This document shows positions 1 through 64,000 of a stretch of 64,000 bases of DNA, piece by piece (within the stretch, counting starts at the first letter, position 1; every line of letters starts with the position of its first letter). Source of the DNA: Escherichia coli (GTDB lineage Bacteria; Pseudomonadota; Gammaproteobacteria; Enterobacterales; Enterobacteriaceae); NCBI RefSeq assembly GCF_013122565.1, contig NZ_CP053258.1; one strand, written 5' to 3'. The notes beneath the pieces were generated by a model. That model was not told where the DNA came from. It saw only the letters and a list, made by a program, of their open reading frames with translations, and searched no databases. The translations under genes and the position numbers were made by a program.

Positions 1-932
1 GTACCGATAATACCGTTGATTACCGAAAGGGTTTTGCTCGACATACCGGTAATGTTGGCGAAACCTAAACCCGACGCATAGAGTGCGTTATCGTTGGTGG
101 TCCAGATATTCAGCCCCAGCACCACAATCGCAGGCAGCAGCAGGCCCTGAGCAATCATCACATCAGAGATATCCGCCATCCCCAGTGCCGCCGCGCCCGC
201 TGCACCGAAAATAAACATCAACGAGTTGCCGAGGAAAAAGGCCACCATCGCCACCAGCACCGCCAGTTTGGCATTGCGACCAAACCGGACAAAGTCAGCG
301 GTGAGCGTACCCGCACTGATAAATGACCCCACAACCAGCGCCAGTGCGACATTGAAATCTAGCGGTTGTGCAGGAACGACCGCTTTTAAGGCGTCCAGAC
401 CGCCCATGCCGTTAACGGCCAGCCACACGGAATAACCACCAAGGCAGGCGATGGCCGGAACCGCAATCACCGAAAGAACGGTCAGCGCCGAAATACCAAA
501 GAACACGGTGACGGTCATCAGTAAACCGGAAACGGCAATCAGCAAATTAATATCCAGCCCAGTTGCCTTGCCCACCGGAATGGCAAACATCGCCACGCCA
601 ACGCCAAACCAGCCAACCTGGGTGCCGCCCAGCAGCAGTGAAGGCAGCCATGAGCCTTTAACACCAAACGAGAAGCGAGCAAGAAGATGGGTGGTCAGGC
701 CGGTTTTTGCGCCAATGTAACCAAGAAATGAAGTGTAAATACCGAGGAGAAGATTACCGATGAGAACTGCGAGGAAGAAATCATGATAGCTAAGACCGGT
801 TCCGAGAGTGCCGCCGGTCCACATACTGGCGGAAAAGAAGGTTAATCCCAGCATGACGAACGTCAATGCCAATACCCCTTTCCGCGCCGACTGCGGGACT
901 GGCCCCTGGCTAAAGTTGTTATCTTGCGACAC
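1..932 (-). CDS. codB: cytosine permease CodB, partial (3' end beyond window start)
   Basis: Reverse complement of 921-932 reads GTG-S-Q-D (MSQDNNFSQGP...); reverse complement of 1-80 reads ...ASGLGFANITGMSSKTLSVINGIIGT; no stop before window edge. Confidence 0.85.
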   Translation of the reverse strand, partial: MSQDNNFSQGPVPQSARKGVLALTFVMLGLTFFSASMWTGGTLGTGLSYHDFFLAVLIGNLLLGIYTSFLGYIGAKTGLTTHLLARFSFGVKGSWLPSLLLGGTQVGWFGVGVAMFAIPVGKATGLDINLLIAVSGLLMTVTVFFGISALTVLSVIAVPAIACLGGYSVWLAVNGMGGLDALKAVVPAQPLDFNVALALVVGSFISAGTLTADFVRFGRNAKLAVLVAMVAFFLGNSLMFIFGAAGAAALGMADISDVMIAQGLLLPAIVVLGLNIWTTNDNALYASGLGFANITGMSSKTLSVINGIIG

Positions 933-1096
933 GAAATTCCCCCTTTTTGCTGTTTGAAACCCAAAAAATCCGCCGCATTCTATTCATCTGAAGATAAAAA
1001 GCAATCGTTTTCGTGGGGAAATATATTTTTTATATGAATGAGTGCAAAAAGGTGGGGGAAAAATTATCGGTGTAAAAACAGTGGGCAGGCATAATA

Positions 1097-1162
1097 AGAC
1101 GCGGTAAGCGTCGCATCAGGCATCTGCGCATGGTGTCGGATGCGCCAGGCGACGCATCCGAC
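1097..1162. repeat. REP-type extragenic palindromes between codB and prpE
   Basis: GC-rich imperfect palindromes, including 10-bp stem gtcggatgcg/cgcatccgac at 1135-1162. Confidence 0.6.
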
Positions 1163-1168
1163 AATAAC

Positions 1169-3055
1169 CTACTCTTCCATCGCCTGGCGGATCTGATCCA
1201 ACGACGCAGGATCATCAATGGTTGTCAGATCCCCAGGATCGCGTCCTTCACAAATCGCCTGGATCGTGCGCCGCAGCATTTTTCCGGATCGCGTTTTTGG
1301 CAATTGCGAGACAAACCAGACGTGCGCCGGCCGGCCAAAGTTGCCAATCTGGCTGTCCACCAGCGCCATAATCGCCTTCTCTTGCGAGTGCGCCACCTCG
1401 CGGTCTTCCAGACTGTCGCTCTCTTTCGGAATGACAAACGCCAGCGCCACCTGCCCTTTCAGCGCATCTTTCACCCCAACCACCGCCACTTCGGCAACGC
1501 CCGGATGACTGGAGATACTCTCTTCAATCTCGCGCGTCCCCAGCCGATGCCCGGCAACGTTAATCACATCGTCAGTGCGCCCGAGAATAAAGTGATAACC
1601 GTCAGCATCGCGGATACCCCAGTCAAAGGTGGCGTACACCGGACGGGAAAACAGCGACCAGTACGTCTTCACAAAGCGGTCGTCGTCGCCCCAGATGGTC
1701 TGAATACACCCCGGCGGCAGCGGCCCTTCCACCACCAGCATCCCTTTCTCGTTGACGCCGCACGGTTCGCCGGTGACTTCATTAAGCAACTGCACGTTAT
1801 AGCCATACATCGGCACGCCGGGGCTACCCAGACGCGTCGGCCTGTCGTCCAGACCGCGAGCAATCGCCATAATCGGCCAGCCGGATTCGGTCTGCCAGTA
1901 GTTGTCGATGACCGGCACATCCAGCGTATTGCTCACCCAACTGGCGGTCGGCTCGTCCAGCGGTTCTCCAGCCAGATAGAGCACTTCCAGCGACGAGAGA
2001 TCGTGTTTGCGAATTTCAGCGGTAGGGAATTTTTTCAGCACGCGAATGGCGGTCGGCGCTGAAAACATCCGGCTAACCTGATATTTCTCGACGATTTTCC
2101 ACCACACACCGCAGTCCGGCCAGGTCGGCAATCCTTCGTAAACGATAGTCGCCATCCCCGCCAGCAGCGGCGCGTAGACGATATACGAATGCCCCACCAC
2201 CCAGCCGATATCCGAGGCGCAAAAAAACACGCCGCCCGCTTTGCCGCCAAAAATGGTGTCCATCGAGGTCGCCAGCGCCACCGCATATCCGCCGACGTCA
2301 CGCTGCACGCCTTTAGGTTTGCCGGTCGTGCCGGAGGTGTAGAGAATGCAGGAGGTTTCGTTGGATTCCAGCCACGCCACCGGTACCCGTGCGCCGATGT
2401 GTTGATGGCGCAACGACGCGAAATCGACATCCCGCCCGCTGACGCGCGCCATTTTCGCCAGCCCGCGATCCACCAGCAAAACGTGGCGCGGCTGATGCTG
2501 CGCCTGACTTATCGCATCGTCGAGCAATTTTTTATAGGGAATGATTTTGCCACCGCGCGCCCCGGCATCAGCCGAGACAATCAGCACCGGTTTAGCGTCA
2601 TCAATTCGCGCCGCCACGCTGTGCGAGGCAAATCCCCCAAACACCACCGAATGAATAGCGCCAATGCGCGCGCAGGCCAGCAGAGTAATATGCGCTTCGG
2701 CAATCATCGGCATATACACCAGCACCCGATCGCCACGCTGCACGCCCAGCGAGCGCAGCATTGACGCCACCGCGTTCACTTCGTCATGCAGCTGGCGAAA
2801 GGTAAAGGTGCGCTCTTCTTCTGTTTCCGAAGAGACGGCAATCAGCGCCAGCGCCTCTGGCTGTTTCTCCAGCCAGCGGTCGATAGCGTTGTGGCACAAG
2901 TTGGTTCGGCCTTCACAAAACCAACGGGCAAACGGCGGATTGCTGTGATCAAGCGTTTGCGTAAAGGGCATCTGCCAGTCAATACGCCGGGCCTGCTCGG
3001 CCCAGAACTGCTCCGGTTCGTTAATCGAACGCTGATAAAATTCGCTAAAAGACAT
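1169..3055 (-). CDS. prpE: propionyl-CoA synthetase (acyl-CoA synthetase family)
   Basis: 628-aa ORF MSFSEFYQRSINEPEQFWAEQARRIDWQ...; AMP-binding motif YTSGTTGKPKG. Confidence 0.93.
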   Translation of the reverse strand: MSFSEFYQRSINEPEQFWAEQARRIDWQMPFTQTLDHSNPPFARWFCEGRTNLCHNAIDRWLEKQPEALALIAVSSETEEERTFTFRQLHDEVNAVASMLRSLGVQRGDRVLVYMPMIAEAHITLLACARIGAIHSVVFGGFASHSVAARIDDAKPVLIVSADAGARGGKIIPYKKLLDDAISQAQHQPRHVLLVDRGLAKMARVSGRDVDFASLRHQHIGARVPVAWLESNETSCILYTSGTTGKPKGVQRDVGGYAVALATSMDTIFGGKAGGVFFCASDIGWVVGHSYIVYAPLLAGMATIVYEGLPTWPDCGVWWKIVEKYQVSRMFSAPTAIRVLKKFPTAEIRKHDLSSLEVLYLAGEPLDEPTASWVSNTLDVPVIDNYWQTESGWPIMAIARGLDDRPTRLGSPGVPMYGYNVQLLNEVTGEPCGVNEKGMLVVEGPLPPGCIQTIWGDDDRFVKTYWSLFSRPVYATFDWGIRDADGYHFILGRTDDVINVAGHRLGTREIEESISSHPGVAEVAVVGVKDALKGQVALAFVIPKESDSLEDREVAHSQEKAIMALVDSQIGNFGRPAHVWFVSQLPKTRSGKMLRRTIQAICEGRDPGDLTTIDDPASLDQIRQAMEE

Positions 3056-3094
3056 AATGCTCTCCTGTTGAACTTACGCCTTACCGCTGTTTGC

Positions 3095-4546
3095 TTAAAT
3101 GACGTACAGGTCGAGATACTCATTGACCGGCATCTGTTCCAGGCGAGTTCTGTCGAGAGAAACCTCCAGAATGCGCTGCTGTTGGCGAGTCGGGAACTGG
3201 CGCGCGAGATTGATTTTGAATTTATCCACCAGTTTCGGTATACCATCCTGACGGCGGCGAGCATGACCAATTGGGTAGTCCACCACCACTTCTTCAAATC
3301 GTGTGCCGTCGGTGAACTCAAGGGTTATGGCATTGGCGATGGCACGTTTTTCCGGGTCGTGGTAGTCAGCGGTAAATGCCGGATCTTCAAAGCAATTGAT
3401 CTTCTCGCGCAGGGCATCAATGCGTTTATCTTGCGCAACGTTGTCTTCGTAATCTGCCGCCGTTAAGCGCCCGAATAACAGCGGGATCGCCACCATGTAC
3501 TGAATGCAGTGGTCGCGGTCTGCCGGGTTATTGAGCGGCCCTTTTTTGTCGATGATGCGAATACAGGCTTCGTGGGTGCGAATGGTCACTTTTTCGATAT
3601 CTGCCGCCGTTTTGCCTGCGGCCTGCATCTGTTCATAGAGCGTCATCGCCGCTTCAACTGCCGTCTGGGAGTGGAACTCCGCCGGGAAGGAGATTTTGAA
3701 CAGCACATTTTCCATGACGTAAGAACCGTACGGGCGCTGGAAGCGGAACGACTCACCTTTAAAGGAGACGTCGTAGAAGCCCCACACCGGCGCGGTCAGG
3801 GCTGACGGGTAACCCATTTCGCCCGTTTTCGCCATCAGTGCCAGACGTACCGCGCGGGAAGTGGCATCGCCCGCCGCCCAGGATTTACGCGTGCCGGTGT
3901 TCGGCGCATGGCGATAGGTGCGCAGCGACTGACCGTCCACCCACGCCAGCGAAACGGCGTTGAGAATTTCCTCGCGGGTCAGACCGAGCATTTCGGCGAC
4001 CACGGCGGTGGAAGCCACTTTCACTAACAGAACGTGGTCGAGGCCAACGCGGTTAAAGGAGTTTTCCAGCGCGATGCAGCCCTGAATTTCATGGGCTTTG
4101 ATCATTCCGGTCAGCACCTGTTTCATGGTCAACGGCGCTTTGCCGCTGGCAACCGCGTTGCGCGAAAGCCAGTCCGCCGTTGCCAGAATGCCGCCGAGGT
4201 TGTCGGAAGGATGGCCCCACTCCGCCGCCAGCCAGGTATCGTTGAAATCGAGCCAGCGGATCATCGCGCCAATGTTAAATGCCGCCTGGACGGGGTCGAG
4301 CTGGAACTGAGTTCCGGGGACGCGCACGCCGTTAGGTACGACAGTGCCGGGGACAATTGGCCCCAGCAGTTTTTTACAGGCCGGGTATTCGAGAGCTTCA
4401 AGACCGCAGCCGAGAGTGTCGAGCAGGCAGTAATGGGCGGTGTCGTAGGCTACTCTGGAGCTGATTTCGTAGTTCATCACGTAATCGACGATATCAACGA
4501 TTTCACGATCAAATTCCGGGCGGATGTTGTTGATTTGAGCTGACAT
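3095..4546 (-). CDS. prpD: 2-methylcitrate dehydratase
   Basis: 483-aa [26 protein letters not shown]...; operon position between prpE and prpC. Confidence 0.93.
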
Positions 4547-4579
4547 TGGGTACGTTTCCTTATTGTTATTCGTAGAGGT

Positions 4580-5749
4580 TTACTGGCGCTTATCCAGCGC
4601 GACAAACTGGCGGTCTTCCGGTCCAACATAATTGGCGGAAGGACGGATAATTTTGTTGTCCTGACGTTGTTCAATGATGTGTGCCGCCCAGCCGGTGACG
4701 CGGGCGATAACAAACAGTGGGGTGAACATCTCGGTGGGAACGCCCATCATGTTGTAGGAAACAGCAGAGAACCAGTCGAGATTGGGGAACATCTTTTTAC
4801 TCTCCCACATCACCGTTTCCAGGCGATCGGCGATGTTGTACATCTTCAGCGAACCGCCTTCCTGCGAGAGCTGCTTCGCCACGCGTTTGATCACCTGATG
4901 ACGCGGGTCGGCGATGGTGTAAACCGGATGACCAAAACCAATGACCACTTCTTTGTTTTCCACGCGCTTGCGGATATCTGCTTCGGCTTCGTCCGGCGTT
5001 TCGTAGCGTTGTTGGATCTCCAGCGACACTTCATTCGCCCCGCCGTGTTTCGGCCCGCGCAGTGCGCCAATCGCGCCAATAATCGCGGAATACATATCAG
5101 AGCCAGTGCCCGCAATCACCCGACTGGTAAAGGTGGAAGCGTTAAACTCGTGTTCGGCGTACAGCACCAGCGAAATATGCATCGCCTTTTCCCAGCTTTG
5201 CGACGGCTTTTCGCCATGCAGCAGATGCAGGAAGTGACCGCCGATGGAGTCGTCATCGGTTTCCGGCTGGATACGTTCGCCGTTATGGCTGTAGTGATAC
5301 CAATAAAGGAGAATCGAGCTAAGTGATGCCAGCAGTTTGTCGGCAATATCCCGCGCGCCAGAGACGGTATGTCCCTCTTTTTCTGGCAGCGTGCAGCCGA
5401 GCGCGGAAACGCCGGTGCGCATAACATCCATCGGGTGCGACGCCGCCGGTAAGGCTTCCAGCACGGTACGCACGTTAGCCGGTAAACCGCGCAGGGCTTT
5501 CAGTTTCGTTTTGTAGGCGGCGAGTTCGTCACGGGTCGGCAGTTTGCCGTGGATCAGCAGATGCGCCACTTCTTCAAATTCGCAATGTTCCGCCAGATCA
5601 AGAATGTCGTAGCCGCGGTAATGCAAGTCATTGCCGCTTTTACCCACGGTGCAGAGCGCCGTATTGCCCGCCGGAACGCCGGAAAGTGCTACCGATTTTT
5701 TCGGTTTAATGACATGGGTACTGTTTTGCAGGATCGTTGTGTCGCTCAT
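4580..5749 (-). CDS. prpC: 2-methylcitrate synthase
   Basis: ORF track gives 431 aa from an upstream in-frame start running through REP sequence; the start at [18 protein letters not shown] gives 389 aa. Confidence 0.9.
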
Positions 5750-5789
5750 GTTGTCCTCGTCATTGTTATCATTTGTAGGGTCGAGATTG

Positions 5790-5876
5790 TTGTCGGATGC
5801 GACGCTATGCGTCTTATCCGACAGTTCAGTGCATCCCGTAGGCCTGATAAGTCGCGTCAGCGGCGCATCAGGCATC
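5790..5876. repeat. REP/BIME elements in prpB-prpC intergenic region
   Basis: Two REP-like GC-rich palindromic units (tgtcggatgcgacgc..., gtaggcctgataag...cgcatcaggca). Confidence 0.6.
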
Positions 5877-5906
5877 GGTTATCGAATACAACCAACGGGC
5901 GTTTTT

Positions 5907-6797
5907 TTATTTCGCCTGGCTACGGGCAAACAGGTCGTCGAGCTTCTCTTCGTACTGGTAGTAGTTGATGCTTTCGTACAGCTCGTTGCGGGTTTGCATG
6001 GTGTCGATGACACTTTTCTGCGTGCCTTCCTGACGCAGGACGTTGTAGACATGTTCAGCGGCGCGGTTCATGGCACGGAACGCTGAAAGCGGGTACAGCG
6101 CCATTGCGACATGGGCGCTGCGTAATTCGTCGGTGGTAAACAGCGGTGTTGCGCCAAATTCGGTAATATTGGCGAGGATCGGCACCTGCACCGCATCGGC
6201 AAACTGGCGGTACATGGCGAGTTCGGTAATTGCTTCCGGGAACAACATCTCGGCACCCGCTTCAACATAGGCCTGCGCACGCTCAATCGCCGCATCCAGT
6301 CCTTCAACCGCCAGCGCATCGGTGCGCGCCATGATCACAAAATCAGGATCGGTTTTCGCATCCACCGCCGCACGGATCCGATCCACCATTTCCTCTTTCG
6401 AGACGATCGCTTTGTTCGGACGATGACCGCAGCGTTTCGCGCCAACCTGATCTTCAATATGCAATCCTGCCGCACCGGCTTTAATCATCGATTTCACGGT
6501 ACGCGCCACGTTAAAGGCCGAAGAACCAAAACCGATATCCGCATCCACCAGCAGCGGCAGCGAACAAACGTCGGTGATACGGCGAATATCAGTCAGCACA
6601 TCATCAAGAGTAGAAATACCGAGATCGGGCAGCCCCAGCGACCCTGCCGCCACGCCACCGCCGGAAAGATAAATTGCCTGATATCCGGCACGCTGCGCCA
6701 ACAGCGCATGGTTGGCGTTAATGGTGCCAACAATCTGCAATGGATTTTCTTTAGTCAGTGCAGCGCGAAACGCTTTACCTGGAGAGTGTAGAGACAT
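5907..6797 (-). CDS. prpB: 2-methylisocitrate lyase
   Basis: 296-aa [51 protein letters not shown]... Confidence 0.93.
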
Positions 6798-6841
6798 AGC
6801 CCATCCTTTGTTATCAACTTGTTATTTTCGTTGATAAAGAC

Positions 6842-6862
6842 AAAGCAAGGGGTGTGCCACAA
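6842..6862 (-). promoter_or_regulatory. sigma-54 (-24/-12) promoter of prpBCDE
   Basis: Minus strand reads TGGCAC-acccc-TTGC (reverse complement of 6845-6859), a match to the TGGCAC-N5-TTGC consensus about 50 nt upstream of prpB start; PrpR is a sigma-54 activator. Confidence 0.75.
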
Positions 6863-7035
6863 TTGCCTTAATAAAATTAAATCTTTAATTTCAATTTGTT
6901 AGAGATAAAGTCATGAACTAATCCGCAAATATGCGTTTCAGTTAACGTTTCAGGCAATGTTTCACCGCGTTTCATTGCAACAATTATGAAACAAGACTAA
7001 ACCCAATATTCGGTTTCTTAACTTTGCGGTGCGCT

Positions 7036-8622
7036 ATGGCACATCCACCACGGCTTAATGACGACAAACCGGTTATCTGGACGGTATCTGTAACGCGCCT
7101 GTTCGAGCTGTTTCGCGATATCAGCCTCGAGTTTGATCACCTGGCGAACATTACCCCTATTCAGCTTGGCTTTGAAAAAGCAGTGACCTATATCCGCAAG
7201 AAACTGGCAAACGAACGCTGCGACGCCATCATCGCTGCTGGCTCTAACGGCGCGTACCTGAAAAGCCGCCTGTCAGTGCCAGTTATTTTGATTAAACCGA
7301 GCGGCTACGATGTGTTACAGGCACTGGCAAAAGCCGGAAAGCTCACCTCTTCTATCGGCGTTGTCACTTATCAGGAAACTATTCCGGCACTGGTGGCGTT
7401 TCAAAAAACCTTTAACTTGCGCCTCGATCAACGTAGCTACATTACCGAGGAAGACGCACGCGGGCAGATTAACGAGCTGAAAGCTAACGGCACCGAAGCG
7501 GTGGTCGGCGCGGGGCTGATTACCGATCTGGCAGAAGAAGCCGGAATGACCGGAATTTTTATCTATTCCGCCGCCACCGTGCGCCAGGCATTCAGCGATG
7601 CGCTGGATATGACGCGCATGTCGTTACGCCATAACACTCACGATGCCACCCGCAACGCCCTGCGTACTCGTTACGTGCTGGGCGATATGCTCGGTCAATC
7701 ACCACAGATGGAACAGGTGCGGCAGACTATTTTGCTGTATGCCCGCTCCAGTGCAGCGGTGTTGATTGAGGGGGAAACGGGGACGGGCAAAGAGCTGGCG
7801 GCCCAGGCGATTCATCGGGAATATTTTGCCCGCCACGATGCGCGACAGGGCAAAAAGTCGCATCCGTTTGTTGCCGTCAACTGCGGGGCGATTGCCGAAT
7901 CGCTGCTGGAAGCAGAGCTGTTTGGCTATGAGGAAGGGGCGTTCACCGGCTCGCGACGCGGAGGTCGCGCCGGGCTGTTCGAAATTGCCCACGGCGGTAC
8001 GCTGTTTCTGGATGAGATTGGCGAAATGCCGCTACCTTTGCAGACTCGCCTGTTACGGGTGCTGGAAGAAAAAGAGGTCACCCGCGTCGGCGGGCATCAG
8101 CCTGTTCCGGTAGATGTACGGGTCATTAGCGCCACTCACTGCAATCTGGAAGAAGATATGCAGCAAGGACGTTTTCGCCGTGATCTGTTTTATCGGCTGA
8201 GTATTTTGCGTCTGCAATTGCCACCACTCCGCGAGCGGGTGGCGGATATTCTGCCGCTGGCGGAAAGCTTTTTGAAAGTGTCTCTGGCGGCGCTCTCCGC
8301 CCCGTTTTCTGCCGCATTACGCCAGGGATTACAGGCAAGCGAAACCGTGCTGATGCACTACGACTGGCCGGGCAATATTCGTGAACTGCGCAATATGATG
8401 GAGCGACTGGCGCTGTTTTTAAGTGTGGAACCGACGCCGGATTTAACGCCGCAATTTTTGCAATTGCTACTGCCGGAACTGGCGCGCGAGTCGGCGAAAA
8501 TTCCCGCTCCACGCTTACTGACACCACAACAGGCACTGGAGAAATTTAATGGCGATAAAACAGCAGCGGCGAATTATTTAGGTATCAGCCGGACGACGTT
8601 CTGGCGGCGGCTGAAAAGCTGA
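7036..8622 (+). CDS. prpR: sigma-54-dependent propionate catabolism activator PrpR
   Basis: Start taken at [15 protein letters not shown] (ORF track begins 12 nt earlier at TTG); AAA+ motifs GETGTGKE and GAFTGS; C-terminal HTH. Confidence 0.9.
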
Positions 8623-8625
8623 ACT

Positions 8626-8655
8626 GCCGAATGCAGCGCGAACGCTTTATCCGGC
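8626..8655. repeat. REP-like palindrome downstream of prpR
   Basis: gccgaatgcagcgcgaacgctttatccggc resembles REP consensus with a few mismatches. Confidence 0.5.
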
Positions 8656-8722
8656 ATAAATTTCAATAGATGATGATCGCCGATAAACTTACGCATCGGG
8701 CATGTTTATATAGGGTTCAGAA

Positions 8723-8998
8723 TTACTTCTTCTTATAAATATCCGCCGTGCCGTGGATCTTATTGTCAGTTTGACCAGAGGTCAGCACCAACACATCAGC
8801 CCCTTTTTCATCGGCTTTTTTGATTAAATCTTCTTTTGCATCTGCAGTCGACATTTCATTACTGGTTGAAATATCACCTATTTTTTCATACTGCGATGCA
8901 ACTTTTTCAAATTCCGCTTTGGTCATCAATTCAGCGGCATAGACATTGGCAACGGCAAACGCTAACGCACCGACTAACATTTTAGAGATTATTTTCAT
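8723..8998 (-). CDS. yahO: small periplasmic DUF1471 (YdgH/BhsA/McbA family) protein YahO
   Basis: 91 aa, signal peptide [22 protein letters not shown]-terminal ...[13 protein letters not shown]. Confidence 0.85.
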
Positions 8999-9144
8999 AT
9001 TACGGCTCCAGAGTTGTTATCACACTATCACCCACCCACATTATTGGGTTGATTAATAATTAGTTCAGTCAGGGCATAAACGCCAGTAACCGGAAATAAG
9101 ACACTTTGTGATCTCTCTCGCACCCGATTAGTTTTGGTAGAAAT

Positions 9145-9816
9145 ATGATGAAGTTAGTTCACTTATTTATGGATGAAATCACTATGGATCCTTTGCACGC
9201 CGTTTACCTGACCGTAGGACTGTTCGTGATTACTTTTTTTAATCCGGGAGCCAATCTCTTTGTGGTAGTACAAACCAGCCTGGCTTCCGGTCGACGCGCA
9301 GGGGTGCTGACCGGGCTGGGCGTGGCGCTGGGCGATGCATTTTATTCCGGGTTGGGTTTGTTTGGTCTTGCAACACTAATTACGCAGTGTGAGGAGATTT
9401 TTTCGCTTATCAGAATCGTCGGCGGCGCTTATCTCTTATGGTTTGCGTGGTGCAGCATGCGCCGCCAGTCAACACCGCAAATGAGCACACTACAACAACC
9501 GATTAACGCACCCTGGTATGTCTTTTTTCGCCGCGGATTAATTACCGATCTCTCTAACCCGCAAACCGTTTTATTTTTTATCAGTATTTTCTCAGTAACA
9601 TTAAATGCCGAAACACCAACATGGGCTCGTTTAATGGCCTGGGCGGGGATTGTGCTCGCATCAATTATCTGGCGAGTCTTTCTTAGTCAGGCGTTTTCTT
9701 TGCCCGCTGTGCGTCGTGCTTATGGGCGTATGCAACGCGTTGCCAGTCGGGTTATTGGTGCAATTATTGGTGTATTCGCGCTACGCCTGATTTACGAAGG
9801 GGTGACCCAGCGGTGA
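9145..9816 (+). CDS. yahN: LysE/RhtB-family amino acid exporter YahN
   Basis: 223-aa polytopic membrane ORF MMKLVHLFMDEITMDPLHAVYLTVGLFVITFFNPGANLF... Confidence 0.85.
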   Translation: MMKLVHLFMDEITMDPLHAVYLTVGLFVITFFNPGANLFVVVQTSLASGRRAGVLTGLGVALGDAFYSGLGLFGLATLITQCEEIFSLIRIVGGAYLLWFAWCSMRRQSTPQMSTLQQPINAPWYVFFRRGLITDLSNPQTVLFFISIFSVTLNAETPTWARLMAWAGIVLASIIWRVFLSQAFSLPAVRRAYGRMQRVASRVIGAIIGVFALRLIYEGVTQR

Positions 9817-9832
9817 GCAGATAATTTACTCT

Positions 9833-10078
9833 CTACGTAATCAACCTGATTTGCCGAATCCCGACCATCGGCGATGATAGCCCCCGTAATGCGTGGTCCT
9901 TATTTCCGATAAGTTTACTTGAGTCTTTAGCTTCCCATTTCAGCCCACTCTCCCCTGTGTGGGCTTTTTTCATTGGTCTGACCCGTCCTGAATAGCCAAA
10001 CAATGGCAATGTTCCACTTTGCAGGGATGATAATAAGGGGATCTGATTCAGAAGAGTTTTGAAAAGTTGGACCGCCAT
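9833..10078 (-). CDS. yahM: small hypothetical protein (81 aa from internal Met; yahM position)
   Basis: ORF track 9833..10108; assignment by position and length only; contains the yahN terminator and overlaps a tRNA-like element, so coding status is doubtful. Confidence 0.4.
   Translation of the reverse strand: MAVQLFKTLLNQIPLLSSLQSGTLPLFGYSGRVRPMKKAHTGESGLKWEAKDSSKLIGNKDHALRGLSSPMVGIRQIRLIT
9943..9970 (+). terminator. rho-independent terminator downstream of yahN
   Basis: Stem gcccac/gtgggc with 10-nt loop followed by TTTTTT. Confidence 0.6.
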
Positions 10079-10148
10079 CGAGGCCTCGAACCCCGTACCA
10101 TACAACAATCCTGGTTGTCGTCTGCTCTTCCTGATGAGCTAATGGCGG
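10068..10148 (-). other. tRNA-like element (possible tRNA pseudogene or relic attachment site)
   Basis: Minus strand: acceptor stem CCGCCAT/ATGGCGG (7 bp), D-arm GCTC-ATCAGGAA-GAGC, T-arm CGGGG-TTCGAGG-CCTCG, encoded CCA; anticodon region atypical (ACAAC-CAGGATT-GTTGT, A at position 33) with extra nucleotides. Confidence 0.5.
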
Positions 10149-10490
10149 TTTTTGATATGAGCCTTACAGCATATTTTCTGTCAGGCTTGAGTGCGATGCG
10201 TAAGATACAGAAAAGACCCCACACAAACATGATGGAATTATGATTTTTTTCATATGAATGTCAACCCACACATTCACAAAACATCTGCATAAGATCATTT
10301 TTTATACCCCGCATGGCTGCGAAACCACTGCTGGTGCTTTTTTAAGCGAATTGTCGCCGATCACAACAAAATATCGGCGAAAAAAGAGATGGAATGCCAG
10401 TTAGCATACAGATATACAGATGAAATGATTACCTGCATTGCGATTCACTCTCTGGTGGAATAACAACTTGCAGGTGGAACCCTTTCTGAA

Positions 10491-11306
10491 CTAAAGAGTG
10501 TAGCGGATTTTAACGTGCTTATTTACAGGATAATATCTGTCACCTAATTCCTGCACTCTATTAGATATCCATTCATTTAATCGTGCGTCATCTCTGTATG
10601 TTTTTACGTCCAGAACAGAGAGCAATAACATCACCAGTGATTCAGGAAAAACAGGGTAGATATTTTTTAAGTGTAATAATAATCCATGCGCAAGCGCCTG
10701 CTTAATGGGCGCGTCTGTCTCCGGAATAGACGACATTTCGCGAAGCCATTTTTCCACATGCATACACTCTTTCCCTTTAGGGAAAAGTCTCAGCAAAGGC
10801 ATATGGTGTTCAAGAAGAATACATTTGCAATCTGTTCGCACTGAATCGATAAACTGCACTAATTTCTTAAGCCCGGTAAAGCGTCCAGCCTGCACGTTTG
10901 CTTTAATATCAAGAAACGCATCATCCTGGTCATATACCCAAACTGTCCCTTTTTGATTTTCAAGTATGCGAAAAACAAACTTAACCGGGTGATCAGGGTA
11001 ATCCATCCAGTCATAAAATCCAGGGAAATCATTAAACTGCACATTTATGGTGAGTGCGTTATCGTCTGACCACTCACAGTCTCGTACGGCAGCCATGAGA
11101 TGAATGAGTTTGTCGTCATCGACTAAATCATCACGACAATCATAAGGATAATCATAATATTGTTTAATCAAAACCTTGAATATATCGACACAGGAAACCA
11201 GGGAGCTTTTGATATCCTCTGGTAACTGATTGTTTTTAACCGTATTAAGTATGCTTTGTTGCGTGTATGGCATCAAATTATTGTGCGGAGCTTTTAATGA
11301 TATCAT
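10491..11306 (-). CDS. yahL: hypothetical protein YahL, AT-rich gene
   Basis: 271-aa ORF MISLKAPHNNLMPYTQQSILNTVKNNQLPEDIK...; visibly lower GC than neighbours; no recognisable motifs. Confidence 0.7.
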   Translation of the reverse strand: MISLKAPHNNLMPYTQQSILNTVKNNQLPEDIKSSLVSCVDIFKVLIKQYYDYPYDCRDDLVDDDKLIHLMAAVRDCEWSDDNALTINVQFNDFPGFYDWMDYPDHPVKFVFRILENQKGTVWVYDQDDAFLDIKANVQAGRFTGLKKLVQFIDSVRTDCKCILLEHHMPLLRLFPKGKECMHVEKWLREMSSIPETDAPIKQALAHGLLLHLKNIYPVFPESLVMLLLSVLDVKTYRDDARLNEWISNRVQELGDRYYPVNKHVKIRYTL

Positions 11307-11548
11307 CGCGATCTCTCTTAAATAAAAATAAACGTCGCAGATAATAAAGCTCTGATTAAACCAGGCACTATCAGAAATCGCTCATAACTAACGTATGAAG
11401 TATTGTGTACTGGAGGGAGTTAATTTAACAATTTGAATTTACGTTATAGGTTTTACCACTACTTTGATATTATTTCGCTCTCCTTAACTAAAAAGTTAAG
11501 TGGAGAGCGAAGTTAATATGTTAAACCACCGGGTATTTATTAATTTTT

Positions 11549-12598
11549 TCAGTCTGTTAGTGTGCGATTATCGATAACAAAACGATATTTCACATCACCA
11601 CGCAGCATTCGCTCATAGGCTTCATTAATTTGATCGGCCCGAATCATCTCTATATCAGCCACGATGCCATGTTCGGCGCAAAAATCGAGCATCTCCTGTG
11701 TTTCTGGAATGCCGCCAATCATAGAACCGGCTATCGCACGGCGTTTCATGATCAGGTTGAAAACTTCCGGCGATTTATGCGGTGTCGCAGGCGCACCAAC
11801 CAGCGTCATGGTGCCATCGCGCTTCAGCAAGGTGGTAAAATCGTCGAGATTATGTGGCGCAGCTACTGTATTCAAAATGAAATCGAAACTCTTCAGATGA
11901 GCCGCCATCTCATCGGCATTGCGTGAGTTAACAACTTCATCGGCCCCCAGGGCTTTTACCGCTTCGCGTTTTGACTCAGAAGTGGTAAATGCCACCACAT
12001 GTGCCCCCATCGCGTGGGCCAGCTTAATCCCCATATGTCCCAGACCGCCGATGCCGACCACGCCCACTTTTTTACCCGGCCCGGCCTGCCAGTGACGTAG
12101 CGGCGAATACGTGGTGATCCCTGCACACAACAAAGGAGCCACCGCCGCCAGCTGCTCTTGCGGGTGACGAATACGCAGAACATATCGCTCATGTACGACG
12201 ATCTGTTGTGAGTAGCCGCCCAGAGTATGGCCCGGTTCGTCCGGCGTCGGCGAGTTATAGGTGCCGGTCATGTGATCACAGTAGTTTTCCAGCCCGTCTT
12301 CACACTCTTCGCAATGTTTACAACTGTCGACAATGCAGCCGACACCGACCAGATCGCCCGGCGCATGTTTTTCAACCTGATCACCAACGGCTACCACACG
12401 CCCCACAATTTCATGACCCGGTACGCAGGGGTAAACCGTCCCCGCCCACTCGGAACGGACCTGGTGGAGATCGGAATGGCAGACGCCACAGTAAGCGATT
12501 TCGATTTTGACATCATGCGGTCCCGGTTCACGCCGGGTGATATCCATCGGTTCAAGTGGTTGTTTAGCGGAATATGCACCAATAGCCTTGATATTCAT
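11549..12598 (-). CDS. yahK: NADPH-dependent aldehyde reductase (zinc alcohol dehydrogenase family) YahK
   Basis: Start at MNIKAIGAYSAKQPLEP (349 aa) with AGGAG 8 nt upstream; Zn-ligand motif GHEIVG and CGVCHSD. Confidence 0.88.
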   Translation of the reverse strand: MNIKAIGAYSAKQPLEPMDITRREPGPHDVKIEIAYCGVCHSDLHQVRSEWAGTVYPCVPGHEIVGRVVAVGDQVEKHAPGDLVGVGCIVDSCKHCEECEDGLENYCDHMTGTYNSPTPDEPGHTLGGYSQQIVVHERYVLRIRHPQEQLAAVAPLLCAGITTYSPLRHWQAGPGKKVGVVGIGGLGHMGIKLAHAMGAHVVAFTTSESKREAVKALGADEVVNSRNADEMAAHLKSFDFILNTVAAPHNLDDFTTLLKRDGTMTLVGAPATPHKSPEVFNLIMKRRAIAGSMIGGIPETQEMLDFCAEHGIVADIEMIRADQINEAYERMLRGDVKYRFVIDNRTLTD

Positions 12599-12869
12599 TG
12601 CATTCACTCCTGTTCGAAGAGGTATCTGGATGATGTGAGGAACGTCTTTGCAGCAAAACTCGCTCATTCAATATAGCCAATGAATGGTTGCCCGTGATGG
12701 GCTCTGAGACGTCGATACCGGAGAGTTTAATGACCAATAGTGGTGTCGTTTTTCGTGGCAGATCACACTTTCTGGCACCAGCGATATCCCTTTTCCACCT
12801 TAAAACCGGGGCGATATCGTGACTGGCGAATTAGACTGGCGTGAAATTCAATTATTACGCACACGCCGT

Positions 12870-13517
12870 TTACCCCGCAAAAGAAACACGCAATAACTTT
12901 AACTGCCCGTTAATAATGCCAAATTCCAGTATAGTTGTGCCATCACAAACAGCCGGTGGAATTTGTTCATTAGCCTGCGAGCCAATATTCAGCGTAATGC
13001 CATCGTCAGAAATATTCCCCGACATCGCCAGTTCACATATTCCCGTGACGTAGTGGCGCTCCCCTTTCTCTTCGTAATAGAAACGTCCATCATTGAGGGG
13101 ATAATATTTTCTTTTTTGCTCCGCTGGCGTCAGCGAATGACTGAGATAATCATCAATCCATTGGGTACCCGGATGTATCGTGAATTTTGTGACATTATGC
13201 AGACGCCGCATAATGGTTTCTGAATGGCGATCAAATAGTGCTTCTGTGAAGGGTTCAGATTCAGGAAACTCAATCTCAGCGAGAAAGCCGAAATAGGTAT
13301 CGTAGGGGAATTTTAAGAAGGTTTTTAGTTTCGTGGCATTCTTTGCACTCAGCGCTTGCTGAAACTTTTGCAATTGCGTTAAGGCATCTTTTTTCTGCTC
13401 TGGCGTGACCAGGGGCTGTATGCGCACCGCCTCGCATTCGTGTTGTGAATTTCCAGCAGGGCAAGTTGCCAGGACGGCCTGACTCAGAAACAACAGCGAT
13501 AACCAAAGAAATCTCAC
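12870..13517 (-). CDS. hypothetical secreted protein (215 aa, N-terminal signal peptide, four Cys)
   Basis: GTG-start ORF MRFLWLSLLFLSQAVLATCPAGNSQHECEAV...; hydrophobic signal sequence followed by Cys; no family recognised; I do not recall a gene here in K-12. Confidence 0.5.
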   Translation of the reverse strand: MRFLWLSLLFLSQAVLATCPAGNSQHECEAVRIQPLVTPEQKKDALTQLQKFQQALSAKNATKLKTFLKFPYDTYFGFLAEIEFPESEPFTEALFDRHSETIMRRLHNVTKFTIHPGTQWIDDYLSHSLTPAEQKRKYYPLNDGRFYYEEKGERHYVTGICELAMSGNISDDGITLNIGSQANEQIPPAVCDGTTILEFGIINGQLKLLRVSFAG

Positions 13518-13636
13518 GGAGTCTATCCATCCCTGGATAAAAAAGATAATCCGCAGTGTACGTCATGGGCAAAACGCAGAGGATATCGGGTTTTAAAATC
13601 GGAATAGTGCCTGCCCGGATATCCTCGCTGATAACG

Positions 13637-15016
13637 TTACACCACACTCCCCCACACCAGTTGTCCTTTATGGAACGTTGCCGTTCTCGGCGAGATACGC
13701 GCCACCGCCTCGGCGGAACAGGAGGCGTCCACCAGCACAAAGCTGGCGTCATCCTGTGCTTTCGGCCAGACGCGCTCGCCTTTTTCATTCAGCGGCAATA
13801 CATCACCAGTGGCTAAAAACAGCGAGCGGGAGAGGTTCTGTTCGTTAGGACGAATATAGAGCTGCGCGTAGAGATTGGCTTTTTCCAGCATGTCGCCCAG
13901 GCCGTAAGGCGACCAGTGGTCAATAACGCTGTCAGTTCCGGTCATGACTTTTACGCCTTTGTCGTGCAACTGTTTGAGCGGCATATGCAGCGTGCCAATC
14001 GGCACCGTCGAGGCGATAGAAATTTGCTGCGCCGCCATCCGGTGCGCCAGCGCATCGACCTGTTGTTCGTTGAGCGTTGCCAGCGCAAAGGCGTGGCTGA
14101 TGGTCAGCTTACCTTTCAGTTGCGGCGTTTTCTCTACCGTTTCAACCATATAATTGATGGCTGCCACGCCTGCCGGAGTGGTTTCGTGCATGTGAATATC
14201 GACGCCTTTGTCATAGTCAAGGGCAATCTGGAACATGGTGTCGAGGGATTTTTCCATCGCGCCATCGACATTGGTCGGGTCCAGCCCGCCGACGTAATGC
14301 GCGCCCGCCTGCATTGCTTCACGCATTAAGGGTTCCGATTTCGACAGCAGCAAACCGTGCTGCGGGAAGGCGACAATTTCACACTCGAAGCCCGCCTGAC
14401 GTCGCGCCAGCACCGCCTGCAAATTTTGCAGATTTTTCAGGCCGGAAACCGGTTCGATATTGCAGTGGCTGCGGGCAATGGTGGTGCCTTTCGACTGCAA
14501 TAAATCGATCAGTTTTTCCGCCCGTTCCTGCGTGTACGGTTGCAGCTCCGGCAGCATTTTCTGCTCGAGCTTAATCATGTCCTGGATGGTGGTGCCTGCC
14601 GGACGATTGAGCGAGCGCCACGGCCCGCCGTAAAAGGTTTTGTCGAGATGAATATGCATGTCGCGGGTGGTGGGCAGCATCAGCTTACCGCCAGCGTCAT
14701 AGTGCGGCAGCGTGGCGTCCGGATGCTGATTGTTCTCGCGCAGTGCAACAATTTTGCCGTTCTGAATCTCCACGGTCTGGCGCGCCGTGCGGGTCTGCAC
14801 CGCCACGCCATTTTCGTAGTCAAATCCAGTTTCCAGCAGCACGTTGTCGAGATAGTAATGCGGGTCAGTGATTTTCATGGTGTTGTTCGCTTCGCAGTTT
14901 GTGGTGCCAGCTACCGCCGCATGGGCGAGCGGCACAGAGGTACCAAACAGCGCGGCGGCGGTGACCATCTTACCGCTCTGGCTCAGAAATTCACGGCGGC
15001 TATTGTTTTCTTTCAT
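13637..15016 (-). CDS. yahJ: Tat-exported amidohydrolase-superfamily enzyme YahJ
   Basis: 459-aa ORF; twin-arginine motif SRREFL in MKENNSRREFLSQSGKMVTAAALFGTSVPLAHA; metal-binding HxH motif (DMHIHL). Confidence 0.85.
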   Translation of the reverse strand: MKENNSRREFLSQSGKMVTAAALFGTSVPLAHAAVAGTTNCEANNTMKITDPHYYLDNVLLETGFDYENGVAVQTRTARQTVEIQNGKIVALRENNQHPDATLPHYDAGGKLMLPTTRDMHIHLDKTFYGGPWRSLNRPAGTTIQDMIKLEQKMLPELQPYTQERAEKLIDLLQSKGTTIARSHCNIEPVSGLKNLQNLQAVLARRQAGFECEIVAFPQHGLLLSKSEPLMREAMQAGAHYVGGLDPTNVDGAMEKSLDTMFQIALDYDKGVDIHMHETTPAGVAAINYMVETVEKTPQLKGKLTISHAFALATLNEQQVDALAHRMAAQQISIASTVPIGTLHMPLKQLHDKGVKVMTGTDSVIDHWSPYGLGDMLEKANLYAQLYIRPNEQNLSRSLFLATGDVLPLNEKGERVWPKAQDDASFVLVDASCSAEAVARISPRTATFHKGQLVWGSVV

Positions 15017-15025
15017 CTTACGTCC

Positions 15026-15976
15026 TTACGTTTTAATAATATGGGTGCCCGTTTCACCGCGCAGCGCCGCAGGCAGGCATTCCGGCGTGGTGATAATCAC
15101 TTCTTTGCCGCCCTGTTCCAGGAACGTCAGGCTGGCGATGATTTTTGGCAACATGCTGCCAGGCGGAAAATGCCCTTCCTGCATATAGCGGGTCATGGTG
15201 GCAATATCCACCCGATCGAGCGCCTGCTGCTGCGGTTTACCAAAATGAATACACACTTTTTCCACGCCAGTGGTGATCACCAGAATGTCGGCGTGAATTT
15301 CACGGGCCAGCAGCGCGGTAGAGAGATCTTTGTCGATAACCGCGTCCACGCTTTGGTAATCCCCCGCTTCAGTACGCACTACCGGAATTCCACCGCCGCC
15401 CGCGCCAATTACGACAAAACCTTGTTGGATCAGCGCTTTAATGGCAGGTGCTTCGACAATACGTTTCGGTTCCGGCGAGGCGACCACGCGGCGATAGCCC
15501 CGCCCGGCATCTTCAACAAAACACCAGTCAGGGTTTGCCTTTTGTAATTCGTCACGCTGGCTGTCACTAAAGAATGCGCCGATGGGCTTGGTGGGATGGG
15601 CAAATCCCGGATCGTTTTTATCCACTTCCACCTGAGTCACCACGGTGACGGCTTTTTTCTCGCCGTGGCGCGCCAGCCGGTTGTTCAGCGCCTGCTGGAT
15701 CAGATAGCCAATGCCACCTTGCGTATCCGCCACACAGTTTGCCAGCGGCGTTAAGGGCAGCCCTTCGCGCTCGTGGGCAATCTCCGCACGGCGTAAATCC
15801 AGCCCGACCTGCGGCCCGTTGCCGTGGGTCAGCACAATGTCGTAATCGGAAGCCAGCATTTCCAGCACCGTATCGGCCACGGCTTTCACCGCCTCCGCCT
15901 GATGCTCAATCGACTGGCTGGCGTTATCTTTGATAATGCTGTTGCCACCAATGGCAACGACCACAAGCTCTTTCAT
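15026..15976 (-). CDS. yahI: carbamate kinase-like protein YahI
   Basis: Start at MKELVVVAIGGNSIIKD (316 aa); ORF track begins 39 codons upstream. Confidence 0.85.
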   Translation of the reverse strand: MKELVVVAIGGNSIIKDNASQSIEHQAEAVKAVADTVLEMLASDYDIVLTHGNGPQVGLDLRRAEIAHEREGLPLTPLANCVADTQGGIGYLIQQALNNRLARHGEKKAVTVVTQVEVDKNDPGFAHPTKPIGAFFSDSQRDELQKANPDWCFVEDAGRGYRRVVASPEPKRIVEAPAIKALIQQGFVVIGAGGGGIPVVRTEAGDYQSVDAVIDKDLSTALLAREIHADILVITTGVEKVCIHFGKPQQQALDRVDIATMTRYMQEGHFPPGSMLPKIIASLTFLEQGGKEVIITTPECLPAALRGETGTHIIKT

Positions 15977-16071
15977 AATTTTATGTCCGCTACAGAGGGT
16001 GATGAGGTTATGAGAGTGAGGTTGCCCCTCTCCCCAGAAGGAAGAAGGGATCGTAAGGTGCAGTTGGAGGG

Positions 16072-17490
16072 TCAGACGCCGTAACGTTCGCACCAGCCAA
16101 GAATGGCTTTCTCGAAGCAGGCGAATGGCGGATGCACAATGCCCGCGCCAATCATGCCGACGCCCGCATCTTTATGGGCGATGGCGGTGTTGATCACCGG
16201 CAGAATGCCGCTGCTACCCACGCGGGTGATGTCGATTGCCGACGGCACGCCCATAAAACCGAGCAGCGGAATGGTGACGTTGGGGTTTTCACCGAGGGTG
16301 ATTTCGCGCATCTGACGGGAGAAATCGATAGCCTCTTCCACCGTACCGCCCACCAGCGCGACGATAGCGGGCGCGGTCGCCATAGCAAATCCGCCAATAC
16401 CGTAGGTTTCGGTGATGGCGCTATCGCCGATATCCAGCCCCGAATCTTCCGGCTTATAACCGGCAAACATCGGCCCGATCACCTGCTGCGCCGGGCCGGT
16501 AAACCATTGCCCCGGCAGGCCGCTGACTCGCAGGCCAAACTCGACGCCGTTACGTGCCATCGTGGTCACCACGGTGCTGTATTCGATGCCGTGCGCCGCA
16601 TCCATCGCCGCTTTACACATCGCCATCCACGTCGGGCCGGAGAAGTAGTCGCTGCTGGCGACAAACTCAAATACTTCGCGCTGTTGCTCCACGGAATAAC
16701 CTGCCTGAATAATCCCCGGCGTCAGCGCCTGAATCAGCAGCGTCGTCCCGGCGTTATTGCGGTTATGGCATTCATCGCCCATATGCAGCGCCTGCGCCAG
16801 CATTAAGCGCAGATCGATCTCGCCGATAATTTTCATCGCGTCGCGCAGCATTGGTCCCTGCACATCGCGCATCCAGTTCAGGCGGTCAATCACGCTCTGG
16901 TCGTTAGCGCCCATACGCAAAATCTTCGCCATCTGCTCGCTCATATTGGTATAAGCGATGTTGCCGTAGGTTTTGTTTTTCACGATGTGCATAAACATCG
17001 AGGCCGAGGTAACGCCCGCCATCGATCCCACGCAGTCGTGTTCGTGGCACGGCGAGAAGGTGATCTCCCCGGAGGCCGCCAGTTCAGCCGCCTCGTCGAG
17101 ATCTTTCGCCAGCCCTTCGAACACCAGCGCCCCGGTGACCGCGCCTTTCATCGCGCCGCACATTTTTTCCCAGGTAACCGGCGGCCCGGCGTGAAGAATG
17201 GTTTTCGGCGTCATGCCCGGCACCACGTTAATCGCCTGATCAAAACCAATCAGCACCGGATGCGACTGGATAATGCGCTCCAGCGCCTGCTGGTTAGCGG
17301 CGGCGATTTTGTCTGCCAGCGGCGAATCGGTAATGTTATCCAGCGCCTGCACCACCTGCATATTGCCCTGCCCCGGCGGCGTCCAGTCGAGTTGGGTCAC
17401 TTCTACGTGCTGCTTTTTCAGGTCATCGCTAAACATGGCGATGCCGACGTTAATAACGTTCAACGGTTGGCTAAACAGTGACTGGCTCAT
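16072..17490 (-). CDS. yahG: DUF1116 protein YahG (YlbE/AllG paralogue)
   Basis: 472-aa ORF MSQSLFSQPLNVINVGIAMFSDDLKKQHVEVTQLDWTPPGQG...; start overlaps yahF stop. Confidence 0.8.
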   Translation of the reverse strand: MSQSLFSQPLNVINVGIAMFSDDLKKQHVEVTQLDWTPPGQGNMQVVQALDNITDSPLADKIAAANQQALERIIQSHPVLIGFDQAINVVPGMTPKTILHAGPPVTWEKMCGAMKGAVTGALVFEGLAKDLDEAAELAASGEITFSPCHEHDCVGSMAGVTSASMFMHIVKNKTYGNIAYTNMSEQMAKILRMGANDQSVIDRLNWMRDVQGPMLRDAMKIIGEIDLRLMLAQALHMGDECHNRNNAGTTLLIQALTPGIIQAGYSVEQQREVFEFVASSDYFSGPTWMAMCKAAMDAAHGIEYSTVVTTMARNGVEFGLRVSGLPGQWFTGPAQQVIGPMFAGYKPEDSGLDIGDSAITETYGIGGFAMATAPAIVALVGGTVEEAIDFSRQMREITLGENPNVTIPLLGFMGVPSAIDITRVGSSGILPVINTAIAHKDAGVGMIGAGIVHPPFACFEKAILGWCERYGV

Positions 17491-19037
17491 CAGGCTTCCT
17501 CCCCTTTGCAGATAAATTCACGCGCCAGCAATCCGGTATTGGTGCTGCTGCTCGCCAGAATCACTCCGGCATCAAGCAGCATCTGGCTTTGTTGTTCTAA
17601 CGATGGCGTATCAAGATCGGTACCCAGCACATAGGCGAGAATGATCAACTCGCGTCCTTCGGCAGCGGCGATCGCTTTCGCTTCTTTGATCGCCTCGATG
17701 GTGGAGCCGACCGGATCTTCATGCGATCCAAATCCGAGCACAAAATCCATCACGATCACCGCCACTTCTGGATCGCGCGCCTCTTCGATCAAGCGACTGA
17801 TGCGGTTGGTGGGGTCAATCATTGGATGCGGCTTGCTGTTGGTGAAGTCGTCATCGCCAAAGTCGAGGAAGGTGTGTTTGATGCTGCGGTTGATATCTTT
17901 CAGGCGGAATTCCGGATCGGGCTGGATATTGCTGTAGACATCGCCATGTTTTTCCATCACCGCGAACATGATTTCGTCACACAGCGTGCCGCCGCAGAAC
18001 AGGCCACGAATGTATTTCTGCTGCGGTTGCAGACGCGCACGCACATCCGCAATCAACGGCTGGTTAAGCGTATGCAGGTCGAGATGTTCTTGTTTCACGC
18101 CGGAGAGCATCACCGCTTTTAGCGCCGCTTCTTTGCTGCCACGAGCAAACTGTAGACCCTGCTCATCCACCGGCGTTTCACCGCGACCGAGGAAACAGAC
18201 CACCACCGGCTTGCGGCAGGCACGTGCGCGTTCCAGCACTTTGCGGGCCACCGCAGGCGCGGGAGGTTTTGAAATCAGCGCGATAATTTCAGTTTGCGGA
18301 TCGTTTTCCAGCATCCCGATGGCGTCAAGCATCATCAGGCCGCCGATTTTCTCGCTCAGGTCGCGCCCGCCGGTGCCAATCAGTTGTGAAACGCCGCCAC
18401 CAAATTCATGAATGCGGACGCTCAGCTCCTGGCTGCCGGTGCCGGATGCGCCAACAATACCGATGTTGCCGCGACGCACGGCGTTACCAAAACAGAGCGC
18501 CGCGCCGTTGATAATCGCCGTGCCACAGTCTGGCCCCATCATCAGCAGCCCTTTTTCGTGGGCCAGTTGCTTGAGCGCCAGTTCATCTTCAACTGAGACG
18601 TTATCGGAAAACAGCATCACGTTGAGATCGTTTTGCAGCGCCTGACGCGCTTCGCGAGCAGCAAACAGACCGTTGACCGAAATCACCGCCAGGTTACTTT
18701 CCGGGATATGCTTTTTGGCGCTGGCAATAGTGGCGTAACGCGCCTCGTGCGAGCCGCTTTGCGCTTTGGTGTTGAACAGTTCTTCAATCTCCACCAGCAA
18801 CTGCTCGTTGTCCGCACCCGATTTACCATTGATGACAATCATCAGGTCGCCGTTTTTCGCCTGTTCCAGCTCCGGCGTCAGCAGCCCTAAATTCTTCAGC
18901 ACGCCTTTGTTCATTTCGGTCGCCATCGCCACAAATGCCTGCTCGACGCCGTCGAGTTTATTTGCACGCGTGGAGATAGACATCAGCGAGACAGAATCAA
19001 AATAGGTATTCGGTTTAATGACTATTTTAACTGACAT
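17490..19037 (-). CDS. yahF: FdrA-family CoA-binding/succinyl-CoA-synthetase-like protein YahF
   Basis: 515-aa ORF MSVKIVIKPNTYFDSVSLMSISTRANKLDGVEQAF... Confidence 0.8.
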   Translation of the reverse strand: MSVKIVIKPNTYFDSVSLMSISTRANKLDGVEQAFVAMATEMNKGVLKNLGLLTPELEQAKNGDLMIVINGKSGADNEQLLVEIEELFNTKAQSGSHEARYATIASAKKHIPESNLAVISVNGLFAAREARQALQNDLNVMLFSDNVSVEDELALKQLAHEKGLLMMGPDCGTAIINGAALCFGNAVRRGNIGIVGASGTGSQELSVRIHEFGGGVSQLIGTGGRDLSEKIGGLMMLDAIGMLENDPQTEIIALISKPPAPAVARKVLERARACRKPVVVCFLGRGETPVDEQGLQFARGSKEAALKAVMLSGVKQEHLDLHTLNQPLIADVRARLQPQQKYIRGLFCGGTLCDEIMFAVMEKHGDVYSNIQPDPEFRLKDINRSIKHTFLDFGDDDFTNSKPHPMIDPTNRISRLIEEARDPEVAVIVMDFVLGFGSHEDPVGSTIEAIKEAKAIAAAEGRELIILAYVLGTDLDTPSLEQQSQMLLDAGVILASSSTNTGLLAREFICKGEEA

Positions 19038-19890
19038 AATTCCCTCCGTAGGTTTGGCTCAGCGCACAACCATCGGCCATGCCATACAGCATGTCGCAGC
19101 CGGAACTGGAGCCAATATGTTTAATTTTTTCTATTGCCTGAGTTGCGTTCCCAGGAATGTCATAAATAATGTTGTGAATAAAACGATGAATATTTTCCCG
19201 GCAGCGTTGTTGTAATGCGGCTTCGAGCGTTATGGCACTTAATAATGTGGTATTATTTCTGCCGCGTTGCAGACCGAGATAAAATTCCTCTTTGTATTTT
19301 TCCGCCGGATGTCCGGAAATAAATAAAATAAGTACCAGTCCGGTCAGATAATCATCGGCTGATGGCGTAAGCCCAATCCCTAATCCCATCATATTAGCTA
19401 CCGCTGAGGCGATATTTTGTTTTTCGTTTACGGCCTGAATAACTGCTTGTCGTTTAATATGTAATTCTTTATTTAACGCCTGATAAAACGGATTATCGCC
19501 GCGATAATTAAACAGGGTTTCATTTTCCCCCAGGTGCTGATGAATAATGTCGTGCCACTGTTGCCAGGCGATAAGGTGAAAATTCACAGCGGTCATTTGC
19601 AAGGTTGGGGACAGCCAACGCTGGCAATGACTCATCTCTATATGAAGATGTTGACCAACCGTAATGCCTTGATCGTCAAACTGAACCTTATCACCATGCC
19701 GGAACAGACCATCAAAGTGAGTGAGTGCCAACCGACAACTGTTTGGCGCATTGTCGTACTCTTCACAAAGCAGCGTTAGCAACTGCTGGCGAGCCGGGAG
19801 TGCGATATTTACCGCTCTGGCAAAGACCTGTTCAACCTGTCCTTGCCCCCGCTGCGCCAGAAAATCAGCATCCGCAGTTAGCGCCCACAC
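19027..19890 (-). CDS. yahE: DUF2877 protein YahE (YlbF/AllH paralogue)
   Basis: 287-aa ORF; 11-nt overlap with yahF start. Confidence 0.75.
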   Translation of the reverse strand: MWALTADADFLAQRGQGQVEQVFARAVNIALPARQQLLTLLCEEYDNAPNSCRLALTHFDGLFRHGDKVQFDDQGITVGQHLHIEMSHCQRWLSPTLQMTAVNFHLIAWQQWHDIIHQHLGENETLFNYRGDNPFYQALNKELHIKRQAVIQAVNEKQNIASAVANMMGLGIGLTPSADDYLTGLVLILFISGHPAEKYKEEFYLGLQRGRNNTTLLSAITLEAALQQRCRENIHRFIHNIIYDIPGNATQAIEKIKHIGSSSGCDMLYGMADGCALSQTYGGNYVS

Positions 19891-19929
19891 ACACCGTCTT
19901 TCTGGTGTGTTGATAGCAAGCCTCCCGGT

Positions 19930-20535
19930 TTATGCGCCTGCGGCAATCAGTAACTGCGCAATCTCTTCAAAGCCCCGTTCTCGCGCCAGTTCCAGCGGTG
20001 TTTTGCCATATTTATCGGTCAGATGCGGGCTGGCACCGTGTTCCAGCAATAACTGGACAATCGCCTGCTGTTTAATCCCGCCATCATTAAGCACAATCGC
20101 TTCCAGTAGCGGCGTCCAGCCAACATGGTTGGTCTGGTTAACGTTAATATCGGTGTGCGCCAAAAGCTCTTTTACAATACTTAAATGGCCTTTTTCACAG
20201 GCAGGCGTCAGGCCGACACCGCCAAAACGGGTTACGCAATTAAGATCGGGTTTAGCCGGTAAAATAATTCGTAGTAGCGTTAAATCATCGTACAGACAGC
20301 TAATTAAAAAAGGATTTAAACAGGTATGATCTTGTTTATTAATATCCGCTCCGGCATCAATTAATGCCTGAACGCAAGCATATTGCTGATATAAACTTGC
20401 CAGCGTAATTGCCGTTTTCCCGTGGCGATCGCAGGTATTAATATCGACACCCAGCGCAAGGCAGGTTTTTACTTTATCGATATCACCCTGTTGCGCAGCC
20501 AATAAATAGTCGGCAGGTAGATTTTTTATAGTCAT
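19930..20535 (-). CDS. yahD: ankyrin-repeat protein YahD
   Basis: 201 aa with ankyrin-like repeats (DRHGKTAITLAS..., GLTPACEKGHLSIVKELL..., GWTPLLEAIV..., YGKTPLELARERG...). Confidence 0.8.
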   Translation of the reverse strand: MTIKNLPADYLLAAQQGDIDKVKTCLALGVDINTCDRHGKTAITLASLYQQYACVQALIDAGADINKQDHTCLNPFLISCLYDDLTLLRIILPAKPDLNCVTRFGGVGLTPACEKGHLSIVKELLAHTDINVNQTNHVGWTPLLEAIVLNDGGIKQQAIVQLLLEHGASPHLTDKYGKTPLELARERGFEEIAQLLIAAGA

Positions 20536-20792
20536 TCACATTCCCCTGGTTTTTGTGGCTGTTTTCGATGAATTGAGAATAGCAACGATAATCTGATAAA
20601 AGAACCCGCTTAAATTTAATTCGCCGTATTTCGCCTTTTTGTTGAATGATGTTCAACAATCTTTTCGCAGTGTGCGGTAGTGCAATATTTGTTTCTTTGA
20701 CCCGATACCCTTTCACTCAATCAGGTTTTATTTCTCTATAGTCTGCACATGTAAGAGTAGCTTTCGTCCATGTCTAACCAGAGGGGAACAAG

Positions 20793-21290
20793 ATGAACGG
20801 ACTCACGGCAACGGGTGTCACCGTCGGTATTTGTGCAGGGCTTTGGCAGTTAGTGTCTTCACATGTCGGGCTCTCTCAGGGATGGGAATTATTAGGAACC
20901 ATTGGCTTCGTCGCCTTTTGCAGTTTTTATGCCGCAGGCGGCGGTAAATCGGGGTTTATCAGAAGTCTGGCGGTTAATTATTCCGGGATGGTGTGGGCAT
21001 TTTTCGCCGCGCTGGCTGCCGGTTGGCTGGCCTCGGTGAGTGGGATTTCTGGGTTCTGGGCCAGCGTGATGACTACCGTGCCTTTCTCAGCGGTAGTGGT
21101 CTGGCAAGGGCGTTTCTGGTTACTGTCTTTTATTCCCGGAGGCTTTCTCGGCATGACGCTATTTTTTGCCAGCGGGATGAACTGGACGGTGACATTACTG
21201 GGTTTTCTGGCGGGTAACTGCGTGGGGATAATTTCAGAATATGGTGGGCAAAAATTAAGCGAAGCGACGACTAAACGCGACGGGTATTAA
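20793..21290 (+). CDS. yahC: inner-membrane protein YahC
   Basis: 165-aa hydrophobic ORF MNGLTATGVTVGICAGLWQLVSSHVGLSQGWELLGTIGFVAF... Confidence 0.8.
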   Translation: MNGLTATGVTVGICAGLWQLVSSHVGLSQGWELLGTIGFVAFCSFYAAGGGKSGFIRSLAVNYSGMVWAFFAALAAGWLASVSGISGFWASVMTTVPFSAVVVWQGRFWLLSFIPGGFLGMTLFFASGMNWTVTLLGFLAGNCVGIISEYGGQKLSEATTKRDGY

Positions 21291-21381
21291 AAGTTATTCA
21301 AAAATGATTACCCATCTTTAATTGATACCTCTACAGTTATGCCTGGAGAAAATTAAAGTAGAAAATGGCGGGAATGGTTTA

Positions 21382-22314
21382 ATGAACTCAATTTTTACCG
21401 AAGAGAATCTGTTGGCATTTACTACCGCTGCGCGTTTTGGCAGCTTCAGTAAAGCCGCAGAAGAGTTGGGTTTAACCACTTCCGCCATTAGCTACACCAT
21501 TAAGCGTATGGAGACGGGGCTGGATGTGGTGCTGTTCACTCGCAGTACCCGCAGCATTGAGTTAACGGAGTCCGGGCGTTATTTTTTCCGCAAAGCTACC
21601 GACCTGCTGAATGATTTTTATGCCATCAAACGTAGCATAGATACTATTTCGCAGGGCATAGAAGCGCGTGTGCGCATTTGTATTAATCAGCTGCTTTATA
21701 CGCCCAAACACACCGCACGCTTATTGCAGGTACTGAAAAAGCAGTTTCCTACCTGCCAGATTACCGTCACCACCGAAGTGTATAATGGCGTCTGGGATGC
21801 GATTATTAATAATCAGGCGAATATCGCTATCGGCGCACCCGACACGCTGCTGGACGGTGGCGGTATTGATTACACTGAAATTGGCGCGATTCGCTGGGCT
21901 TTTGCTATCGCCCCGGATCACCCGTTAGCCTTTGTGCCGGAACCCATCGCCGAAAGCCAACTGCGTCTCTATCCTAATATCATGGTGGAGGACACCGCGC
22001 ATACGATTAATAAAAAAGTGGGCTGGTTGCTGCATGGGCAGGAGTCAATTCTGGTGCCAGATTTCAACACCAAATGTCAGTGCCAGATTTTAGGTGAAGG
22101 AATTGGTTTTTTGCCGGATTACATGGTCCGTGAGGCGATGGCGCAATCCCTGCTGGTTACCCGACAAATCCATAATCCACGCCAGGATTCACGCATGTTG
22201 CTGGCGACCCAGCATTCAGCAACGGGTCAGGTGACGCAGTGGATTAAAAAACAATTTGCGCCAAATGGCATATTAACGGGGATCTATCAGGATTTACTGC
22301 ATCGGGAGAATTAA
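21382..22314 (+). CDS. yahB: LysR-type transcriptional regulator YahB
   Basis: Start at MNSIFTEENLLAFTTAARFGSFSKAAEELGLTTSAISYTIKRME (310 aa); ORF track starts 20 codons upstream. Confidence 0.85.
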   Translation: MNSIFTEENLLAFTTAARFGSFSKAAEELGLTTSAISYTIKRMETGLDVVLFTRSTRSIELTESGRYFFRKATDLLNDFYAIKRSIDTISQGIEARVRICINQLLYTPKHTARLLQVLKKQFPTCQITVTTEVYNGVWDAIINNQANIAIGAPDTLLDGGGIDYTEIGAIRWAFAIAPDHPLAFVPEPIAESQLRLYPNIMVEDTAHTINKKVGWLLHGQESILVPDFNTKCQCQILGEGIGFLPDYMVREAMAQSLLVTRQIHNPRQDSRMLLATQHSATGQVTQWIKKQFAPNGILTGIYQDLLHREN

Positions 22315-22355
22315 TCGCTGCCAACCTCCCGATGCGCTGTGAATAGCGGTTTACA

Positions 22356-23444
22356 TCAACCACCTGCTTTCATTACCCATTCAGAGATAAATTTATTACC
22401 CGGAACTGGCGGGGAGTACAAATAGCCCTGCAAAAAGTGAACGCCTTTACCGATCATTAAATCCGCCTGCTCCTGGGTTTCTACCCCTTCCGCTACGATA
22501 CTCAGACCAGGCTTACGCGCCAGTTCGACAATATTGTCCACAATATGACCGGATATTTCGTCGACACTCGCCATTTGCACAAATGACTTATCGATCTTAA
22601 TAAAATCGACCGGAAACGCCTGCAGATAACGATAGGTCGCATAACCCGTACCAAAGTCATCCAGCGCAAAGGTAATGTTGTGCTGATGAAGGCTGTCAAA
22701 TATCGCTCTGGCTTCTGGCGTTACCGGAATAGGGTTACGTTCCGTTAGCTCGAGAACCAGTTTGATCTTATCGTTTCCTAATTTCTTGACCAGGTTCAGG
22801 CATTCTTTTTCAAATCCCGCGGCCAAAAAACAACCCGCCGAGACGTTGATACCAATATGGAAATTATCCGGCAGCAAATGTTTTACCGGCATCAGAATAT
22901 CCGCAGTCTGTTTCATCAGTTGGCGGGTCATTATGACAATAAGACCGGATGACTCCGCCAGAGGAATAAACTGATCCGGCGGGATGATTCCCGTTTGTGG
23001 ATGTTCCCAGCGGACAAGCACCTCACAGCCCGTCAGTACCCCAGTCTGCGCGCAGAAAACCGGTTGGATCCACGGTTTGAATTCATGGTTTTCCAACGCC
23101 AGACTGATGGCTTCAGGCGTGACGATATGGTGATAGTGATTATCATTAATATATCTGTGACTATTACTACCCGTGGCGGATATGATCTCCGGATTGTACT
23201 GAAAGAAAATATCGCGCCAGAAAGTAATATCGCTCTGAATCCCCAGTTTCTCAAAGAGCTGTTTCTTTTGATGTGAAATGGTCTTTGCACTGCGATTTCT
23301 GTACTGTGATATTTCTGTTACAGACATTCCCTGCATCAGCAGCTTGAGTAGCAGTCGTTCTTTCTCGGATACGCTACCAGGCAATGACAAATGAACCGTT
23401 GTACCGAACTCTTGCAGAAAAACACGAAAATCACATGAATTCAT
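22356..23444 (-). CDS. pdeL: c-di-GMP phosphodiesterase PdeL (YahA): LuxR-type HTH plus EAL domain
   Basis: Start at MNSCDFRVFLQEF (362 aa); N-terminal HTH (LTEISQYRNRSAKTISHQKKQLFEKLGI), C-terminal EAL domain. Confidence 0.88.
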   Translation of the reverse strand: MNSCDFRVFLQEFGTTVHLSLPGSVSEKERLLLKLLMQGMSVTEISQYRNRSAKTISHQKKQLFEKLGIQSDITFWRDIFFQYNPEIISATGSNSHRYINDNHYHHIVTPEAISLALENHEFKPWIQPVFCAQTGVLTGCEVLVRWEHPQTGIIPPDQFIPLAESSGLIVIMTRQLMKQTADILMPVKHLLPDNFHIGINVSAGCFLAAGFEKECLNLVKKLGNDKIKLVLELTERNPIPVTPEARAIFDSLHQHNITFALDDFGTGYATYRYLQAFPVDFIKIDKSFVQMASVDEISGHIVDNIVELARKPGLSIVAEGVETQEQADLMIGKGVHFLQGYLYSPPVPGNKFISEWVMKAGG

Positions 23445-24278
23445 GAACACACCTTTATCTTTTATCGCTGTTCAGTATGAGTGATTACCTGTGGATTCCT
23501 GAGCACACATAAGGGGTAACCATAAACATCAGCGATGCCATACGTATAACATCCCACATCACTATCAATAAGATTATCTTTACCTCTGATGCTCGCTCAA
23601 TAACAGTTACGCTAAATACTTTAAAAAGGTAATCACAAGTCAAACTCAGGAGATAATCACGCAAGAATGCAATATTAAAATTCAGATACTCATTTTGGGT
23701 AATAAAGAAGTAGTTGGACTATTTCAATATTTATAATTTCCCACTACGTACTGGCATCCATTCATGAGCAAAGGCGCATTATATGAATTTAACAATCCAG
23801 ATCAACTGAAAATACCTCTCCCTCATAAACACATAGCGTCAACATTCAATGACATAATGAGTAAAGATGTTGGTTATGCGTACGTATCATTACTCTATGC
23901 CTGTCCCTTAAAAACCCACCCATTAAGACTGAATCCATTCAGCAAATGATAACTAATATTATAGCAATGACAATAAAAACAATATTTAAAACATTCAATA
24001 AAATATCACACACAGATAATTAAACCTTAAATAACAAATTGTTGCGTTAATTTCAGTTGATTTACGATACACATTTCTCATGAATAATGAGTCATTTCAA
24101 ATGATCAGCAATATTTACATTAAATAAGACTAAACTTATTGAACATTCGCAACAGCCCAAATGTAGGTTTTGGCTTGTAATAGTTCTTTTCTTTTTTATT
24201 ATCTGTTGTCTGGTAATCATCAATAGATACTAAGTGCTTAATCGTATAGATATAACGTATCAAGAGGTAGGAGAAACA

Positions 24279-24306
24279 GCGCCATATGCAGACATGGCGC
24301 GGTTTT
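24279..24306 (-). terminator. putative terminator downstream of betT
   Basis: Stem gcgccat/atggcgc (7 bp, 8-nt loop); minus-strand reading followed by TGTTTCT. Confidence 0.45.
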
Positions 24307-24318
24307 ATGCAATAACAA

Positions 24319-26352
24319 TCACGCGTCCGGGAACATCACGCTATGGCCCGGCGCTTCACGATGGAGATGGATAAAGTTAAGGTGCCGCTCGTACTGGTCG
24401 AGAATATCGGTGATCACCTGCTCTTTGCTGTAGTCCATCAGGTCGTTGCCCTGGCTGCCTTCTAACAGGAAGGTTTCCAGCCGGTAGTAAGTCGATTTAC
24501 CGCTACGTGCGCGGTAGGTAAAGCCCGGCACCGAATATTGCTGTGGCCAAATCTGATAGACAAAGTTTTGCTCTTCGCCCATATGCACCAACAAATCCAG
24601 ATGCCCCAACTGTTGTCCCTCTTCCGGCGGTAGGCTTTTTAGCTCCACATACGCGCCGCGCAACCGCAGCTCTTGCGCCACTTCTTCCATTGCCGGGTAA
24701 CAGACCGTCTCCATCATCTGTTTAGTGTAACGCGTGCCCGGATAATTCATCAGGCGCGAGAGACGTTTTTTCCAACTCAGGCGATCCTGAAGCCCCAGCG
24801 GTCGCGGCGCGGTATCGCGGTTGGCACTTTCACGGCGGTAATCTTCTACTTTCAGAGATTTATACAACCCCGCCATCACGAAGAAGATCACAAAGCTGAA
24901 CGGCAGCCCCATAATCACCGTGGTGTTTTGCAGCGCGGATATCCCGTTGGTCATCAGCATGCCGAGCGTCAGCAGGCCAATCGCCACCGACCAGAAGACG
25001 CGCAGCCAGCCGGGGGCGTCGCTGTTGATATCTTTAAGCTGCGAGGTGAAATTCCCCAGCACCAGCGCCCCGGAGTCCGCCGAGGTCACATAAAACAGCA
25101 GGCCAGTAATGGTGGCGACGGAGGCGCTAAAGGTAAACGCCGGATACTGCGCCAGCAGGCTGTAGAAGCCGCGCTCCGGATGGACCATCGCTTCCTCTGC
25201 AAATGCCGCGCCGCCGTGGATGATTTCATACAGCGCGCTATTGCCGAACACCGAGAGCCATAACAGCGTGAAGGTAAACGGAATAATCAACGTGCCCAGC
25301 ACGAACTGGCGAATGGTACGCCCACGCGAGATACGCGCCAGGAACAAGCCGACAAACGGCGACCATGCCACCCACCATGCCCAGAAGAAGAGCGTCCAGT
25401 TATTCATCCACTCAACTGGACGGTCGAAGGCAAAACTGTTGAGCGTCATGCCCATAAAGCGATTCACATAGTCGCCAACATTCAGCACCAGTGCATTAAG
25501 CAGGAACGAAGTGTCGCCCATAAACAACACGAACAGGATCAATCCCAGCGCCAGCGCGACATTAAGCTCCGATAACACGCGAATGCCCTTATCGACACCG
25601 GATGTCACCGAGATAGTGGCGATGATCACCGACAAGGCGATCAGTGCCGCTTTCGCCGCCATTGAATCAGGAATATCAAACAGTACGCTCAAGCCATAGT
25701 TAAGCTGCACCACACCGATACCGAGCGTAGTGGCAATACCGAAGATGGTGCCGATCACCGCTGCAATATCCACTGAGTGACCTATCGGCCCGTTAATCCG
25801 TTTACCGAAGATCGGGTACAGCGCCGAGCGGATGGTGAGCGGCAAATTATAACGATAGCTAAAGTATCCAAGCGCCATGCCCATCAGCGCATACATCGAC
25901 CAGCCGGTTAAGCCGTAGTGAAACAGCGTCCAGACCATCGCCTGACGCGCGGCCTCAATCGTCTGTCCCGCGCCTTCCGGCGGCTGCATATACTGCGTTA
26001 CCGGTTCGGCTACGGAAAAGAACATCAGATCGATACCGATCCCGGCAGCAAACAGCATCGCCGCCCAACTCAGCAGACTGAATTCCGGTTTGGATTGTTC
26101 TGGCCCGAGCTTCACCGAACCAAAACGCGAACAAGCGATACAGACCACAAAGACAATATAGAGCGTTGCCGCCAGCAGATAGTACCAACCGAAGGTTTTA
26201 GAGACCCAGTCCAGCGTGCGGCCAATCCACAGGGCCGAGAAGTCGCGAAACAGGATCGTTGTCAGGGAAAACAACAAAATCAGTCCGGCGGAAGTGTAAA
26301 ACACCACCGGATTGATTTTGTCCTTTTCCCTGCTGTGTGAAAGGTCTGTCAT
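24319..26352 (-). CDS. betT: choline transporter BetT (BCCT family)
   Basis: 677-aa ORF MTDLSHSREKDKINPVVFYTSAGLILLF... Confidence 0.93.
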   Translation of the reverse strand: MTDLSHSREKDKINPVVFYTSAGLILLFSLTTILFRDFSALWIGRTLDWVSKTFGWYYLLAATLYIVFVVCIACSRFGSVKLGPEQSKPEFSLLSWAAMLFAAGIGIDLMFFSVAEPVTQYMQPPEGAGQTIEAARQAMVWTLFHYGLTGWSMYALMGMALGYFSYRYNLPLTIRSALYPIFGKRINGPIGHSVDIAAVIGTIFGIATTLGIGVVQLNYGLSVLFDIPDSMAAKAALIALSVIIATISVTSGVDKGIRVLSELNVALALGLILFVLFMGDTSFLLNALVLNVGDYVNRFMGMTLNSFAFDRPVEWMNNWTLFFWAWWVAWSPFVGLFLARISRGRTIRQFVLGTLIIPFTFTLLWLSVFGNSALYEIIHGGAAFAEEAMVHPERGFYSLLAQYPAFTFSASVATITGLLFYVTSADSGALVLGNFTSQLKDINSDAPGWLRVFWSVAIGLLTLGMLMTNGISALQNTTVIMGLPFSFVIFFVMAGLYKSLKVEDYRRESANRDTAPRPLGLQDRLSWKKRLSRLMNYPGTRYTKQMMETVCYPAMEEVAQELRLRGAYVELKSLPPEEGQQLGHLDLLVHMGEEQNFVYQIWPQQYSVPGFTYRARSGKSTYYRLETFLLEGSQGNDLMDYSKEQVITDILDQYERHLNFIHLHREAPGHSVMFPDA

Positions 26353-26414
26353 CCAGTATCCCCACTGTTATTGTTACCATTTAAAATCAAATTCGCAACA
26401 ATTAAGACACATTT

Positions 26415-26437
26415 TATATTGAACGTCCAATCAATAA
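26415..26437. promoter_or_regulatory. putative BetI operator in betT/betI divergent promoter region
   Basis: Near-palindrome tattgaacgtccaatca (TTGAACG/CGTCCAA half-sites) between the divergent starts. Confidence 0.4.
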
Positions 26438-26480
26438 CCGCTTTAATAGATAAACAACGCTGATGAATGGAGTGGCGAAA

Positions 26481-27068
26481 ATGCCCAAATTGGGGATGCA
26501 GTCGATCCGGCGCAGACAACTGATCGACGCCACGCTGGAAGCAATAAATGAAGTGGGCATGCATGATGCGACGATCGCGCAGATCGCCCGCCGGGCGGGC
26601 GTTTCCACCGGGATCATCAGCCACTATTTCAAGGACAAAAATGGTCTGCTGGAAGCGACCATGCGCGATATCACCAGCCAGCTGCGCGACGCGGTGTTGA
26701 ACCGCTTGCACGCGCTTCCTGATGGCAGCGCCGAGCAGCGATTACAGGCGATTGTTGACGGAAACTTCGATGAAACGCAGGTGAGCAGTGCGGCGATGAA
26801 AGCCTGGCTGGCGTTCTGGGCCAGCAGTATGCATCAGCCGATGCTCTATCGTTTACAGCAGGTCAGCAGCCGCCGCTTGCTGTCGAATCTGGTGAGCGAG
26901 TTTCGCCGCGAATTGCCGCGCGAACAGGCACAGGAAGCGGGCTACGGCCTGGCCGCGCTGATTGATGGATTATGGCTGCGCGCGGCACTGAGCGGCAAAC
27001 CGCTGGATAAACCTCTCGCACACTCGCTGACCCGTCACTTTATTACTCAGCATTTACCCACCGATTAA
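26481..27068 (+). CDS. betI: TetR-family repressor BetI
   Basis: Start at [19 protein letters not shown] (195 aa); TetR HTH. Confidence 0.9.
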
Positions 27069-27081
27069 CCGAGGAGACGTG

Positions 27082-28554
27082 ATGTCCCGAATGGCAGAAC
27101 AGCAGCTTTATATACATGGTGGTTATACCTCCGCCACCAGCGGTCGCACCTTCGAGACCATTAACCCGGCCAACGGTAACGTGCTGGCGACCGTGCAGGC
27201 CGCCGGGCGCGAGGATGTCGATCGCGCCGTGAAAAGCGCCCAGCAGGGGCAAAAAATCTGGGCGGCGATGACCGCCATGGAGCGCTCGCGCATTCTGCGT
27301 CGGGCCGTCGATATTCTGCGCGAGCGCAATGATGAACTCGCAAAACTGGAAACCCTCGACACCGGAAAAGCGTATTCGGAAACCTCAACCGTCGATATCG
27401 TTACCGGTGCGGACGTGCTGGAGTACTACGCCGGGCTGATCCCGTCGCTGGAAGGCAGCCAGATCCCGTTGCGTGAGATGTCATTTGTTTATACCCGCCG
27501 CGAACCGCTGGGCGTGGTGGCAGGGATTGGCGCATGGAACTACCCGATCCAGATTGCCCTGTGGAAATCCGCCCCGGCGCTGGCGGCAGGCAACGCAATG
27601 ATTTTCAAACCGAGCGAAGTCACCCCGCTTACCGCGTTAAAGCTGGCTGAAATTTACAGCGAAGCGGGCCTGCCGGACGGCGTATTTAACGTGTTGCCGG
27701 GGGTGGGCGCGGAGACCGGGCAATATCTGACCGAGCATCCGGGCATTGCCAAAGTGTCATTTACCGGCGGTGTCGCCAGCGGCAAAAAAGTGATGGCTAA
27801 CTCGGCGGCCTCTTCCCTGAAAGAAGTGACCATGGAACTGGGCGGTAAATCACCACTGATCGTTTTCGACGATGCGGATCTCGATCTCGCCGCCGATATC
27901 GCCATGATGGCGAACTTCTTCAGTTCTGGTCAGGTGTGTACCAACGGCACCCGCGTCTTCGTTCCGGCGAAATGCAAAGCCGCGTTTGAACAAAAGATTC
28001 TGGCACGCGTTGAGCGCATTCGCGCGGGGGACGTTTTCGATCCGCAAACCAATTTTGGCCCGCTGGTCAGCTTCCCGCATCGCGATAACGTGCTGCGCTA
28101 TATCGCCAAAGGCAAAGAGGAAGGCGCGCGCGTCCTGTGCGGCGGCGATGTGCTGAAAGGTGATGGCTTCGATAATGGCGCATGGGTTGCGCCGACCGTG
28201 TTCACCGATTGCAGCGACGAGATGACCATTGTGCGCGAAGAGATTTTCGGGCCGGTGATGTCCATTCTGACCTACGAGTCGGAAGACGAAGTCATTCGCC
28301 GCGCCAATGATACCGACTATGGTCTGGCGGCGGGTATCGTGACGGCGGACCTGAACCGCGCGCATCGCGTCATTCATCAGCTGGAAGCGGGTATTTGCTG
28401 GATCAACACCTGGGGCGAATCCCCGGCAGAGATGCCCGTTGGCGGCTACAAACACTCCGGTATTGGCCGCGAGAACGGCGTGATGACGCTCCAGAGTTAC
28501 ACCCAGGTGAAGTCCATCCAGGTTGAGATGGCTAAATTCCAGTCCATATTCTAA
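27082..28554 (+). CDS. betB: betaine aldehyde dehydrogenase
   Basis: Start at [15 protein letters not shown] (490 aa); aldehyde dehydrogenase active-site motifs (ELGGKSP, catalytic Cys region). Confidence 0.93.
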
Positions 28555-28567
28555 CCAGGAGGTTTAT

Positions 28568-30238
28568 TTGCAATTTGACTACATCATTATTGGTGCCGGC
28601 TCAGCCGGCAACGTTCTCGCTACCCGTCTGACTGAAGATCCGAATACCTCCGTGCTGCTGCTTGAAGCGGGCGGCCCGGACTATCGCTTTGACTTCCGCA
28701 CCCAGATGCCCGCTGCCCTGGCATTCCCGCTACAGGGTAAACGCTACAACTGGGCCTATGAAACGGAACCTGAACCGTTTATGAATAACCGCCGCATGGA
28801 GTGCGGACGCGGTAAAGGTCTGGGCGGATCGTCGCTGATCAACGGCATGTGCTACATCCGTGGCAATGCGCTGGATCTCGATAACTGGGCGCAAGAACCC
28901 GGTCTGGAGAACTGGAGCTACCTCGACTGCCTGCCCTACTACCGCAAGGCCGAGACGCGCGATATTGGTGAAAATGACTACCACGGCGGCGACGGCCCGG
29001 TGAGCGTCACCACCTCCAAACCCGGCGTCAATCCGTTGTTTGAAGCGATGATTGAAGCGGGCGTGCAGGCGGGCTACCCGCGCACGGACGATCTCAACGG
29101 TTATCAGCAGGAAGGTTTTGGTCCGATGGATCGCACCGTCACGCCGCAGGGCCGTCGCGCCAGTACCGCGCGCGGTTATCTCGATCAGGCCAAATCGCGC
29201 CCTAACCTGACCATTCGTACTCACGCTATGACCGATCACATCATTTTTGACGGCAAACGCGCGGTGGGCGTCGAGTGGCAGGAAGGCGACAGCACCATTC
29301 CAACCCGCGCAACGGCCAACAAAGAAGTGTTGTTATGTGCAGGCGCGATTGCCTCACCGCAGATCCTGCAACGCTCCGGCGTCGGCAACGCTGAACTGCT
29401 GGCGGAGTTTGATATTCCGCTGGTGCATGATTTACCCGGCGTCGGCGAAAATCTTCAGGATCATCTGGAGATGTATCTGCAATATGAGTGCAAAGAACCG
29501 GTTTCCCTCTACCCTGCCCTGCAGTGGTGGAATCAGCCGAAAATCGGTGCGGAGTGGCTGTTTGGCGGCACCGGCGTTGGTGCCAGCAACCACTTTGAGG
29601 CGGGCGGATTTATCCGCAGCCGCGATGAATTTGCGTGGCCGAATATTCAGTACCATTTCCTGCCAGTGGCGATTAACTATAACGGCTCGAATGCAGTGAA
29701 AGAGCACGGCTTCCAGTGCCACGTCGGATCGATGCGCTCGCCAAGCCGTGGGCATGTGCGGATTAAATCCCGCGACCCGCACCAGCATCCGGCAATTCTG
29801 TTTAACTACATGTCGCACGAACAGGACTGGCAGGAATTCCGCGATGCAATTCGCATCACCCGCGAGATCATGCATCAACCCGCGCTGGATCAGTATCGTG
29901 GCCGCGAAATCAGCCCCGGTGTCGAATGCCAGACGGATGAGCAGCTCGATGAGTTCGTGCGTAATCACGCCGAAACCGCCTTCCATCCGTGCGGTACCTG
30001 CAAAATGGGCTACGACGAGATGTCCGTGGTTGACGGCGAAGGCCGCGTACACGGGCTGGAAGGCCTGCGCGTGGTGGATGCGTCAATTATGCCGCAGATT
30101 ATCACCGGCAATTTGAACGCCACGACGATTATGATTGGCGAGAAAATAGCGGATATGATTCGTGGACAGGAAGCGCTGCCGAGGAGCACGGCGGGATATT
30201 TTGTGGCAAATGGGATGCCGGTGAGAGCGAAAAAATGA
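28568..30238 (+). CDS. betA: choline dehydrogenase (GMC oxidoreductase)
   Basis: TTG start giving [21 protein letters not shown] (556 aa); FAD-binding GxGxxG. Confidence 0.9.
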
Positions 30239-30966
30239 GTCGTGATTTGAACTGACGCAAGTCCCTGCAAAGTTAAGCGTTACCGTCTTGAGATAGGTAT
30301 ACAAAGTCTCATACTTCTCTCTCAACAATCCGAAATAATCGGGTACCCGCGTTTACCGGATCAGGAAGGCATATACTATCCGGTCTGCGCTTTCTACTGC
30401 AATATTTCTAAAAGTTGCGCAACACGCGGCAGGATAGTGCTTTTACGCAAAGAAGCACTTTCTGCCGCCCGGGAAATGCGCGCGTGCTATACGCCGTTTT
30501 ACCTGAGATATGACAGAGTAAAGCCCTGTTAAAATACTCTTGTCGTCTCAGGTAAAATAAGTGATTAATATCAATCATATATTTTTACAGCAAGACAACC
30601 ACGTACAAACTCAGGATTAATATGTTTTACCGATTCCCCAACATAACCCAAATCAAGCGAACTAATTTGTGCCATTTCTTTCTCTGTCAATGAGAAATCG
30701 ATTTTTGATGGGCATCTGCAATACTCTGAAGCAGACTATAAGGAAAATTCTACTGCCCCCCTCCATTCCGCATGAACAATGAGTCTACGTTAAAACGTAA
30801 CCTCAAATTAGTATGTGGATTTTGATATCACTTATGCAAAAAATTCATTAATAATGTAGGACTGAAACCTCTCTATTTTCGGGGACAACGAAGCAGACGC
30901 TACCAGTGCTTTTGCCTTCGGCCTTGCTGTTTTTGATACACTTAGGGCCCAGGGCATAACGAAAAT

Positions 30967-31857
30967 GTGCGATATGACGAAGAATTAATGGAGAATGTGA
31001 TGATCAGGCAGAAGATTCTACAGCAGCTCCTGGAGTGGATTGAGTGCAATCTCGAGCACCCTATTTCAATTGAAGATATCGCACAGAAATCTGGCTACAG
31101 CAGACGCAACATCCAGCTTCTGTTCCGAAATTTCATGCATGTGCCTTTGGGAGAATACATTCGCAAACGAAGGCTTTGTCGTGCCGCCATTCTTGTCCGG
31201 CTCACCGCAAAATCTATGCTTGATATTGCACTCTTTTTGCATTTTGATTCACAGCAGTCATTCAGCCGCGAATTTAAAAAGTTATTCGGCTGCTCTCCCC
31301 GTGAATACCGCCACCGTGATTATTGGGATCTCGCAAATATCTTCCCTTCTTTTTTAATACGTCAACAGCAAAAGACGGAGTGTAGATTAGTCAACTTTCC
31401 TGAGACACTTATTTTTGGCAATTCATTTAAATATGACATTGAAGTGTCGAATAAATCACCGGATGAAGAAGTCAAACTGCGACGTCATCATTTAGCCAGA
31501 TGTATGAACAATTTTAAGACGGATATCTATTTCGTCTCCACGTTTGAACCGTCAACAAAATCGGTCGATTTACTCACAGTTGAAACTTTTGCCGGTACGG
31601 TATGTAAACAAACCGATTCAGAGATGCCGAAAGAGTGGACAATTAACCGAGGACTGTATGCATCTTTCCGCTATGAAGGTGAGTGGAAGCACTACCCTGA
31701 ATGGGCGCGAAACCTCTATCTGATGGAATTACCCGCCAGGAGGTTAGCCAGAGTGAACGGCAGTGATATTGAGCGGTTTTATTACAATGAAGATTTCGTA
31801 GAAAAGGATAGCAATGATGTTGTTTGCGAAATATTTATTCCTGTTCGTCCGGTTTAG
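30967..31857 (+). CDS. AraC-family regulator with GyrI-like effector domain (ykgA-like)
   Basis: 296-aa ORF; N-terminal AraC HTH (ISIEDIAQKSGYSRRNIQLLFRN...FDSQQSFSREFKKLFGCSPREYR); true start may be an internal Met. Confidence 0.7.
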   Translation: MRYDEELMENVMIRQKILQQLLEWIECNLEHPISIEDIAQKSGYSRRNIQLLFRNFMHVPLGEYIRKRRLCRAAILVRLTAKSMLDIALFLHFDSQQSFSREFKKLFGCSPREYRHRDYWDLANIFPSFLIRQQQKTECRLVNFPETLIFGNSFKYDIEVSNKSPDEEVKLRRHHLARCMNNFKTDIYFVSTFEPSTKSVDLLTVETFAGTVCKQTDSEMPKEWTINRGLYASFRYEGEWKHYPEWARNLYLMELPARRLARVNGSDIERFYYNEDFVEKDSNDVVCEIFIPVRPV

Positions 31858-31911
31858 CTGTCGCTATATCTAAATGAATTTATAACGAGACTACTGTCAG
31901 GCAATTCAATA

Positions 31912-31944
31912 AATAATGGCGTTGAAGATGTCAACGCCATTATT
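31912..31944. terminator. bidirectional rho-independent terminator between AraC-family gene and eaeH
   Basis: Perfect 14-bp stem aataatggcgttga/tcaacgccattatt, 5-nt loop, T-rich flanks on both strands. Confidence 0.7.
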
Positions 31945-31979
31945 GTTTATTAGAATGCTACTTTCATATCCTTAAAATA

Positions 31980-34900
31980 TTATTTAGCCGCTTCTTCTCC
32001 CTTTGCCGTATCTTCTGCCACGGCGGTAATGGTCACCGTCACTGGCTTCATTTCGTACCCGCCATAGGTCAGGGCGTTAAATGTGAACGTATAGACACCA
32101 GGCTTGCTGGTACTAAATGTACGCGTGATTTTTCCGCTCACGAAATGGTCATTTTTCGACGGCAGGAACTGATAATCCTTCTCCGTCACCCCTTCCGGCG
32201 TCTGAATGTCGACCCACATATTCCCCCCAACGGGGTTGTTTGCCGACATCAGTGTCACCTCCAGCTTCGCAGTCGATTTCCCATCCGCCACCAGAGATTG
32301 CACATCAGATGATGCGGTGAGTACCGCATTTTTATCATCCGCGACGAATTTAGATTCGGCAGTTTTCGTCGATACCTGACCGTTGTTCTGACTCACTTGC
32401 GCCGTGAGTGTATATGTCGCCGCAACAGTAGTGGTAGCGGTGAAAATAGCCTGCCCTTGCTCATTCGTTGTCGCAGTGCCATTCGGTTCCAGGTTTAACG
32501 AAGCCGGGCTGGCAGTCAGCGTCACTTCGCTATCTTTCAACAGGTTGTTATTGGCATCAGTCACCGTAACTTTATACGTTTGTTTGGCTTTGCCGTCCGC
32601 CAGCGCATAGTTGCCAATCACCTCAATACCGGAGACGGTTGCGGTAGCCTTATCGGCTACAAACGTTATAGTCTGCGTATTCGAAGGCTGGCTATTCCCT
32701 GCCGATGCCGTGATCTCATACGTTCCGGCAGTCACTGAAACCACCTGCAACTCTGCTTTCCCCTCATCGTTGGCTTTCACCCAGACATTATCGCCTGTAA
32801 GCGGCTTGACACCCCGGGGCAGATTAAAGGTCACCAGGCTCCCTGGAACAGGGTTACCATTTTTATCCTCAACGGTCGCCGTCAGCGTAAAGGCATCTTT
32901 GCCGTTTGCCACTTTTTGAACGGCGGTGTCTACCTGCAGGTTTGCCTGACCGGTGCTGGCATCCGCGTTGAATTTCACCGTGACCGTCTTCTGAGCACCA
33001 TTCACCGAAGCGGAAATATTGTGTTCTCCCGCAACCGTTGACATAAGCTCAATGTCCACTTTCCCTGCCGCATTGGTTGTTACTGTATTCCCCGTCTTGC
33101 TGGTCACACCCTGCGGTAAAGTCAGCGTAACTTCTTGCCCCTGCAACGGGTTACCATAGCTGTCCACGACGGTCAGGGTTATCTGGTTAGCAGACTGTCC
33201 ATTAGCCAGTTGGTTATTAACCTTCACTGTCATATCACGAATATCAGCCTGAGAAGCGTCCCCTGCAACGTTCAGCACCAGTGGCTGAGCAACAGCATTT
33301 TGGCCGTTCACTCGCGGCATCACAGACAACTGACCCGCAGCCGATCCCAGCGTTAAGGTCGCCACGTAGACCCCATTACCTTTCTCTGTCCAGTTTCCTG
33401 CTGAAGGACGCTCACTCCCCGTGCTGGCGGCACCGCTAAACACTGGTGCATCTGGCTTCAGCCCGGTGACCGGGTTCCCGTACGCATCCTTCACGGTGAA
33501 GGTGAGTTCCGTCGTCGTTTTGACGGTCGGAGCCTTATTGTCCGCAACAAGCGTAGAGTTCGCTGATGACATCTCTCCGGCGATGACCGTCAACTGCGCG
33601 GCTTCGGTGGCTGCTGGCTGGCCGTTGAAGAGCGGCATGACACGAAGCTCGCCCGTCTTTCCGCCTGTAGTCAACGTAGCAACATAGGAACCGTCACCTT
33701 TTTCGGTCCAACTGGAAACGGTCGCCCCTTCAGAGGCGGTCCCCGTCAAACTTGCCGACAACGCAAGACCACTGATAGCGTTGCCATGCGCATCTTTCGC
33801 CACCAGCATCACGGTTGTGCTTTCGCCGGCTTTTACGTGATCTTCTGCGACAGAGACTTTCGACTGGTTTGAAGATAACGCATCAGCCACCACGGTTACT
33901 TTTGCCGCATTTGCTGCCGCATCCTGTCCATTTAGCTTCGGCATAACTTCTAATTCACCCGCCGTAGAGCCGAGAGTAATCTGCGCAGTCCACGTCCCAT
34001 CACCATTATTTGTCCAGCCCGATGCCGTAGAACCTACAGCAGCGGCACCCGCTAATGACGGCGCTTCCGGCGTGAGGCTGGTCACAGGGTTGTCATAGGC
34101 ATCTTTTACCGTCCAGATTGCCGTAACTGTACCCCCAACCACCGGTTTATCAGGATTCAGGGTGATGGACGAATGTGCTGCATCAAGCGGCCCGGCAACA
34201 AACTTCAGCGTTTGTTGTAATGTGCCCAGCTGATACTGCTCGCTGAAGGCACGCACAACAACATTTCCTGCGCGAGTCGAAGAAACCGTAGCGCTGTAAA
34301 CCCCTGGTTTTATTTCCGAAATGGCACCAACGGTAACACCATTAATGTCTTGCGGAACAAGTCGCAGGCGGCTGGCTTCTCCCGTCACCGGATTACCCTC
34401 GGAGTCCACCGCAGTCAACGTCAACGTATAGGCTTGCTGACCATCAGCAACCACGTCACCTGACGGCTCGTTAGCGCTCAGGGTGGAGTTTGCCACATCC
34501 ATCATCGTGGCCCGCAGTTCTGCAGTGACGGTTTTGCTCATGCCATCAACGCTAACAGTAATCGTTGCCTCACCTGACTGCGTTCCGGTAGTAAAGACAG
34601 ACTGATACACCCCTGCTTCAGTTTCGGTGAACTCACCCAGTGTTGGCTTTGCCTGTGATTTAGTGGACTTCAGGGAACGAGTCACAATATTTCCAGCCGG
34701 TTTGAAGGCTAGTTCAGTCTTGATCTGATCTTTCATGCCCGTGACTGGCTGGCCCTCGGCGTCGCGCAGAGACAGCACCAGCGGTCTTTGCTCATTACCG
34801 TTAGCAAGCATTTGAATACGGCTCTGACCGTCAAGCGTTAACGCCGTGCGATCGGCACTCATACCTGCTCCGGTAATGACCACCTCTGTCTGCACGCGTT

Positions 34901-36233
34901 TTGAGGCATTGCCTTTGTTATCGTAGGCAACCGCAGAAATCGCATAATAATTGTCTTTGCCTGCCTGGTAAGCCGGGAGCGTCACTTGCCACTGATTACC
35001 CTGCCCCGTAATTTTTCCGCCTGCGGCCAGCAAAGACGGCGCTTCCCATTGAACATTTTTCAGACCGTGAGTTGCTTTACTCACCACAAGCCCCAGGGAA
35101 ACCGTCTGCCCGCCCTTGCCTTCAATACGTTCAGGCAGAGCAATACGGATCACTTCAGATTTGCGGTACTCAAGAACGATGTTGTTATTACGCTCAACCA
35201 GGTCATAGCGGCTGCCTGCCAGCATTCGACGCTCGCGAATGCTGTCTGTATCGAGTTGTTTTTGCAGAGGTTCGCCAATCCGATAATTAACTTCCAGGCC
35301 AAAGCGAGTGTCATTCTCACCACTCTTGCCCTGCTTATGCCCGGCACTCAGGGTCAGAAGAGGCACTGGCGTATAGGTCACCTCGGCAGAAATAGCATGC
35401 GGGTCTTTCTGGCGTTTATCTTTACCAAACAGCCCGACTTCATCGCCATAATACTGTTCATACATCAGGCTTGCGCCAAGCTGCGGCCAGGCGGGTAAAT
35501 AGCCCTCAGCACGAATATCCCAGCCATTCGCCGGGCGTTCCTGATAATCCTCAACATCCGGCGATTTTTTCCAGCCAGAAGCCCGGATATAACCATTGGC
35601 GCTCAGTTTCAAATAATCACGCCAGTATTCCGCACCAACACCAATGCGGGTATGACTACGGGATAAATCATGGTCGATAAAGGTGTTCACCCCCGCCATC
35701 CAGTCATTTCCTGAAAAATGACGCCAGCCAAAACCAATATTTGACTGAGTGCGATCATCTGTACGATGTATTGCCCCCTGAGTGAACAACATATTTGTCG
35801 GCGTATCATAAATAGGATAAAGCATTTCCAGAGAAGAATCCTTCAGCGAGAAATCTTTATCGACATTGAGTTTGACGCGCGCAGTACCGTATTTCCCGAG
35901 CCACTCCTGTATTTCCTGGTTAGCTTTAGCGGTGGCCATTCCGGTAATAAAGTTACGTGTCGCATCGCTATCTGGCTGACTGCTTAAAAAATTCCCAGCA
36001 TTTGCGGCAAACGACGCGACATTTTTCTCCACATTATTATCAGCAGCTACTGTGGTATTTTCCATGCTCAACCGTGGCTGAACCGCATGCTGCGCGCGTG
36101 CCGCCATTACTGGGGTAAAGGTGACCGCGAGTGGAAAAAGAACCTGAACAGAGATATTTGCCCACGCCACACAGCGGGCCAGAACTGAATAACGAAATCG
36201 TGGTTGTTTATGACCTGTTTTATAACGCGACAT
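31980..36233 (-). CDS. eaeH: intimin/invasin-family outer-membrane adhesin, full length (EaeH/FdeC)
   Basis: 1417-aa ORF; N-terminal beta-barrel region followed by many tandem Ig-like repeats; truncated pseudogene in K-12 as I recall. Confidence 0.85.
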   Translation of the reverse strand: MSRYKTGHKQPRFRYSVLARCVAWANISVQVLFPLAVTFTPVMAARAQHAVQPRLSMENTTVAADNNVEKNVASFAANAGNFLSSQPDSDATRNFITGMATAKANQEIQEWLGKYGTARVKLNVDKDFSLKDSSLEMLYPIYDTPTNMLFTQGAIHRTDDRTQSNIGFGWRHFSGNDWMAGVNTFIDHDLSRSHTRIGVGAEYWRDYLKLSANGYIRASGWKKSPDVEDYQERPANGWDIRAEGYLPAWPQLGASLMYEQYYGDEVGLFGKDKRQKDPHAISAEVTYTPVPLLTLSAGHKQGKSGENDTRFGLEVNYRIGEPLQKQLDTDSIRERRMLAGSRYDLVERNNNIVLEYRKSEVIRIALPERIEGKGGQTVSLGLVVSKATHGLKNVQWEAPSLLAAGGKITGQGNQWQVTLPAYQAGKDNYYAISAVAYDNKGNASKRVQTEVVITGAGMSADRTALTLDGQSRIQMLANGNEQRPLVLSLRDAEGQPVTGMKDQIKTELAFKPAGNIVTRSLKSTKSQAKPTLGEFTETEAGVYQSVFTTGTQSGEATITVSVDGMSKTVTAELRATMMDVANSTLSANEPSGDVVADGQQAYTLTLTAVDSEGNPVTGEASRLRLVPQDINGVTVGAISEIKPGVYSATVSSTRAGNVVVRAFSEQYQLGTLQQTLKFVAGPLDAAHSSITLNPDKPVVGGTVTAIWTVKDAYDNPVTSLTPEAPSLAGAAAVGSTASGWTNNGDGTWTAQITLGSTAGELEVMPKLNGQDAAANAAKVTVVADALSSNQSKVSVAEDHVKAGESTTVMLVAKDAHGNAISGLALSASLTGTASEGATVSSWTEKGDGSYVATLTTGGKTGELRVMPLFNGQPAATEAAQLTVIAGEMSSANSTLVADNKAPTVKTTTELTFTVKDAYGNPVTGLKPDAPVFSGAASTGSERPSAGNWTEKGNGVYVATLTLGSAAGQLSVMPRVNGQNAVAQPLVLNVAGDASQADIRDMTVKVNNQLANGQSANQITLTVVDSYGNPLQGQEVTLTLPQGVTSKTGNTVTTNAAGKVDIELMSTVAGEHNISASVNGAQKTVTVKFNADASTGQANLQVDTAVQKVANGKDAFTLTATVEDKNGNPVPGSLVTFNLPRGVKPLTGDNVWVKANDEGKAELQVVSVTAGTYEITASAGNSQPSNTQTITFVADKATATVSGIEVIGNYALADGKAKQTYKVTVTDANNNLLKDSEVTLTASPASLNLEPNGTATTNEQGQAIFTATTTVAATYTLTAQVSQNNGQVSTKTAESKFVADDKNAVLTASSDVQSLVADGKSTAKLEVTLMSANNPVGGNMWVDIQTPEGVTEKDYQFLPSKNDHFVSGKITRTFSTSKPGVYTFTFNALTYGGYEMKPVTVTITAVAEDTAKGEEAAK

Positions 36234-37128
36234 TGAGATAATTTCCTGATGAACGAATTAACGAACATATGCAGACACAAATAATGGCGTCTGCTTGTCA
36301 GAAAAACCGGGAATTTCCCGGTTTCCTTTTCCGCAGAAAAGGAAATACCTTTATGTAAGAAAGTGCACCGCCACCTAATATATTCAGTGTCTGTAGCCAC
36401 TCATCAGGTGGTTGGGCGCGGGATTATATTTTTATTTATGGGTGAAAATTTAGCTTTTTGTGCAAGTCATTAAAGTATGATTGTCACACTATATTCTCCG
36501 TTTAAATACAGTGAATATATTTTTATTTAAAGTGAATAATGATGTTCTGCTTTTAGTGACCACGATTAGAATTACGCCTAAAGAGGTATATGTTCATAAT
36601 AAGCCAATATTTTTTAAGGGTATTTATTTTCTTTCATCGGGCTATAAAATCCCGAAATATCGGATTTGCACAGCACCGATCAACAGTGCTTAAGCAGGCG
36701 GGTGCTGTTTACGACCAGGATAGTTAAGATAATATCCGGGAAAAGTTGGACATCAGCCCTGTAGAACCTGAATAAGTTCGCCTGACTTTACATAATCATG
36801 AACCGCGTTTTCGGAGCCACAGGCGGTACCAAAGTAAAAGGCTGGTGATGGGTACCTTTAGCCGAATCAGGTAGAAGTCATGAAATTCCCCCCTTAATCC
36901 ACAGCGTGTTCCTGAACTAACCATTCCGGATAGACTATTGGATCAAATTCAGGCATCGAAAGGAACAGGCTGTTTCCCGTTAAGGGATTAATTATCTATT
37001 TTCCTTAATAGATAACTGATGTAATACCTCTATTCAAATTTGTGATACATGTCAAAAAATTGGTTGACCAAACTCGTTATTTATATAAGGACACTTACGA
37101 AGTGCATTTTTAAAGCGAGGAAGTACCA

Positions 37129-37230
37129 ATGAAAGAGAATAAAGTACAGCAAATCAGTCATAAACTGATCAATATCGTTGTTTTTGTTGCAATAGTAGAA
37201 TACGCCTATTTATTTCTCCATTTCTATTAA
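37129..37230 (+). CDS. ykgR: small membrane protein YkgR (33 aa)
   Basis: ATG preceded by GAGGAAG; MKENKVQQISHKLINIVVFVAIVEYAYLFLHFY; not in the ORF track (too short). Confidence 0.6.
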   Translation: MKENKVQQISHKLINIVVFVAIVEYAYLFLHFY

Positions 37231-37290
37231 TAACGGCAATAAACTGTTCACTTTAGTGATATTTAAAATATGCATCCTTTTTCTGCTTTT

Positions 37291-37317
37291 CAAGCTGTTC
37301 AAGCTGTTCAAGCTGTT
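37291..37317. repeat. perfect 9-bp tandem repeat x3 (caagctgtt)
   Basis: caagctgtt caagctgtt caagctgtt followed by partial cag; intergenic. Confidence 0.9.
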
Positions 37318-37657
37318 CAGCGGCGTAAGAGAAAGTATTGAGTATGAATTCGACGATTTAACCATATCTGTTTGATTGGTAATCATCCGTGATTAATGCT
37401 GGTCTATTGATTACGCCAGCATTAACCGCTTAGGGATGTATTCTTCCTGTTCATATACAGCCCTCGAAAAAGAGAGCAAATAAAACTGTGTCCAATATTA
37501 CTCTACCACTCCAGACCGAAGTATCGGTAGAATTAGCAGAACGGCTGGTACAGTAGATTGGGATAGCGTCATTTGTCAGGCATTCCATTGCCATAATAAT
37601 AATTATGAATCAATAGACGTGCTTCTTGATCATGTCTTAAAAATTATACCACGAGCC

Positions 37658-37888
37658 TTATGAAGCATCATTTTTACTGACTGGTGTTAACTTTGCTATC
37701 ATATAAACTCTGTTCTTAAAAAACGCGCCCAGAATTTTATATGATTTTCCTTGTTTTTCTGCCTGTAAAGAAATTTCTTTTTCAGTGCTGTCAATGGTTG
37801 AACCGACGGCAGTAATCGTTTTGGCGACGCTACTGAAAGATAATAAAGACAGTGTCATCACAACAATTAAAGAACAGATAGTATTCAT
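37658..37888 (-). CDS. small secreted protein, DUF1471-like
   Basis: Start at MNTICSLIVVMTLSLLSFSSVA (76 aa); mature part resembles the YahO/BhsA family (TIDSTEKEISLQAEKQGKSYKILG). Confidence 0.5.
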   Translation of the reverse strand: MNTICSLIVVMTLSLLSFSSVAKTITAVGSTIDSTEKEISLQAEKQGKSYKILGAFFKNRVYMIAKLTPVSKNDAS

Positions 37889-38103
37889 GCTAATTCTCCT
37901 GACAATTGAGAGGATGAGTTTTATATACATAGATATTAAACATGAGTCATATTTACTCCAAGAGAAAATACCCCTTCTGTAATTAAACCTTCATCTCCTT
38001 CGGAATGAGTAATGCATAATATAATGCATCTTGCTATGCAAAACAGTGGATATAAATTTTCCTCCCGACCTATTTAATAAAACGTGAATGTAAAAGTTAT
38101 TCT

Positions 38104-38841
38104 TCAGTTTGCAGATGCAGTGGGTCTGATGGTAATTTCGGTTGTATCAACGCTTTCGGGCGATTCAATAATATGCCTTACAGCACGGGCAATATCCGCA
38201 GGTTGAAGTGCAACAGAACGGTAGACATCCATTGCCTTCATGGTTTCCACATGGGTAATGGTTGAAGCCAGTTCACTTTCGACAACGCCAGGATTTACGC
38301 ATGTCACACGGATTTTCGAGCTTTCCTGCCGTAAGCCATCAGAAATAGCCCTTACTGCAAATTTTGATGCGCAATAGACTGCGCCTGTGGGCACAACAGA
38401 AAGGGCACCAATAGAACCAAGATTGATTATCTGACCGGAACCCTGTGCTTCCATCACCGGAAGTACAGCGCCAATTCCCCAAAGTACACCTTTGATATTC
38501 ACGTCTATAGTGAGCTCCCATTCATCCTGTTTTCCTGCTGCAAGCGGTGAAAGCGGCATAACGCCCGCATTATTGATAAGAACATCAACTCGCCCCCAGC
38601 TATCCAGCGCTGCTTGCACGAAATCGGCCATGGACTGTCGGTTTGTGACATCCAACTCCCGCGCTTTAGCAATTCCTCCTGCGCGGCAGATTTCGGTTGC
38701 AATGGCTTCGATACGCTCAACTCTGCGTGCGCCCAGTAAAACCTTTGCACCTGTCGTTCCCAGCGCTCTGGCAATACCTTCCCCAATACCACTTGATGCG
38801 CCGGTAATTAATATGACCTTATCCATTACGTTCTCCTTCAA
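38104..38841 (-). CDS. short-chain dehydrogenase/reductase (SDR)
   Basis: 245-aa ORF; Rossmann motif TGASSGIG, NNAG motif, catalytic YxxxK (YCASK); true start may be MDKVILITG. Confidence 0.85.
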   Translation of the reverse strand: MKENVMDKVILITGASSGIGEGIARALGTTGAKVLLGARRVERIEAIATEICRAGGIAKARELDVTNRQSMADFVQAALDSWGRVDVLINNAGVMPLSPLAAGKQDEWELTIDVNIKGVLWGIGAVLPVMEAQGSGQIINLGSIGALSVVPTGAVYCASKFAVRAISDGLRQESSKIRVTCVNPGVVESELASTITHVETMKAMDVYRSVALQPADIARAVRHIIESPESVDTTEITIRPTASAN

Positions 38842-38924
38842 ATGTGTTCGGAGAGAGAATAGAACTTTATGATTGGTTCCAGTATCCTGCTTTCAATGTA
38901 CTCAGTGGTTAGCGGCATTAAACA

Positions 38925-39824
38925 ATGAAAATCGATCTTAATCTTTTACCCATTTTTATCGCGGTAGCAGAAGAGAGTAATTTTAGTAAAGCCGCCGCAC
39001 GACTGGGCGTTACCCGTTCAGCGGTCAGTCAGGGAATAAGACGCCTTGAAGATGCATTCGGGACAATGCTTGTAATGCGGACCACGCGCTCAGTTAATTT
39101 GACGGAAGCGGGAGAACGGCTGCATAAATCGTTGTCATTACCTTTATCCGGTATTGAGGCAACGTTCGAAGAGATGGTTTCTGACCATGTGCCACGCGGA
39201 CTTCTCAGAATCGCGGTGACGTCGATAGCAGAAGAATTTCTTTCAGGTCCGCTAATCGCTTCGTTTGCAGCTGCCAATCCAGCCGTTACGCTTGATATTG
39301 TTGTAACGGATGAGGAATTCGATATCGTGGCCGCAGGTTACGATGCTGGCGTAAGGCTCGGAGAGGTCATTGAAAAAGACATGATTGCTGTGCCCATTAC
39401 CGGCAGGCAGCGTGAAATGGTCGTTGCCTCTCCCTCCTATCTCGCAGCCAACAGCACTCCTGTTCATCCGCGTGAACTTGTGAATCATAAGTGTATCGGC
39501 TGGCGTCAGTCCCCGGAGGTTGCGCCTTATCGCTGGCCATTTGAAGAAAACGGGAGAGCTTTCGACCTTGCGATTGAACCGCAGATTACGACTAATGATC
39601 TGCGTCTGATGTTGCGGCTGGCTCTTGCCGGTGGAGGAATAACAATTGCCACTCAGGAAACTTTCAGGCCGTATATTGAAAGCGGTAAGCTTGTATCGCT
39701 GCTTGATGACTTTCTTCCACAATTTCCGGGCTTCTATCTGTATTTCCCACAGCGTCGCAATATTGCACCAAAGCTCCGCGCCCTGATTGACCACGTCAAA
39801 GAATGGCGGCAGCAATTGACTTAA
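38925..39824 (+). CDS. LysR-type transcriptional regulator
   Basis: 299 aa; N-terminal HTH (FSKAAARLGVTRSAVSQGIRRLE); divergent from the SDR gene. Confidence 0.85.
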   Translation: MKIDLNLLPIFIAVAEESNFSKAAARLGVTRSAVSQGIRRLEDAFGTMLVMRTTRSVNLTEAGERLHKSLSLPLSGIEATFEEMVSDHVPRGLLRIAVTSIAEEFLSGPLIASFAAANPAVTLDIVVTDEEFDIVAAGYDAGVRLGEVIEKDMIAVPITGRQREMVVASPSYLAANSTPVHPRELVNHKCIGWRQSPEVAPYRWPFEENGRAFDLAIEPQITTNDLRLMLRLALAGGGITIATQETFRPYIESGKLVSLLDDFLPQFPGFYLYFPQRRNIAPKLRALIDHVKEWRQQLT

Positions 39825-40389
39825 ATGTCTGCACCTGCACGGCCTGATGTCAGAACAATATTTTGATGAATTGCCTACACCAGCTAGCCGCAGCACATTC
39901 TTGCATACGACATGTCTGCGGTTTACTTTTCACGCTCAAACCTTATGGTAAAGCACAATAATGATCCCCAGGGCTATATAAATGTTTTGTAATTAGCTCT
40001 TAAGACGAACTTTTCAGACTAACTTCTTTATTCATCCATAATGAAGACTGTATTAGGAAGTTCTCTAAAAACATGAATAACCACTGTCTTACAATGAATT
40101 TAGTTTACAGAACATTCTTATTGAGAAAAAACAACACTGTACACACCCAATAATATAGAAATGTAAATTTAAGTTTATTAATCTTTTGAATTATAATCAT
40201 AACTTTCTGTTAACCATTAGAATATCAATAGATTATAATCACTGAACACACATTTTTATAATTGCTATTCCCACACTCAAAATGCGCATCCCAATATCTT
40301 ATTTGACACTTTGTTGTTTGCTACTAGAGTTAATTGGGTGCTGACAAGGCACATGTTATTTACAAATTGGAAATCAGAGGAGAAATGAT

Positions 40390-40572
40390 ATGACCGAACA
40401 TCGTGGCGGTGCAGGTAATTTCGCTGAAGATCGACAAAAAGCTTCTGACGCAGGTCGTAAAGGTGGCCAACAAAGTGGTGGTAATTTTAAAAACGATCCA
40501 CAAAGAGCATCAGAAGCAGGGAAAAAAGGTGGTCAGAATAGCCATGGCGGCGGTCGTAAATCTGACTCTTAA
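40390..40572 (+). CDS. KGG-repeat stress protein (YciG/YmdF family)
   Basis: 60 aa with repeated GG[NQ]..KKGGQ motifs. Confidence 0.8.
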   Translation: MTEHRGGAGNFAEDRQKASDAGRKGGQQSGGNFKNDPQRASEAGKKGGQNSHGGGRKSDS

Positions 40573-40645
40573 TTTTTCATCTCCCTAAATTCGTGAATAA
40601 CTGCAGCTAACTGCGAGCCTACGGGCTCGCAGGGACAACTCTGGA

Positions 40646-41152
40646 GTGATTATGCAAATTAAATCTGTTGAAGATATCTTCATCCATTTATTATCTGACA
40701 CATATAGTGCTGAGAAACAACTAACCAAGGCACTATCTAAACTTACTCGCTCCGCATATAGTGATAAATTAACCGCTGCTTTTCAGTCACATCTTGATGA
40801 GACACATGGTCAAATTGAACGCATCGACCAGGTTGTTGATTCTGAAGATGGTATTAAACTAAAAAGAATTAAGTGCGCCGCAATGGAAGGCCTTATTGAA
40901 GAGGCGAATGAGGTAATTGAAAGCACTGACAAAAATGAAATACGTGATGCTGCGTTGATTGCAGCAGCACAAAAAGTAGAACACTATGAAATTGCCAGTT
41001 ATGGCACCCTGGTAACACTTGCTGAGCAATTAGGATTTAAAAAAGCGGCTCAACTCCTGAAAGAAACTCTGGAAGAGGAAAAAGCTACTGATGTCAAATT
41101 AACAGACCTGGCATTTAATAATGTTAATAAAAAAGCTCAGGATAACTCCTGA
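40646..41152 (+). CDS. DUF892 ferritin-like protein (YciE/YciF family)
   Basis: 168 aa ...VEDIFIHLLSDTYSAEKQLTKAL...KVEHYEIASYGTL... Confidence 0.8.
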   Translation: MIMQIKSVEDIFIHLLSDTYSAEKQLTKALSKLTRSAYSDKLTAAFQSHLDETHGQIERIDQVVDSEDGIKLKRIKCAAMEGLIEEANEVIESTDKNEIRDAALIAAAQKVEHYEIASYGTLVTLAEQLGFKKAAQLLKETLEEEKATDVKLTDLAFNNVNKKAQDNS

Positions 41153-41186
41153 ACTATAGACTTCACTTTTTTAGGAGAAATATATT

Positions 41187-41693
41187 ATGAATAGCATTGA
41201 ACATTATCATGACTGGCTTCGTGACGCACACGCAATGGAGAAACAAGCGGAATCAATGTTGGAGTCTATGGCCAGCAGGATAGAAAACTATCCTGAGTTA
41301 CGTTCCAGAATTGAGCAGCACATTAGCGAAACAAAGAACCAGCTTTCACAGCTTGAAAGCATACTTGATCGTAATAATATTTCTCGCTCTGTCATTAAAG
41401 ACTCTATGAGTAAAATGGCCGCGTTTGGGCAATCTATTGGTGGAATTTTTCCATCTGATGAAATTGTCAAAGGTTCGATCAGTGGCTATGTTTTTGAACA
41501 ATTTGAAATTGCGTGCTACACATCTCTTCTCGCAGCAGCCAAAAATGCGGGTGATACAGCTTCAGTACCAATTATTGAAGCAATTCTTAATGAAGAAAAA
41601 CAAATGGCTGAATGGCTTCTTAACCATATTCCAGACACCACTGAGCAGTTTATGGTCAGATCTGAAATTGATGGCGCTGAAGCAAAAAAATAA
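41187..41693 (+). CDS. DUF892 ferritin-like protein (YciE/YciF family), second copy
   Basis: 168 aa MNSIEHYHDWLRDAHAMEKQAESML...FEIACYTSLLAAAKNAGD... Confidence 0.8.
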   Translation: MNSIEHYHDWLRDAHAMEKQAESMLESMASRIENYPELRSRIEQHISETKNQLSQLESILDRNNISRSVIKDSMSKMAAFGQSIGGIFPSDEIVKGSISGYVFEQFEIACYTSLLAAAKNAGDTASVPIIEAILNEEKQMAEWLLNHIPDTTEQFMVRSEIDGAEAKK

Positions 41694-41711
41694 TTCTTTA
41701 GAGGAGGAATT

Positions 41712-42602
41712 ATGTTTAGACACGTGAAAAAACTTCAATATACAGTACGTGTAAGTGAACCAAACCCAGGCTTAGCTAATCTACTTTTAGAACAATTCGG
41801 CGGCCCACAGGGTGAGCTTGCAGCTGCATGCCGATACTTCACTCAAGGTTTAAGTGATGAAGATGCAGGTCGAAGGGATATGCTGATGGACATAGCAACA
41901 GAAGAACTAAGCCATCTCGAAATTATTGGTTCTCTTGTTGGTATGCTCAACAAAGGTGCAAAAGGAGCACTCGCTGAAGGAACTGAGAATGAAGCGGAGC
42001 TTTACCGTTCCTTAACTCAAAATGGCAATGACAGCCATATAACTTCTCTTCTCTACGGAGGAGGCCCAGCATTAACTAATTCAGCTGGAGTACCCTGGAC
42101 TGCAGCTTATGTTGATACTATTGGCGAAGTCACAGCCGATCTTCGTTCAAATATTGCAGCTGAAGCTCGTGCAAAGATCATTTACGAGCGTCTCATTAAT
42201 GTTACTGATGATCCTGGAGTGAAAGACACTCTGGCATTTTTAATGACCAGGGAAGCAGCACATATGCTTTCTTTTGAAAAAGCATTACATTCAATTCGTA
42301 ACACTTTTCCACCAGGAAAATTACCACCGATTGAGAAGTACAAAAACGTATATTACAACATGTCAGAAGGTGAAGATGTCAGAGGTAGTTGGAACAGTGA
42401 TGAAAACTTTGATTATGTTTCCGATCCAGTTCCAGCTGTTGACGGTGGGGATGGGAAGGCCTCGATAATTCTTTCGACCAAGCAAGAAGCTATGATAAAA
42501 GCTATGGCAACAAGGTTGAAATCCCATGAAGATATCAATCCTGTCACTGGCGCTGAGCTTGCTGAAGGAGAGCCACAAACAAAGGTAAATAGTAAAAACT
42601 AA
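41712..42602 (+). CDS. manganese catalase (KatN-like)
   Basis: 296 aa; ...LAAACRYFTQG...EELSHLEIIGSLV... and ...REAAHMLSFEKAL... typical of di-Mn catalases. Confidence 0.75.
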   Translation: MFRHVKKLQYTVRVSEPNPGLANLLLEQFGGPQGELAAACRYFTQGLSDEDAGRRDMLMDIATEELSHLEIIGSLVGMLNKGAKGALAEGTENEAELYRSLTQNGNDSHITSLLYGGGPALTNSAGVPWTAAYVDTIGEVTADLRSNIAAEARAKIIYERLINVTDDPGVKDTLAFLMTREAAHMLSFEKALHSIRNTFPPGKLPPIEKYKNVYYNMSEGEDVRGSWNSDENFDYVSDPVPAVDGGDGKASIILSTKQEAMIKAMATRLKSHEDINPVTGAELAEGEPQTKVNSKN

Positions 42603-42692
42603 TTATCTTCTGGTATTTAGCTATCTCTCATAAATTTTAATGGCCGCAGAGATATCCTAAGCTCTAGCCACTGAAAATACATTTATATTTCG

Positions 42693-42725
42693 AAGCCCGC
42701 GATATTATAAGCGGGCTTTTATTTT
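42693..42725 (+). terminator. rho-independent terminator after the catalase gene
   Basis: Stem aagcccgc/gcgggctt (8 bp) followed by TTATTTT. Confidence 0.7.
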
Positions 42726-42832
42726 AACCTTCTGGTATTACAGGCCACTCAATATCCGGTGCTACTGATGGCTCAACACGATTCAACAACATCCGATATG
42801 TCTTCCATGCGGCCATTCAACATTTCGCAGAA

Positions 42833-43718
42833 ATGCAACTAAGAGACATTACTGAATCAAAAATTTATTCAGCAATGCAGAAAATGACGAACCGGCGTCA
42901 TGAGGAAAACTGGAAACTCAGGGCAGAAGCATGCAGAAAAAAGGGAAACCTGTTCCAGAATACACGCCAAACCCAGCGTCTGTTGCAACGAAGGCTACGC
43001 ATCTTTCATTTATAAAAGCCCTGCTAAGAGCCGCAGAGCGTGAATAGAAAATGCTGGATAAGGCACCAATTATTAAAGTGCCTCAACCGAAGAATAAACG
43101 GATCCGCTGGCTGGAACCTCATGAAGCACAAAGGCTGATTGATGAATGTCCGGATCCATTAAAGTCTGTTGTTGAATTTGCACTGGCAACAGGTTTAAGA
43201 CGCTCGAACATCATCAACCTTGAATGGCAACAAATAGACATGCAGCGCCGGGTGGCCTGGATAAACCCGGAAGAGAGTAAATCAAACTGCGCGATTTGCG
43301 TTGCGCTGAATGATACTGCATGTCGAGTATTGAAAAAACAAATCGGGAATCACACCGTTGGGTATTTGTGTAAAAGGAAAGCTGTACAAAACCAGACGGA
43401 ACGAAAGCGCCAACAGTCAGGAAGATGCAGTATGACGCAAACACAGCCAGGAAAACGGCGCTGAGACGAGCTGGTATTGATGATTTCAGATTTCACGACT
43501 TGAGACACACCTGGGCAAGTTGGCTGGTTCAAGCCGGAGTCCCGTTGTCAGTGTTACAGGAAATGGGAGGCTGGGAGTCTATCGAAATGGTTCGACAATA
43601 TGCTCACCTCGCACCTAATCACCTTACCGAACACGCACGGCAAATAGACTCGATCCTAAACCCATCGGTCCCAAATTTGTCCCAGTCAAAAAATAAGGAA
43701 GGTACTAACGATGTGTAA
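42833..43718 (+). pseudogene. decayed tyrosine recombinase (phage/island integrase) beside thrW
   Basis: Three consecutive short ORFs in different frames; second and third carry integrase catalytic boxes ([18 protein letters not shown]; [12 protein letters not shown]...MVRQYAHL); N-terminal half absent or degenerate. Confidence 0.75.
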
Positions 43719-43732
43719 CTTATTGATTTAAA

Positions 43733-43808
43733 TGGTGCCGATAAGAGGAGTCGAACCTCCGACCTTCGCATTACGAATGCGCTGCTCTACCAACTGAGCT
43801 ATATCGGC
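43733..43808 (-). tRNA. thrW: tRNA-Thr (anticodon CGU)
   Basis: Minus strand GCCGATATAGCTCAGTTGGTAGAGCAGCGCATTCGTAATGCGAAGGTCGGAGGTTCGACTCCTCTTATCGGCACCA; full cloverleaf, anticodon loop TTCGTAA, encoded CCA. Confidence 0.92.
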
Positions 43809-43922
43809 CCTGAAAGGACATGTTCACGAACGTGAATCACGGTGGACAAGGTTAAAACTAACCGGGCGATGCGTCAATGGCCTTGTGAATCAAATGGCTA
43901 CTTTTGCATCACCCGGTTTTAT

Positions 43923-45176
43923 TTACGCACGAATGGTGTAATCACCAATGCCGATCCACTTGTAAGTGGTCAGTGCTTCCAGCCCCATTGGGCCACGCGC
44001 GTGGAGTTTTTGTGTGCTTACCGCCACTTCCGCACCCAGACCAAACTGGCCGCCGTCGGTAAAACGCGTAGAGGCGTTAACGTAAACAGCGGACGAATCC
44101 ACTTCGTTAACAAAACGCTGGGCGTTGCGCATATCGCGGGTCAGGATCGCATCGGAGTGTTGTGTGCCGTGTTCACGAATATGGGCGATGGCATCGTCAA
44201 GATCGCTGACGATTTTGACGTTCAAATCTAATGACAGAAACTCATCGTCATACTCTTCGGCTTTAACCGCCACCACCTTCGCGGGGCCTGTCTGCAACTG
44301 CGCCAGCGCAGCAGCATCTGCGTGTAACGTCACGCCGCTTTCCGCCATTTGCTTGCTTAATGCGGGCAGGAAGCTATCGGCGATGTTTTTATTTACCAGC
44401 AACGTTTCTACCGTATTACATGTGCTCGGACGCTGAGTTTTCGCGTTGACGATCACTTTTAATGCTTCAGCGATCTCTGCACTTTCATCAACGTAAATAT
44501 GGCATACGCCTATACCACCAGTGATCACCGGGATTGTCGACTGTTCGCGGCACAGTTTATGCAAACCAGCGCCACCACGCGGGATCAGCATGTCGATGTA
44601 TTTATCCATACGCAGCATTTCACTGACCAGCGCACGGTCAGGATTATCAATCGCCTGCACGGCACCCGCCGGTAAGCCACAGGATTTCAGGGCGTCCTGA
44701 ATCACCGCCACCGTTGCCGCGTTAGTGCGACAGGTTTCTTTGCCACCACGCAGGATCACCGCATTACCGGTTTTCAGGCACAGCGAAGCGACATCAACCG
44801 TCACGTTCGGGCGCGCTTCATAAATCACGCCAATAACCCCCAGCGGTACGCGACGACGCTCAAGACGCAGGCCGCTGTCCAGTACGCCGCCATCGATTAC
44901 CTGCCCCACCGGATCGGCGAGATTGCACACCTGGCGCACATCGTCGGCAATGCCTTTCAGCCGTGCGGGCGTCAGTGCCAGACGGTCAAGCATCGCTTCG
45001 CTAAGGCCATTGGCACGCGCGTCAGCAACATCCTGGGCGTTAGCGTTGAGGATGATTTCGCTTTGTGCTTCCAGTTCATCGGCGATTTTTTCCAGCACGC
45101 GATTTTTTTCGCGGCTGGAGAGTTGCGCTAATTTATACGAGGCTTGCTTCGCGGCAATGCCCATTTGTTCCAGCAT
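43923..45176 (-). CDS. proA: gamma-glutamyl phosphate reductase
   Basis: 417-aa [41 protein letters not shown]... Confidence 0.93.
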
Positions 45177-45187
45177 CAGCCTGCTCC

Positions 45188-46291
45188 TTAACGGGTAATC
45201 ATGTCATCACGGTGAACGGCAACCGGGCCGTATTCATATCCCAGTATTGCATCAATTTCTTGCGAGTGGTGTCCGGCAATACGGCGTAATGCATCGCTGT
45301 TGTAACGACTGACGCCGTGAGCGATATCGCGACCTTCGAGGTTGCAAATGCGGATGACTTCACCACGCGAGAAATTGCCAGTCACGCTTTTAATGCCTTT
45401 CGGCAACAGGGAGCTGCCGCGTTCAAGAATGGCGGCAGTTGCCCCTTCATCTACCGTGATTTCACCCGCCGGCGGCGCACCGAAAATCCAGCGTTTACGG
45501 TTTTCAAGCGGAGTCGCCTGGGCATGGAACAACGTACCGACGGAAATGCCTTCCATCACATCACCAATAACGCCCGGCTTGCTGCCCGCGGCAATAATGG
45601 TGTCGATACCCGCACGGCAAGCCACGTCTGCGGCCTGCAATTTGGTACTCATGCCGCCAGTTCCGAGGCCTGAAACGCTGTCACCGGCAATCGCGCGCAG
45701 TGCGTCATCAATGCCGTAAACATCTTTAATCAGTTCTGCCTGCGGATTGCTGCGCGGGTCAGCGGTATACAAACCTTTTTGATCGGTCAGCAGCAACAGT
45801 TTATCGGCACCCGCCAGAATCGCCGCCAGCGCAGAAAGGTTATCGTTATCGCCGACCTTAATCTCTGCCGTAGCGACAGCATCGTTCTCATTGATTACCG
45901 GAACGATATTGTTATCGAGCAACGCTCGCAGGGTGTCGCGGGCGTTCAGGAAGCGTTCACGGTCTTCCATATCAGCACGGGTCAGCAGCATCTGCCCGAC
46001 GTGAATGCCATAAATCGAAAACAGCTGTTCCCACAGTTGAATCAGTCGACTCTGCCCTACCGCCGCCAGCAGTTGTTTCGAGGCGATAGTCGCTGGCAGT
46101 TCCGGGTAACCCAGGTGCTCACGTCCGGCGGCGATCGCGCCCGACGTCACAATAACAATCCGATGCCCGGCGGCATGTAACTGCGCGCACTGGCGAACAA
46201 GTTCAACGATATGGGCACGGTTCAGGCGGCGCGATCCGCCTGTTAGCACACTGGTGCCGAGTTTTACCACCAGCGTCTGGCTGTCACTCAT
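45188..46291 (-). CDS. proB: glutamate 5-kinase
   Basis: Start at [19 protein letters not shown] (367 aa); ORF track starts 29 codons upstream. Confidence 0.92.
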
Positions 46292-46479
46292 GATTCTCTG
46301 CCATTCAATTTTAGGAAAAATGATATCAAACGAACGTTTTAGCAGGACTGTCGTCGGTTGCCAACCATCTGCGAGCAAAGCATGGCGTTTTGTTGCGCGG
46401 GATCAGCAAGCGTAGCGGCAGTTGTTTACGCTTTTATTACAGATTTAATAAATTACCACATTTTCAGAATATTATTAAT

Positions 46480-46497
46480 CTGTAATATATCTTTAAC
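46480..46497 (+). promoter_or_regulatory. Pho box (PhoB binding site) of phoE promoter
   Basis: CTGTAATATATCTTTAAC, about 80 nt upstream of phoE start. Confidence 0.65.
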
Positions 46498-46578
46498 AAT
46501 CTCAGGTTAAAAACTTTCCTGTTTTCAACGGGACTCTCCCGCTGAATATTCGCGCGTTAATTAAAATCAGGAATGAAA

Positions 46579-47634
46579 ATGAAAAAGAGCACTCTGGCAT
46601 TAGTGGTGATGGGCATTGTGGCATCTGCATCCATACAGGCCGCAGAAATATATAACAAAGATGGTAATAAACTGGATGTCTATGGCAAAGTTAAAGCCAT
46701 GCATTATATGAGTGATAATGACAGTAAAGATGGCGACCAGAGTTATATCCGTTTTGGTTTTAAAGGTGAAACACAAATTAACGATCAACTGACTGGTTAT
46801 GGTAGGTGGGAAGCAGAGTTTGCCGGTAATAAAGCGGAGAGTGATACTGCACAGCAAAAAACACGTCTCGCTTTTGCCGGATTGAAATATAAAGATTTGG
46901 GTTCTTTCGATTATGGTCGTAACCTGGGCGCGTTGTATGACGTGGAAGCCTGGACCGATATGTTCCCGGAATTTGGTGGCGACTCCTCCGCACAGACCGA
47001 CAACTTTATGACCAAACGCGCCAGCGGTCTGGCGACGTATCGGAACACCGACTTCTTCGGCGTTATCGATGGCCTGAACTTAACCCTGCAATATCAAGGG
47101 AAAAACGAAAACCGCGACGTTAAAAAGCAAAACGGCGATGGCTTCGGCACGTCATTGACATATGACTTTGGCGGCAGCGATTTCGCCATTAGTGGGGCCT
47201 ATACCAACTCAGATCGCACCAACGAGCAGAACCTGCAAAGCCGTGGCACAGGCAAGCGTGCAGAAGCATGGGCAACAGGTCTGAAATACGATGCCAATAA
47301 TATTTATCTGGCAACTTTCTATTCTGAAACACGCAAAATGACGCCAATAACTGGCGGCTTTGCCAATAAGACACAGAACTTTGAAGCGGTCGCTCAATAC
47401 CAGTTTGACTTTGGTCTGCGTCCATCGCTGGGTTATGTCTTATCGAAAGGGAAAGATATTGAAGGTATCGGTGATGAAGATCTGGTCAATTATATCGATG
47501 TTGGTGCTACGTATTATTTCAACAAAAATATGTCAGCCTTTGTTGATTATAAAATCAACCAACTGGATAGCGATAACAAATTGAATATTAATAATGATGA
47601 TATTGTCGCGGTTGGCATGACCTATCAGTTTTAA
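46579..47634 (+). CDS. phoE: phosphate-starvation porin PhoE
   Basis: Start at [21 protein letters not shown] (351 aa); ends ...VGMTYQF. Confidence 0.93.
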
Positions 47635-47672
47635 TGGATATTGCCGGATGTGATGCATCCGGCACATTTCAC

Positions 47673-48131
<459 letters not shown>

Positions 48132-49376
48132 TTAACACAAACGTTTTTCGATCCAGTCGGTGATTTCCTGAAGACCTTTGTCAAAATTCCGATACACCGG
48201 GTTAAATGGGATCTCTAATAATTTACCGTCAGCAGATGATGAGGTGATTAAGCGTGAGTCCTCTTCCGGGCTGAACGGATCGTTCTTCCAGTAGCCTGAT
48301 AACATTGGCGTTGGGCAGCGACGTCCCAGCAATCCTTGCACTTTTAATGAATAGCGATTCAGCTCCACGCGCAACGCTTCGTCGGAAGCATCATGCATCC
48401 CCAAACGACTCGCCAGAACGTCAAGATACATTTCCGGCACCTGTTGCTGGCACTTAAAATCACTCAACAGGGTATGAACTACCGGACCAAGACAGGCAAC
48501 CGCTTTCAGACGCGGCGATTCAAGGTATGCCAGACGCACTGCAACGTTAGCGCCGAAACGGAAACCAAAGGCCGCGACGCGAGTGTGATCCACCCACGGT
48601 ACGTTAGGCAGCGCCTTTAAGACGTGCTGATGCAACAGGCTGGAGTCCTGGGTGAGCTTCCATTTTGAAGAAAAGCCCACCGACGGCATATCAATAGTCA
48701 GCATCGCAATGCCGCGCGGCGCAAAATAACGTTCATACAGGCTGTAATAGTCCGTCTGCATCGCATCCAGACCACCACACATTAATACTGTCGGGAACGG
48801 GCCATCGCCTTTCGGCATATGCAAAAAGCCGGTGATGGGCGCACCGCCGGGTACGGTAAACTCCATCTGCCGCATCGTGCCCGGCAGACGCTGAGCGGCC
48901 TCTTCATAGGCGCGGTTTGACAAAGCCTGCGCTTGCTCAGCCAGGTCATCTCCTTTCAGATGAGGATAGGCGGCAATGTTGTACAACGTAGCCGCATGAA
49001 GCCAGTGTCGACCACTGAGTTGCGGATCTTCTTCCGCACAGGCTTTTTGTTGCCACACCATCGCCTGGGTGGCCCACTCATAAATCCAGTTGCCGCCGCG
49101 GTAGCCAATCACCGTATCGTATAAATCATCGTCGGTACGTTCGGCATCGCTCATCACAATACGGGCCTGGACGTCGAGGATTTCACGTGGGTCAATGCCG
49201 CGCCAGATCCACATCAGACGGTTAATCATGCGATACCAGTGAGGGATGGTTTTACCATCAAGGGCCGACTGCACAGGCGGTTGTGCGCCGTGATTAAAGC
49301 GGCGGACTAGCGTCGAGGTTTCAGGATGTTTAAAGCGGGGTTTGAACAGGGTTTCGCTCAGGTTTGCCTGTGTCAT
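48132..49376 (-). CDS. frsA: esterase FrsA (alpha/beta hydrolase)
   Basis: 414-aa [30 protein letters not shown]... Confidence 0.9.
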
Positions 49377-49467
49377 GGATGCAGCCTCCAGAATACTTAC
49401 TGGAAACTATTGTAACCTGCCTGAAGTTAAAAAGAACAACGCCCGGCAGTGCCAGGCGTTGAAAAGA

Positions 49468-49926
49468 TTAGCGACCGGAGATTGGCGGGACGAATACGAC
49501 GCCCATATCCCACGGCTGTTCGATCCAGGTATCTTGTGGGATATCAACAACATAATCATCAACCAGCGGACGACCAGCCGGTTTTGCGAAGATGGTGACA
49601 AAGTGCGCTTTTGGATACATTTCGCGGATTGCCACTGCAGTACCACCGGTATCCACCAGGTCATCAATTACGATGAAGCCTTCGCCATCGCCTTCTGCGC
49701 GTTTCAGCACTTTAAGCTCGCGCTGGTTGTCGTGATCGTAGCTGGAAATACAAACGGTATCGACATGACGAATACCCAGTTCACGCGCCAGTAACGCACC
49801 CGGTACCAGACCGCCACGGCTTACGGCAATAATGCCTTTCCATTGTTCAGAAGGCATCAGTCGGCTTGCGAGTTTACGTGCATGGATCTGCAACATGTCC
49901 CAGGTGACGATGTATTTTTCGCTCAT
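49468..49926 (-). CDS. gpt: xanthine-guanine phosphoribosyltransferase
   Basis: 152-aa [42 protein letters not shown]... Confidence 0.93.
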
Positions 49927-50186
49927 GTGAAGTGTCCCAGCCTGTTTATCTACGGCTTAAAAAGTGTTCGAGGGGAAAATAGGTTGCGCGAGATTATAGA
50001 GATCTGGCGCACTAAAAACCAGTATTTCACATGAGTCCGCGTCTTTTTACGCACTGCCTCTCCCTGACGCGGGATAAAGTGGTATTCTCAAACATATCTC
50101 GCAAGCCTGTCTTGTGTTGACAACATTTTCTGCTAACCCTGTGACCTGCAATACTGTTTTGCGGGTGATCGACAAGGAGACTTAAC

Positions 50187-51644
50187 GTGTCTGAACTGTC
50201 TCAATTATCTCCACAGCCGCTGTGGGATATTTTTGCCAAAATCTGTTCTATTCCTCACCCGTCCTATCATGAAGAGCAACTCGCTGAATACATTGTTGGT
50301 TGGGCAAAAGAGAAAGGTTTCCATGTCGAACGCGATCAGGTAGGTAATATCCTGATTCGTAAACCTGCTACCGCAGGTATGGAAAATCGTAAACCGGTCG
50401 TCTTACAGGCCCACCTCGATATGGTGCCGCAGAAAAATAACGACACCGTGCATGACTTCACGAAAGATCCTATCCAGCCTTATATTGATGGCGAATGGGT
50501 TAAAGCGCGCGGCACCACGCTGGGTGCAGATAACGGCATTGGTATGGCGTCTGCGCTGGCGGTTCTGGCTGACGAAAACGTGGTTCACGGCCCGCTGGAA
50601 GTGCTGCTGACCATGACCGAAGAAGCCGGTATGGACGGTGCGTTCGGCTTACAGAGCAACTGGTTGCAGGCTGATATTCTGATTAACACCGACTCCGAAG
50701 AAGAAGGTGAAATCTACATGGGTTGTGCGGGGGGTATCGACTTCACCTCCAACCTGCATTTAGATCGTGAAGCGGTTCCAGCTGGTTTTGAAACCTTCAA
50801 GTTAACCTTAAAAGGTCTGAAAGGCGGTCACTCCGGCGGTGAAATCCACGTTGGCCTGGGTAATGCCAACAAACTGCTGGTGCGCTTCCTGGCGGGTCAT
50901 GCAGAAGAACTGGACCTGCGTCTTATTGATTTCAACGGCGGCACACTGCGTAACGCCATCCCGCGTGAAGCCTTTGCGACCATTGCTGTCGCAGCTGATA
51001 AAGTCGACGCCCTGAAATCTCTGGTGAATACTTATCAGGAGATCCTGAAAAACGAGCTGGCAGAGAAAGAGAAAAATCTGGCCTTGTTGCTGGACTCTGT
51101 AGCGAACGATAAAGCTGCCCTGATTGCGAAATCTCGCGATACCTTTATTCGTCTGCTGAACGCCACCCCGAACGGTGTGATCCGCAATTCCGACGTGGCA
51201 AAAGGTGTGGTCGAAACCTCCCTGAACGTCGGTGTTGTAACCATGACCGACAACAACGTAGAAATTCACTGTCTGATCCGTTCTCTGATCGACAGCGGTA
51301 AAGACTACGTGGTGAGCATGCTTGATTCGCTGGGTAAACTGGCTGGCGCGAAAACCGAAGCGAAAGGCGCATATCCTGGCTGGCAGCCGGACGCTAATTC
51401 TCCGGTGATGCATCTGGTACGTGAAACCTATCAGCGCCTGTTCAACAAGACGCCGAACATCCAGATTATCCACGCGGGCCTGGAATGTGGTCTGTTCAAA
51501 AAACCGTATCCGGAAATGGACATGGTTTCTATCGGGCCAACAATCACCGGTCCACACTCTCCGGATGAGCAAGTTCACATCGAAAGCGTAGGTCACTACT
51601 GGACACTGCTGACTGAACTGCTGAAAGAAATTCCGGCGAAGTAA
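50187..51644 (+). CDS. pepD: cytosol nonspecific dipeptidase PepD
   Basis: 485-aa GTG-start ORF MSELSQLSPQPLWDIFAKICSIPHPSYHEEQLAEYIVGWAKEKGF... Confidence 0.92.
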   Translation: MSELSQLSPQPLWDIFAKICSIPHPSYHEEQLAEYIVGWAKEKGFHVERDQVGNILIRKPATAGMENRKPVVLQAHLDMVPQKNNDTVHDFTKDPIQPYIDGEWVKARGTTLGADNGIGMASALAVLADENVVHGPLEVLLTMTEEAGMDGAFGLQSNWLQADILINTDSEEEGEIYMGCAGGIDFTSNLHLDREAVPAGFETFKLTLKGLKGGHSGGEIHVGLGNANKLLVRFLAGHAEELDLRLIDFNGGTLRNAIPREAFATIAVAADKVDALKSLVNTYQEILKNELAEKEKNLALLLDSVANDKAALIAKSRDTFIRLLNATPNGVIRNSDVAKGVVETSLNVGVVTMTDNNVEIHCLIRSLIDSGKDYVVSMLDSLGKLAGAKTEAKGAYPGWQPDANSPVMHLVRETYQRLFNKTPNIQIIHAGLECGLFKKPYPEMDMVSIGPTITGPHSPDEQVHIESVGHYWTLLTELLKEIPAK

Positions 51645-51700
51645 TTATTTGATTTGCTGCCGGATGGCGTTCAATCACCTTCCGGCAGTTTCATCCTTCA

Positions 51701-52315
51701 TTATCCTTCGATAAAAGCCATCCCTGTAAATGTCCGTCGCGGGTTGCCACGTTCAATCTGGTGATGGAACATTCGCCGCTGCGATTTCAGCACCGCGCTA
51801 TTCTCCTGTTGCTGTTGTTCCAGCTTCCAGGCAATCAGCAATCGCGCCAGCCGTTTGTTAGCATGCTGGCTGCGCTCTGACTGAACCTTCACGCTAATAC
51901 CGGATGCCAGATGCGTGGCACGTACCGCCGAGTCGGTTTTATTGACATGTTGACCGCCCGGCCCCGACGAACGCAGCGTCTCATACCGGATCGCATCGGA
52001 TTGCCCCTGCTCATCAGCGGTAAAACGCCCAATGCCCAGAAACCAGTTTTTACGCCCGTGATGTGGGCGATACGGGCTCGGGCAAATCCACTGAATAGTG
52101 CCACACCAGCTTTCGCTTAACGCCCATGCGTTGTCGCCATCCAGAGAAATCAGCGCCGAACGCAGCGTGTCAGAGTAGCGGCCTGTTTCTGTTTCCAGCA
52201 CCGTTACCGCGACGTCTTGTCGGGCAGTTTCTTTAATTAGCCTGTCCAGCGCCTTTTTCACTGCGAGACAACATTCTTCCGGCCCCTGCGCTGAGGAGAG
52301 TTGTAGCAAGATCAT
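51701..52315 (-). CDS. prfH: release-factor-like protein PrfH (GGQ motif, no codon-recognition domain), apparently intact
   Basis: Start at [21 protein letters not shown] (204 aa) overlapping rtcB stop in ATGA; GGQ motif in [11 protein letters not shown]. Confidence 0.8.
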
Positions 52316-53463
52316 CCTTTTTTCCCTCCACTGTTTTTGAGCGTTAGCACCGGACGCAGTCGCGCGACAGGAATAATTAACCCAGCCTGCACCAGACATT
52401 GCACCACGCTTTCAGCCGATTTATAAGCTTGTGGCGCTTCTTCAAAGATGAGTTGTTTATCGCGACAAATTACCCGGCTGCCAAGTTCAGTACGCGAGAG
52501 TTGCGTCACCGTGTATTTCGCTGCCAGACGCCCTTTACAATCGGTGCGCCCCCATTTACGCCCAGCCCCATGCGCCAGCGAATGCAATGTTTCCTCACTC
52601 CTGACGGGCTGAACCAGCCAGGAGTAATCACCGCGTGAACCGGGAATAACCACCAGACCACAGTCATCAGGCGTGGCACCTTTACGATGTAAGACCCCTT
52701 GTTGATCACCGATTCGACACGCGCTAACAAAGTTATGCGCCACATCCAGAACCGGACTTCCGGTGGCCTTAACCTGTTGCATTATGCGCAAAGCGATCAG
52801 CTGGCGATTAATACGCGCAAACGCCAGCGCATCGTCATGTTCCGCAATATAACGTAGCGCGTCGTCACTGCCTTCAGGCAAACCATGATGCGAAAACGAG
52901 GCAATATGCCGCTGTAAAATAGACTGCCCTAAACCACGCGAGCCGCTATGAACCAACAGTTGCAGATGCTGCGCATCCAGACCTGCCAGTGCAAACAGTT
53001 CAGCGTTGATGATTTGATCAACTTGTTGCAGTTCAGCGAAATGATTGCCGCCACCGATAGAGCCAAGCGAGCTGCGCCACGGATGCTGTGCAAATGCTGA
53101 CGGCAGGTTTTCCTCCAGCCAGCTTTCTTCAGCAACGTCATCCAAAGCTGATAATCGCTTTTCAAACTTATCGGCGTTGTATTTGCGAGCGAGAATATCT
53201 GTTTGCCATAGCGCCATGCCGCAGCCGATATCATTGCCGACCAGTGCCGGGTAAAAACGACCAACTGAGAAGAACGCTGCGCCAATCGGGTAGCCGCGTC
53301 CGGGATGTAAATCTGGCATCCCCACTACGCGCTGCATGTTGGGTAAATTTGCCGTGGTGTGTAATTGTTGGATCGCTAAACTCTCGATCCACAGGTCATC
53401 AGATGCGATGGTAAATACCGCATCGGATAAGGGACGAATATATTTGCCCATGTACCATTCCAT
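52312..53463 (-). CDS. RtcB-family RNA ligase paralogue (RtcB2), apparently intact
   Basis: 383-aa ORF with RtcB-like His/Cys-rich segments (...[16 protein letters not shown]..., ...[10 protein letters not shown]..., ...AHGAGRK...); translationally coupled to prfH. Confidence 0.75.
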
Positions 53464-53464
53464 T

Positions 53465-53600
53465 TATACTCGTCATACTTCAAGTTGCATGTACTGCGAC
53501 TGCGTTCGTTCACCCCAGTCACTTACTTTAGTAAGCTCCTGGCGATTCACTCGCTTGTCACCTTCCTGCAACTCGAATTATTTAGAGTATATAAATATTA
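53465..53600. repeat. ERIC/IRU-like intergenic repeat
   Basis: Minus strand contains GTGAATCgCCAGGAGCTTACtAAAGTAAGTGACTGGGGTGAaCGAACGCAGTCGCAGTACATGCAACTTGAAGTATGACGAGTATA, close to the ERIC consensus as I remember it. Confidence 0.55.
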
Positions 53601-53768
53601 AAAATCAGGAAATGGCAGACGAATCCAGGGCAAGAAAAAAGAATTAATCCTGGAAAGGTCTGCAAAGAGTCATTGATAAAGGATTTGTCATGATTTACCT
53701 CCTTGCAGTTTGTGGAATCAGAAAACGCGCACATACTAGGCGGGCGTTATTTTCATTGCAAGCTGGAT

Positions 53769-54221
53769 TTAATGTTGCGGTTTATATCGCATATAAAAAT
53801 TAGTAAACCACGCACCCCGGCATTCAACGCGCTGCTGCTTAACTGTCTGAAAACCATAACGTTCAAAAAAGGGTTTTGCGGTTATGCTGGCGTCCACCGT
53901 AAGTTCGGATTCAGACTTAATCCAAGGTTTTAACAAAGCACTGGCAACCCCACGGCGGGTGTATTCAGGGTCAACAAATAACATATCGATATAATGTTCA
54001 ATGCGGGAAATAAAACCAACCGGTTGTGCATTAATGACTGCAACCCGCACTTGTGATTTCGCGAGTTTCTCCTTCCAGCGAGATTCGTCAATCTGCGCCC
54101 AGACTGCAATTTGTTGTGGTGAATAATGCTCACTGGCTGTCATCGTAACCGCTCTAATGAAAATAGCGCATAGTTGCTGAAAATCGCCAGGCTGATAGTT
54201 TCTTATTTGTATGTTATTCAT
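53769..54221 (-). CDS. yafP: GNAT-family acetyltransferase YafP
   Basis: 150-aa [28 protein letters not shown]...; start overlaps dinB stop (ATGA). Confidence 0.85.
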
Positions 54222-55273
54222 AATCCCAGCACCAGTTGTCTTTCCATTTGAGGGTCAAGCAACGTCACATGCAGCCCCACCAGTCGCACACCGCGCCCGC
54301 CGCGGCGTTCATCCCAGGTTTTACGCGCGGTGGCGATTAGATCAGCTTTATTCAGCCGCGGCCAGACGTGCTCCTGGGTGGTTTGCTGAAAATCGTCGAA
54401 CTTTAATTTCACCCCCTGGCGAGCAATCAGTAAATCAGGTTTTACCTTTGCCAGACGGCGTTCAAGTTCCGGATACAGCCGCTCGATAATCGCTTCACAT
54501 TCAGACCAGTGATGAATATCTTCCGCCATCGTGCGTTCCACGCCGACGGATTTTCGCAACCGTTCGCTGTTAACATCGCGTTCGTCAATCCCCTGACTAC
54601 GCTCCCACAAAATGCGGCCAAATTTGCCAAAACGTTTAAGCAACGTCACCAGATCACACTTTTGTACATCACCGCAGGTCCGCAGCCCCATCGCTTCCAG
54701 TTTTGCCGCCGAGACTTTGCCGACGCCGGGGATTTTTGCCAGTGGTAAGGTTTGTAAAAATGCCGGAACTTCTGCCGGCGTAATCACAAACTGGCCGTTG
54801 GGTTTATTCATGTCGGAGGCGATTTTGGCGAGAAACTTTACTGGTGCCACGCCCGCAGACGCCGTCAGTTGCAGCTCGCTGAAAATCGTCTGGCGGATTT
54901 CCTGGGCGATGAGGGTCGCAGAACCGTGGCAATGGACGCTATCGGTGACATCGAGATAAGCCTCATCCAGTGACAACGGTTCAATACGCGAGGTGTAACG
55001 CGAGAAGATTTCACGGATATGATTTGAGGCTTCTTTGTAGGCGTCAAAGCGCCCCGGAAGCAAGGTGAGATGTGGGCATAATTTGAGCGCCATCCCAGTA
55101 GGCATAGCGCTACGTACGCCAAATTTACGCGCGGGATAATTGGCGGTGCTGATCACCCCCCGACGTTCGCGGCTGCCGCCAATAGCAATAGGGATATCGC
55201 GCAGGGCGGGATTGTCGCGCATCTCCACTGCGGCGAAAAAGCAGTCCATATCCACATGAATGATTTTACGCAT
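54218..55273 (-). CDS. dinB: DNA polymerase IV (Y-family)
   Basis: 351-aa [61 protein letters not shown]... Confidence 0.95.
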
Positions 55274-55287
55274 TGCTCACCTCTCAA

Positions 55288-55303
55288 TACTGGTAAAGTA
55301 TAC
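55288..55303 (-). promoter_or_regulatory. LexA box (SOS operator) of dinB
   Basis: Minus strand CTGTATACTTTACCAG (CTG-N10-CAG) immediately upstream of dinB. Confidence 0.8.
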
Positions 55304-55343
55304 AGTGATTTCAGGGTTTGAGAAATGCGTAAAGATTCAGCAT

Positions 55344-56234
55344 TTAACGCGTTCGCTGCGAAAGCACCTGCTGCTTATCCAGCTTTTGCACCAGTGGCTG
55401 CACCACTTTATCCCCATGCTGACCAAAGTATTGATACAGCGTATCGGACGCACTTTTGGTCAGCACCATAATCTCAATACGCCGATTGCCCGCACTTTGC
55501 GGATTTTTCGCGTCCAGCAGCATCTGGTCCGCCATTGCGCTTACCTGCATCACTTTATCTTCCGGCATTCCTGCCTCTTCCAACACCCGACGAGCCGAAA
55601 GCGCGCGGTCACCCGAAAGGTTCCAGTTGTTGTAGATATTGTTTTTGTAAGCCATCGCATCGGTATGCCCGGTAATAATAATTTTGTTATCGAGCGAGTC
55701 GAACACTGGCGCGAGCTCCACCAGCAAAGTTTTAAAGAACGGCATAATCTGCGCGCTGCCGCGTTCGAACATATTGCGGTTCTGGTCGTCTTTAATCAGC
55801 ACGCGTAATCCCTGCGGGACAATCTCCATCTCCAGATTCGCTTCCATATGCGCATCACGGGCAATGGTGTTGATACTGGTTGCCAGCTCGCCAAGCTCGG
55901 TGGCGGATTTCTTCTTCAGCAGCGCCGTATTCTCGTTGACGTCGCGCGCTTTTTTCTCCGTCTCTTCCGGCACCGCCACGGTGGCAGGTTTTGGCGGATG
56001 AGACGGGCTGATTTTATTTAACGGCGACAACCCGCCACCATTGAAAATCGACTGCCCGTGCAGCGCGGCGATAATGCTTTCACGCTCGGATTTACTGACG
56101 CTGTTGACAATCAACTTTATTGTCGTCACCAAAGGGGCCGAGCGTATTTCCGAGGTTTCCGCCCGCTTTACCCTGGACGCGATGCCCGGCAAACAGATGG
56201 CGATTGACGCCGACCTTAACGCCGGGTTGATCAA
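55344..56234 (-). pseudogene. lafU: lafU fragment (MotB-like C-terminal OmpA-type domain), Flag-2 remnant
   Basis: ORF C-terminal region has MotB/OmpA-like peptidoglycan-binding domain (...IIITGHTDAMAYKNNIYNNWNLSGDRALSARRVLEEAGMPEDKV...NRRIEIMVL); N-terminal TM part absent; upstream 190 nt overlap the fhiA ORF on the other strand, so the true 5' boundary is uncertain. Confidence 0.6.
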
Positions 56235-57813
56235 CCAGGCGCAGGCGCAAACCCGGCGTAAAGATGTTGCCAGCGAGGCCGATTTCTACGGCGCGATGGA
56301 CGGGGCATCGAAGTTTGTGCGCGGGGACGCCATCGCCGGGATGATGATTCTGGCGATCAACCTGATCGGCGGCGTCTGTATCGGCATCTTCAAATACAAC
56401 CTGAGCGCCGACGCTGCCTTCCAGCAGTATGTGCTGATGACCATCGGCGACGGCCTGGTGGCGCAGATCCCTTCCCTGCTGCTCTCCACCGCGGCCGCGA
56501 TTATCGTCACCCGCGTCAGCGATAACGGCGATATCGCCCATGACGTGCGCCACCAGCTGCTGGCAAGCCCGTCGGTGCTCTACACCGCCACCGGGATCAT
56601 GTTCGTGCTGGCGGTGGTGCCGGGGATGCCGCATCTGCCGTTTTTGCTGTTCAGCGCCCTGCTTGGCTTTACCAGCTGGCGGATGAGCAAACGCCCGCAG
56701 GCGGCGGAGGCGGAAGAGAAAAGCCTCGAAACGCTGACCCGCACTATCACCGAAACCAGCGAGCAACAGGTCAGTTGGGAAACCATTCCACTGATCGAGC
56801 CCATCAGCTTAAGCCTTGGCTACAAGCTGGTGGCGCTGGTGGACAAAGCACAGGGTAACCCGCTCACCCAACGTATTCGCGGCGTGCGGCAGGTGATTTC
56901 TGACGGCAACGGCGTGCTGCTGCCGGAGATCCGCATTCGGGAAAACTTCCGCCTTAAGCCGAGCCAGTACGCCATTTTCATCAACGGCATTAAGGCTGAT
57001 GAAGCAGATATTCCGGCGGATAAACTGATGGCCCTGCCCTCCAGCGAAACCTACGGCGAGATTGACGGCGTGCTGGGGAACGACCCGGCGTACGGGATGC
57101 CGGTGACCTGGATCCAGCCCGCGCAGAAAGCGAAGGCGCTGAATATGGGGTATCAGGTAATCGACAGCGCCAGCGTGATTGCCACCCATGTGAACAAGAT
57201 TGTGCGCAGCTATATTCCTGATTTATTTAATTATGATGACATCACGCAGTTGCATAACCGTTTGTCGTCGATGGCACCGCGCCTGGCGGAGGATTTAAGC
57301 GCGGCGCTCAATTACAGCCAGTTGCTGAAAGTGTACCGGGCGCTGCTGACCGAAGGCGTTTCCCTGCGCGATATTGTCACCATCGCCACCGTGCTGGTCG
57401 CCAGTAGCACAGTGACCAAAGATCATATTCTGCTGGCGGCCGATGTGCGCCTGGCGCTGCGGCGCAGCATTACCCATTCGTTCGTTCGCAAGCAGGAGCT
57501 GGCGGTGTATACGCTGAATAATGAGCTGGAAAATCTGCTGACCAACGTGGTGAATCAGGCGCAACAGGGCGGCAAAGTGATGCTCGACAGCGTGCCGGTG
57601 GACCCGAATATGCTCAACCAGTTCCAGAGTACGATGCCGCAGGTAAAAGAGCAGATGAAAGCGGCGGGGAAAGACCCGGTGCTGCTGGTGCCGCCGCAGT
57701 TGCGCCCTTTGCTGGCGCGCTACGCAAGGTTGTTTGCGCCGGGGCTGCATGTGCTGTCGTATAACGAAGTGCCGGATGAGCTTGAGTTGAAGATTATGGG
57801 GGCGTTGAGTTGA
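56041..57813 (+). pseudogene. fhiA: fhiA/lfhA fragment (FlhA homologue lacking N-terminal region), Flag-2 remnant
   Basis: FlhA-like motif ...INFIVVTKGAERISEVSARFTLDAMPGKQMAIDADLNAGLI... begins about 20 codons into the ORF; junction with the lafU fragment lies in 56041-56234. Confidence 0.6.
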
Positions 57814-57849
57814 TGGCTTTTAAGAAACGCAATACGATGACATCAATTT

Positions 57850-58248
57850 ATGACGTCAGGGATTGATAAGATGATGAAAACGCGTTCATTAATATCTCAA
57901 GCATCGAACATTATCACAATTAAAGGTCAACCAGCCGCAGTGACATTTGAAGCCGATATCAACGCATTTCGCGGCAAGTTCCTCAATGTAAACGGTTATT
58001 GTGACTTTGTAGCCACAAGTATTGAGGCATTATATCGTGAAGGCGAAAGCGCGCTGGATGAGTGGATGGCGGATTGTGAAGAGGACGGTATTGCCCCTTT
58101 TCGTGAAGAAGAAGAGCAAAAACGCCTGACGCTTCGTGTTCCTCATCACATTGATTCGCGGCTGACCATCGTCGCCAGACAACATTCCATTTCAAAAAAC
58201 CAGCTCATTATTGATGTCTTAGAACGTGAGTTTTCAGCCCAGATGTAA
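57850..58248 (+). CDS. HicB-like antitoxin-family protein (N-terminal HicB fold plus C-terminal ribbon-helix-helix), no HicA partner found
   Basis: 132-aa ORF; C-terminal RHH-like segment KRLTLRVPHHIDSRLTIVARQHSISKNQLIIDVLEREF; strong terminator immediately downstream. Confidence 0.55.
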   Translation: MTSGIDKMMKTRSLISQASNIITIKGQPAAVTFEADINAFRGKFLNVNGYCDFVATSIEALYREGESALDEWMADCEEDGIAPFREEEEQKRLTLRVPHHIDSRLTIVARQHSISKNQLIIDVLEREFSAQM

Positions 58249-58252
58249 ACAG

Positions 58253-58282
58253 GTCGGATGCCGCGTGGCATCCGACCTTTTG
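58253..58282 (+). terminator. rho-independent terminator
   Basis: Stem ggtcggatgc/gcatccgacc (10 bp), loop cgcgtg, followed by TTTT. Confidence 0.75.
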
Positions 58283-58304
58283 CCAGTTCGTCAATATTAC
58301 CCAT

Positions 58305-59054
58305 TTACAAAATCGTCTCTTCCGTCAAAATCCGCCGCGCGCCTAAAAAATGATCCTGCCAGAAAGGTTCAGCTAATCGGCTTATCCGAATGGTTTCGCC
58401 GGTACGTGGTGACTCGATAAACTGACCGTCTCCCAGATACACCCCCATATGATCGGCTATCTCGCGGCTGTGAATATGGAAAAACAGCAAATCTCCCCGG
58501 CGCAGGTCGTTATTCGCCACAATCGTTGCCCGACGGTAGTGATACATCTCATTAGCCGTGCGCGGGAGTTTCGCCTCGAGGATCTTGTTGTAGGCATAAA
58601 AAACCAACCCGCTACAGTCGAAGCCTTGATCGGGCCGTGTGCCGCCCCAGACGTAAGGCTTGCCAAGCTGCTGCTCCAGGCGGTGGATCGCCACTTCGGT
58701 GATGTTATGCAGGTGATCGCTGCTTAAAAAGTGGTTGTTTTCCGCCAGCGCCTGCCAGCGTCTGTCACTCGCCTTGAGCGGTGCAGGAAACCATTCTGGA
58801 TGCTGTTTTATCTGCTCCCGGTTGTGCTGGCGCAGCGCCCTTCTGCTTTCGGCATTGCCTTCCACAATATAGCTGGCCTGTTTTTTCAGATGGGTTTGGT
58901 ACTGTTTTAATAACCGCGCACGGTTTTGCATCCGCTGGCGGGCGGCGTAGCTGAAAGAGATGTGTGATGTGGTGGCGCTGGCAAATGAAGAAAACGGCAA
59001 GCAAAGCAACAGTAATCCCGACAACACAAAGGATGGAATCGACGGCAAGGACAT
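58305..59054 (-). CDS. yafL: NlpC/P60-family lipoprotein YafL
   Basis: Start at MSLPSIPSFVLSGLLLLCLPFSS (249 aa); NlpC/P60 catalytic Cys region GFDCSGLVFYAY. Confidence 0.85.
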   Translation of the reverse strand: MSLPSIPSFVLSGLLLLCLPFSSFASATTSHISFSYAARQRMQNRARLLKQYQTHLKKQASYIVEGNAESRRALRQHNREQIKQHPEWFPAPLKASDRRWQALAENNHFLSSDHLHNITEVAIHRLEQQLGKPYVWGGTRPDQGFDCSGLVFYAYNKILEAKLPRTANEMYHYRRATIVANNDLRRGDLLFFHIHSREIADHMGVYLGDGQFIESPRTGETIRISRLAEPFWQDHFLGARRILTEETIL

Positions 59055-59231
59055 ACTCAATAATGGCTGGTCATGCTTTAATGTTGCAGTGTATCCCGGA
59101 TCGTTTCTGAACAAACTTAATAAACCATTATTATAAAATTAACAGATATATTTCAGTGGATTATGTAAATACATCAGTTTATTAAATTGCTCATGAATTG
59201 CCGCTGTTGCTCAATTGAGCTACAATTCAAG

Positions 59232-59247
59232 CTGAATATATATACAG
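59232..59247 (+). promoter_or_regulatory. LexA box of dinJ-yafQ promoter
   Basis: CTGAATATATATACAG (CTG-N10-CAG) about 17 nt upstream of dinJ start. Confidence 0.75.
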
Positions 59248-59263
59248 CACAGGAGATACCCCA

Positions 59264-59524
59264 ATGGCTGCTAACGCATTTGTTCGCGCCCGAATCGATG
59301 AGGATTTGAAGAATCAGGCGGCGGACGTACTGGCCGGGATGGGGCTGACCATCTCTGACCTGGTTCGCATAACCCTCACAAAGGTCGCGCGTGAAAAGGC
59401 ATTGCCGTTTGATTTACGCGAGCCTAATCAATTAACTATTCAATCAATCAAAAACAGCGAAGCTGGCGTTGGTGTTCATAAGGCCAAAGACGCCGATGAT
59501 TTATTTGATAAATTAGGAATTTAA
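59264..59524 (+). CDS. dinJ: antitoxin DinJ
   Basis: 86-aa ORF MAANAFVRARIDEDLKNQAADVLAGMGLTISDLVRITLTKVAREKALPFDL... Confidence 0.93.
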   Translation: MAANAFVRARIDEDLKNQAADVLAGMGLTISDLVRITLTKVAREKALPFDLREPNQLTIQSIKNSEAGVGVHKAKDADDLFDKLGI

Positions 59525-59526
59525 AT

Positions 59527-59805
59527 ATGATTCAAAGGGATATTGAATACTCGGGACAATTTTCAAAGGATGTAAAACTTGCACAAAAGCGTCATAAGGA
59601 TATGAATAAATTGAAATATCTTATGACGCTTCTTATCAATAATACTTTACCGCTTCCAGCTGTTTATAAAGACCACCCGCTGCAAGGTTCATGGAAAGGT
59701 TATCGCGATGCTCATGTCGAACCGGACTGGATCCTGATTTACAAACTTACCGATAAACTTTTACGATTTGAGAGAACTGGAACTCACGCGGCGCTCTTTG
59801 GGTAA
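59527..59805 (+). CDS. yafQ: mRNA interferase toxin YafQ (RelE family)
   Basis: 92-aa ORF MIQRDIEYSGQFSKDVKLAQKRHKDMNKLKYLMTLLINNTLPLPAVYKDHPLQG... Confidence 0.93.
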   Translation: MIQRDIEYSGQFSKDVKLAQKRHKDMNKLKYLMTLLINNTLPLPAVYKDHPLQGSWKGYRDAHVEPDWILIYKLTDKLLRFERTGTHAALFG

Positions 59806-59960
59806 AGCCCGCTTCCGATGAAATTTGTAAACCCTGCGCCGACAGGCTTGCGTAAAACTCTTTTGGTGATAATGTGAGCCTTCCAAATCCAGACTATTCC
59901 GATTTGGGATCTATTTTGCCGTCCTGGCGTGTGTAACCGTTTTATCAAGGAATAAGCAGT

Positions 59961-60701
59961 ATGCGTAAAATCGCATTAATTCTTGCGATGTTGTTGATCC
60001 CGTGCGTTTCGTTTGCCGGTTTGCTGGGCAGCAGTAGCTCGACCACGCCAGTGAGCAAAGAGTATAAGCAGCAGTTGATGGGATCCCCTGTCTACATCCA
60101 GATCTTCAAGGAAGAACGTACGCTCGATCTCTACGTCAAAATGGGCGAGCAATATCAACTGCTCGACAGCTATAAAATCTGTAAATATTCCGGCGGCTTA
60201 GGGCCAAAACAGCGTCAGGGCGATTTCAAAAGCCCGGAAGGGTTTTATAGCGTCCAGCGTAATCAGTTAAAACCAGACAGCCGTTACTACAAAGCGATTA
60301 ATATTGGTTTCCCCAATGCCTATGACCGTGCGCATGGTTATGAAGGGAAATACCTGATGATCCACGGCGATTGTGTTTCCATCGGCTGCTACGCGATGAC
60401 CAATCAGGGTATTGATGAGATCTTCCAGTTCGTTACTGGTGCGCTGGTGTTTGGTCAGTCAAGTGTGCAGGTGAGTATTTACCCGTTCCGCATGACCGAC
60501 GCCAACATGCAGCGCCATAAATATTCCAACTTTAAGGACTTCTGGGAGCAACTGAAGCCGGGTTATGACTACTTTGAGCAAACCCGTAAGCCACCGACCG
60601 TTTCTGTGGTCAATGGTCGTTACGTGGTCAGCAAGCCGTTAAGCCACGAAGTTGTGCAGCCACAACTGGCATCAAACTACACGCTCCCCGAGGCAAAATA
60701 A
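59961..60701 (+). CDS. yafK: L,D-transpeptidase-fold protein YafK
   Basis: 246-aa ORF with signal peptide [19 protein letters not shown]; catalytic-region motif [12 protein letters not shown]. Confidence 0.88.
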
Positions 60702-61439
60702 GCGCCATTCGCCTGGCATAATCTTTTGCCAGGTTTCATTGCCCGTCAGCGGCTGTGTCGCAATCACCGTGACCACATCATTCGGTGTGGTCTGCGAGCT
60801 GAAGTCGATTTCCACATCCTGATCCAGCAACGTTGCCACGCCAAACGGTGCGCGGCGGGTGATCCAGTGCAGATTGGTCGAGCAATACGCCATTACATAG
60901 CGCCCATCCGAAAGCAGCATGTTGAAAACGCCCTTCTGCCGCAGTTCGTCCGCCAGTGAAGCGATATATTTAAACACTGCTGCCATGTTGCCCGGCGTGC
61001 GCGGGTAACGCTGCGTTAATTTATGCAGCAGCCAGCAGAAGGCTTTTTCGCTGTCGGTTTCACCGACCGGGCGGAAGTTGCCGGTTTCCAGTGATTTGTA
61101 GCCCGTCAGTTGTCCGTTATGGGCATAAGTCCAGTTACGCCCCCATAACTCGCGGGTAAATGGGTGAGTATTTTCCAGCGCCACCTCGCCCCGATTAGCC
61201 TGGCGAATATGAGCCACCACCGAACAGGATTTTATCGGGTAGTCCTGGACAAGTTTGGCGATGGGGGAATTAAAGCTGGGTTGTGGATCTTTAAATGTGC
61301 GACAGCCTTTACCTTCGTAAAAGGTAATGCCCCAGCCATCTTTATGTGGCCCGGTTCCACCACCACGCTGTACAAGTCCGGTGAAACTAAAGCAGATATC
61401 GGTAGGGACGTTGGCGCTCATCCCGAGCAATTCGCACAT
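60672..61439 (-). CDS. yafJ: class II glutamine amidotransferase YafJ
   Basis: Start at [19 protein letters not shown] (255 aa; N-terminal Cys nucleophile after Met); 30-nt convergent overlap with yafK. Confidence 0.85.
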
Positions 61440-61501
61440 GGGTAACCTCCACAACAGCGGGAGCGCATGGCCCCCGGCGAAGATTGATTTAAGAATTTTC
61501 A

Positions 61502-61640
61502 GGTCGGATGCGGCGTGAACGCATTATTCGGCCTTCGGTTCGCGTACAGATTTGTAGGCATGATAAGACGCGTCAGCGTCGCATCAGGCATCAGCGCACA
61601 AATGCTGGATGCGGCGTAAACGCCTTATCCGGCCTACGCC
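61502..61640. repeat. BIME (three REP units) between yafJ and gmhA
   Basis: ggtcggatgcggcgtgaacgc..., gtaggcatgataagacgcgtcagcgtcgcatcaggca, tgctggatgcggcgtaaacgccttatccggcctacgcc. Confidence 0.75.
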
Positions 61641-61644
61641 AGAC

Positions 61645-62223
61645 TTACTTAACCATCTCTTTTTCAATTAACTGGATCAGGATATGGATCACTTTAATGT
61701 GGATCTCCTGAATGCGGTCGGCATAACCAAAGTGCGGAACGCGAATTTCGATATCCGCCGTGCCAGCCATTTTGCCGCCGTCTTTACCGGTCAGGGTGAT
61801 CACTTTCATCCCCTTCTCACGCGCCGCTGCGATCGCTTTGATCACGTTTGCAGAGTTACCGGAAGTGGAGATCCCCAGCAGTACATCGCCTTCGCGACCT
61901 ACCGCTTCAACGTAACGGGAGAAAATATCATTGAAACCGAAATCATTACCGACGCAGGAAATATGACTAACGTCAGAAATAGCAATCGCCGGGTAGCCCG
62001 GACGGTTTTCACGGTAGCGACCGGTCAACTCTTCGGCAAAGTGCATGGCGTCGCAATGGGAGCCGCCGTTGCCGCAGGAAAGCACTTTACCACCGGCTTT
62101 AAAGCTGTCTGCTAACAGGACCGCCGCGCGCTGAATGGCGTGAATATTGGCGTCATCTTTTAAAAAGTTAGCCAGCGTTTCCGCCGCTTCGTTCAGTTCG
62201 TTACGAATAAGATCCTGGTACAT
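61645..62223 (-). CDS. gmhA: phosphoheptose isomerase
   Basis: Start at [20 protein letters not shown] (192 aa); ORF track starts 54 codons upstream. Confidence 0.92.
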
Positions 62224-62462
62224 GAGGATATCCTTCAGCATAAATGTAATAGACAAAATGCAGTGTACCGGATACCGCCAAAAGCGAGAAGTACGGGCAG
62301 GTGCTATGACCAGGACTTTTTGACCTGAAGTGCGGATAAAAACAGCAACAATGTGAGCTTTGTTGTAATTATATTGTAAACACATTGCTAAATGTTTTTA
62401 CATCCACTACAACCATATCATCACAAGTGGTCAGACCTCCTACAAGTAAGGGGCTTTTCGTT

Positions 62463-64000
62463 ATGATGATTTTGAGTATTCTCGCTACGGTTGTCCTGCT
62501 CGGCGCGTTGTTCTATCACCGCGTGAGCTTATTTATCAGCAGTCTGATTTTGCTCGCCTGGACAGCCGCCCTCGGCGTTGCTGGTCTGTGGTCGGCGTGG
62601 GTACTGGTGCCTCTGGCCATTATCCTCGTGCCATTTAACTTTGCGCCTATGCGTAAGTCGATGATTTCCGCGCCGGTATTTCGCGGTTTCCGTAAGGTGA
62701 TGCCGCCGATGTCGCGCACTGAGAAAGAAGCGATTGATGCGGGCACCACCTGGTGGGAGGGCGACTTGTTCCAGGGCAAGCCGGACTGGAAAAAGCTGCA
62801 TAACTATCCGCAGCCGCGCCTGACGGCTGAAGAGCAAGCGTTTCTCGACGGCCCGGTAGAAGAAGCCTGCCGGATGGCGAATGATTTCCAGATCACCCAT
62901 GAACTGGCGGATCTGCCGCCAGAGTTGTGGGCGTACCTTAAAGAGCATCGCTTCTTCGCGATGATCATCAAAAAAGAGTACGGCGGACTGGAGTTCTCGG
63001 CTTATGCCCAGTCTCGTGTGCTGCAAAAACTCTCCGGCGTGAGCGGGATCCTGGCGATTACCGTCGGCGTGCCGAACTCATTAGGCCCGGGCGAGCTACT
63101 GCAACATTACGGCACTGATGAGCAGAAAAATCACTATCTGCCGCGTCTGGCGCGTGGTCAGGAGATCCCTTGCTTTGCACTGACCAGCCCGGAAGCGGGT
63201 TCCGATGCGGGCGCGATTCCGGACAACGGGATTGTCTGCATGGGTGAATGGCAGGGCCAGCAGGTGCTGGGGATGCGTCTGACCTGGAACAAACGCTACA
63301 TTACGCTGGCACCGATTGCGACTGTGCTTGGGCTGGCGTTTAAACTCTCCGACCCGGAAAAATTGCTGGGTGGTGCAGAAGATTTAGGTATTACCTGTGC
63401 GCTGATCCCGACCACCACGCCGGGCGTGGAAATTGGTCGTCGCCACTTCCCGCTGAATGTGCCGTTCCAGAACGGACCGACGCGCGGTAAAGATGTCTTC
63501 GTACCGATCGACTACATTATCGGCGGGCCGAAAATGGCCGGGCAAGGCTGGCGGATGCTGGTGGAGTGCCTCTCGGTGGGCCGCGGCATCACCCTGCCTT
63601 CCAACTCAACCGGCGGCGTGAAATCGGTAGCGCTGGCAACCGGCGCGTATGCGCACATTCGCCGTCAGTTCAAAATCTCTATTGGTAAGATGGAAGGGAT
63701 TGAAGAACCGCTGGCGCGTATTGCCGGTAATGCCTATGTGATGGATGCTGCGGCGTCGCTGATTACCTACGGCATTATGCTCGGCGAAAAACCTGCCGTG
63801 CTGTCGGCTATCGTTAAGTATCACTGTACCCACCGCGGGCAGCAGTCGATTATTGATGCGATGGATATCACTGGTGGTAAAGGCATTATGCTCGGGCAAA
63901 GCAACTTCCTGGCCCGTGCTTACCAGGGCGCACCGATTGCCATCACCGTTGAAGGGGCTAACATTCTGACCCGCAGCATGATGATCTTCGGCCAGGGGGC
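62463..64000 (+). CDS. fadE: acyl-CoA dehydrogenase FadE, partial (3' end beyond window)
   Basis: ATG at 62463; [43 protein letters not shown]...; open to the window edge, so absent from the ORF track. Confidence 0.9.

Follow-up and report, generated by a model that had tools for sequence, protein, structure and literature searches.

The control region of the c-di-GMP phosphodiesterase gene pdeL (yahA) in Escherichia coli K-12 is reportedly the subject of papers by Reinders et al. (J Bacteriol 2016; bioRxiv 2021), Yilmaz and Schnetz, and Shimada et al. In K-12, ChIP, SELEX and genetic data show binding of H-NS, FIS and IHF together with silencing by H-NS. A hns mutant derepresses pdeL, while transcription of pdeL is lowered by mutation of cra or pdeL or by scrambling of the boxes that they recognise (bioRxiv 10.1101/2021.10.01.462762). 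According to the same preprint, the distal box is contested between H-NS and PdeL, and binding of Cra permits adjacent binding of PdeL, both proteins recruiting RNA polymerase. Furthermore, a PhoB site located just within yahA has been flagged as H-NS-bound (PMC10294691).

As judged from the literature, this region has three properties in common with H-NS-silenced promoters of the bgl, proU and LEE type, namely long AT-rich stretches that flank the promoter, a specific activator that binds DNA in competition with H-NS (here PdeL with Cra), and an RNA polymerase that is present but not productive. Unlike in those systems, the anti-silencer of pdeL is the product of the silenced gene itself, an enzyme that changes its oligomeric state in response to c-di-GMP.

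The locus compared here is the spacer between betT and pdeL in a stretch of 64,000 nucleotides of E. coli DNA, which we call the window. The two flanking genes are co-oriented on the minus strand (Table 1). An earlier note, made from the letters of the window, had pointed to about 870 nt between pdeL and betT at 23445-24318; these coordinates are exact and the spacer measures 874 nt. We found that it is ~98% identical to the betT-pdeL spacer of K-12, with no indels and a length of 874 bp in both, and BL21, which has the same spacer as K-12, matches the window at 98.3% over 1151 nt. In the K-12 record, betT (b0314), yahV (b4730, 24 aa) and pdeL (b0315) follow one another on a single strand, and the annotation of BL21 likewise gives betT, yahV and pdeL. 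Using megablast, the segment was found in 5222 of the 5426 complete E. coli genomes; query coverage reaches at least 80% in 3600 of the 5426, where the annotation always reads betT, then YahV or a hypothetical protein, then pdeL.

[quoted passage not shown] The genome around the spacer, unlike that of K-12, belongs to a less common lineage, with positions 30000-41000 of the window covered to at least 80% in only 2 of the 5426 complete genomes. Every site mapped in K-12 is present in the spacer, which, judged by its sequence, corresponds to a well-studied and already known K-12 regulatory region.

The earlier note had called the interval unusually long and strongly AT-rich, and both descriptions hold. 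With 868 nt free of any ORF of at least 90 aa, the spacer is the second longest of the internal stretches of the 64-kb window, in which the median gap without such an ORF is 146 nt. Its GC content is 0.332, where the whole window has 0.505, and in no stretch of this size is it lower, with a local minimum of 0.27 (200-nt windows); an equally low GC content occurs in just 0.13% of the same-size windows, each of which overlaps the spacer region. The A-tracts, which the earlier note had also listed, do not set the region apart: the spacer contains 13 runs of at least four A or T, same-composition shuffles contain 14.8 +/- 3.4, as many runs are seen in 23% of same-size windows, and no helical phasing of AA/TT at 10-11 bp was found in the spacer. 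Likewise, the high-affinity motif of H-NS (TCGATAAATT-like) is not enriched in the spacer, with 3 occurrences at up to 2 mismatches versus 2.2 +/- 1.5 in shuffles. Since neither the motifs nor the A-tracts rise above what composition gives, the case that the sequence makes for H-NS is that of AT content alone. The sense (minus) strand is T-rich across the spacer, and a repeat search of the spacer returned nothing besides the known palindromes and the terminator.

To place the regulatory elements, we took the site positions from the EMSA oligonucleotides in Table S4 of the preprint by Reinders et al. (bioRxiv 10.1101/2021.10.01.462762) and mapped them onto the window (Table 1). The binding, start-site and expression data all come from K-12 and are carried over to the window by sequence identity. 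For the phylogenetic footprint, we aligned five alleles of the spacer, which include two divergent ones found by a PdeL search of species-representative genomes, L009 from Escherichia sp. E1V33 and L010 from an E. coli representative. Both have a PdeL protein that is 97-99% identical, and the spacer upstream of pdeL follows ykgG, not betT.

Table 1. Features of the betT-pdeL spacer and its flanking genes, in order along the minus strand (window coordinates; positions with a sign are relative to the main start site).
Feature	Position	Strand	Description
betT	24319-26352	minus	stop codon ends at 24319
betT intrinsic terminator	24274-24305	minus	hairpin GCGCCATGTCTGCATATGGCGC, weak T-tail TGTTTCTCC on the betT strand
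CIB fragment	24087-24153	minus	EMSA oligos, 0 and 1 mismatch
CIB palindrome AATAAG-N6-CTTATT	24123-24140		identical to K-12
yahV	23939-24013	minus	GTG start, 24 codons plus TGA; product (M)CDILLNVLNIVFIVIAIILVIIC
61-aa ORF	23764-23949	plus	antisense to pdeL promoter and Cra box; judged not to be a gene
Cra box GCTGAATGGATTCAG	23929-23943		palindrome, identical to the K-12 CB oligo
CDB region TCTTAATGGGTGGG	23915-23928		adjoins the Cra box; one difference from K-12
Conserved island CATCTTTACTCATTATGTCATTGAATGTTGACGC	23838-23870	minus	~-98 to -66; stands out against L009 and L010
pdeL sigma-70 core promoter TTGATC-16-TATAAT	23778-23805	minus	predicted by promoter scan, 10/12 matches
pdeL 5' leader	23445-23772	minus	328 nt, from the equivalent of the K-12 main start site
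pdeL	22356-23444	minus	ATG at 23444

At the upstream end of the spacer, the betT terminator has a bidirectional shape, with an A-run upstream and a T-run downstream of the hairpin, and is kept in all E. coli alleles that have betT, O157:H7 included. The CIB is centred near -360 from the start site, ~130 bp beyond this terminator; an H-NS-motif-like sequence, TCAATAAGTT at 24133-24142, overlaps its left half as reported for K-12, and both divergent alleles retain its half-sites. The Cra box, centred at ~-163.5, is invariant in 5/5 spacer alleles. The oligonucleotide that carries the Cra box with the CDB maps to 23944-23915 with at most one mismatch, and the variant base that the window has in the CDB is common to other natural isolates. 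The K-12 fragment used for recruitment of RNA polymerase maps from the Cra box to 23766, again with at most one mismatch, and this fragment contains the predicted core promoter, the only strong promoter-like site on its strand. The same hexamers, together with an H-NS mark, are given for the betT>yahA spacer in a genomic SELEX study of RpoD (PMC3946193).

Cappable-seq in K-12 places sense-strand starts at U00096.2 positions 331267 (the strongest), 331353 and 331503, and none between 330673, in the 3' end of betT, and 331267 (PMC4782308). The three starts convert to 23772, 23686 and 23536 in the window, where their context is identical. The earlier note had proposed start-site mapping as a check, and in the K-12 data the main start of pdeL falls at the equivalent of 23772, 6 nt after the TATAAT.

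Taken together, and by analogy with K-12, the interval is very probably the transcriptional control region of pdeL, silenced by H-NS and activated by Cra and PdeL, with the end of betT running into it. Along the minus strand, such a region would be laid out as betT terminator, CIB, yahV, Cra box with CDB, promoter, leader and pdeL ATG, the Cra box and CDB lying ~160 bp upstream of a sigma-70 promoter that would start the 328-nt leader. As carried over from K-12, H-NS with FIS and IHF would coat the AT-rich spacer and leave pdeL nearly off, and Cra on its box would let PdeL bind beside it, so that the two would jointly bring in RNA polymerase. The K-12 authors propose that at low c-di-GMP tetramers of PdeL would bridge the CDB and the CIB, which are ~196 bp apart, and displace H-NS; this bridging and displacement would make the expression of pdeL switch-like, bistable and hysteretic. 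The earlier note had seen in the AT-rich interval the mark of nucleoid-protein-silenced regulatory DNA and had suggested H-NS ChIP data for the homologous K-12 region as a check. Binding of H-NS, FIS and IHF is reported for that region, and the derepression of the K-12 orthologue in a hns mutant points to the same kind of silencing in the window.

Some points count against this explanation. A Cra box at ~-163 lies a long way upstream for a direct activator, matches to the H-NS motif and A-tracts stay at the level set by composition, and the window has a SNP at 23920 in the CDB. Active Cra was perhaps missing from the cultures used for Cappable-seq, and a Cra-dependent start nearer to the Cra box may be possible.

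We also examined whether the spacer encodes other products. Its longest ORF, of 61 aa and divergent from pdeL, begins with an ATG that has no Shine-Dalgarno-like sequence upstream, and that it is a real protein-coding gene has in our view next to no chance of being true. The ORF consists of non-repetitive sequence, is unbroken both in the window and in K-12, and now and then appears as a hypothetical protein in E. coli assemblies. However, we found no match for it in Pfam or NCBIfam, and a search for relatives among 5.8 billion clusters returned only sporadic E. coli calls of this kind and none outside E. coli. Its start is lost and its frame is interrupted by stops and frameshifts in both divergent alleles, and in L004 the stop codon is lost. 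Furthermore, the parts of it that are conserved coincide with the pdeL promoter and the Cra box on the opposite strand, the conserved N-terminal codons being the complement of the TATAAT promoter of pdeL. The earlier note had dismissed this ORF as not convincing for want of a ribosome-binding site, a judgement that the lack of families and the broken frame bear out.

The suggestion that the interval might hide a small RNA fared less well. Such an RNA, free-standing or derived from the 3' end of betT, could be defined by a weak K-12 start in the betT 3' end (U00096.2 330673, position 24366 of the window), which lies ~90 nt before the betT terminator and with it could delimit a short transcript; the secondary starts in the leader, at 23686 and 23536, can also be cited in its favour. 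However, no Rfam match was found in the spacer in a search of 22000-26000 at E<=10, in which the sole match, outside the spacer, was a chance 17-bit viral pseudoknot, and a scan of the spacer for tRNA and tmRNA was equally negative. The betT terminator is the only terminator-like site in the spacer, and the 328-nt leader folds no better than its shuffles (z = -0.21), with no covariation in the consensus fold of the five alleles (covariation term +0.36). In K-12, the Term-seq data list no 3' end from 329541 to 344013, the supplements of SMRT-Cappable-seq have no entry for the betT, yahV or pdeL genes, and no known sRNA is annotated in the spacer. Collectively, these results make a small regulatory RNA very unlikely. 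A riboswitch or otherwise structured leader was separately considered and rejected on the z score of the fold and the lack of covariation over the five alleles.

The case of yahV is different in kind. The earlier note had found no convincing ORF in the interval, which does not stand, as yahV is annotated there and its product has been seen in K-12 by immunoblot after chromosomal 3' SPA tagging (VanOrsdel et al. 2018, PMC6001520). The earlier note had named a translated gene in the interval as evidence against its reading; one is formally present, and the regulatory reading is not undone by it. Relative to the start site, the gene spans -241 to -167, with a PdeL box on either side of it and its stop codon (23939-23941) within the Cra box, and its hydrophobic product is identical to K-12 YahV in 23 of 24 residues. 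YahV has a single predicted transmembrane helix and is found mostly in phylogroups A, B1 and C, where it is co-localised with betABIT and pdeL, and a role in osmotic stress or motility has been proposed from this co-occurrence analysis (PMC9976479).

Accordingly, one could suppose that the product of yahV functions as a small membrane protein, for instance in motility or under osmotic stress, and that the spacer is long partly to house it. Besides the tagged product and the helix, this view is favoured by an ORF that has stayed open in the window, K-12, BL21 and a B2-like allele despite 9 nucleotide changes, and by an exact look-up that found the K-12 variant, and only this variant, on at least 1000 contigs. 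We nevertheless consider it unlikely. Within the five-allele alignment, yahV is intact in three alleles (window, K-12 and B2-like) and broken by stops and a frameshift in the two divergent ones, which keep PdeL 97-99% identical, and four unannotated ORFs of the spacer are kept as well as yahV. The differences between yahV haplotypes are ~8 nonsynonymous to 1 synonymous, in a small sample, and no purifying selection on yahV was found among relatives in the five alleles and these haplotypes. Because the sense strand is T-rich, short hydrophobic peptides are expected by default. Furthermore, K-12 Cappable-seq lists no sense-strand start between the betT 3' end and yahV, YahV has no match in Pfam or NCBIfam, and no phenotype has been reported.

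YahV can be compared with tagged E. coli small proteins of the YkgR type, encoded in intergenic regions (YkgR is encoded upstream of fdeC in the same window). YahV shares with them a length of 24-33 codons, a single predicted transmembrane helix, a location in a long AT-rich spacer and detection by SPA tag. Unlike them, it has no family model, its relatives are confined to some E. coli phylogroups, it has no phenotype and it overlaps a transcription-factor site. The case for yahV thus rests on the K-12 immunoblot, while the comparative data, as aligned here, show no constraint at the protein level; they suggest that yahV is young and evolves without detectable constraint of this kind.

With no start listed from the betT 3' end to yahV and a weak T-tail on the betT terminator, yahV may be transcribed by read-through from betT. 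The betT gene is induced by osmotic stress and choline. One may then picture yahV as a recently born micro-gene whose expression, by read-through from betT, is part of the pdeL switch and couples osmotic or choline signals to c-di-GMP. We regard this as quite improbable; if true, the silencing would be loosened by transcription and translation of the stretch from CIB to CDB, which H-NS coats.

An origin of the promoter module from ehaA is much better supported than this participation of yahV in the switch. In O157:H7, the gene order is betT, a 573-bp spacer, ehaA, 141 bp and pdeL, and spacers of this type occur in 1398 complete genomes versus 3600 of the K-12 type. Using a profile of the five K-12-type alleles, we found that the betT-ehaA spacer of O157:H7 shares with the window not only the betT terminator but also the same 17-nt Cra box, flanks included (GCTGAATGGATTCAGTC), and a homologous core promoter (TATTTTGAGTTGATTTG...CATATAATGCGC in O157:H7, TATTTTCAGTTGATCTG...CATATAATGCGCC in the window). 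The distance from the Cra box to the -10 element is 157 bp in O157:H7 and 160 bp in the window, a PdeL-box-like palindrome (AATAAGACGATTCTTAT) follows just after the Cra box of O157:H7, and the spacer is likewise AT-rich, with a GC content of 0.32. Unlike in the window, the O157:H7 promoter faces the 3984-bp autotransporter gene ehaA, which codes for an adhesin, the spacer of 573 bp is without yahV, the leader has no detectable similarity to that of the K-12 type, and the PdeL allele is only 93% identical.

Other Escherichia show related arrangements. In E. albertii, the same Cra box and promoter are followed by scattered ehaA fragments and then by pdeL, and pdeL comes after an EhaA-like autotransporter in E. 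whittamii and on a related contig, where similarity to the window starts only 14 nt before the pdeL ATG. The simplest reading would be that betT-ehaA-pdeL is the older arrangement and that ehaA was lost in K-12-type strains. We therefore hold it to be rather more probable than its opposite that the Cra box and promoter module is a former ehaA promoter, captured by pdeL after the loss of ehaA. In the searchable literature, whose scope did not take in the primary pdeL papers, we found no statement of such an ancestry.

Beyond the Cra box and promoter, the spacer has no DNA similarity to ehaA. The K-12-type leader of ~300 nt has no detectable relative in ehaA or in the O157:H7 leader, and searches of plasmids and phages for its relatives gave either no hit or hits to F-prime plasmids and mislabelled chromosomes alone. 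That the spacer is a decayed remnant of the ehaA coding sequence was considered and rejected, as no tblastn hit below E = 3 was obtained with the N-terminal part of EhaA or with the C-termini of related autotransporters.

The footprint bears on how much of the region is functional. Over most of the spacer, identity in the two divergent alleles reaches only 45-78%, below the 83-89% of the third codon positions of pdeL, and all 11 spacer ORFs of at least 20 aa, yahV included, are broken in both. The core promoter segment at 23766-23812, however, is 92-94% conserved and the leader is 90-94% identical over its last ~95 nt (23445-23539) in these alleles. Such a pattern could mean that only short islands are functional, namely the boxes for Cra and PdeL, the core promoter and this final part of the leader, that the remainder including yahV is neutrally drifting filler which the loss of ehaA left behind, and that H-NS coats this filler merely through its AT-richness. 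The nearly exclusively nonsynonymous differences between yahV haplotypes, the tolerance of IS1 insertions within the spacer and the existence of related arrangements with an intact or decayed ehaA are in line with it.

On the other side, the 435 bp adjoining pdeL are 96-100% identical in the K-12, B and B2-like lineages versus 91-94% at the third positions of pdeL, which suggests constraint or a recent sweep beyond the islands, and the YahV protein is made in K-12. Extended AT-rich tracts are usually required for silencing by H-NS, and the apparent filler may serve as a platform for its nucleation and spreading. We therefore see a restriction of function to these islands as possible, with our own inclination somewhat against it; it would refine, and not replace, the explanation of the interval as the H-NS-silenced, Cra- and PdeL-activated control region of pdeL.

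Collectively, our results suggest that the ancestry of the promoter in ehaA and a yahV without constraint are minor additions to the known K-12 picture. The example of yahV calls for care with small proteins that are listed as "validated" but lie in AT-rich DNA. The proposed ancestry leads to the prediction that ehaA of EHEC would be under the control of Cra, PdeL and H-NS and would be co-transcribed with pdeL.

In O157:H7, the autotransporter gene ehaA is likewise preceded by the Cra box and the core promoter known from pdeL, at about equal spacing, and in E. albertii the same core promoter also precedes a decayed ehaA. Among 5426 complete E. coli genomes, the K-12-type arrangement, with betT next to pdeL, is found in 3600 genomes versus 1398 for the betT-ehaA-pdeL type. 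From these sequence comparisons, the former ehaA promoter seems to now drive pdeL in K-12-type strains. For the roughly 300 nt leader that follows in K-12-type strains, no similarity could be detected to ehaA, to the leaders of O157:H7 or E. albertii, to plasmids or to phages. Its conservation among the K-12, B and B2-like lineages is 96-99%, higher than the 91-94% for the third codon positions of pdeL.

Features in and around the betT-pdeL spacer and their counterparts at other loci
Feature	Location	Strand	Remark
Cra box and pdeL core promoter region	window 23772-23943		
O157:H7 counterparts	L053 (betT-ehaA spacer) 727-741 and about 860-895		
E. albertii counterpart of promoter	L011 99-164		
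33-nt island CATCTTTACTCATTATGTCATTGAATGTTGACGC	window 23838-23870	minus	kept in otherwise divergent alleles
pdeL upstream region, divergent alleles	L009 2498-3500; L010 2372-3500		
Weak K-12 Cappable-seq start site, U00096.2 330673	window 24366	minus	within betT 3′ end
K-12-type pdeL leader, roughly 300 nt	window 23445-23765	minus	
IS1 copies in or beside spacer	L007 2284-2981; L008 1816-2513 and 3996-4693		

Two Escherichia genomes (L009, Escherichia sp. E1V33, and L010, an E. coli representative) have no bet genes here, and the pdeL spacer directly follows ykgG. Over most of its length this spacer is 45-78% identical to that of the window, while PdeL is 97-99% identical. The spacer has diverged more than the synonymous sites of pdeL, which suggests either that the allele is old or that a recombination boundary lies close to the start of pdeL. 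The island kept in these alleles lies at about -98 to -66 relative to the pdeL start site; no assignment of it to a factor was found in the accessible literature, and the FIS and IHF sites are reportedly located between the two PdeL boxes, that is, further upstream.

Among the K-12 Cappable-seq start sites listed, the closest one upstream of yahV on the sense strand is that within the 3′ end of betT, with the betT terminator about 90 nt downstream. Transcription from this site could yield a short betT-3′-derived transcript or, via read-through of the weak betT terminator, the yahV mRNA.

A second AT-rich spacer pairing a micro-gene with an adjacent adhesin gene is found at 36401-37657, the longest ORF-free stretch in the window (1257 bp, GC 0.37), located upstream of fdeC, which encodes an inverse autotransporter; the spacer's counterpart in a related genome contains ykgR, an annotated small membrane protein. 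The surrounding 11 kb (30000-41000), whose genes include those for an SDR oxidoreductase, a LysR regulator, and con-10 and YciE/YciF-like stress proteins, is covered to at least 80% in only 2 of the 5426 complete genomes, at 95.6% identity; the window thus either belongs to a rarely seen lineage or has an uncommon island there.

Finally, some E. coli genomes (L007, L008) carry IS1 within or adjoining the betT-pdeL spacer, with one copy linking the spacer to the ecp operon and another truncating pdeL. These insertions fit with AT-rich, H-NS-bound DNA being a hotspot of insertion and rearrangement.

Follow-up and report, generated by a model that had tools for sequence, protein, structure and literature searches.

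The window, i.e., the whole stretch of 64,000 nt of Escherichia coli DNA that was analysed, very probably carries a rare and old deletion haplotype of the well-known betA-ykgA-fdeC region of E. coli. The compact arrangement is real and explained, and it is an ordinary strain variant, though a rare one. A sequence-only reading had described betA, a gap of about 730 nt, an AraC-family regulator and a full-length 1417-aa adhesin, and this layout was confirmed by the ORF map, the sequence and Pfam matches (Table 1). The betA stop codon TGA occupies positions 30236-30238. The distance from there to the regulator is 728 nt when counted to the GTG that opens the AraC-type ORF (30967-31857), or 761 nt when counted to the ATG at 31000. 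Probes for IS1, IS3 and ISEcp1 detected no IS sequence across the 64-kb window, in agreement with the same reading.

Table 1. Features of the betA-thrW region (positions in the window).
Feature	Coordinates	Strand	Basis or remark
betA, choline dehydrogenase, 556 aa, last gene of betIBA	28568..30238	+	Pfam GMC_oxred_N and GMC_oxred_C; betA annotation in colinear genomes
Conserved 21 nt 3' of betA	30239..30259	.	Last left-side stretch colinear with normal E. coli; blastn to K-12 and O55:H7
Filler 1, 49 nt	30260..30308	.	Replaces about 1.09 kb of K-12 DNA including the whole ykgH
ykgG 3'-end remnants (n=2)	30309..30449	-	blastn to K-12/O55:H7 ykgG; tblastn with YkgG
Filler 2, 41 nt	30450..30490	.	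Marks the site of the 6,597-bp deletion
Remnant of the rclC-to-reductase spacer, E. coli-type	30491..30573	.	blastn to O55:H7 locus (L002) from 13955
Aldo/keto reductase pseudogene fragments (K-12 ykgQ)	30571..30764	-	tblastn; colinear with K-12 ykgQ
First 16 nt of the reductase gene and native ykgA upstream region (divergent promoter region)	30738..30999	.	95.8% identity to O55:H7 locus (L002) 14902-15165
ykgA, intact Rob-like AraC-family regulator, 285 aa	31000..31857	+	Pfam; orthologue comparison
Hairpin with 14-bp stem between convergent ykgA and fdeC	31912..31944	.	Terminator-like scan; consensus match only
fdeC/eaeH, full-length inverse autotransporter adhesin, 1417 aa	31980..36233	-	Pfam, O55:H7 FdeC, PDB 4e9l
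ykgR, 33 aa	37129..37230	+	tblastn 100%
thrW, tRNA-Thr, right anchor of the compact betA-thrW interval	43733..43808	-	ARAGORN and Rfam

The K-12 map given in the earlier reading, with ykgEFGH and rclRABC between betA and ykgA and with an IS-interrupted eaeH, was correct; the IS3 copy of K-12 disrupts ykgA as well. The window does not have a K-12-type betA-ykgA interval containing ykgH, ykgEFG and rclRABC. No match to K-12 YkgH, YkgF, YkgE, RclR, RclA, RclB or RclC was obtained by tblastn anywhere in the 64-kb window, and the sole trace of ykgH, ykgEFG or rclRABC in these searches was a 29-aa fragment of YkgG. The absence of ykgEFGH and rclRABC claimed before was thus confirmed for the window except for this fragment. 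The missing K-12 content amounts to about 7.8 kb (7.75 kb).

In the gap between betA and ykgA, at least two large deletions and one small deletion are combined with two fillers. The two ykgG remnants, 30309-30367 (59 nt) and 30362-30449 (88 nt), are 80% and 84-89% identical to ykgG of K-12 and O55:H7 (blastn, E=5e-23), and about 62 nt are absent between them. At the protein level, aa 167-195 of YkgG were matched at 76% identity (tblastn, E=7e-7). The deletion on the ykgH side corresponds to positions 19466-20556 of the K-12 locus (L003), and the 6,597-bp deletion to positions 12661-19257 of the same locus, which comprise ykgG codons 1-166, ykgF, ykgE, rclR and rclABC. Similarity of the fillers (49 nt and 41 nt) to the deleted K-12 DNA scored no higher than that of shuffled controls. 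The spacer remnant of 83 nt starts 67 nt beyond the rclC stop codon of O55:H7 and has no counterpart in the rcl-less locus of Escherichia sp. E1V33. Of the reductase, aa 248-289 with the stop codon (30571-30699, 95% identity) and aa 193-216 (30693-30764, 71% identity) were found by tblastn. Relatives annotate these fragments as partial aldo/keto reductase, and the gene carries two older internal deletions common to K-12. The ykgG fragments, the rclC-side spacer and the reductase fragments have kept their original order and strand. Their presence in the gap indicates that the segment was lost in several events rather than never acquired, so that neither of the two explanations offered before, a lineage that never acquired the segments or one that lost them cleanly, was upheld. 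No RNA family was detected in the gap with Rfam at gathering thresholds, a promoter/terminator scan of the gap gave a result within shuffle expectation, and the small ORFs of the gap were just the ykgQ remnant and unconserved frames.

Of 5426 complete E. coli genomes, 8 share the junctions of the window and a ninth (ET201) shares them in part; they also occur in two draft assemblies (GCA_018578885.1 from NCBI and Logan SRR11451197). Five of the complete genomes (wlxctx60, 6EVA, UTME-7, PT62 and LP5-1) carry a scar with identical junctions and fillers at 99.7-100% identity to the window, and three (MB53, LHM10-1 and CP52E) carry a second allele at 92.9%. The shared junctions and fillers point to one origin of the scar. 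The two alleles diverge by about 7%, which shows that the loss is old and is similar to the divergence of betA/betB at 4-fold sites between lineages (6.5-11%). The ykgG remnants have diverged from intact ykgG by 11-20%, an estimate of age that is rough because the remnants are short (59 and 88 nt). At least 80% of the 6.6-kb segment is present in 5072 of the 5426 complete genomes. The window and wlxctx60 are identical without interruption for at most 925 nt (30128-31052), a run that spans the entire scar; against their mean divergence of 3.9% over 16.8 kb, this points to exchange of the scar. Truncation of ykgA or fdeC by IS1 or ISEcp1, with deletion of the DNA beyond, has occurred in scar-bearing relatives. 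The window's YkgA was found on four contigs, and both loci that were retrieved have the same arrangement at 98.9% identity; the exact FdeC sequence of the window is not on record. A scan of genome contigs for YkgA returned three loci only (E1V33 and two contaminated MAG contigs), too few for a broad outgroup series. In the literature on these genes, we found no published description of the betA-ykgA deletion. A non-coli Escherichia as the source of the window was ruled out, since YkgA and FdeC are 97% identical to E. coli proteins, compared with 87-90% for E1V33. The window contains no phylotyping marker.

It is very unlikely that the compact order is ancestral and that ykgH, ykgEFG and rclRABC never arrived. 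The cryptic Escherichia sp. E1V33 has no rclRABC between ykgE and the reductase gene, which means that rcl is not genus-wide, and the lineage of the window is divergent, with at best 96.8-98.7% identity to any complete E. coli genome. The ykgG fragments in the gap, however, lie at the expected place and in the expected orientation, the E. coli-type spacer on the rclC side has been kept, and E1V33 itself has ykgGFE and the reductase gene intact. Given that Escherichia includes an rcl-less state, the case for a loss of rcl rests on the 83-nt spacer; because the window keeps this stretch, which E1V33 lacks, we infer that the ancestor carried rcl. A collapse in sequencing or assembly at 30239-30966 that artificially dropped the genes, a caveat raised in the earlier reading, can be dismissed; nothing was found in its favour. 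Five genomes finished independently of one another share the junction at 99.7-100% identity, the second allele occurs in three more, the junction also occurs in the NCBI draft and the Logan assembly, and no repeats able to drive a collapse flank the gap.

A transfer of rcl and/or ykgEFG to another chromosomal site or to a plasmid of the same genome is unlikely and would leave the reading of a scar at the betA-ykgA site standing. Such a transfer would be in line with one extra probe match each in the scar-bearing strains LHM10-1 and CP52E, with plasmid matches to the 6.6-kb segment and with known plasmid-borne copies of ykgEFG, e.g., on pFec10 (PMC7984374), but a chimeric rclA/ykgF probe had no match elsewhere in 6 of the 8 scar-bearing chromosomes, and none of these genes is located within the 64-kb window, the part of the source genome that was covered. 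We also consider it quite improbable that an IS element, since lost, caused the deletion, as in the IS1-bounded deletions of relatives. IS activity is common at this locus, with IS1/ISEcp1 in scar-bearing relatives and IS3 in K-12. Yet the junctions of every scar allele are free of IS sequences, IS ends and target duplications, the IS elements of the relatives sit to the right of the scar and represent later events, and an IS-bearing intermediate at 30260-30308 or 30450-30490 was seen in none of the 5426 genomes.

For the deletion haplotype, we propose an ancestor with the order betA, ykgH, ykgGFE, rclR, rclABC, aldo/keto reductase, ykgA and fdeC. The reductase gene would already have been a pseudogene (the ykgQ state, as in K-12) when illegitimate deletions without IS elements at the junctions took two blocks, one of about 1.1 kb with ykgH and one of 6.6 kb reaching from inside ykgG through ykgF, ykgE and rclR to rclABC. 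The rclC-proximal spacer, a pair of ykgG fragments and two short fillers would have been left behind. The neighbouring genes betIBA as well as ykgA and fdeC, each of these two with its native upstream region, are untouched. The scar would later have been passed on by descent and also, through homologous recombination, between a few lineages of E. coli.

The ATG at 31000 is the likely start codon of ykgA and would give a gene of 858 nt (285 aa), as annotated in relatives. The protein has a two-HTH AraC DNA-binding domain (residues 27-106; Pfam HTH_18, E=7.7e-19, and HTH_AraC, E=4.4e-16) and a C-terminal GyrI-like effector domain (residues 127-283, E=6.2e-11), and is 97.5% identical to its O55:H7 orthologue. 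Its assignment as RobA, the AcrAB activator, was ruled out (NCBIfam RobA score of 193 bits against a cut-off of 380). Judged by its sequence, YkgA is a paralogue with Rob architecture and not Rob. The hairpin between ykgA and fdeC is likely a bidirectional terminator, a candidate function based on consensus match.

An IAT barrel, an Ig-like passenger, and orthology together with synteny identify the 1417-aa protein as FdeC/EaeH. The beta-barrel matched the full Pfam profile IAT_beta at residues 76-350 (E=2.7e-109) and also the invasin/intimin barrels PDB 4e1t and 4e1s. The passenger contains nine Invasin_D3/Big_1 repeats (Pfam), and the crystallized FdeC fragment (PDB 4e9l) matched residues 595-1008 with E=2.4e-247. 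Identity to O55:H7 FdeC was 96.7% over 1415 aa, without gaps, and fdeC is convergent with ykgA as in all genomes compared. The earlier reading had implied that an intact eaeH is unusual, but 4585 of the 5426 complete E. coli genomes have a near-full-length fdeC; intact fdeC is typical of E. coli, and K-12 is the outlier. In agreement with this, fdeC was reported in 83-100% of natural isolate classes, while among "nonpathogenic" strains of laboratory type 2 of 7 had it (PMC3324786). Other alleles have been shown to be displayed on the surface and to mediate adhesion to epithelial cells and collagen (PMC3324786, PMC11143625), and the intact ORF and conserved upstream region suggest that the FdeC of the window would behave likewise. 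We predict a normal FdeC that is expressible but H-NS-repressed.

The fdeC-thrW interval is likewise minimal and does not contain ykgMO, ecp or pao; proA comes after thrW. Positions 37162-37278 hold one copy of a 117-nt sequence; genomes with ykgMO-ecp-pao have it as a direct repeat (mapped against O145:H28 and O55:H7). It is conceivable, though we think it rather unlikely, that the window comes from an undersampled, deep-branching E. coli lineage with a naturally minimal betA-thrW interval (no rclRABC, ykgEFG, ykgMO, ecp or pao, and a yciGFE-katN-like Mn-catalase island present), and that the rcl-less scar allele possibly moves between 3-5% diverged backgrounds by homologous recombination, as the identical 925-nt patch might indicate. 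If true, this would suggest that some wild-animal or environmental niches tolerate or even favour the loss of the defence against reactive chlorine and hypothiocyanite.

The rcl system, which protects against HOCl and HOSCN (PMC7527725, PMC9335216), has also been associated with survival in the inflamed gut. The strain of the window is predicted to lack any response of RclR/RclABC to reactive chlorine and hypothiocyanite. Lactate oxidation by YkgEFG (LutABC-type; PMC7984374) should also be missing. The haplotype has little importance beyond strain typing. It does indicate that a few natural E. coli lineages can do without rcl and ykgEFG, and wlxctx60, 6EVA and PT62 offer natural rcl-null backgrounds for testing the role of rcl in inflamed guts. 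The scar is a specific and handy marker (9 of 5426 complete genomes, the ninth in part) for tracing the haplotype and nearby recombination.

The described FdeC/EaeH (Nesta et al. 2012, PMC3324786; PDB 4E9L) and the FdeC of the window have the same length (1416-1417 aa), IAT beta-domain, tandem Ig-like domains and locus. They differ by allele only; the best nucleotide identity of the window fdeC to any complete genome is 97.1-97.4%, and it falls to 86-92% in patches of the Ig-repeat region. K-12 MG1655 (b0296-b0314, eaeH to betT) has the same flanking genes as the window, shares the decayed reductase gene upstream of ykgA (ykgQ pseudogene) and is colinear with positions 30491-31660 at 93.8% identity. 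Its order is betA-ykgH-ykgGFE-rclR-rclABC-ykgQ-ykgA'-IS3-eaeH'; K-12 thus retains the 7.75 kb that the window is missing, while its IS3 truncates both ykgA and eaeH, which are intact in the window. The broken genes of K-12 are the exception and not the rule. The EHEC strains O55:H7, O157:H7 and O145:H28 have ykgA and fdeC intact. Unlike the window, these strains possess ykgH, ykgEFG, rclRABC and an aldo/keto reductase that is intact (289 aa). They also have the ykgMO-ecp-pao block and, separating fdeC from ykgR, a reductase/LysR/hydrolase block of 4.8 kb; in some EHEC strains the hyx island adjoins betA. Escherichia sp. E1V33 (NZ_RHJI01000008.1) has kept the ykgA-fdeC pair (87% and 90% aa identity). 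It lacks the rcl operon but has ykgGFE and the reductase gene intact, the spacer between ykgE and the reductase gene being homologous to the ykgE-rclR spacer of E. coli, and is not a scar haplotype. Close likeness was also seen in wlxctx60 (NZ_AP045833.1, bear faeces) and 6EVA (NZ_CP138428.1), whose gene order from betT to thrW is as in the window: betIBA, scar, ykgA, fdeC, ykgR, SDR, LysR, yciG/E/F-like genes, Mn catalase and thrW, followed by proA. Their scar is 99.8-100% identical to that of the window, whereas divergence in the flanks is 2-14% per 300-nt bin (mean 3.9%, over 16.8 kb for wlxctx60), and betT is neighboured by ehaA in both strains and by pdeL and yahB in the window. The lineage of the window differs in strain and clade from wlxctx60 and 6EVA.

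The ORF map and the raw sequence placed a non-coding stretch between the betA stop codon and an AraC-type ORF. According to Pfam, BetA is a GMC oxidoreductase, and the regulator combines an AraC DNA-binding domain with a GyrI-like domain. This is the architecture of Rob, although the score was well under the RobA equivalog cut-off. For the 1417-aa protein, whose domains the sequence-only reading had left to be annotated, the Pfam result was an inverse autotransporter in which a full IAT_beta barrel is accompanied by nine Invasin_D3/Big_1 repeats. Aligned without gaps over 1415 residues, the protein shared 96.7% identity with FdeC as annotated in an O55:H7 strain, and it matched the FdeC crystal fragment 4E9L (E=2e-247). 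It is thus FdeC (EaeH), and the regulator is YkgA. Probes for IS3, IS1 and ISEcp1 detected no IS sequence in the window. The ORF map, the sequence, Pfam and the IS probes thus confirmed the compact order of betA, AraC regulator and full-length adhesin without IS elements that had been proposed. No YkgH, YkgF, YkgE, RclR, RclA, RclB or RclC was found in the 64-kb window by tblastn with the K-12 proteins. The betIBA, ykgA and fdeC genes retained their own flanking sequences.

Features of the betT to thrW region (window positions)
Feature	Position	Strand	Remarks
betT	24319-26352	-	ORF map, raw sequence
betI, betB, betA		+	in this order after betT; betA stop TGA at 30236-30238
conserved sequence 3' of betA	30239-30259		21 nt; blastn/tblastn
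filler	30260-30308		49 nt
two ykgG 3'-part fragments	30309-30367, 30362-30449	as expected for ykgG	80-89% nt identity
filler	30450-30490		41 nt
colinear with K-12 from downstream of rclC through ykgQ to upstream of ykgA	30491-30997		91.6% identity
AraC-type ORF (ykgA)	30967-31857	+	858 nt from the ATG at 31000, as in the annotation of relatives
1417-aa ORF (fdeC/eaeH)	31980-36233	-	convergent with AraC-type ORF
ykgR and 48 nt downstream	37129-37278		single copy of 117-nt repeat at 37162-37278
yciGFE-katN-like island	39876-43714		beside tRNA-Thr (thrW)
con-10/KGG protein gene			in the island
two DUF892 (YciE/F-like) ORFs	40646-41152, 41187-41693		in the island
Mn catalase	41712-42602		in the island

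We dissected the interval 30239-30999 by blastn and tblastn. The ykgG fragments matched YkgG residues 167-195 at 76%. In K-12 coordinates, the absent DNA summed to about 7.75 kb in three pieces: 1,091 bp including the entire ykgH, about 62 bp within ykgG, and 6,597 bp comprising ykgG codons 1-166, ykgF, ykgE, rclR, rclA, rclB, rclC and 67 nt past rclC. The aldo/keto reductase gene was reduced to residues 248-289, residues 193-216 and the first 16 nt. Since K-12 has the same reductase state (ykgQ), this decay is an older event, separate from the scar deletions. Similarity of both fillers to the deleted DNA was no greater than that of shuffled controls, and neither Rfam, a promoter/terminator scan nor a small-ORF listing suggested a new function in the gap.

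The sequence-only reading had offered two explanations for the missing segments, clean loss or no acquisition in this lineage. A clean loss does not fit a scar with ykgG fragments, two fillers and reductase leftovers. The ykgG fragments also contradict the second explanation for ykgEFG, and they suffice alone to show that ykgEFG was formerly present at this site. The argument for rcl is an indirect one. The only cryptic Escherichia locus retrieved, from Escherichia sp. E1V33 (L007, 5377-15245), harbors ykgGFE, an intact aldo/keto reductase gene, ykgA and fdeC, but not rclRABC, so the rcl operon seems either to have been inserted in E. coli or to have been lost in the E1V33 clade, at the ykgE-reductase junction. 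The E1V33 spacer at this junction is the counterpart of the E. coli ykgE-rclR spacer, and the E. coli-type rclC-reductase spacer had no counterpart in the E1V33 locus. Since the window retains 83 nt of this latter spacer (30491-30573), the ancestor of the scar haplotype most likely had the rcl-containing arrangement, and absence from the outset is also most likely wrong for rcl.

A 651-nt scar query was covered in full by 8 of 5426 complete E. coli genomes. One allele was present in wlxctx60 (100%), UTME-7 and 6EVA (99.8%), and PT62 and LP5-1 (99.7%), the other in MB53, LHM10-1 and CP52E (92.9% each). ET201 had the left half of the scar followed by an IS1 element. A draft NCBI assembly (GCA_018578885.1) and one Logan assembly encoded an identical YkgA and aligned colinearly to window 21000-41853 (98.9% identity). 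An assembly collapse at 30239-30966, which had been named as a caveat, is excluded given these independent occurrences. Junctions and fillers were identical in the alignment of both alleles; hence, the scar arose once. Allele 2 (MB53, ET201, LHM10-1) showed an extra A in the A-run right before the betA stop (compare window 30230-30238), so that BetA is annotated with 562 instead of 556 aa, and its scar contained a tandem duplication of 9 nt (CTCTCTCAA). In several carriers among these three strains and two further relatives (loci L004 and L005), IS1 or ISEcp1 truncated ykgA or fdeC, with onward deletion, or replaced fdeC and downstream DNA. These insertions are later than the scar, and the window represents the state before any of them; IS-driven erosion of the region, absent from the window, is still under way in scar-bearing relatives.

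The two scar alleles diverged by about 7%, which is comparable to the divergence of 6.5-11% at 4-fold-degenerate sites of betA/betB between lineages. The ykgG fragments had diverged from intact ykgG by 11-20%. These values suggest that the loss is old relative to the diversification of E. coli. The window and wlxctx60 differed by a mean of 3.9% over 16.8 kb, and their longest identical run (925 nt, 30128-31052) had the entire scar inside. Identity of unconstrained DNA between diverged flanks points to recent common ancestry of this patch through recombination. Either homologous recombination would have carried the deletion allele, or it would have replaced the flanks. The best explanation of the locus is an old, multi-step, IS-free deletion scar beside a normal ykgA-fdeC pair.

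The source genome was seen only within the window, and chromosomes of relatives served as proxy for the remainder. A chimeric probe of the scar with 400 nt of K-12 rclA and 400 nt of K-12 ykgF still had one matching place in six of the eight scar-bearing chromosomes; hence, neither gene is present elsewhere in those six. LHM10-1 and CP52E each showed one additional place. Of 5426 genomes, 5072 had at least 80% of the 6.6-kb segment and 175 had no match to it; its loss by some route is uncommon, not extraordinary. RclR activates rclABC on reactive chlorine, RclA reduces Cu(II) and hypothiocyanite, and mutation of any rcl gene increases HOCl sensitivity (PMC7527725, PMC9335216). The strain is predicted to be without this RclR/rclABC reactive-chlorine defence. 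For YkgEFG, a lactate oxidation system of the LutABC type, K-12 shows no clear phenotype (PMC7984374).

Intact eaeH, implied by the sequence-only reading to be unusual, is the default state, since 4585 of 5426 complete genomes had fdeC at nearly full length (one piece covering at least 80%) and the gene was found in 83-100% of natural isolate classes; it is K-12 that has just an N-terminal pseudogene (Nesta et al., PMC3324786). The fdeC allele of the window reached at best 97.1-97.4% nucleotide identity among complete genomes and is new at the sequence level. The Ig-repeat region seems to carry mosaic alleles. Patches 32979-33878 and 34779-35378 had 86-92% nucleotide identity to wlxctx60, the remainder of the gene 95-99%. 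Regulation of FdeC by H-NS and temperature has been reported (Easton et al. 2014, as cited in PMC11143625); our literature search found no paper tying YkgA to fdeC regulation. Fragments of E. coli-type ykgA and fdeC (86-97% aa identity) also occurred in two MAG contigs labelled Bacillota and Collinsella (L008, L009), probably as Escherichia contamination of the bins.

The betA-thrW interval measured 13.5 kb in the window versus about 65 kb in K-12. Downstream of ykgR the window was without ykgMO, ykgL, ecpRABCDE, ykgJ, yagU and paoABCD. In O145:H28 the ykgMO-ecp-pao block (about 19.3 kb) has a 117-nt direct repeat at its two ends (full ykgR and partial ykgR'); the single copy in the window is consistent with deletion between the repeats or with an old insertion that duplicated the sequence. 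Past the Mn catalase gene lay degraded remnants of a phage integrase and tail fibre. The whole fdeC-thrW segment (36234-43950) was contiguous in only 2 of 5426 genomes, wlxctx60 (bear) and 6EVA (human). Best identity to complete E. coli genomes was 96.8% over 1-24300 and 98.7% over proBA-pepD. The lack of a close complete-genome relative and the apparent equidistance from several phylogroups suggest that the source is probably an undersampled, deep-branching E. coli lineage. Elsewhere, Rfam matched naRNA4, a REP-derived nucleoid-associated RNA, at 61557-61634 (-) with 74.5 bits (gathering score 59.5). A tRNA-Ser (GGA) called by ARAGORN at 10068-10148 (-), where the Rfam tRNA model stayed under its gathering score, could be either spurious or a degenerate tRNA.

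All components of the locus are known, and the haplotype is already in annotated public genomes. The MG1655 annotation has the order betA, ykgH, ykgG, ykgF, ykgE, rclR, rclA, rclB, rclC, ykgQ, ykgA, IS3A, eaeH, with ykgQ, ykgA and eaeH as pseudogenes, in agreement with the K-12 map given in the sequence-only reading (ykgEFGH and rclRABC between betA and ykgA, eaeH interrupted by an IS). The O55:H7-type strain and O145:H28 harbor the same block as K-12, but their 289-aa aldo/keto reductase, ykgA and fdeC are all intact. EHEC strains have a 4.8-kb reductase/LysR/hydrolase block between fdeC and ykgR, which both the window and K-12 lack. O145:H28 is without the yciGFE-katN-like island, and LysR directly abuts thrW. 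The hyx island adjoins betA in the O55:H7-type strain, whereas only a hyxB fragment of it remains in O145:H28.

Follow-up and report, generated by a model that had tools for sequence, protein, structure and literature searches.

The 130-nt segment downstream of betA that carries two strong hairpins is very probably non-coding debris in a lineage-specific bet-ykg-rcl deletion scar, and neither a gene nor a mobile element. It lies in the Escherichia coli bet locus, within a window of 64,000 nt (the whole stretch of DNA that was analysed), where only ~760 nt separate betA from a ykgA-like regulator. A preliminary description had noticed two hairpins here, at 30428-30468 and 30497-30557, and had offered three readings of them, namely a small structured RNA, a miniature inverted-repeat element (MITE) and the scar of a deletion. 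Both hairpins were found at these positions by repeat searching and folding, and the third reading is borne out by a mosaic of ykgG and aldo/keto-reductase (AKR) relics in which hairpin 1 straddles the junction of a ~6.6-kb deletion. Most likely no mechanism underlies the hairpins, hairpin 2 being inherited and hairpin 1 a by-product of the junction. Hairpin 2 is an inherited palindrome that is present in the window as a more perfect allele, and hairpin 1 was assembled by the rearrangement, with a left arm of ykgG codons and a right arm of filler. Neither hairpin would be under selected function today, and any effect on betA read-through, or on transcription of the opposite strand from the AKR promoter, would be incidental.

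Gene content and mosaic structure of the scar

The left border of the scar is an intact betA (choline dehydrogenase, 28568..30238, + strand) and its right border an intact AraC-family/GyrI-like regulator (ykgA-like, 31000..31857, + strand), beyond which lies fdeC (31980-36233, - strand). Both borders follow the PGAP annotation of a genome with an identical scar, in which the betA coding sequence measures 1671 nt, and the regulator carries the Pfam families HTH_18, HTH_AraC and GyrI-like; betA is 96.7% identical to betA of K-12. In the standard order, as seen in K-12 derivatives and strain 104, the genes run betA, ykgH, ykgG-ykgF-ykgE, rclR, rclA-rclB-rclC, AKR, regulator and fdeC. The window lacks ykgH and, in addition, ~6.6 kb comprising the 5' part of ykgG, ykgF, ykgE, rclR and rclABC: by comparison with strain 104, the gap between 30449 and 30491 (positions 5003 and 11602 of that strain's sequence, L006) amounts to 6,598 nt, which run from inside ykgG to the end of an rclC-proximal hairpin and are replaced by a 41-nt filler. 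No match to ykgH, ykgF, ykgE, rclA, rclB or rclC was found anywhere in the 64-kb window, and the sole rclR match there is a paralogous AraC-family regulator at 31012-31317. In strain 104 (L006 1-3716), hyxR-hyxA-hyxB lie directly before ykgH, in the place that betA occupies in K-12 and the window, and the ykgH-side flank is thus variable in gene content.

We mapped the interval between the two borders by blastn, Smith-Waterman and tblastn. Directly 3' of betA stand 21 nt in common with K-12 (30239..30259; blastn to L004 1269-1289 at 90%, a weak match with E 0.009), followed by 49 nt without a detectable counterpart (30260..30308) in place of ykgH. These 49 nt, which align to neither K-12 nor strain 104, form a second scar that substitutes for ykgH and its flanks (~1.1 kb in K-12); YkgH scored E 0.2 or worse in the region and gave no match at E 1e-3 across the whole window. 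Two ykgG relics on the - strand come next. Relic A (30309..30367, 80% to K-12, L004 2381-2438) covers the gene's 3' terminus with the region of the stop codon, which stands at L004 2392 in the K-12 locus. Relic B (30362..30449, 84% to K-12, L004 2501-2588) corresponds to codons 167-195, is recovered by tblastn with YkgG residues 167-195 at E 3e-9 and is interrupted by two in-frame stop codons. The final 28 nt of relic B match K-12 exactly and hold the left arm of hairpin 1.

Beyond the filler (30450..30490), which occurs in scar genomes only, lies a relic of the rclC/AKR intergenic region (30491..30570), aligned to the standard locus (L002 3955-4047) with a 13-nt gap; from the G+C-rich rclC-proximal hairpin of that locus, only the last 5 nt, ACGCC, survive in the window. 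AKR fragments of the K-12 ykgQ type (30571..30764, - strand), annotated by PGAP as a pseudogene in the identical-scar genome, consist of the C-terminal 42 codons plus stop (30571-30699) and an internal fragment of about codons 193-216 (30693-30764), with tblastn E values of 3e-25 and 1e-6. The map closes with the opening 16 nt of AKR and the divergent AKR/regulator intergenic (promoter) region (30738..30966), which align at 96.5% to strain 104 (L006 12549-12779, where the AKR coding sequence ends at 12564). Since positions 30524-31100 are collinear with the ykgQ/ykgA remnant of K-12 at 94.6% identity, the AKR decay is that of an old K-12-type allele. The relics have no coding capacity, the ykgG relic being interrupted by its two stops and AKR being fragmented. 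A 56-aa ORF on the - strand (30408-30578) has no Pfam family and is spurious, being pieced together from AKR flank, filler and ykgG relic. In the standard E. coli rclC/AKR intergenic region (L002 3917-3959), a perfect 10-bp G+C-rich hairpin (GGCGTCAGGC ... GCCTGACGCC) adjoins the homologue of hairpin 2; because its T-run lies on the 5' side on the + strand, this rclC-proximal hairpin does not qualify as a canonical terminator of rclC or of AKR, the two convergent genes.

The scar and its filler occur, at one copy each, in 8 of 5,426 complete E. coli genomes, five of them at least 99.5% identical to the window and three belonging to an MB53-type sub-lineage at 93.7%; the two sub-lineages are separated by 38 substitutions in the 728-nt region (5.2%). 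Strains with the scar include wlxctx60, PT62/LP5-1, 6EVA and UTME-7. Comparison of window positions 27239-33966 with strain wlxctx60 (L001) showed the scar region (30239-30988) to be 100% identical, betB and betA to its left to differ by ~3-4%, and the 3' end of the regulator and fdeC to diverge strongly. As the scar is identical and its flanks are divergent, the scar haplotype sits in a recombination mosaic. MB53 and LHM10-1 (L003 / L005) carry a 9-nt tandem duplication, CTCTCTCAA, in the ykgG stop region, equivalent to position 30316 of the window; the betA annotated in this sister scar lineage has 18 additional nt, and in LHM10-1 an ISEcp1 element takes the place of the regulator side.

Hairpin 1 and the junction filler

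Hairpin 1 (30426..30468) straddles the ykgG/filler junction at 30449|30450 and starts ~190 nt downstream of the betA stop codon (which ends at 30238), close to the ~200 nt first given for it. What had been described as a ~16-bp interrupted stem folds, in 30424-30472, into 18 pairs with one bulge (30426-30444 / 30451-30468) and a 6-nt loop, at -27.5 kcal/mol. The proposed folding check came out strongly, with z = -5.8 for hairpin 1 and z = -7.6 for hairpin 2, and since 0/200 shuffles were as stable in either case, both hairpins exceed chance for their composition. Among + strand folds of 50 nt across the 64-kb window, hairpin 1 is one of the three most stable; the other most stable 50-nt folds on that strand start at 45081, 9276, 58236 and 27281 (-27.0 to -28.5 kcal/mol).

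The left arm and loop, up to 30449, are ykgG codons (LRKSTILPR) identical to those of K-12. At 30449 the homology to ykgG stops abruptly, and K-12 continues with unrelated sequence (GGATAAAAAGAG...) that forms no hairpin there. The possibility that ykgG coding homology extends into the filler was rejected, identity falling from 100% to random at 30449|30450. The right arm (30451-30468) lies in the filler, AAGAAGCACTTTCTGCCGCCCGGGAAATGCGCGCGTGCTAT, the reverse complement of which aligns to the adjacent left arm (GCGGCA-GAAAGTGCTT versus GCGGCAGGATAGTGCTT).

We infer that the filler is a compound junction made of two short templated pieces, both inverted, one of which would be a copy of the neighbouring ykgG sequence, thereby making hairpin 1, and the other part of rclR. 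A templated-junction test gave p ~0.001 for the inverted ykgG match and p ~0.002-0.01 for an inverted rclR 13-mer, the pieces being short and diverged. The first value reflects the finding that 1 in 1000 composition-matched shuffles of the filler matched the neighbouring 50 nt, in inverted orientation, as well as the filler itself does. The second concerns filler positions 30465-30489, which have an exact 13-mer, CGCCCGGGAAATG, in common with rclR codons 62-69, inverted relative to the standard locus and within a match of 19/24 nt; it was equalled by 4/2000 shuffles and by 5/488 real control 41-mers. At this borderline significance, 30465-30489 may be an inverted fragment of rclR (codons 62-69). 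Replication template switching or fold-back repair would yield a junction of this kind, as judged from the end product.

Hairpin 1 could instead be a coincidence, in which the filler is an unrelated lineage-specific leftover that is complementary to ykgG without any templated inverted copying. Neither alignment nor a scan of 100,044 genomes proved a source for the filler: it has no E. coli match outside the eight scar genomes, its local alignment to the intact 8.3-kb region is not significant (11/200 shuffles), and the 20-nt right arm (AAGAAGCACTTTCTGCCGCC), scanned in 100,044 species genomes, gave a single match, in an Akkermansiaceae MAG, which is about the chance expectation for a 20-mer. 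Moreover, the two arms differ at 3 of ~18 positions, and the hairpin was chosen by eye from 64 kb, which brings in a selection effect. Against coincidence stand the rarity of equally complementary filler shuffles and the fact that one of the three strongest 50-nt folds of the window falls exactly on a rearrangement junction, and we consider it unlikely while leaving it some weight. Among the 5,426 complete E. coli genomes, none represents the pre-deletion state.

The two scar sub-lineages differ in hairpin 1 by one substitution, in the loop, and by none in the 37 stem nt, where ~1.9 would be expected; this weak deficit is not significant (Poisson P ~0.15) but is compatible with some constraint.

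Hairpin 2, its alleles and possible functions of the segment

Hairpin 2 (30496..30558) is a palindrome situated 13 nt beyond the AKR stop. Its initial characterization as 12-bp perfect arms around a 37-nt spacer with an inner repeat was exact: the repeat search returned 12-nt arms of 100% complementarity (30497-30508 / 30546-30557) with a 37-nt spacer, and the fold has a 14-bp outer stem (30496-30509 / 30545-30558) and a 9-bp inner stem with one bulge (30512-30520 / 30535-30544), at -26.8 kcal/mol on the + strand. A homologue of this palindrome, in imperfect form, stands next to AKR in ~5,050 of the 5,426 complete E. coli genomes; outside the scar genomes, homology to the window always begins exactly at 30491. 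The standard position is likewise 13 nt 3' of the AKR stop, between the convergent genes rclC and AKR.

We compared the window allele of hairpin 2 with seven further alleles in an alignment. In the standard allele (TATTACCGGAGA ... TCTCAGGTAAAA) the arms contain two mismatches, the inner stem is weaker and the loop is longer by 13 nt; the left arm of the window type reads TTTTACCTGAGA. Six substitutions separate the two alleles, all at stem positions, and five of them improve pairing. In the window, four pairs are repaired or strengthened and the loop is 13 nt shorter; the predicted energies are -26.8 kcal/mol for the window allele, -17.7 for that of MB53 and -18.3 to -19.9 for the standard form. 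The substitutions that improve pairing could reflect selection for structure, as opposed to homogenization by template switching or retention of an ancestral state. With changes on both arms, the full set is more than one switch in a single direction could produce. No outgroup that would polarize the substitutions was found, AKR orthologues of other genera having unrelated 3' flanks; the standard palindrome also accompanies the divergent AKR alleles of E. coli (92-94%), and in none of the 5,426 genomes does the window-type palindrome occur together with an intact rclC. The closest AKR homologues outside E. coli (87-89%; L014 SRR30067235 and L015 ERR11172896, Logan assemblies) belong to operons with a CMD-family gene, and in such AKR-[ADH]-CMD operons of other genera a zinc alcohol dehydrogenase is present or absent; given this different context, the comparison suggests that the AKR-regulator pair of E. 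coli was acquired separately.

In the sister scar lineage, hairpin 2 is evidently decaying. That sub-lineage differs from the window by 6 substitutions in the 63 nt of hairpin 2, against 5.2% regionally, and two of them in the MB53 sub-lineage, G30505C and G30545C, break stem pairs and bring the energy up to -17.7 kcal/mol. Across the eight alleles, 0/23 pairs are compensatory, none having changed on both sides from one standard pair type to another; 14 pairs do not vary and 4 deviate solely through unpaired cells, in a covariation test that was limited to E. coli alleles and therefore of low power.

These observations bear on whether a small structured regulatory RNA is encoded here, as a free-standing molecule or as part of a pseudogene transcript. 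Such an RNA would be consistent with the exceptional fold of the whole 146 nt, with z scores of -7.4 (+ strand) and -5.8 (- strand), but the absence of any compensatory change and the two disruptive substitutions that hairpin 2 has gathered in the sister lineage argue against it. So do the Rfam search of 29500-31500 at E up to 10, which returned only noise (E 3.9 and 8.9, both outside the segment), the promoter-like sites, which are at background (3 found versus 2.4 expected), and the origin of half of hairpin 1 in ykgG coding sequence, in a combination that exists in only 8/5,426 genomes. The RNA reading of the preliminary description is accordingly very improbable.

The MITE reading, extended to other dispersed repeats (REP/BIME, ERIC or an integron attC) and to either hairpin 2 or the whole segment, has in its favor an A+T-rich core bounded by perfect terminal inverted arms of 12 nt, together with the varied contexts of the AKR gene family across genera. 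A dispersed element should recur, but blastn at word size 11 and megablast against the 5,426 E. coli genomes found one copy per scar genome, the only second places in the word-11 search being the 28-nt ykgG match, and this single-copy result leads us to reject the MITE and REP readings. The arms have one other match within the 64 kb, with a mismatch, and no flanking direct repeat of 2-10 nt marks a target-site duplication. The matches among plasmids are F-prime plasmids or mislabelled chromosomes (chromosome-sized records), and phages gave none. An attC site is an imperfect palindrome that follows a cassette ORF on its 3' side and is bounded by the core sites R'' (RYYYAAC) and R' (GTTRRRY); neither core motif occurs on either strand of 30400-30600. 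We therefore assign mobility next to no probability.

A role at the level of transcription deserves somewhat more consideration, with the hairpins acting as transcription barriers or stabilizers of RNA 3' ends, whether by stopping or stabilizing betA read-through on the + strand or by stopping, on the - strand, antisense transcription from the AKR promoter into betA. Each hairpin has a very stable fold on either strand (-21.5 to -27.5 kcal/mol); the 5' region of AKR and the intergenic DNA on its promoter side are kept at 96.5% identity, which makes an antisense transcript plausible, and in the standard locus hairpin 2 lies between the convergent genes rclC and AKR, where terminators are expected. 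Yet no U-tract follows hairpin 1 or hairpin 2 on either strand, in agreement with the original view that they are not simple betA terminators, and a terminator scan flagged neither of them, reporting only a weak 5-bp stem at 30482-30494. Hairpin 2 is moreover A+T-rich and has been degraded in the MB53 lineage without compensation. On balance a barrier or stabilizing function is improbable, and our preferred reading of both hairpins continues to be that of debris in a deletion scar.

Significance and relation to known systems

Beyond that reading, a natural multi-step template-switch rearrangement might account for the junction: in one event ~6.6 kb would have been lost, two short inverted templated insertions gained, one of which forms the 18-bp hairpin, and a quasipalindrome perfected, after which the haplotype would have persisted (~5% divergence, two sub-lineages) and moved between backgrounds by recombination. 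We offer this sequence of events tentatively, as a possible history that is more likely wrong than right in its entirety. If the insertions are templated, the junction anatomy would add a modest example of templated insertions at bacterial deletion junctions.

The case is an ordinary one and of little weight for biology in general, being mildly unusual only in the anatomy of its junction and in the loss of rcl and ykgEFG in a rare E. coli haplotype. It eliminates one candidate for a structured RNA or MITE, and it illustrates that rearrangement junctions and inherited palindromes can give strong fold z-scores. The 8 of 5,426 complete E. coli genomes without ykgH, ykgEFG and rclR-rclABC could matter for phenotype prediction, as PGAP annotates rclR-rclABC as reactive-chlorine resistance and ykgEFG are lactate-utilization genes.

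Among known systems, the nearest is the K-12 ykgQ pseudogene with its 3' flank by rclC, which has the same internal AKR deletions as the window. K-12 differs in that its hairpin-2 palindrome is imperfect, with arms that mismatch at two places, a weaker inner stem and a loop longer by 13 nt, and in that the palindrome is preceded there by the G+C-rich rclC-proximal hairpin and rclCBA, both of which are deleted in the window. MITEs, REP/BIME and ERIC elements resemble the segment in their inverted terminal arms and small size, but the segment is single-copy, lacks a target-site duplication and is not mobile. Rho-independent terminators are likewise stable stem-loops in the 3' flanks of genes, and hairpin 2 lies between convergent genes in the standard locus; unlike them, neither hairpin has a U-tract, hairpin 2 is A+T-rich and 63 nt long, and half of hairpin 1 is coding sequence. 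Finally, quasipalindrome and template-switch mechanisms have been described in E. coli and other organisms: quasipalindrome mutations in E. coli are a subject of PMC7202029, and template switching that creates or perfects inverted repeats is treated in PMC8794818 and PMC5941160. Although in our case the mechanism is read from the end product only and the direction of change in hairpin 2 is not polarized, the locus resembles quasipalindrome and template-switch mutagenesis in two respects: hairpin 1 is an inverted near-copy of adjacent sequence exactly at a breakpoint, and several substitutions in hairpin 2 move an imperfect palindrome towards perfection.

Follow-up and report, generated by a model that had tools for sequence, protein, structure and literature searches.

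Short repeats on both sides of ykgR in an Escherichia coli lineage are very probably scars of gene loss

The window analyzed here is a 64,000-nucleotide stretch of the Escherichia coli contig NZ_CP053258.1 (assembly GCF_013122565.1), in which the ykgR gene lies among decayed genes. The gene order in this part of the window is fdeC, pseudogene remnants, ykgR, a minus-strand gene for a hypothetical protein of 76 or 90 aa, a minus-strand SDR gene and a LysR gene, followed by genes for a KGG stress protein, two DUF892 proteins and a Mn catalase, an integrase remnant, thrW and proA. The FdeC, SDR and DUF892 proteins of the window are identical to QJU25368, QJU25370 and QJU25373, no exact match to its LysR protein is on record, and its betB shares 97.4% identity with the best match among 5426 complete genomes. 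Three repeats found at 36992-37425 by a first-pass annotation are the subject of this study, and they are listed below together with the features that surround or overlap them.

36848-36991, plus strand: 3′ relic of a gene for an NADH-dependent flavin oxidoreductase, with the stop codon TAA at 36989-36991
36992-37015, no strand assigned: perfect palindrome, TTATCTATT (36992-37000) and AATAGATAA (37007-37015) with the 6-nt spacer ttcctt
37006-37278, plus strand: conserved ykgR block, made up of the promoter region, the ykgR CDS and 48 nt of 3′ flank
37129-37230, plus strand: ykgR CDS, whose product matches YkgR (WP_000662258.1) of 6EVA and the K-12 annotation
37270-37341, plus strand: 23-aa ORF from the ORF list (MHPFSAFQAVQAVQAVQRRKRKY), in which an ATG from the ykgR 3′ flank is fused to the ykgO stump
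37285-37319, no strand assigned: 9-bp tandem array of 3.9 units (GCTTTTCAA, GCTGTTCAA, GCTGTTCAA, GCTGTTCAg)
37285-37341, plus strand: stump of ykgO (rpmJ2, ribosomal protein L36 type B), the last 13 codons and the stop codon, with an amplified A-V-Q codon triplet
37393-37425, plus strand: hairpin with a 10-bp perfect stem, TTAATGCTGG (37393-37402) and CCAGCATTAA (37416-37425), and a 13-nt loop
37658-37888, minus strand: convergent hypothetical gene of 76 aa (90 aa from an upstream ATG), taken from the ORF list and annotated or called in 6EVA and its relatives

Direct reading of the sequence and the repeat finders agreed that the palindrome, the tandem repeat and the hairpin all lie where the first-pass annotation had placed them, and its description of the sequence was accurate. 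The three perfect copies of caagctgtt at 37291-37317 were recovered by the repeat finder, and TRF reported an array at 37285-37319 with a period of 9, 3.9 copies and a score of 63. To judge how often such features arise by chance, they were counted in shuffled sequences. A 9-bp array of three copies was found in none of 30 dinucleotide shuffles of the whole window, and the tandem array is thus not a chance feature. Perfect 9-bp inverted repeats with a spacer of no more than 10 nt occurred 3.3 times per shuffled window, and at least one was present in 8.5% of the shuffles of the stretch 36234-37657 (1424 bp, 37.5% GC), so that the palindrome on its own is not significant. Stems of 10 bp occurred 1.1 times per shuffled window, and at least one was present in 3.4% of the shuffles of 36234-37657. 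The tandem repeat is therefore clearly non-random and the hairpin moderately so, while the palindrome is not.

The ykgR block (query positions 307-579) was found by Megablast in 5073 of the 5426 genomes at about 95% identity, and blastn aligned it to K-12 with 94.9% identity over 277 nt. Positions 37006-37278 are the only part of the region 36992-37425 that is common to typical E. coli. On the left, the block begins with the final spacer base of the palindrome, adjacent to the right arm, and on the right it ends 7 bp before the tandem array. This coincidence of the block edges with the palindrome and the array was the clue that explained the repeats. The 76-aa gene forms the other boundary of the decayed spacer; it was also considered as a homologue of YkgL or a member of a Pfam family and was rejected as either, as neither the 90-aa nor the 76-aa form has any similarity to K-12 YkgL or any Pfam hit. 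Exact look-ups of the 58-aa, 39-aa and 90-aa ORFs in the sequence collection returned none on record. The Rfam 15 covariance models gave no match at E ≤ 1 on either strand of 36000-38500, the promoter scan returned 8 promoter-like hits against 7.3 expected, which is the chance level, and the ykgR papers that were consulted describe no regulator site or terminator. Even among the 99.3%-identical relatives of the window, the spacer has many slippage-type indels (TT at 37106, A at 37332 and ATA at 37592), which would be expected of unconstrained AT-rich DNA.

In the K-12 annotation, ykgM and ykgO lie exactly between the two homology blocks shared with the window, directly after ykgR. The adjacent ykgM-ykgO (rpmE2-rpmJ2) genes form one operon and encode the zinc-independent paralogues of L31p and L36p (PMC9825181). 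Positions 3967-4110 of the K-12 locus (L002), which comprise the last ten codons of ykgO and 114 nt beyond, were aligned by blastn to window positions 37312-37454 with 74% identity (E = 4e-19), and the ykgO match was extended to the left with MAFFT and Smith-Waterman alignments. The K-12 ykgO gene ends with cgt ttt aag gcc gtt cag ggt cgt aag aaa aaa cgt TGA (R F K A V Q G R K K K R stop), and the unexpanded allele of 6EVA reads gct ttt caa gct gtt cag cgg cgt aag aga aag tat TGA (A F Q A V Q R R K R K Y stop). No gap interrupts the alignment of the two, which share their reading frame and stop codon, and 7 of the 12 residues are identical. Missing from the window's copy are ykgM with its promoter and 33 of the 46 codons of ykgO (about 3278-3950 of K-12 L002). 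Searches for ykgM or ykgO by tblastn across the window found none; 13 codons are too short for detection at the protein level, and identification of the stump rests on the nucleotide alignment. By this alignment, the tandem array sits in a 13-codon stump of ykgO. A complete ykgO gene, i.e., a 46-codon ORF with a start codon located after ykgM, was rejected, given that only the 13 terminal codons are left as a relic. As the identity to K-12 is only 74%, the stump belongs to an old paralogous copy and does not go back to a fresh deletion of the K-12 allele. Together, the stump and the hairpin are the signs of a paralogous ykgR-ykgMO remnant that is present, without annotation, in about 900 complete E. 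coli genomes.

The lineage of the window carries 3.9 units of the repeat, and all other sequences inspected carry no more than 1.9. A single CAAGCTGTT copy was found in 22 metagenome contigs as well as in 6EVA and the O157-type genomes, whose alleles have either a long form or a form that is 9 bp shorter by deletion between CTTTT repeats. The 20 6EVA-type loci, taken from assemblies in which the genes are ordered as in the window, have one copy each, and one variant copy is found in TB06051 and strain 1190 (CAAGTTGTT, CAAGTTGCT), the latter being a long form that carries a 1-nt deletion. A synthetic two-copy query was run against the about 900 complete genomes that carry the region. The top-ranked record, TB06051, whose span equals that of the query, proved on checking to be a long one-copy allele, and the O157 genomes were aligned 9 nt short to the query. 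Given that a true two-copy allele would rank first, no two-copy or multi-copy allele surfaced among these genomes. Scanning of the GTDB representatives with a 20-mer from the ykgR 3′ flank yielded one Escherichia contig (E1V33), which has a K-12-type junction and no repeat.

At the assembly level, the window's own lineage consists of four assemblies, i.e., the window, L056, L058 and L059. The relatives were reached only via look-ups of the 166-aa DUF892 protein and the 76-aa protein; those of the 168-aa DUF892 protein and the catalase returned only the 6EVA-type lineage. L058 is 100% identical to the window, and L056 and L059 are 99.3% identical. By accession, these three relatives are SRR11451224 (100% over 1350 bp) and, at 99.3% identity, GCA_018578885.1 and SRR11451197; all have the array length of the window. 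The sole difference of the two 99.3%-identical relatives in the array is at base 37297, where their units are T-T-G-G and those of the window T-G-G-G; this change may be a point mutation or unit turnover, and it hints that turnover may be continuing. Repeat copy number thus differs between lineages and is identical in the four assemblies within the lineage. Judged from these alleles, the additional 18 bp (two units) are a fixed character of the lineage rather than a hypervariable tract, and the array is a stable lineage marker.

None of the reading frames that cross the array holds up as a gene. The 23-aa ORF has no Shine-Dalgarno sequence upstream (gtgatatttaaaatATG), its ATG is changed to ATA in L016, L018, L023 and strain 1190, and its frame is broken by the 1-nt deletion of strain 1190 and by deletion of the A at 37332 in L056/L059. 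The GTG of an overlapping 39-aa ORF is CTG in most alleles, and the substitutions between the window and 6EVA are mostly non-synonymous in the 39-aa frame. With start codons lost and 1-nt indels present, the 23-aa ATG, 39-aa GTG and 58-aa minus-strand ORFs were rejected as real genes. The 23-aa ORF is an accidental chimera and not a conserved gene. The caution in the first-pass annotation, that this ORF lacks a ribosome-binding site and that an effect of the repeat on a coding frame was unproven, was justified.

The hairpin folds with -18.9 kcal/mol (z = -4.6; 37385-37435). It is located 52 nt past the stop codon of the relic and was aligned by MAFFT and Smith-Waterman with positions 4045-4083 of K-12 L002, where a stem-loop, GGATTAATGTTGGTGT-gtttata-ACACCAACATTAATTT, lies 49 nt past the stop codon of ykgO, with TTTTCC behind it. 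Over equivalent spans, the fold has -23.3 kcal/mol in the window (37380-37440) and -22.2 kcal/mol in K-12, both with z of about -4.4. The core stem contains one compensatory pair, C-G in the window vs. U-A in K-12, and a wobble swap at the base. The U-tract has been replaced, with a tail of CCGCTT in the window where K-12 has TTTTCC, and the tails of the stem carry no U-tract on the plus strand (CCGCTTAGGG) or on the minus strand (TCACGGATG). The terminator scan of both strands did not call the hairpin; the scan permits loops of 3-8 nt and that of the hairpin has 13 nt. Of the two hallmarks of an intrinsic terminator, the hairpin has the stable stem-loop downstream of a gene and lacks the U-rich tract 3′ of the stem. 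The K-12 stem-loop is presumed from its position and shape to be the ykgMO terminator, and we read the hairpin of the window as the probable orphaned stem of that terminator after loss of the U-tract. At best, it might now act as a weak pause site or as a 3′-end structure for ykgR read-through. In strain 405, the hairpin is a breakpoint (see below); this breakpoint was considered as an att site of thrW and rejected, as the junction is unlike the 3′ end of the tRNA, and we regard it as the junction of an ordinary deletion or replacement.

The left arm of the palindrome starts one base after the stop codon of the oxidoreductase relic. Window positions 36848-37000 are 86.6% identical (blastn) to positions 3590-3746 of the O157-type locus L060, in which the oxidoreductase CDS is intact (2595-3737); the 6EVA equivalent is annotated by PGAP as a pseudogene that is frameshifted and lacks its N-terminus. 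In K-12, the O157-type genomes (337 bp) and Escherichia sp. E1V33, the arms are separated by about 337-390 bp, and the DNA between them in K-12 (L002 2664-3000) and E1V33 (L008 9313-9703) is mutually homologous. As homologous DNA intervenes in K-12, the O157 type and E1V33, the long form is ancestral. The deletion of this spacer (~340 bp) is common to the window and the 6EVA type and has placed (T/A)TATCTATT beside AAAAGATAG. At all 20 6EVA-type loci (21 with the metagenome contig L026), the right arm is AAAAGATAG, which matches the left arm at 7 of 9 positions. The perfect right arm, AATAGATAA, is found only in the lineage of the window, where the two positions that had been mismatched, 37009 and 37015, and no others in the arm were substituted by the complementary bases. 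By our own estimate, two random changes within the arm would give a perfect match about once in 324 cases. The most economical mechanism, and most plausibly the actual one, is a single template-switch event of quasi-palindrome correction.

Two further explanations would give the palindrome or the array a present function, and they have to be weighed against this history. The first-pass annotation had regarded the palindrome as a plausible binding site of a dimeric regulator, and a candidate regulator of ykgR would be one of the LysR-type proteins encoded nearby; a LysR gene lies 1.9 kb away. The dyad is perfect, with arms of 9 bp and a 6-nt spacer, its center lies about 125 nt upstream of the ykgR start, and both lineage-specific substitutions raise its symmetry, which selection for symmetry would also yield. 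Against an operator, the left arm is simply sequence from behind a dead gene, has no relationship to the promoter region of ykgR in more than 5000 E. coli genomes and lies ~340 bp away in K-12, O157 and E1V33; the 20 nearest loci of the same architecture match at only 7 of 9 positions; and palindromes of this kind are common in shuffled windows. We know of no E. coli operator consensus that the palindrome matches. Because the dyad did not exist before the lineage-specific deletion and is absent from more than 5000 ykgR promoters, it is not a conserved operator, and the proposal of a regulator site did not hold; we consider control of ykgR through this palindrome very unlikely. For the array, the corresponding explanation is a contingency locus that would act either on a small peptide or on a minus-strand promoter antisense to ykgR, by altering how many TTGAAC -35-like hexamers this promoter has or how they are spaced. 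The array is non-random, its length differs between lineages and its unit composition differs between close relatives, and its first unit coincides in part with a weak promoter-like site of the minus strand (TTGAAA-17-TATTTT). However, the unit is a multiple of 3, so that gain or loss of whole units leaves the frame unchanged; the ORF has no ribosome-binding site, is built on the ykgO stump and has lost its ATG or its frame in relatives; all four assemblies of the lineage agree in array length; promoter-like hits are about as many as expected by chance; and the other alleles inspected are single-copy, with nothing to slip. The array was found neither in a functional ORF or promoter nor to switch frame or spacing, and its copy number does not vary among the four close assemblies. 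Its role as a contingency locus is therefore extremely unlikely. The suggestion of slipped-strand variation in the first-pass annotation is borne out insofar as the lineage gained 18 bp, while its functional side is not, with no switch found and length constant in the four assemblies. We also give very little credence to a combined explanation, in which the palindrome is a new lineage-specific regulatory site of ykgR perfected by selection and the array is an active minisatellite in the ykgR 3′ UTR; if true, it would mean new tuning of a small membrane protein in a lineage that has lost the adjacent ykgMO and ecp genes.

The hairpin is the feature for which a present function deserves more consideration, either as a terminator or 3′-end stabilizer between the convergent ykgR and 76-aa genes or as a preferred site of recombination. 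Its fold is stable with z of about -4.5 on both strands and lies between convergent genes; its arms are invariant in all island-type copies that keep the full hairpin, while the flanks vary; this invariance extends across diverged alleles, and the compensatory pair is kept vs. the 74%-identical K-12 paralogue. Moreover, nine metagenome contigs and strain 405 have a different island, for which the right arm forms the breakpoint. On the other hand, neither strand has a U-tract, the 13-nt loop is not called by the terminator scan, the invariance of the arms may reflect only low divergence among the island-type copies, and a single compensatory pair is weak evidence. We consider a working hairpin unlikely, although with an appreciable chance of being right.

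The explanation that we favor, and hold to be very probable, is that, within the 434-bp stretch, ykgR is intact and the DNA on either side of it is non-coding and in decay, and that the three repeats are mutational scars and not working elements. An ancestor had the order ykgR-ykgM-ykgO-terminator that is retained in K-12. In the copy found here, a deletion of ~670 bp removed ykgM together with its promoter and left only the last 13 codons of ykgO, a stump that already contained an imperfect direct repeat, GCTTTTCAA and GCTGTTCAg (codons A-F-Q and A-V-Q), from which replication slippage in the lineage of the window would have generated two more units (+18 bp). Nothing would depend on the repeat tract, and the ORF that covers it would be an accidental fusion. 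The old stem-loop behind ykgO was retained with one compensatory change and without its U-tract. Upstream, the ~340-bp spacer deletion joined the decayed oxidoreductase gene to the upstream block of ykgR, making arms that were complementary at 7 of 9 positions, and two later substitutions, most plausibly from one template-switch event, brought them to 9 of 9. The comparisons demonstrate the homologies, both deletions, the distribution of the alleles and the compensatory pair, from which we infer that slippage and template switching were at work and that the repeats have no present function.

The O157-type genomes indicate how the present arrangement may have arisen. They contain two direct copies of the 3′ part of ykgR, 21.8 kb apart, with ykgMO, a ykgL-like gene, ecpRABCDE, ykgJ, yagU, paoABCD and genes for an MFS transporter, a hydrolase and a LysR protein between them, and the ykgO stump and the hairpin recur in the second copy. 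The arrangement shared by the window and the 6EVA type, i.e., a full ykgR with the flank of the second copy, would be exactly the product expected of recombination between the two copies; alternatively, the window and the 6EVA type may never have had the intervening segment. The lineage of the window has no ykgMO, ecp or pao at this locus, which may matter for zinc-starvation and adhesion phenotypes. The process is genome decay of an ordinary kind, in a region that adjoins thrW and is highly variable; the finding has little biological weight in itself and illustrates that repeats which stand out in raw sequence can result simply from the loss of genes.

The scars can be compared with four known systems. 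Relative to the K-12 ykgM-ykgO operon, the window retains, homologous and collinear, the last 13 codons and the stop codon of ykgO, a spacer of ~50 nt and the stem-loop, all directly downstream of ykgR, and it differs in having no ykgM, ykgM promoter or first 33 of the 46 ykgO codons, in the triplicated 9-bp unit within the stump and in the loss of the U-tract after the hairpin. Quasi-palindrome mutagenesis by template switching is reportedly described by the Ripley model and later E. coli studies. The palindrome of the window resembles it in that an inverted repeat matching at 7 of 9 positions was made perfect by two nearby complementary substitutions, and it may be a natural case of quasi-palindrome correction; the mechanism is deduced here from its outcome, which two independent mutations or selection could also have produced. 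Simple-sequence contingency loci, such as those of Haemophilus and Neisseria, undergo phase variation by slipped-strand mispairing. They share with the array a short tandem repeat whose copy number is changed by slippage, whereas the 9-bp unit of the window is frame-neutral, has only 3 perfect copies, lies in a pseudogene stump and shows no length variation among close relatives. Minisatellites of the VNTR/MLVA type occur in intergenic or decayed bacterial DNA. Although only three length alleles were seen and the tract is very short, the array is like them in its lineage-specific copy number (3.9, 1.9, and 0.9 units), in its stability within the lineage and in its possible use as a typing marker.

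In O157-type E. coli, the 3' part of ykgR is present as two direct copies that are 21.8 kb apart (L032 and L060, the latter being NZ_CP032793.1). The genes found between these copies are ykgMO, a ykgL-like gene, ecpRABCDE, ykgJ, yagU and paoABCD, together with MFS transporter, hydrolase and LysR genes. The entire segment between the copies is missing in the window and in the 6EVA-type lineage, which is the nearest lineage with the gene order of the window; the common-pilus and zinc-independent ribosomal-protein genes are likewise missing at this locus. Recombination between the two ykgR 3' copies would leave the structure found in the window and the 6EVA-type lineage. In the window, this concerns:
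37162-37278 and 37279-43800.

The spacer between fdeC and ykgR is a graveyard left by serial deletions. It contains the following remnants:
36690-36833, minus strand, C-terminus of a LysR-type regulator
36848-36991, plus strand, C-terminus of an NADH-dependent flavin oxidoreductase
In O157-type strains, the region upstream of ykgR carries intact versions of both genes and, between them, an intact alpha/beta hydrolase gene. The sole plus-strand call of the terminator scan within 36200-38200 was a terminator-like stem-loop in the spacer upstream of fdeC (36321-36346; 11 pairs followed by a T-rich tail).

A CRP-like motif, TGTGA-tacatg-TCAAA, was found at 37041-37056, inside the ykgR upstream block that is conserved E. 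coli-wide and directly upstream of the TTGGTTGACC -35 region. In contrast to the palindrome at 36992-37015, this motif may be a genuine ykgR regulatory site. The T-run gcaTTTTTaaagcgaggaag in the ykgR leader (37106) lies about 20 nt ahead of the start codon; sublineages that are 99.3% identical are set apart there by a TT indel, and the run is also unlike those of K-12 and 6EVA. This variation, of the homopolymer-slippage type, lies near a ribosome-binding site that belongs to a real gene, ykgR.

Downstream of ykgR, strain 405 and nine metagenome contigs lose homology within the right arm of the hairpin (37416-37425), the last shared bases being CCAG or CCAGC:
L034 7185-7200, hairpin right arm, breakpoint in strain 405
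L010, L012, L013, L015-L018, L023 and L030, metagenome contigs with a breakpoint in this arm
Past the breakpoint, strain 405 has an island with AbiEii/AbiEi that extends to thrW and additionally holds a 3.2-kb reverse-transcriptase gene; annotations of similar records also indicate the AbiEii/AbiEi island. A retron St85 system is found further downstream in strain 1190. The interval from the hairpin to thrW is a defence-island hot spot.

The 6EVA and O157-type sequences also possess a perfect 15-bp-stem hairpin, GTCATTTGTCAGGCA-ttccat-TGCCTGACAAATGAC (L001, about 4860-4900). At 37556-37600 of the window, its right arm is swapped for a ATAATAATAAT run, in which an ATA indel at 37592 distinguishes sublineages.

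Where the arrangement is of the K-12 type, a hairpin comes after the ykgR 3' block: CCTCTCCC...GGGAGAGG in K-12 (L002 3274-3317), whose counterpart in Escherichia sp. E1V33 is CCTCTCCCTCC...GGGAGGGGA (L008 9974-10016); the ykgO stump (37285-37341) occupies their place in the window. Given that the K-12 and E1V33 hairpins differ in sequence yet still pair, a stem-forming inverted repeat has been kept across species.

Follow-up and report, generated by a model that had tools for sequence, protein, structure and literature searches.

A retained yciG-yciF-yciE-katN stress operon in the probable remnant of a collapsed lambdoid prophage at thrW of Escherichia coli

Morons of lambdoid phages are self-contained cargo units of promoter, gene and terminator located at the tail-fibre or attachment-proximal end, and domesticated defective prophages are known as well. 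A four-gene cargo of stress genes has been described in EHEC O157:H7 as the katN operon, Z1924–Z1921, in the cryptic prophage CP-933X / O-island 52 (PMC5363993; PMC2907692). In EHEC, Z1922–Z1924 depended on RpoS by 35- to 137-fold (PMC2907692); the transcription of katN required RpoS, was promoted by OxyR and increased by >450-fold upon mutation of hns, i.e. H-NS represses it (PMC5363993). Besides this regulation, T6SS-dependent secretion was reported for EHEC (PMC5363993; PMC2907692). The yciGFE-katN operon of Salmonella and the yciGFE operon of K-12 are chromosomal sigma-S operons by ompW (Robbe-Saule 2001 and Beraud 2010, as summarized in PMC5437024 and PMC5363993). At thrW/proAB, the SHI-O islets of Shigella and EIEC are remnants of serotype-converting Sf phages in which only gtrABV was kept (PMC7545054), and ST64T and related P22-like phages integrate in thrW (PMC2629481).

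The window analysed here was a stretch of 64,000 nucleotides of E. coli DNA containing thrW. The original prediction had treated positions 37658–43808 as one island beside this tRNA gene. All of the features that it listed were found in place, and foreign DNA was limited to 39877–43732 (~3.9 kb), for which a collapsed lambdoid prophage is the best explanation, with a probability of about 0.85. The features are as follows.

37658–37888, minus strand: small secreted-type ORF (to 37930 from an upstream ATG), signal-peptide-like N-terminus; backbone
38104–38826, minus strand: SDR-family oxidoreductase, divergent from the LysR gene (NCBIfam SDR matches); backbone
38925–39824, plus strand: LysR-family regulator (NCBIfam LysR-family matches); backbone
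39876/39877, no strand: left junction, backbone ...GATGAATTGCC to phage-derived TACACCAGCTAGCCGCAGC... (comparison with empty sites)
39886–39932, plus strand: terminator-like hairpin at the left module edge, with a U-rich run (fold -17 kcal/mol, z -3.6)
40303–40330, plus strand: promoter candidate, TTGACA-16 nt-TAGAGT (consensus scan)
40390–40572, plus strand: yciG-like KGG-repeat (con-10 family) general stress protein, 60 aa (two Pfam KGG matches)
40611–40632, plus strand: yciG/yciF intercistronic stem-loop, 9 bp, UACG loop, no U-tract (fold, alignment)
40652–41152, plus strand: yciF-like ferritin-like (DUF892) protein, 166 aa (PDB 2GS4 YciF, E 5e-81)
41187–41693, plus strand: yciE-like ferritin-like (DUF892) protein, 168 aa (PDB 3OGH YciE, E 2e-96)
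41712–42602, plus strand: katN, manganese catalase, 296 aa (NCBIfam ManCatBAC, E 5e-49; PDB 6J42, 1JKU)
42692–42725, plus strand: intrinsic terminator of the operon, 9-bp stem, 10-nt loop, U-run (fold)
42724–42816, minus strand: 3' fragment of a lambda-type tail-fibre assembly gene (tfa), 93 nt, last 30 codons and stop (match to the O157 Tfa C-terminus)
42816–43718, plus strand: integrase pseudogene of the SfII/SfIV/SfV/P22 type (alignment to an intact homologue; PHROG integrase family matches)
43733–43808, minus strand: thrW, tRNA-Thr(CGT) (ARAGORN; Rfam tRNA, 71 bits)

The operon is already known, being the katN operon Z1924–Z1921 of EHEC O157:H7, which has these four genes in this order, with identities of 97–99% for the proteins and 92% for the DNA. 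The likeness extended to the promoter block, the hairpin, the terminator and the convergent tfa gene. However, the EHEC operon belongs to a lambdoid prophage of the ompT region that is cryptic but largely complete, whereas a stump of 3.9 kb at thrW carries it here. The yciG-like protein, 98% identical to that of O157, contained two Pfam KGG repeats with E values of 4e-9 and 8.5e-8. The yciF-like gene starts at the ATG at 40652, as in the 501-nt gene of RefSeq, and an in-frame GTG is located at 40646. KatN was 99% identical to the O157 protein, which is the Z1921/KatN of PMC5363993. All four proteins had full-length PHROG families, and the precomputed Pfam assignments of identical products in related contigs were KGG, DUF892 (twice) and Mn_catalase. 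The KatN residues aligned to the Mn ligands of the L. plantarum enzyme were conserved. A stress module of this gene order with its own terminator, as had been predicted, was thus supported by Pfam, PDB and NCBIfam matches and by the terminator fold, in which a G+C-rich stem (42692–42719) was followed by UUUUAUUUU (-16 kcal/mol, z -4.5).

The window copy is a xenologue of the native E. coli yciGFE, which is located at trpA-ompW and shows only 73% DNA identity; the window copy is phage-borne and AT-rich and lies elsewhere. The operons of Salmonella and K-12 shared the gene order, promoter block and yciG-yciF hairpin with the module, and the window KatN was 84% identical to Salmonella KatN. When the upstream regions of O157, K-12, Salmonella, Enterobacter, and Klebsiella were aligned, the promoter candidate matched a conserved block upstream of chromosomal yciG (ATTTGAC, CTAnnnTTAA). 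The terminator-like hairpin at the left edge was kept in the O157, Ec-U9-1, and O39 copies, and it would block read-through from the LysR gene.

Intercistronic stem-loops set differential expression in operons as a general phenomenon (PMC5927463), and the kinds compared here were decay barriers, such as the malE-malF REP, and leaky terminators. The hairpin at 40611–40632 formed a perfect stem of 9 bp. Its conservation, claimed in the original prediction, is far above chance: it was present in 21/21 aligned yciG-yciF spacers, K-12 included, with 99.5% of alignment cells paired vs 27–39% in slid controls and compensatory changes at four of the nine pairs. Like the known elements, it is stable, G+C-rich and located directly behind the first cistron, with compensatory changes; it differs from them in having no U-tract, REP sequence or Rfam family (none at E<=1). 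In Salmonella the hairpin is followed by UAUUUU, whereas that of the module has no such tract. Most likely, the stem-loop would affect the mRNA, serving as a barrier to decay or as a leaky attenuator; yciG would in that case be expressed more strongly than the three genes after it. The highest array signal in EHEC came from the first gene, with log2 values of 11.1 for Z1924 and 8.9 for Z1923 (PMC2907692).

Phage-type sequence lies between the operon and thrW. The prediction that thrW served as an integration site next to a decayed integrase was in agreement with the called tRNA gene and with an integrase that was truncated at its 5' end and carried two frameshifts and two stops. The pseudogene, with 97% DNA identity to an intact homologue of 372 aa, began at nucleotide 215 (codon 72) of that gene, with codons 1–71 gone. 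The frame was shifted twice, by 1-nt deletions at int nt 340 and at nt 753, and the premature in-frame stops were TAG at nt 445 and TAA at nt 772; two of these lesions were common to relatives and two were private to this lineage. The intact homologue showed protein identities of 99.5–99.7% to the integrases of SfIV, SfII, and phi458 and of ~90% to those of ST64T, L, and BTP1. The integrase stop codon was located 14 nt from the thrW 3' end, the same as in the intact Res13 prophage, and this 3' end is the attachment site on the attL side of the remnant. The tfa fragment, flanked by the catalase terminator on one side and the integrase fragment on the other, matched PHROG tail-fibre-assembly families, was ~68% identical to lambda Tfa, and is given identically by the RefSeq annotation of wlxctx60 and 6EVA. 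It was contiguous with the module at a spacing equal to that of intact prophages, and the deletion junction between integrase and tfa fell within 42811–42815. The orientations of all pieces fit a prophage map, with attL at one end, the integrase toward it, tfa directed away from it, and the cargo convergent with tfa.

The original prediction had left the left boundary undefined, having located no direct repeat of the thrW 3' end. Such a repeat was indeed absent from the window (25-mer, up to 3 mismatches), and blastn of 43690–43808 against 30000–43689 gave a best match of 12/13 bases (E 2.2), which is no direct repeat. Thus there is no attR, and no att repeat survives. The boundary was nevertheless placed at 39876/39877 by aligning the window with other copies of the module and with O145:H28 and FDAARGOS_1288, where the site is empty; the backbone matches ended at 39875, the homology stopping exactly at 39875/39876. 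Because attR is absent, position and homology alone point to integration by this integrase.

A single tRNA-associated island spanning 37658–43732, which would have brought in the integrase, operon, LysR/SDR pair and small protein together, is very improbable. In its favour, the genes adjoin one another next to a tRNA gene, the last of them being an integrase, and 36250–38250 is AT-rich. However, the small ORF, SDR and LysR genes adjoin an unoccupied thrW in O145:H28 RM13514 and, in a decayed version, in FDAARGOS_1288, with LysR 127 bp from the empty thrW in both; this contradicts the single island. The sharp end of the backbone homology and the lack of a flanking repeat also stand against it. 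K-12 retains the LysR 3' end as yagP beyond CP4-6; the complete SDR-LysR pair was found in 388/5426 genomes and any part of it in 3301, most with this LysR 3' remnant. The G+C check divided the region, as the module (39.4%, vs 50.5% for the window) appeared foreign while the SDR-LysR pair (49%) did not belong to it. The dN/dS of LysR was 0.115 against O145. The divergent LysR/SDR pair itself was confirmed by NCBIfam, and the small ORF, SDR and LysR genes are old chromosomal neighbours of thrW outside the element. The small ORF encodes 76 aa from MNTICSL, or 90 aa from the ATG at 37930, and is annotated as hypothetical in three related sequences (L001, L005, and L006). Its signal-peptide-like N-terminus agreed with a secreted protein, but the predicted DUF1471 family assignment was weak (Pfam YdgH_BhsA-like, E 0.073; NCBIfam BhsA, E 3.8e-4, 21 bits against a cut-off of 90).

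Even more remote is an ancestral chromosomal locus, in which a second native yciGFE-katN would lie near thrW by chance among unrelated phage debris. Although Salmonella, Enterobacter, Klebsiella, and Phytobacter carry yciG-yciF-yciE-katN on the chromosome, both the distribution and the tfa fragment, which adjoins the module at prophage-like spacing, contradict this reading, and the low G+C of the module and the native yciGFE at trpA-ompW also oppose it. The module (>=80% of its length, i.e. at least that much) was held by 380 of 5426 complete E. coli genomes and the whole thrW arrangement by two, so that the gene content is not core; the locus was absent at thrW in the other 5424. In all four non-thrW contexts examined, a lambdoid prophage carried the module at its tail-fibre end; the contexts include Ec-U9-1 (lambda bio-ybhB site), O39:NM (yecD site), and O157:H7 (ompT region). 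The stress module is a known phage cargo. A composite origin is less remote but still unlikely. The integrase stump and the tfa'-katN segment would here come from two different prophages, as tandem or successive thrW occupants or through recombination of lambdoid prophages already resident in the genome; illegitimate or homologous recombination would have joined them, rather than one deletion within a single prophage. The integrase was 96–97% identical to E. coli homologues, whereas the identity of the module to every other E. coli copy, O157 included, was only ~92%, so that the two parts may have different histories. The site is also repeatedly re-used, as 6/10 related contigs carried further elements by the old stump. 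A complete ancestor, with this integrase at one end of a thrW prophage and the katN module at the other, was not found, and none of the sequenced phages of the phage collection contained the whole module. However, lambdoid phages are mosaic, so unequal divergence of modules is expected inside one phage; the order and orientation match a single integrated lambdoid prophage exactly, phi458 is a viable lambdoid phage combining this integrase with lambda-like tail genes, and one deletion is more parsimonious.

The element is thus a collapsed lambdoid prophage rather than a generic integrase island. A lambdoid prophage would have entered the thrW 3' end by means of its SfII/SfIV/P22-type tyrosine integrase. 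A single internal deletion would then have fused integrase codon 72 to the last 30 tfa codons, removing the whole intervening phage, and in a second event attR was probably lost together with ~60–77 bp of chromosomal flank. The pieces that survive are the broken integrase, the scrap of tfa and the intact operon, the right-end cargo of the phage, with its own putative sigma-S-type promoter, upstream insulating hairpin and downstream terminator. The remnant resembles SHI-O in its attachment site beside proA, in its integrase fragment of the serotype-converting-phage family SfII/SfIV/SfV and, by published description, in being a stump of a few kb with the lysogenic-conversion cargo kept and the phage functions lost. 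In contrast to the O-antigen glucosylation genes there, its cargo is a stress and catalase operon from a lambda-type tail-fibre end. It is moron-like in having a promoter and a terminator of its own, an insulating hairpin upstream and a deviant G+C, and in occurring in various phages and at various attachment sites; nothing essential distinguishes it, the module being a four-gene example.

The RpoS-type control that had been predicted agrees with the dependence measured in the O157:H7 copy (PMC2907692; PMC5363993). As carried over from the EHEC measurements, control by RpoS, OxyR and H-NS and the catalase activity would apply here as well. H-NS would silence the AT-rich operon DNA, RpoS-RNA polymerase would transcribe it in stationary phase or stress with the help of OxyR, and the products would be a hydrophilin, two ferritin-like proteins and an H2O2-removing Mn catalase.

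With nearly all of the phage lost and the LysR/SDR neighbours belonging to the ordinary chromosome, the locus at thrW is a tidy but ordinary case of prophage decay. All 10 contigs read with the exact KatN protein shared the left-hand context and the remnant. When compared with wlxctx60, the module diverged by 1.7% and the proA-frsA flank by 1.8%, and the junctions were identical, which fits vertical descent. The predicted loss of the mobility gene with retention of the cargo was also observed, as the integrase lesions stood against dN/dS values of 0.04–0.055 (about 0.05) for all four cargo genes vs O157, and this combination is shared with morons and domesticated prophages. The element is no longer mobile, and its integrase decays on while the cargo genes remain under purifying selection.

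A collapsed lambdoid prophage lies at thrW and has kept a katN operon (yciG-yciF-yciE-katN) as cargo. The element, 3.86 kb in length, extends from 39877 to 43732 and is incapable of excision. All features named in the original prediction were present in the sequence, and only the DUF1471 label of the small ORF was weak. The features of the locus, with the evidence for each, were as follows.

43733–43808, minus strand: thrW, tRNA-Thr(CGT) (tRNA search)
42816–43718, plus strand: integrase fragments (alignment to intact homologue)
42724–42816, minus strand: 30-codon tail-fibre-assembly (tfa) fragment (homology to O157 tfa)
42692–42725: intrinsic terminator (RNA fold)
41712–42602: Mn catalase (profile, PDB and ligand-residue matches)
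41187–41693: YciE-like protein (PDB match)
40652–41152: YciF-like protein (PDB match)
40611–40632: 9-bp hairpin (fold)
40390–40572: 60-aa KGG-repeat protein (Pfam KGG)
40303–40330: promoter-like TTGACA-16-TAGAGT (consensus scan)
39886–39932: AT-rich leader and terminator-like hairpin (fold)
38925–39824, plus strand: LysR gene (NCBIfam)
38104–38826, minus strand: divergent SDR gene (NCBIfam)
37658–37888, minus strand: small signal-peptide ORF (NCBIfam and Pfam)
no call in the window: ykgR, annotated in the wlxctx60 and 6EVA contigs
31980–36233, minus strand: adhesin gene fdeC (gene call and annotation)

The surrounding chromosome was Escherichia coli-like. The stretch proA-proB-phoE-crl-frsA-gpt-pepD (43923–51644) showed 97.3–98.7% identity to nearly all complete E. 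coli genomes, and no complete E. coli genome reached 99% identity over it.

An intact integrase homologue of 372 aa was convergent with thrW in strain Res13-Lact-PEB01-20, and its neighbours were an excisionase-like gene and yfdT/R/Q-type early genes. This protein was 99.2–99.7% identical to the integrases of Shigella phages SfI, SfII, and SfIV and Escherichia phage phi458, with 98% identity to the SfV integrase and ~90% to those of P22-like Salmonella phages. The thrW gene is an integration target of P22-like phages in this integrase group (PMC2629481). A tyrosine integrase of this known phage family adjoined thrW and was convergent with it in the window also, in the decayed state originally predicted. 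In the alignment, the copy began at nucleotide 215 of the intact gene; one nucleotide was missing at each of int nt 340 and 753, and stop codons had arisen at nt 445 (TGG to TAG) and nt 772 (TAC to TAA). The truncation point, the deletion at 753, and the stop at 772 were common to the window, wlxctx60, and 6EVA integrases, and the deletion at 340 and the stop at 445 were private to the window. At least 80% of the integrase segment was held by 1272 of 5426 complete genomes; therefore, thrW is a busy site for this integrase type.

The phage structural gene was represented by the 3′ fragment of tfa (42724–42816, minus strand), which stood in prophage order and orientation and pointed away from attL. 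Homology to the O157 tfa stopped at 42810 and integrase homology started at 42816, so that one junction at 42811–42815 fused the last 30 tfa codons to integrase codon 72. A lambdoid prophage has the order attL, int (toward attL), the interior, stf, tfa (toward attR), cargo, and attR, and the window had exactly that order with the int-to-tfa interior missing.

The left boundary was located by comparison with two strains having an unoccupied site, O145:H28 RM13514 and FDAARGOS_1288, in which 127 bp separated the LysR stop codon from thrW. The empty-site sequence was colinear with the window through GATGAATTGCC (window 39876) and divergent beyond, and the homology of other module copies to the window started within a few nucleotides of 39877. 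The empty site contained 77 bp from the left-junction point to the tRNA end, of which only the last 17–20 bp resembled the attL flank of the window. No direct repeat of the thrW 3′ end had been found by eye in the original prediction, and none was detected in the window by a 25-mer scan with up to three mismatches or by blastn of 43690–43808 against 30000–43689. The remnant thus had no attL/attR pair of the kind formed by the duplicated tRNA 3′ core, which was 46 nt in relatives. A 12/13-base blastn match at 39815–39827 was rejected as a thrW repeat, having an E value of 2.2, lying inside the LysR stop region, and being present in the empty-site strains also. The lack of a tRNA 3′-end copy at the left junction, together with the empty-site comparison, indicates that attR and ~60–77 bp of flank were lost.

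The left edge of the module (window 39877–39895) agreed within a few nucleotides between the window and the O157:H7 copy (L002, about 7994–8010). This edge, which began with a terminator-like hairpin, was joined to the chromosome in the window and to a methyltransferase gene in O157. The copies of Ec-U9-1 and O39 (L091 and L092, about 11990) had at least 50 bp in common further upstream. At the opposite end, the T-stem of thrW (window 43745 and 43759) had a compensatory change, with G-C in place of the U-A found in most E. coli, and both changed positions fell within the 46-nt attachment core of the phage. Of 5386 E. coli records, 161 had the identical 91-bp thrW allele, and the change may be the imprint of a phage attP copy.

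The original prediction had taken 37658–43808 as a single island, which was contradicted by the empty site of O145:H28. This strain retained 37162–39875 beside its empty thrW, with the LysR/SDR/small-ORF block ~95% identical, and the insert comprised only 39877–43732. The block is chromosomal backbone beside, not within, the prophage remnant, and the predicted island therefore merged two things of different history. The SDR-LysR block had a G+C content of 49%, whereas that of the module was 39%, and the LysR dN/dS of 0.115 against O145 indicated purifying selection. The full SDR-LysR pair was present in 388 of 5426 genomes and any part of it in 3301, mostly as the LysR 3′ end alone. K-12 yagP (NC_000913.3 297381–297719), annotated as a LysR substrate-binding-domain fragment, represents the surviving 3′ part of the LysR gene, of which the window has an intact copy. 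It lay at the distal end of the CP4-6 prophage, where the old thrW flank would be expected. The family scores of the small ORF (37658–37888) were weak, with a Pfam YdgH_BhsA-like E value of 0.073 and an NCBIfam BhsA score of 21 bits, where the cut-off is 90. Three tandem copies of the 9-bp unit CAAGCTGTT occupied 37291–37317, where FDAARGOS_1288 had a single copy.

When window 36234–37657 was compared with O145:H28 (L005, 1–9070), the latter had paoABCD and additional genes separating the thrW flank from ykgR-fdeC, as on the K-12 map. A partial ykgR′ adjoined the small ORF in O145, and in the window a complete ykgR was located there and was followed directly by fdeC. The paoABCD block is therefore missing in the window, possibly through recombination between ykgR copies.

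The genes for the KGG protein, YciF, YciE, and the Mn catalase were arranged on a single strand with short spacers, in a gene order identical to that of Salmonella, Enterobacter, Klebsiella, and Phytobacter loci. The gene order, the PDB and Pfam matches, and the RNA fold confirmed the predicted yciG-yciF-yciE-katN module with its own terminator. When the catalase was aligned with those of L. plantarum (PDB code 1JKU) and Anabaena (PDB code 6J42), GEL, EELSH, AAEA, and REAAH were conserved at the positions aligned to the di-Mn ligands (Glu, Glu-x-x-His, Glu, and His).

The stress module is a cargo already known from phages. Window 39888–42810 was matched over at least 80% of its length by 380 of 5426 complete E. 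coli genomes, mostly O157:H7, at ~92% identity. In all four contexts examined outside thrW, the module occupied the tail-fibre end of a lambdoid prophage; in two of them, O157:H7 and Ec-U9-1, it was convergent with an intact tfa. In O157:H7 the module was in the ompT region with J-lom-stf-tfa, in Ec-U9-1 it was the last item before the bacterial flank in a prophage at the lambda bio-ybhB site, and in O39:NM it was at the yecD site, separated from the tail-fibre genes by IS256 and nleG genes. PHROG families covered all four module proteins at full length. The window proteins were 98, 97, 98, and 99% identical to those of O157, with dN/dS values of 0.04–0.055. The native yciGFE of E. coli, located between trpA and ompW, was 73% identical to the window module, near which no OmpW homologue was found. 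Since it is not at trpA-ompW and has 73% identity, the window copy is a xenologue and not an orthologue of native yciGFE.

The nearest chromosomal catalases among species representatives, those of Kosakonia, Phytobacter, and Salmonella arizonae/diarizonae, were 84–87% identical. Among 100,044 species representatives, the best catalase was 87% identical (Kosakonia and Phytobacter), which identified no donor, and no close copy was found in any Escherichia representative. No sequenced phage in the phage collection contained the whole module, and the matches were partial and 75–79% identical. Those to PPompW and P-EibA were the ends of prophage records adjoining chromosomal yciE. In these ompW-site lambdoid prophages (PPompW_132418, L007 7884–8351; P-EibA, L008), the tail/cargo end abutted the native chromosomal yciE, a geometry that could allow yciGFE-katN to be picked up through aberrant excision. 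However, the module contained no relic of the 121-bp ompW duplication, and katN was next to ompW only in Salmonella. Capture at the ompW site is speculation.

The O157 copy corresponds to Z1921–Z1924 of the cryptic prophage CP-933X, O-island 52 (PMC2907692; PMC5363993). The RpoS dependence of Z1922, Z1923, and Z1924 was 35-, 64-, and 137-fold, respectively (PMC2907692). Z1921 is the Mn catalase KatN, whose transcription required RpoS, was promoted by OxyR, and was increased >450-fold in an hns mutant, and T6SS-dependent KatN secretion was reported (PMC5363993). In the window, the TTGACA-16 nt-TAGAGT sequence (40303–40330) was aligned with a yciG-upstream block that K-12, Salmonella, Enterobacter, and Klebsiella have in common, in which ATTTGAC was invariant and CTAnnnTTAA conserved. 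The candidate has a C at −13 and a TAA downstream of the −10 hexamer, features typical of sigma-S promoters. The 360 bp upstream had 33–36% G+C, in keeping with the H-NS silencing measured in EHEC.

The whole arrangement was found in only two complete genomes, wlxctx60 (bear) and 6EVA (human), and the gene content at thrW was thus not core. The exact KatN protein was indexed in 500 blocks of public assemblies, and all ten of the contigs read had the order fdeC-ykgR-small ORF-SDR-LysR-module-tfa′-int′ and were ~96.6% identical to the window. The window differed from wlxctx60 by 1.7% in the module, 1.8% in the proA-frsA flank, and 2.6% in the integrase stump; YciG, YciE, and KatN, three of the four proteins encoded by the cargo, had no amino-acid change. 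Lineages ~1.8% diverged had the same two junctions and two of the integrase lesions in common, and two more lesions have arisen since in the window. These observations fit an old remnant that descended vertically or was transferred whole by recombination, with the cargo retained by selection. In the fdeC gene (31980–36233), identity to the wlxctx60 and 6EVA copies was only 94.3%, whereas it was 98.2% in the proA-frsA flank and 98.3% in the module.

The thrW site was re-used in six of the ten related contigs (L095, L097, L098, L099, L100, and L103), with the insert located between the old stump and proA. The later inserts were a P4-like satellite (Ogr/Delta, DUF927), a P22-like prophage (tailspike, Mnt/Arc), or an island with a P4-type integrase and CbtA/CbeA. 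They left partial thrW copies of 46 nt or 17 nt, the 46-nt copies being in L099 and L103.

The collapsed prophage at thrW is a further instance of a well-known kind and leaves current understanding unchanged. By cargo, the closest parallel is the EHEC CP-933X katN operon, which has the same cargo. By site, it is the Shigella SHI-O islets, which are Sf-phage remnants keeping only cargo at the same site (PMC7545054).

The hairpin CUGCGAGCC-UACG-GGCUCGCAG (40611–40632) was located between yciG and yciF, 38 nt from the stop codon of the former and 19 nt from the start codon of the latter, and its conservation had been predicted. An equivalent stem-loop was present in all 21 aligned yciG-yciF spacers, which were from the O157 module, native K-12, Salmonella, Leclercia, Lelliottia, Enterobacter, Klebsiella, and Phytobacter. 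In this alignment 99.5% of cells were paired, compared with 27–39% in slid controls, both-side changes occurred in four of nine pairs, and the covariation score was reached by none of 500 shuffles. The core GCGnG/CnCGC was invariant, the loops were variable, and the outer pairs were compensatory. Pairing was thus kept through compensatory substitutions, as in a conserved structured RNA. In the Rfam search over the window only thrW reached its gathering score, with IS009, CssrB, and Plastid-ycf2 matches far below threshold, and no Rfam family covered the hairpin. No paper on the yciG-yciF hairpin was found in the literature.

An intrinsic terminator was rejected for this hairpin, in which the stem was followed by GGACAACUCUGG with no U-tract in the window. 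A short U-run followed the stem in Salmonella (UAUUUU), Leclercia (AAUUUUU), Klebsiella, and Phytobacter, and was absent from the window version of the module. In EHEC arrays the first gene had the highest signal, with Z1924 at 11.1 and Z1923 at 8.9 (log2; PMC2907692), a difference that a decay barrier or leaky attenuator could explain but that proves neither. Differential expression through the hairpin, as originally proposed, is a reasonable suggestion from sequence. In the MFE fold of the window spacer, an outer helix flanking the hairpin paired with some of the GGAG that precedes the yciF start. This helix was poorly conserved, and in the model it could couple hairpin folding to yciF translation. 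The stem-loop is tentatively proposed, with a probability of roughly one in three, as an uncatalogued cis-acting RNA element common to the whole family, native and phage-borne copies alike.

The comparison corrects the island boundaries, and K-12 yagP is identified as what is left of the LysR gene originally next to thrW. The remnant is a clean, datable example of a prophage whittled down to useful cargo, in which the EHEC katN operon, encoding a virulence-associated catalase reported to be T6SS-secreted, was fixed in a non-O157 lineage without a functional phage. Of all the features, only the conserved yciG-yciF hairpin might be worth an experiment. If it is a cis-acting element, it could set the ratio of YciG, a hydrophilin, to YciF, YciE, and KatN, with a decay barrier, conditional attenuation, or specific protein binding as possible mechanisms.
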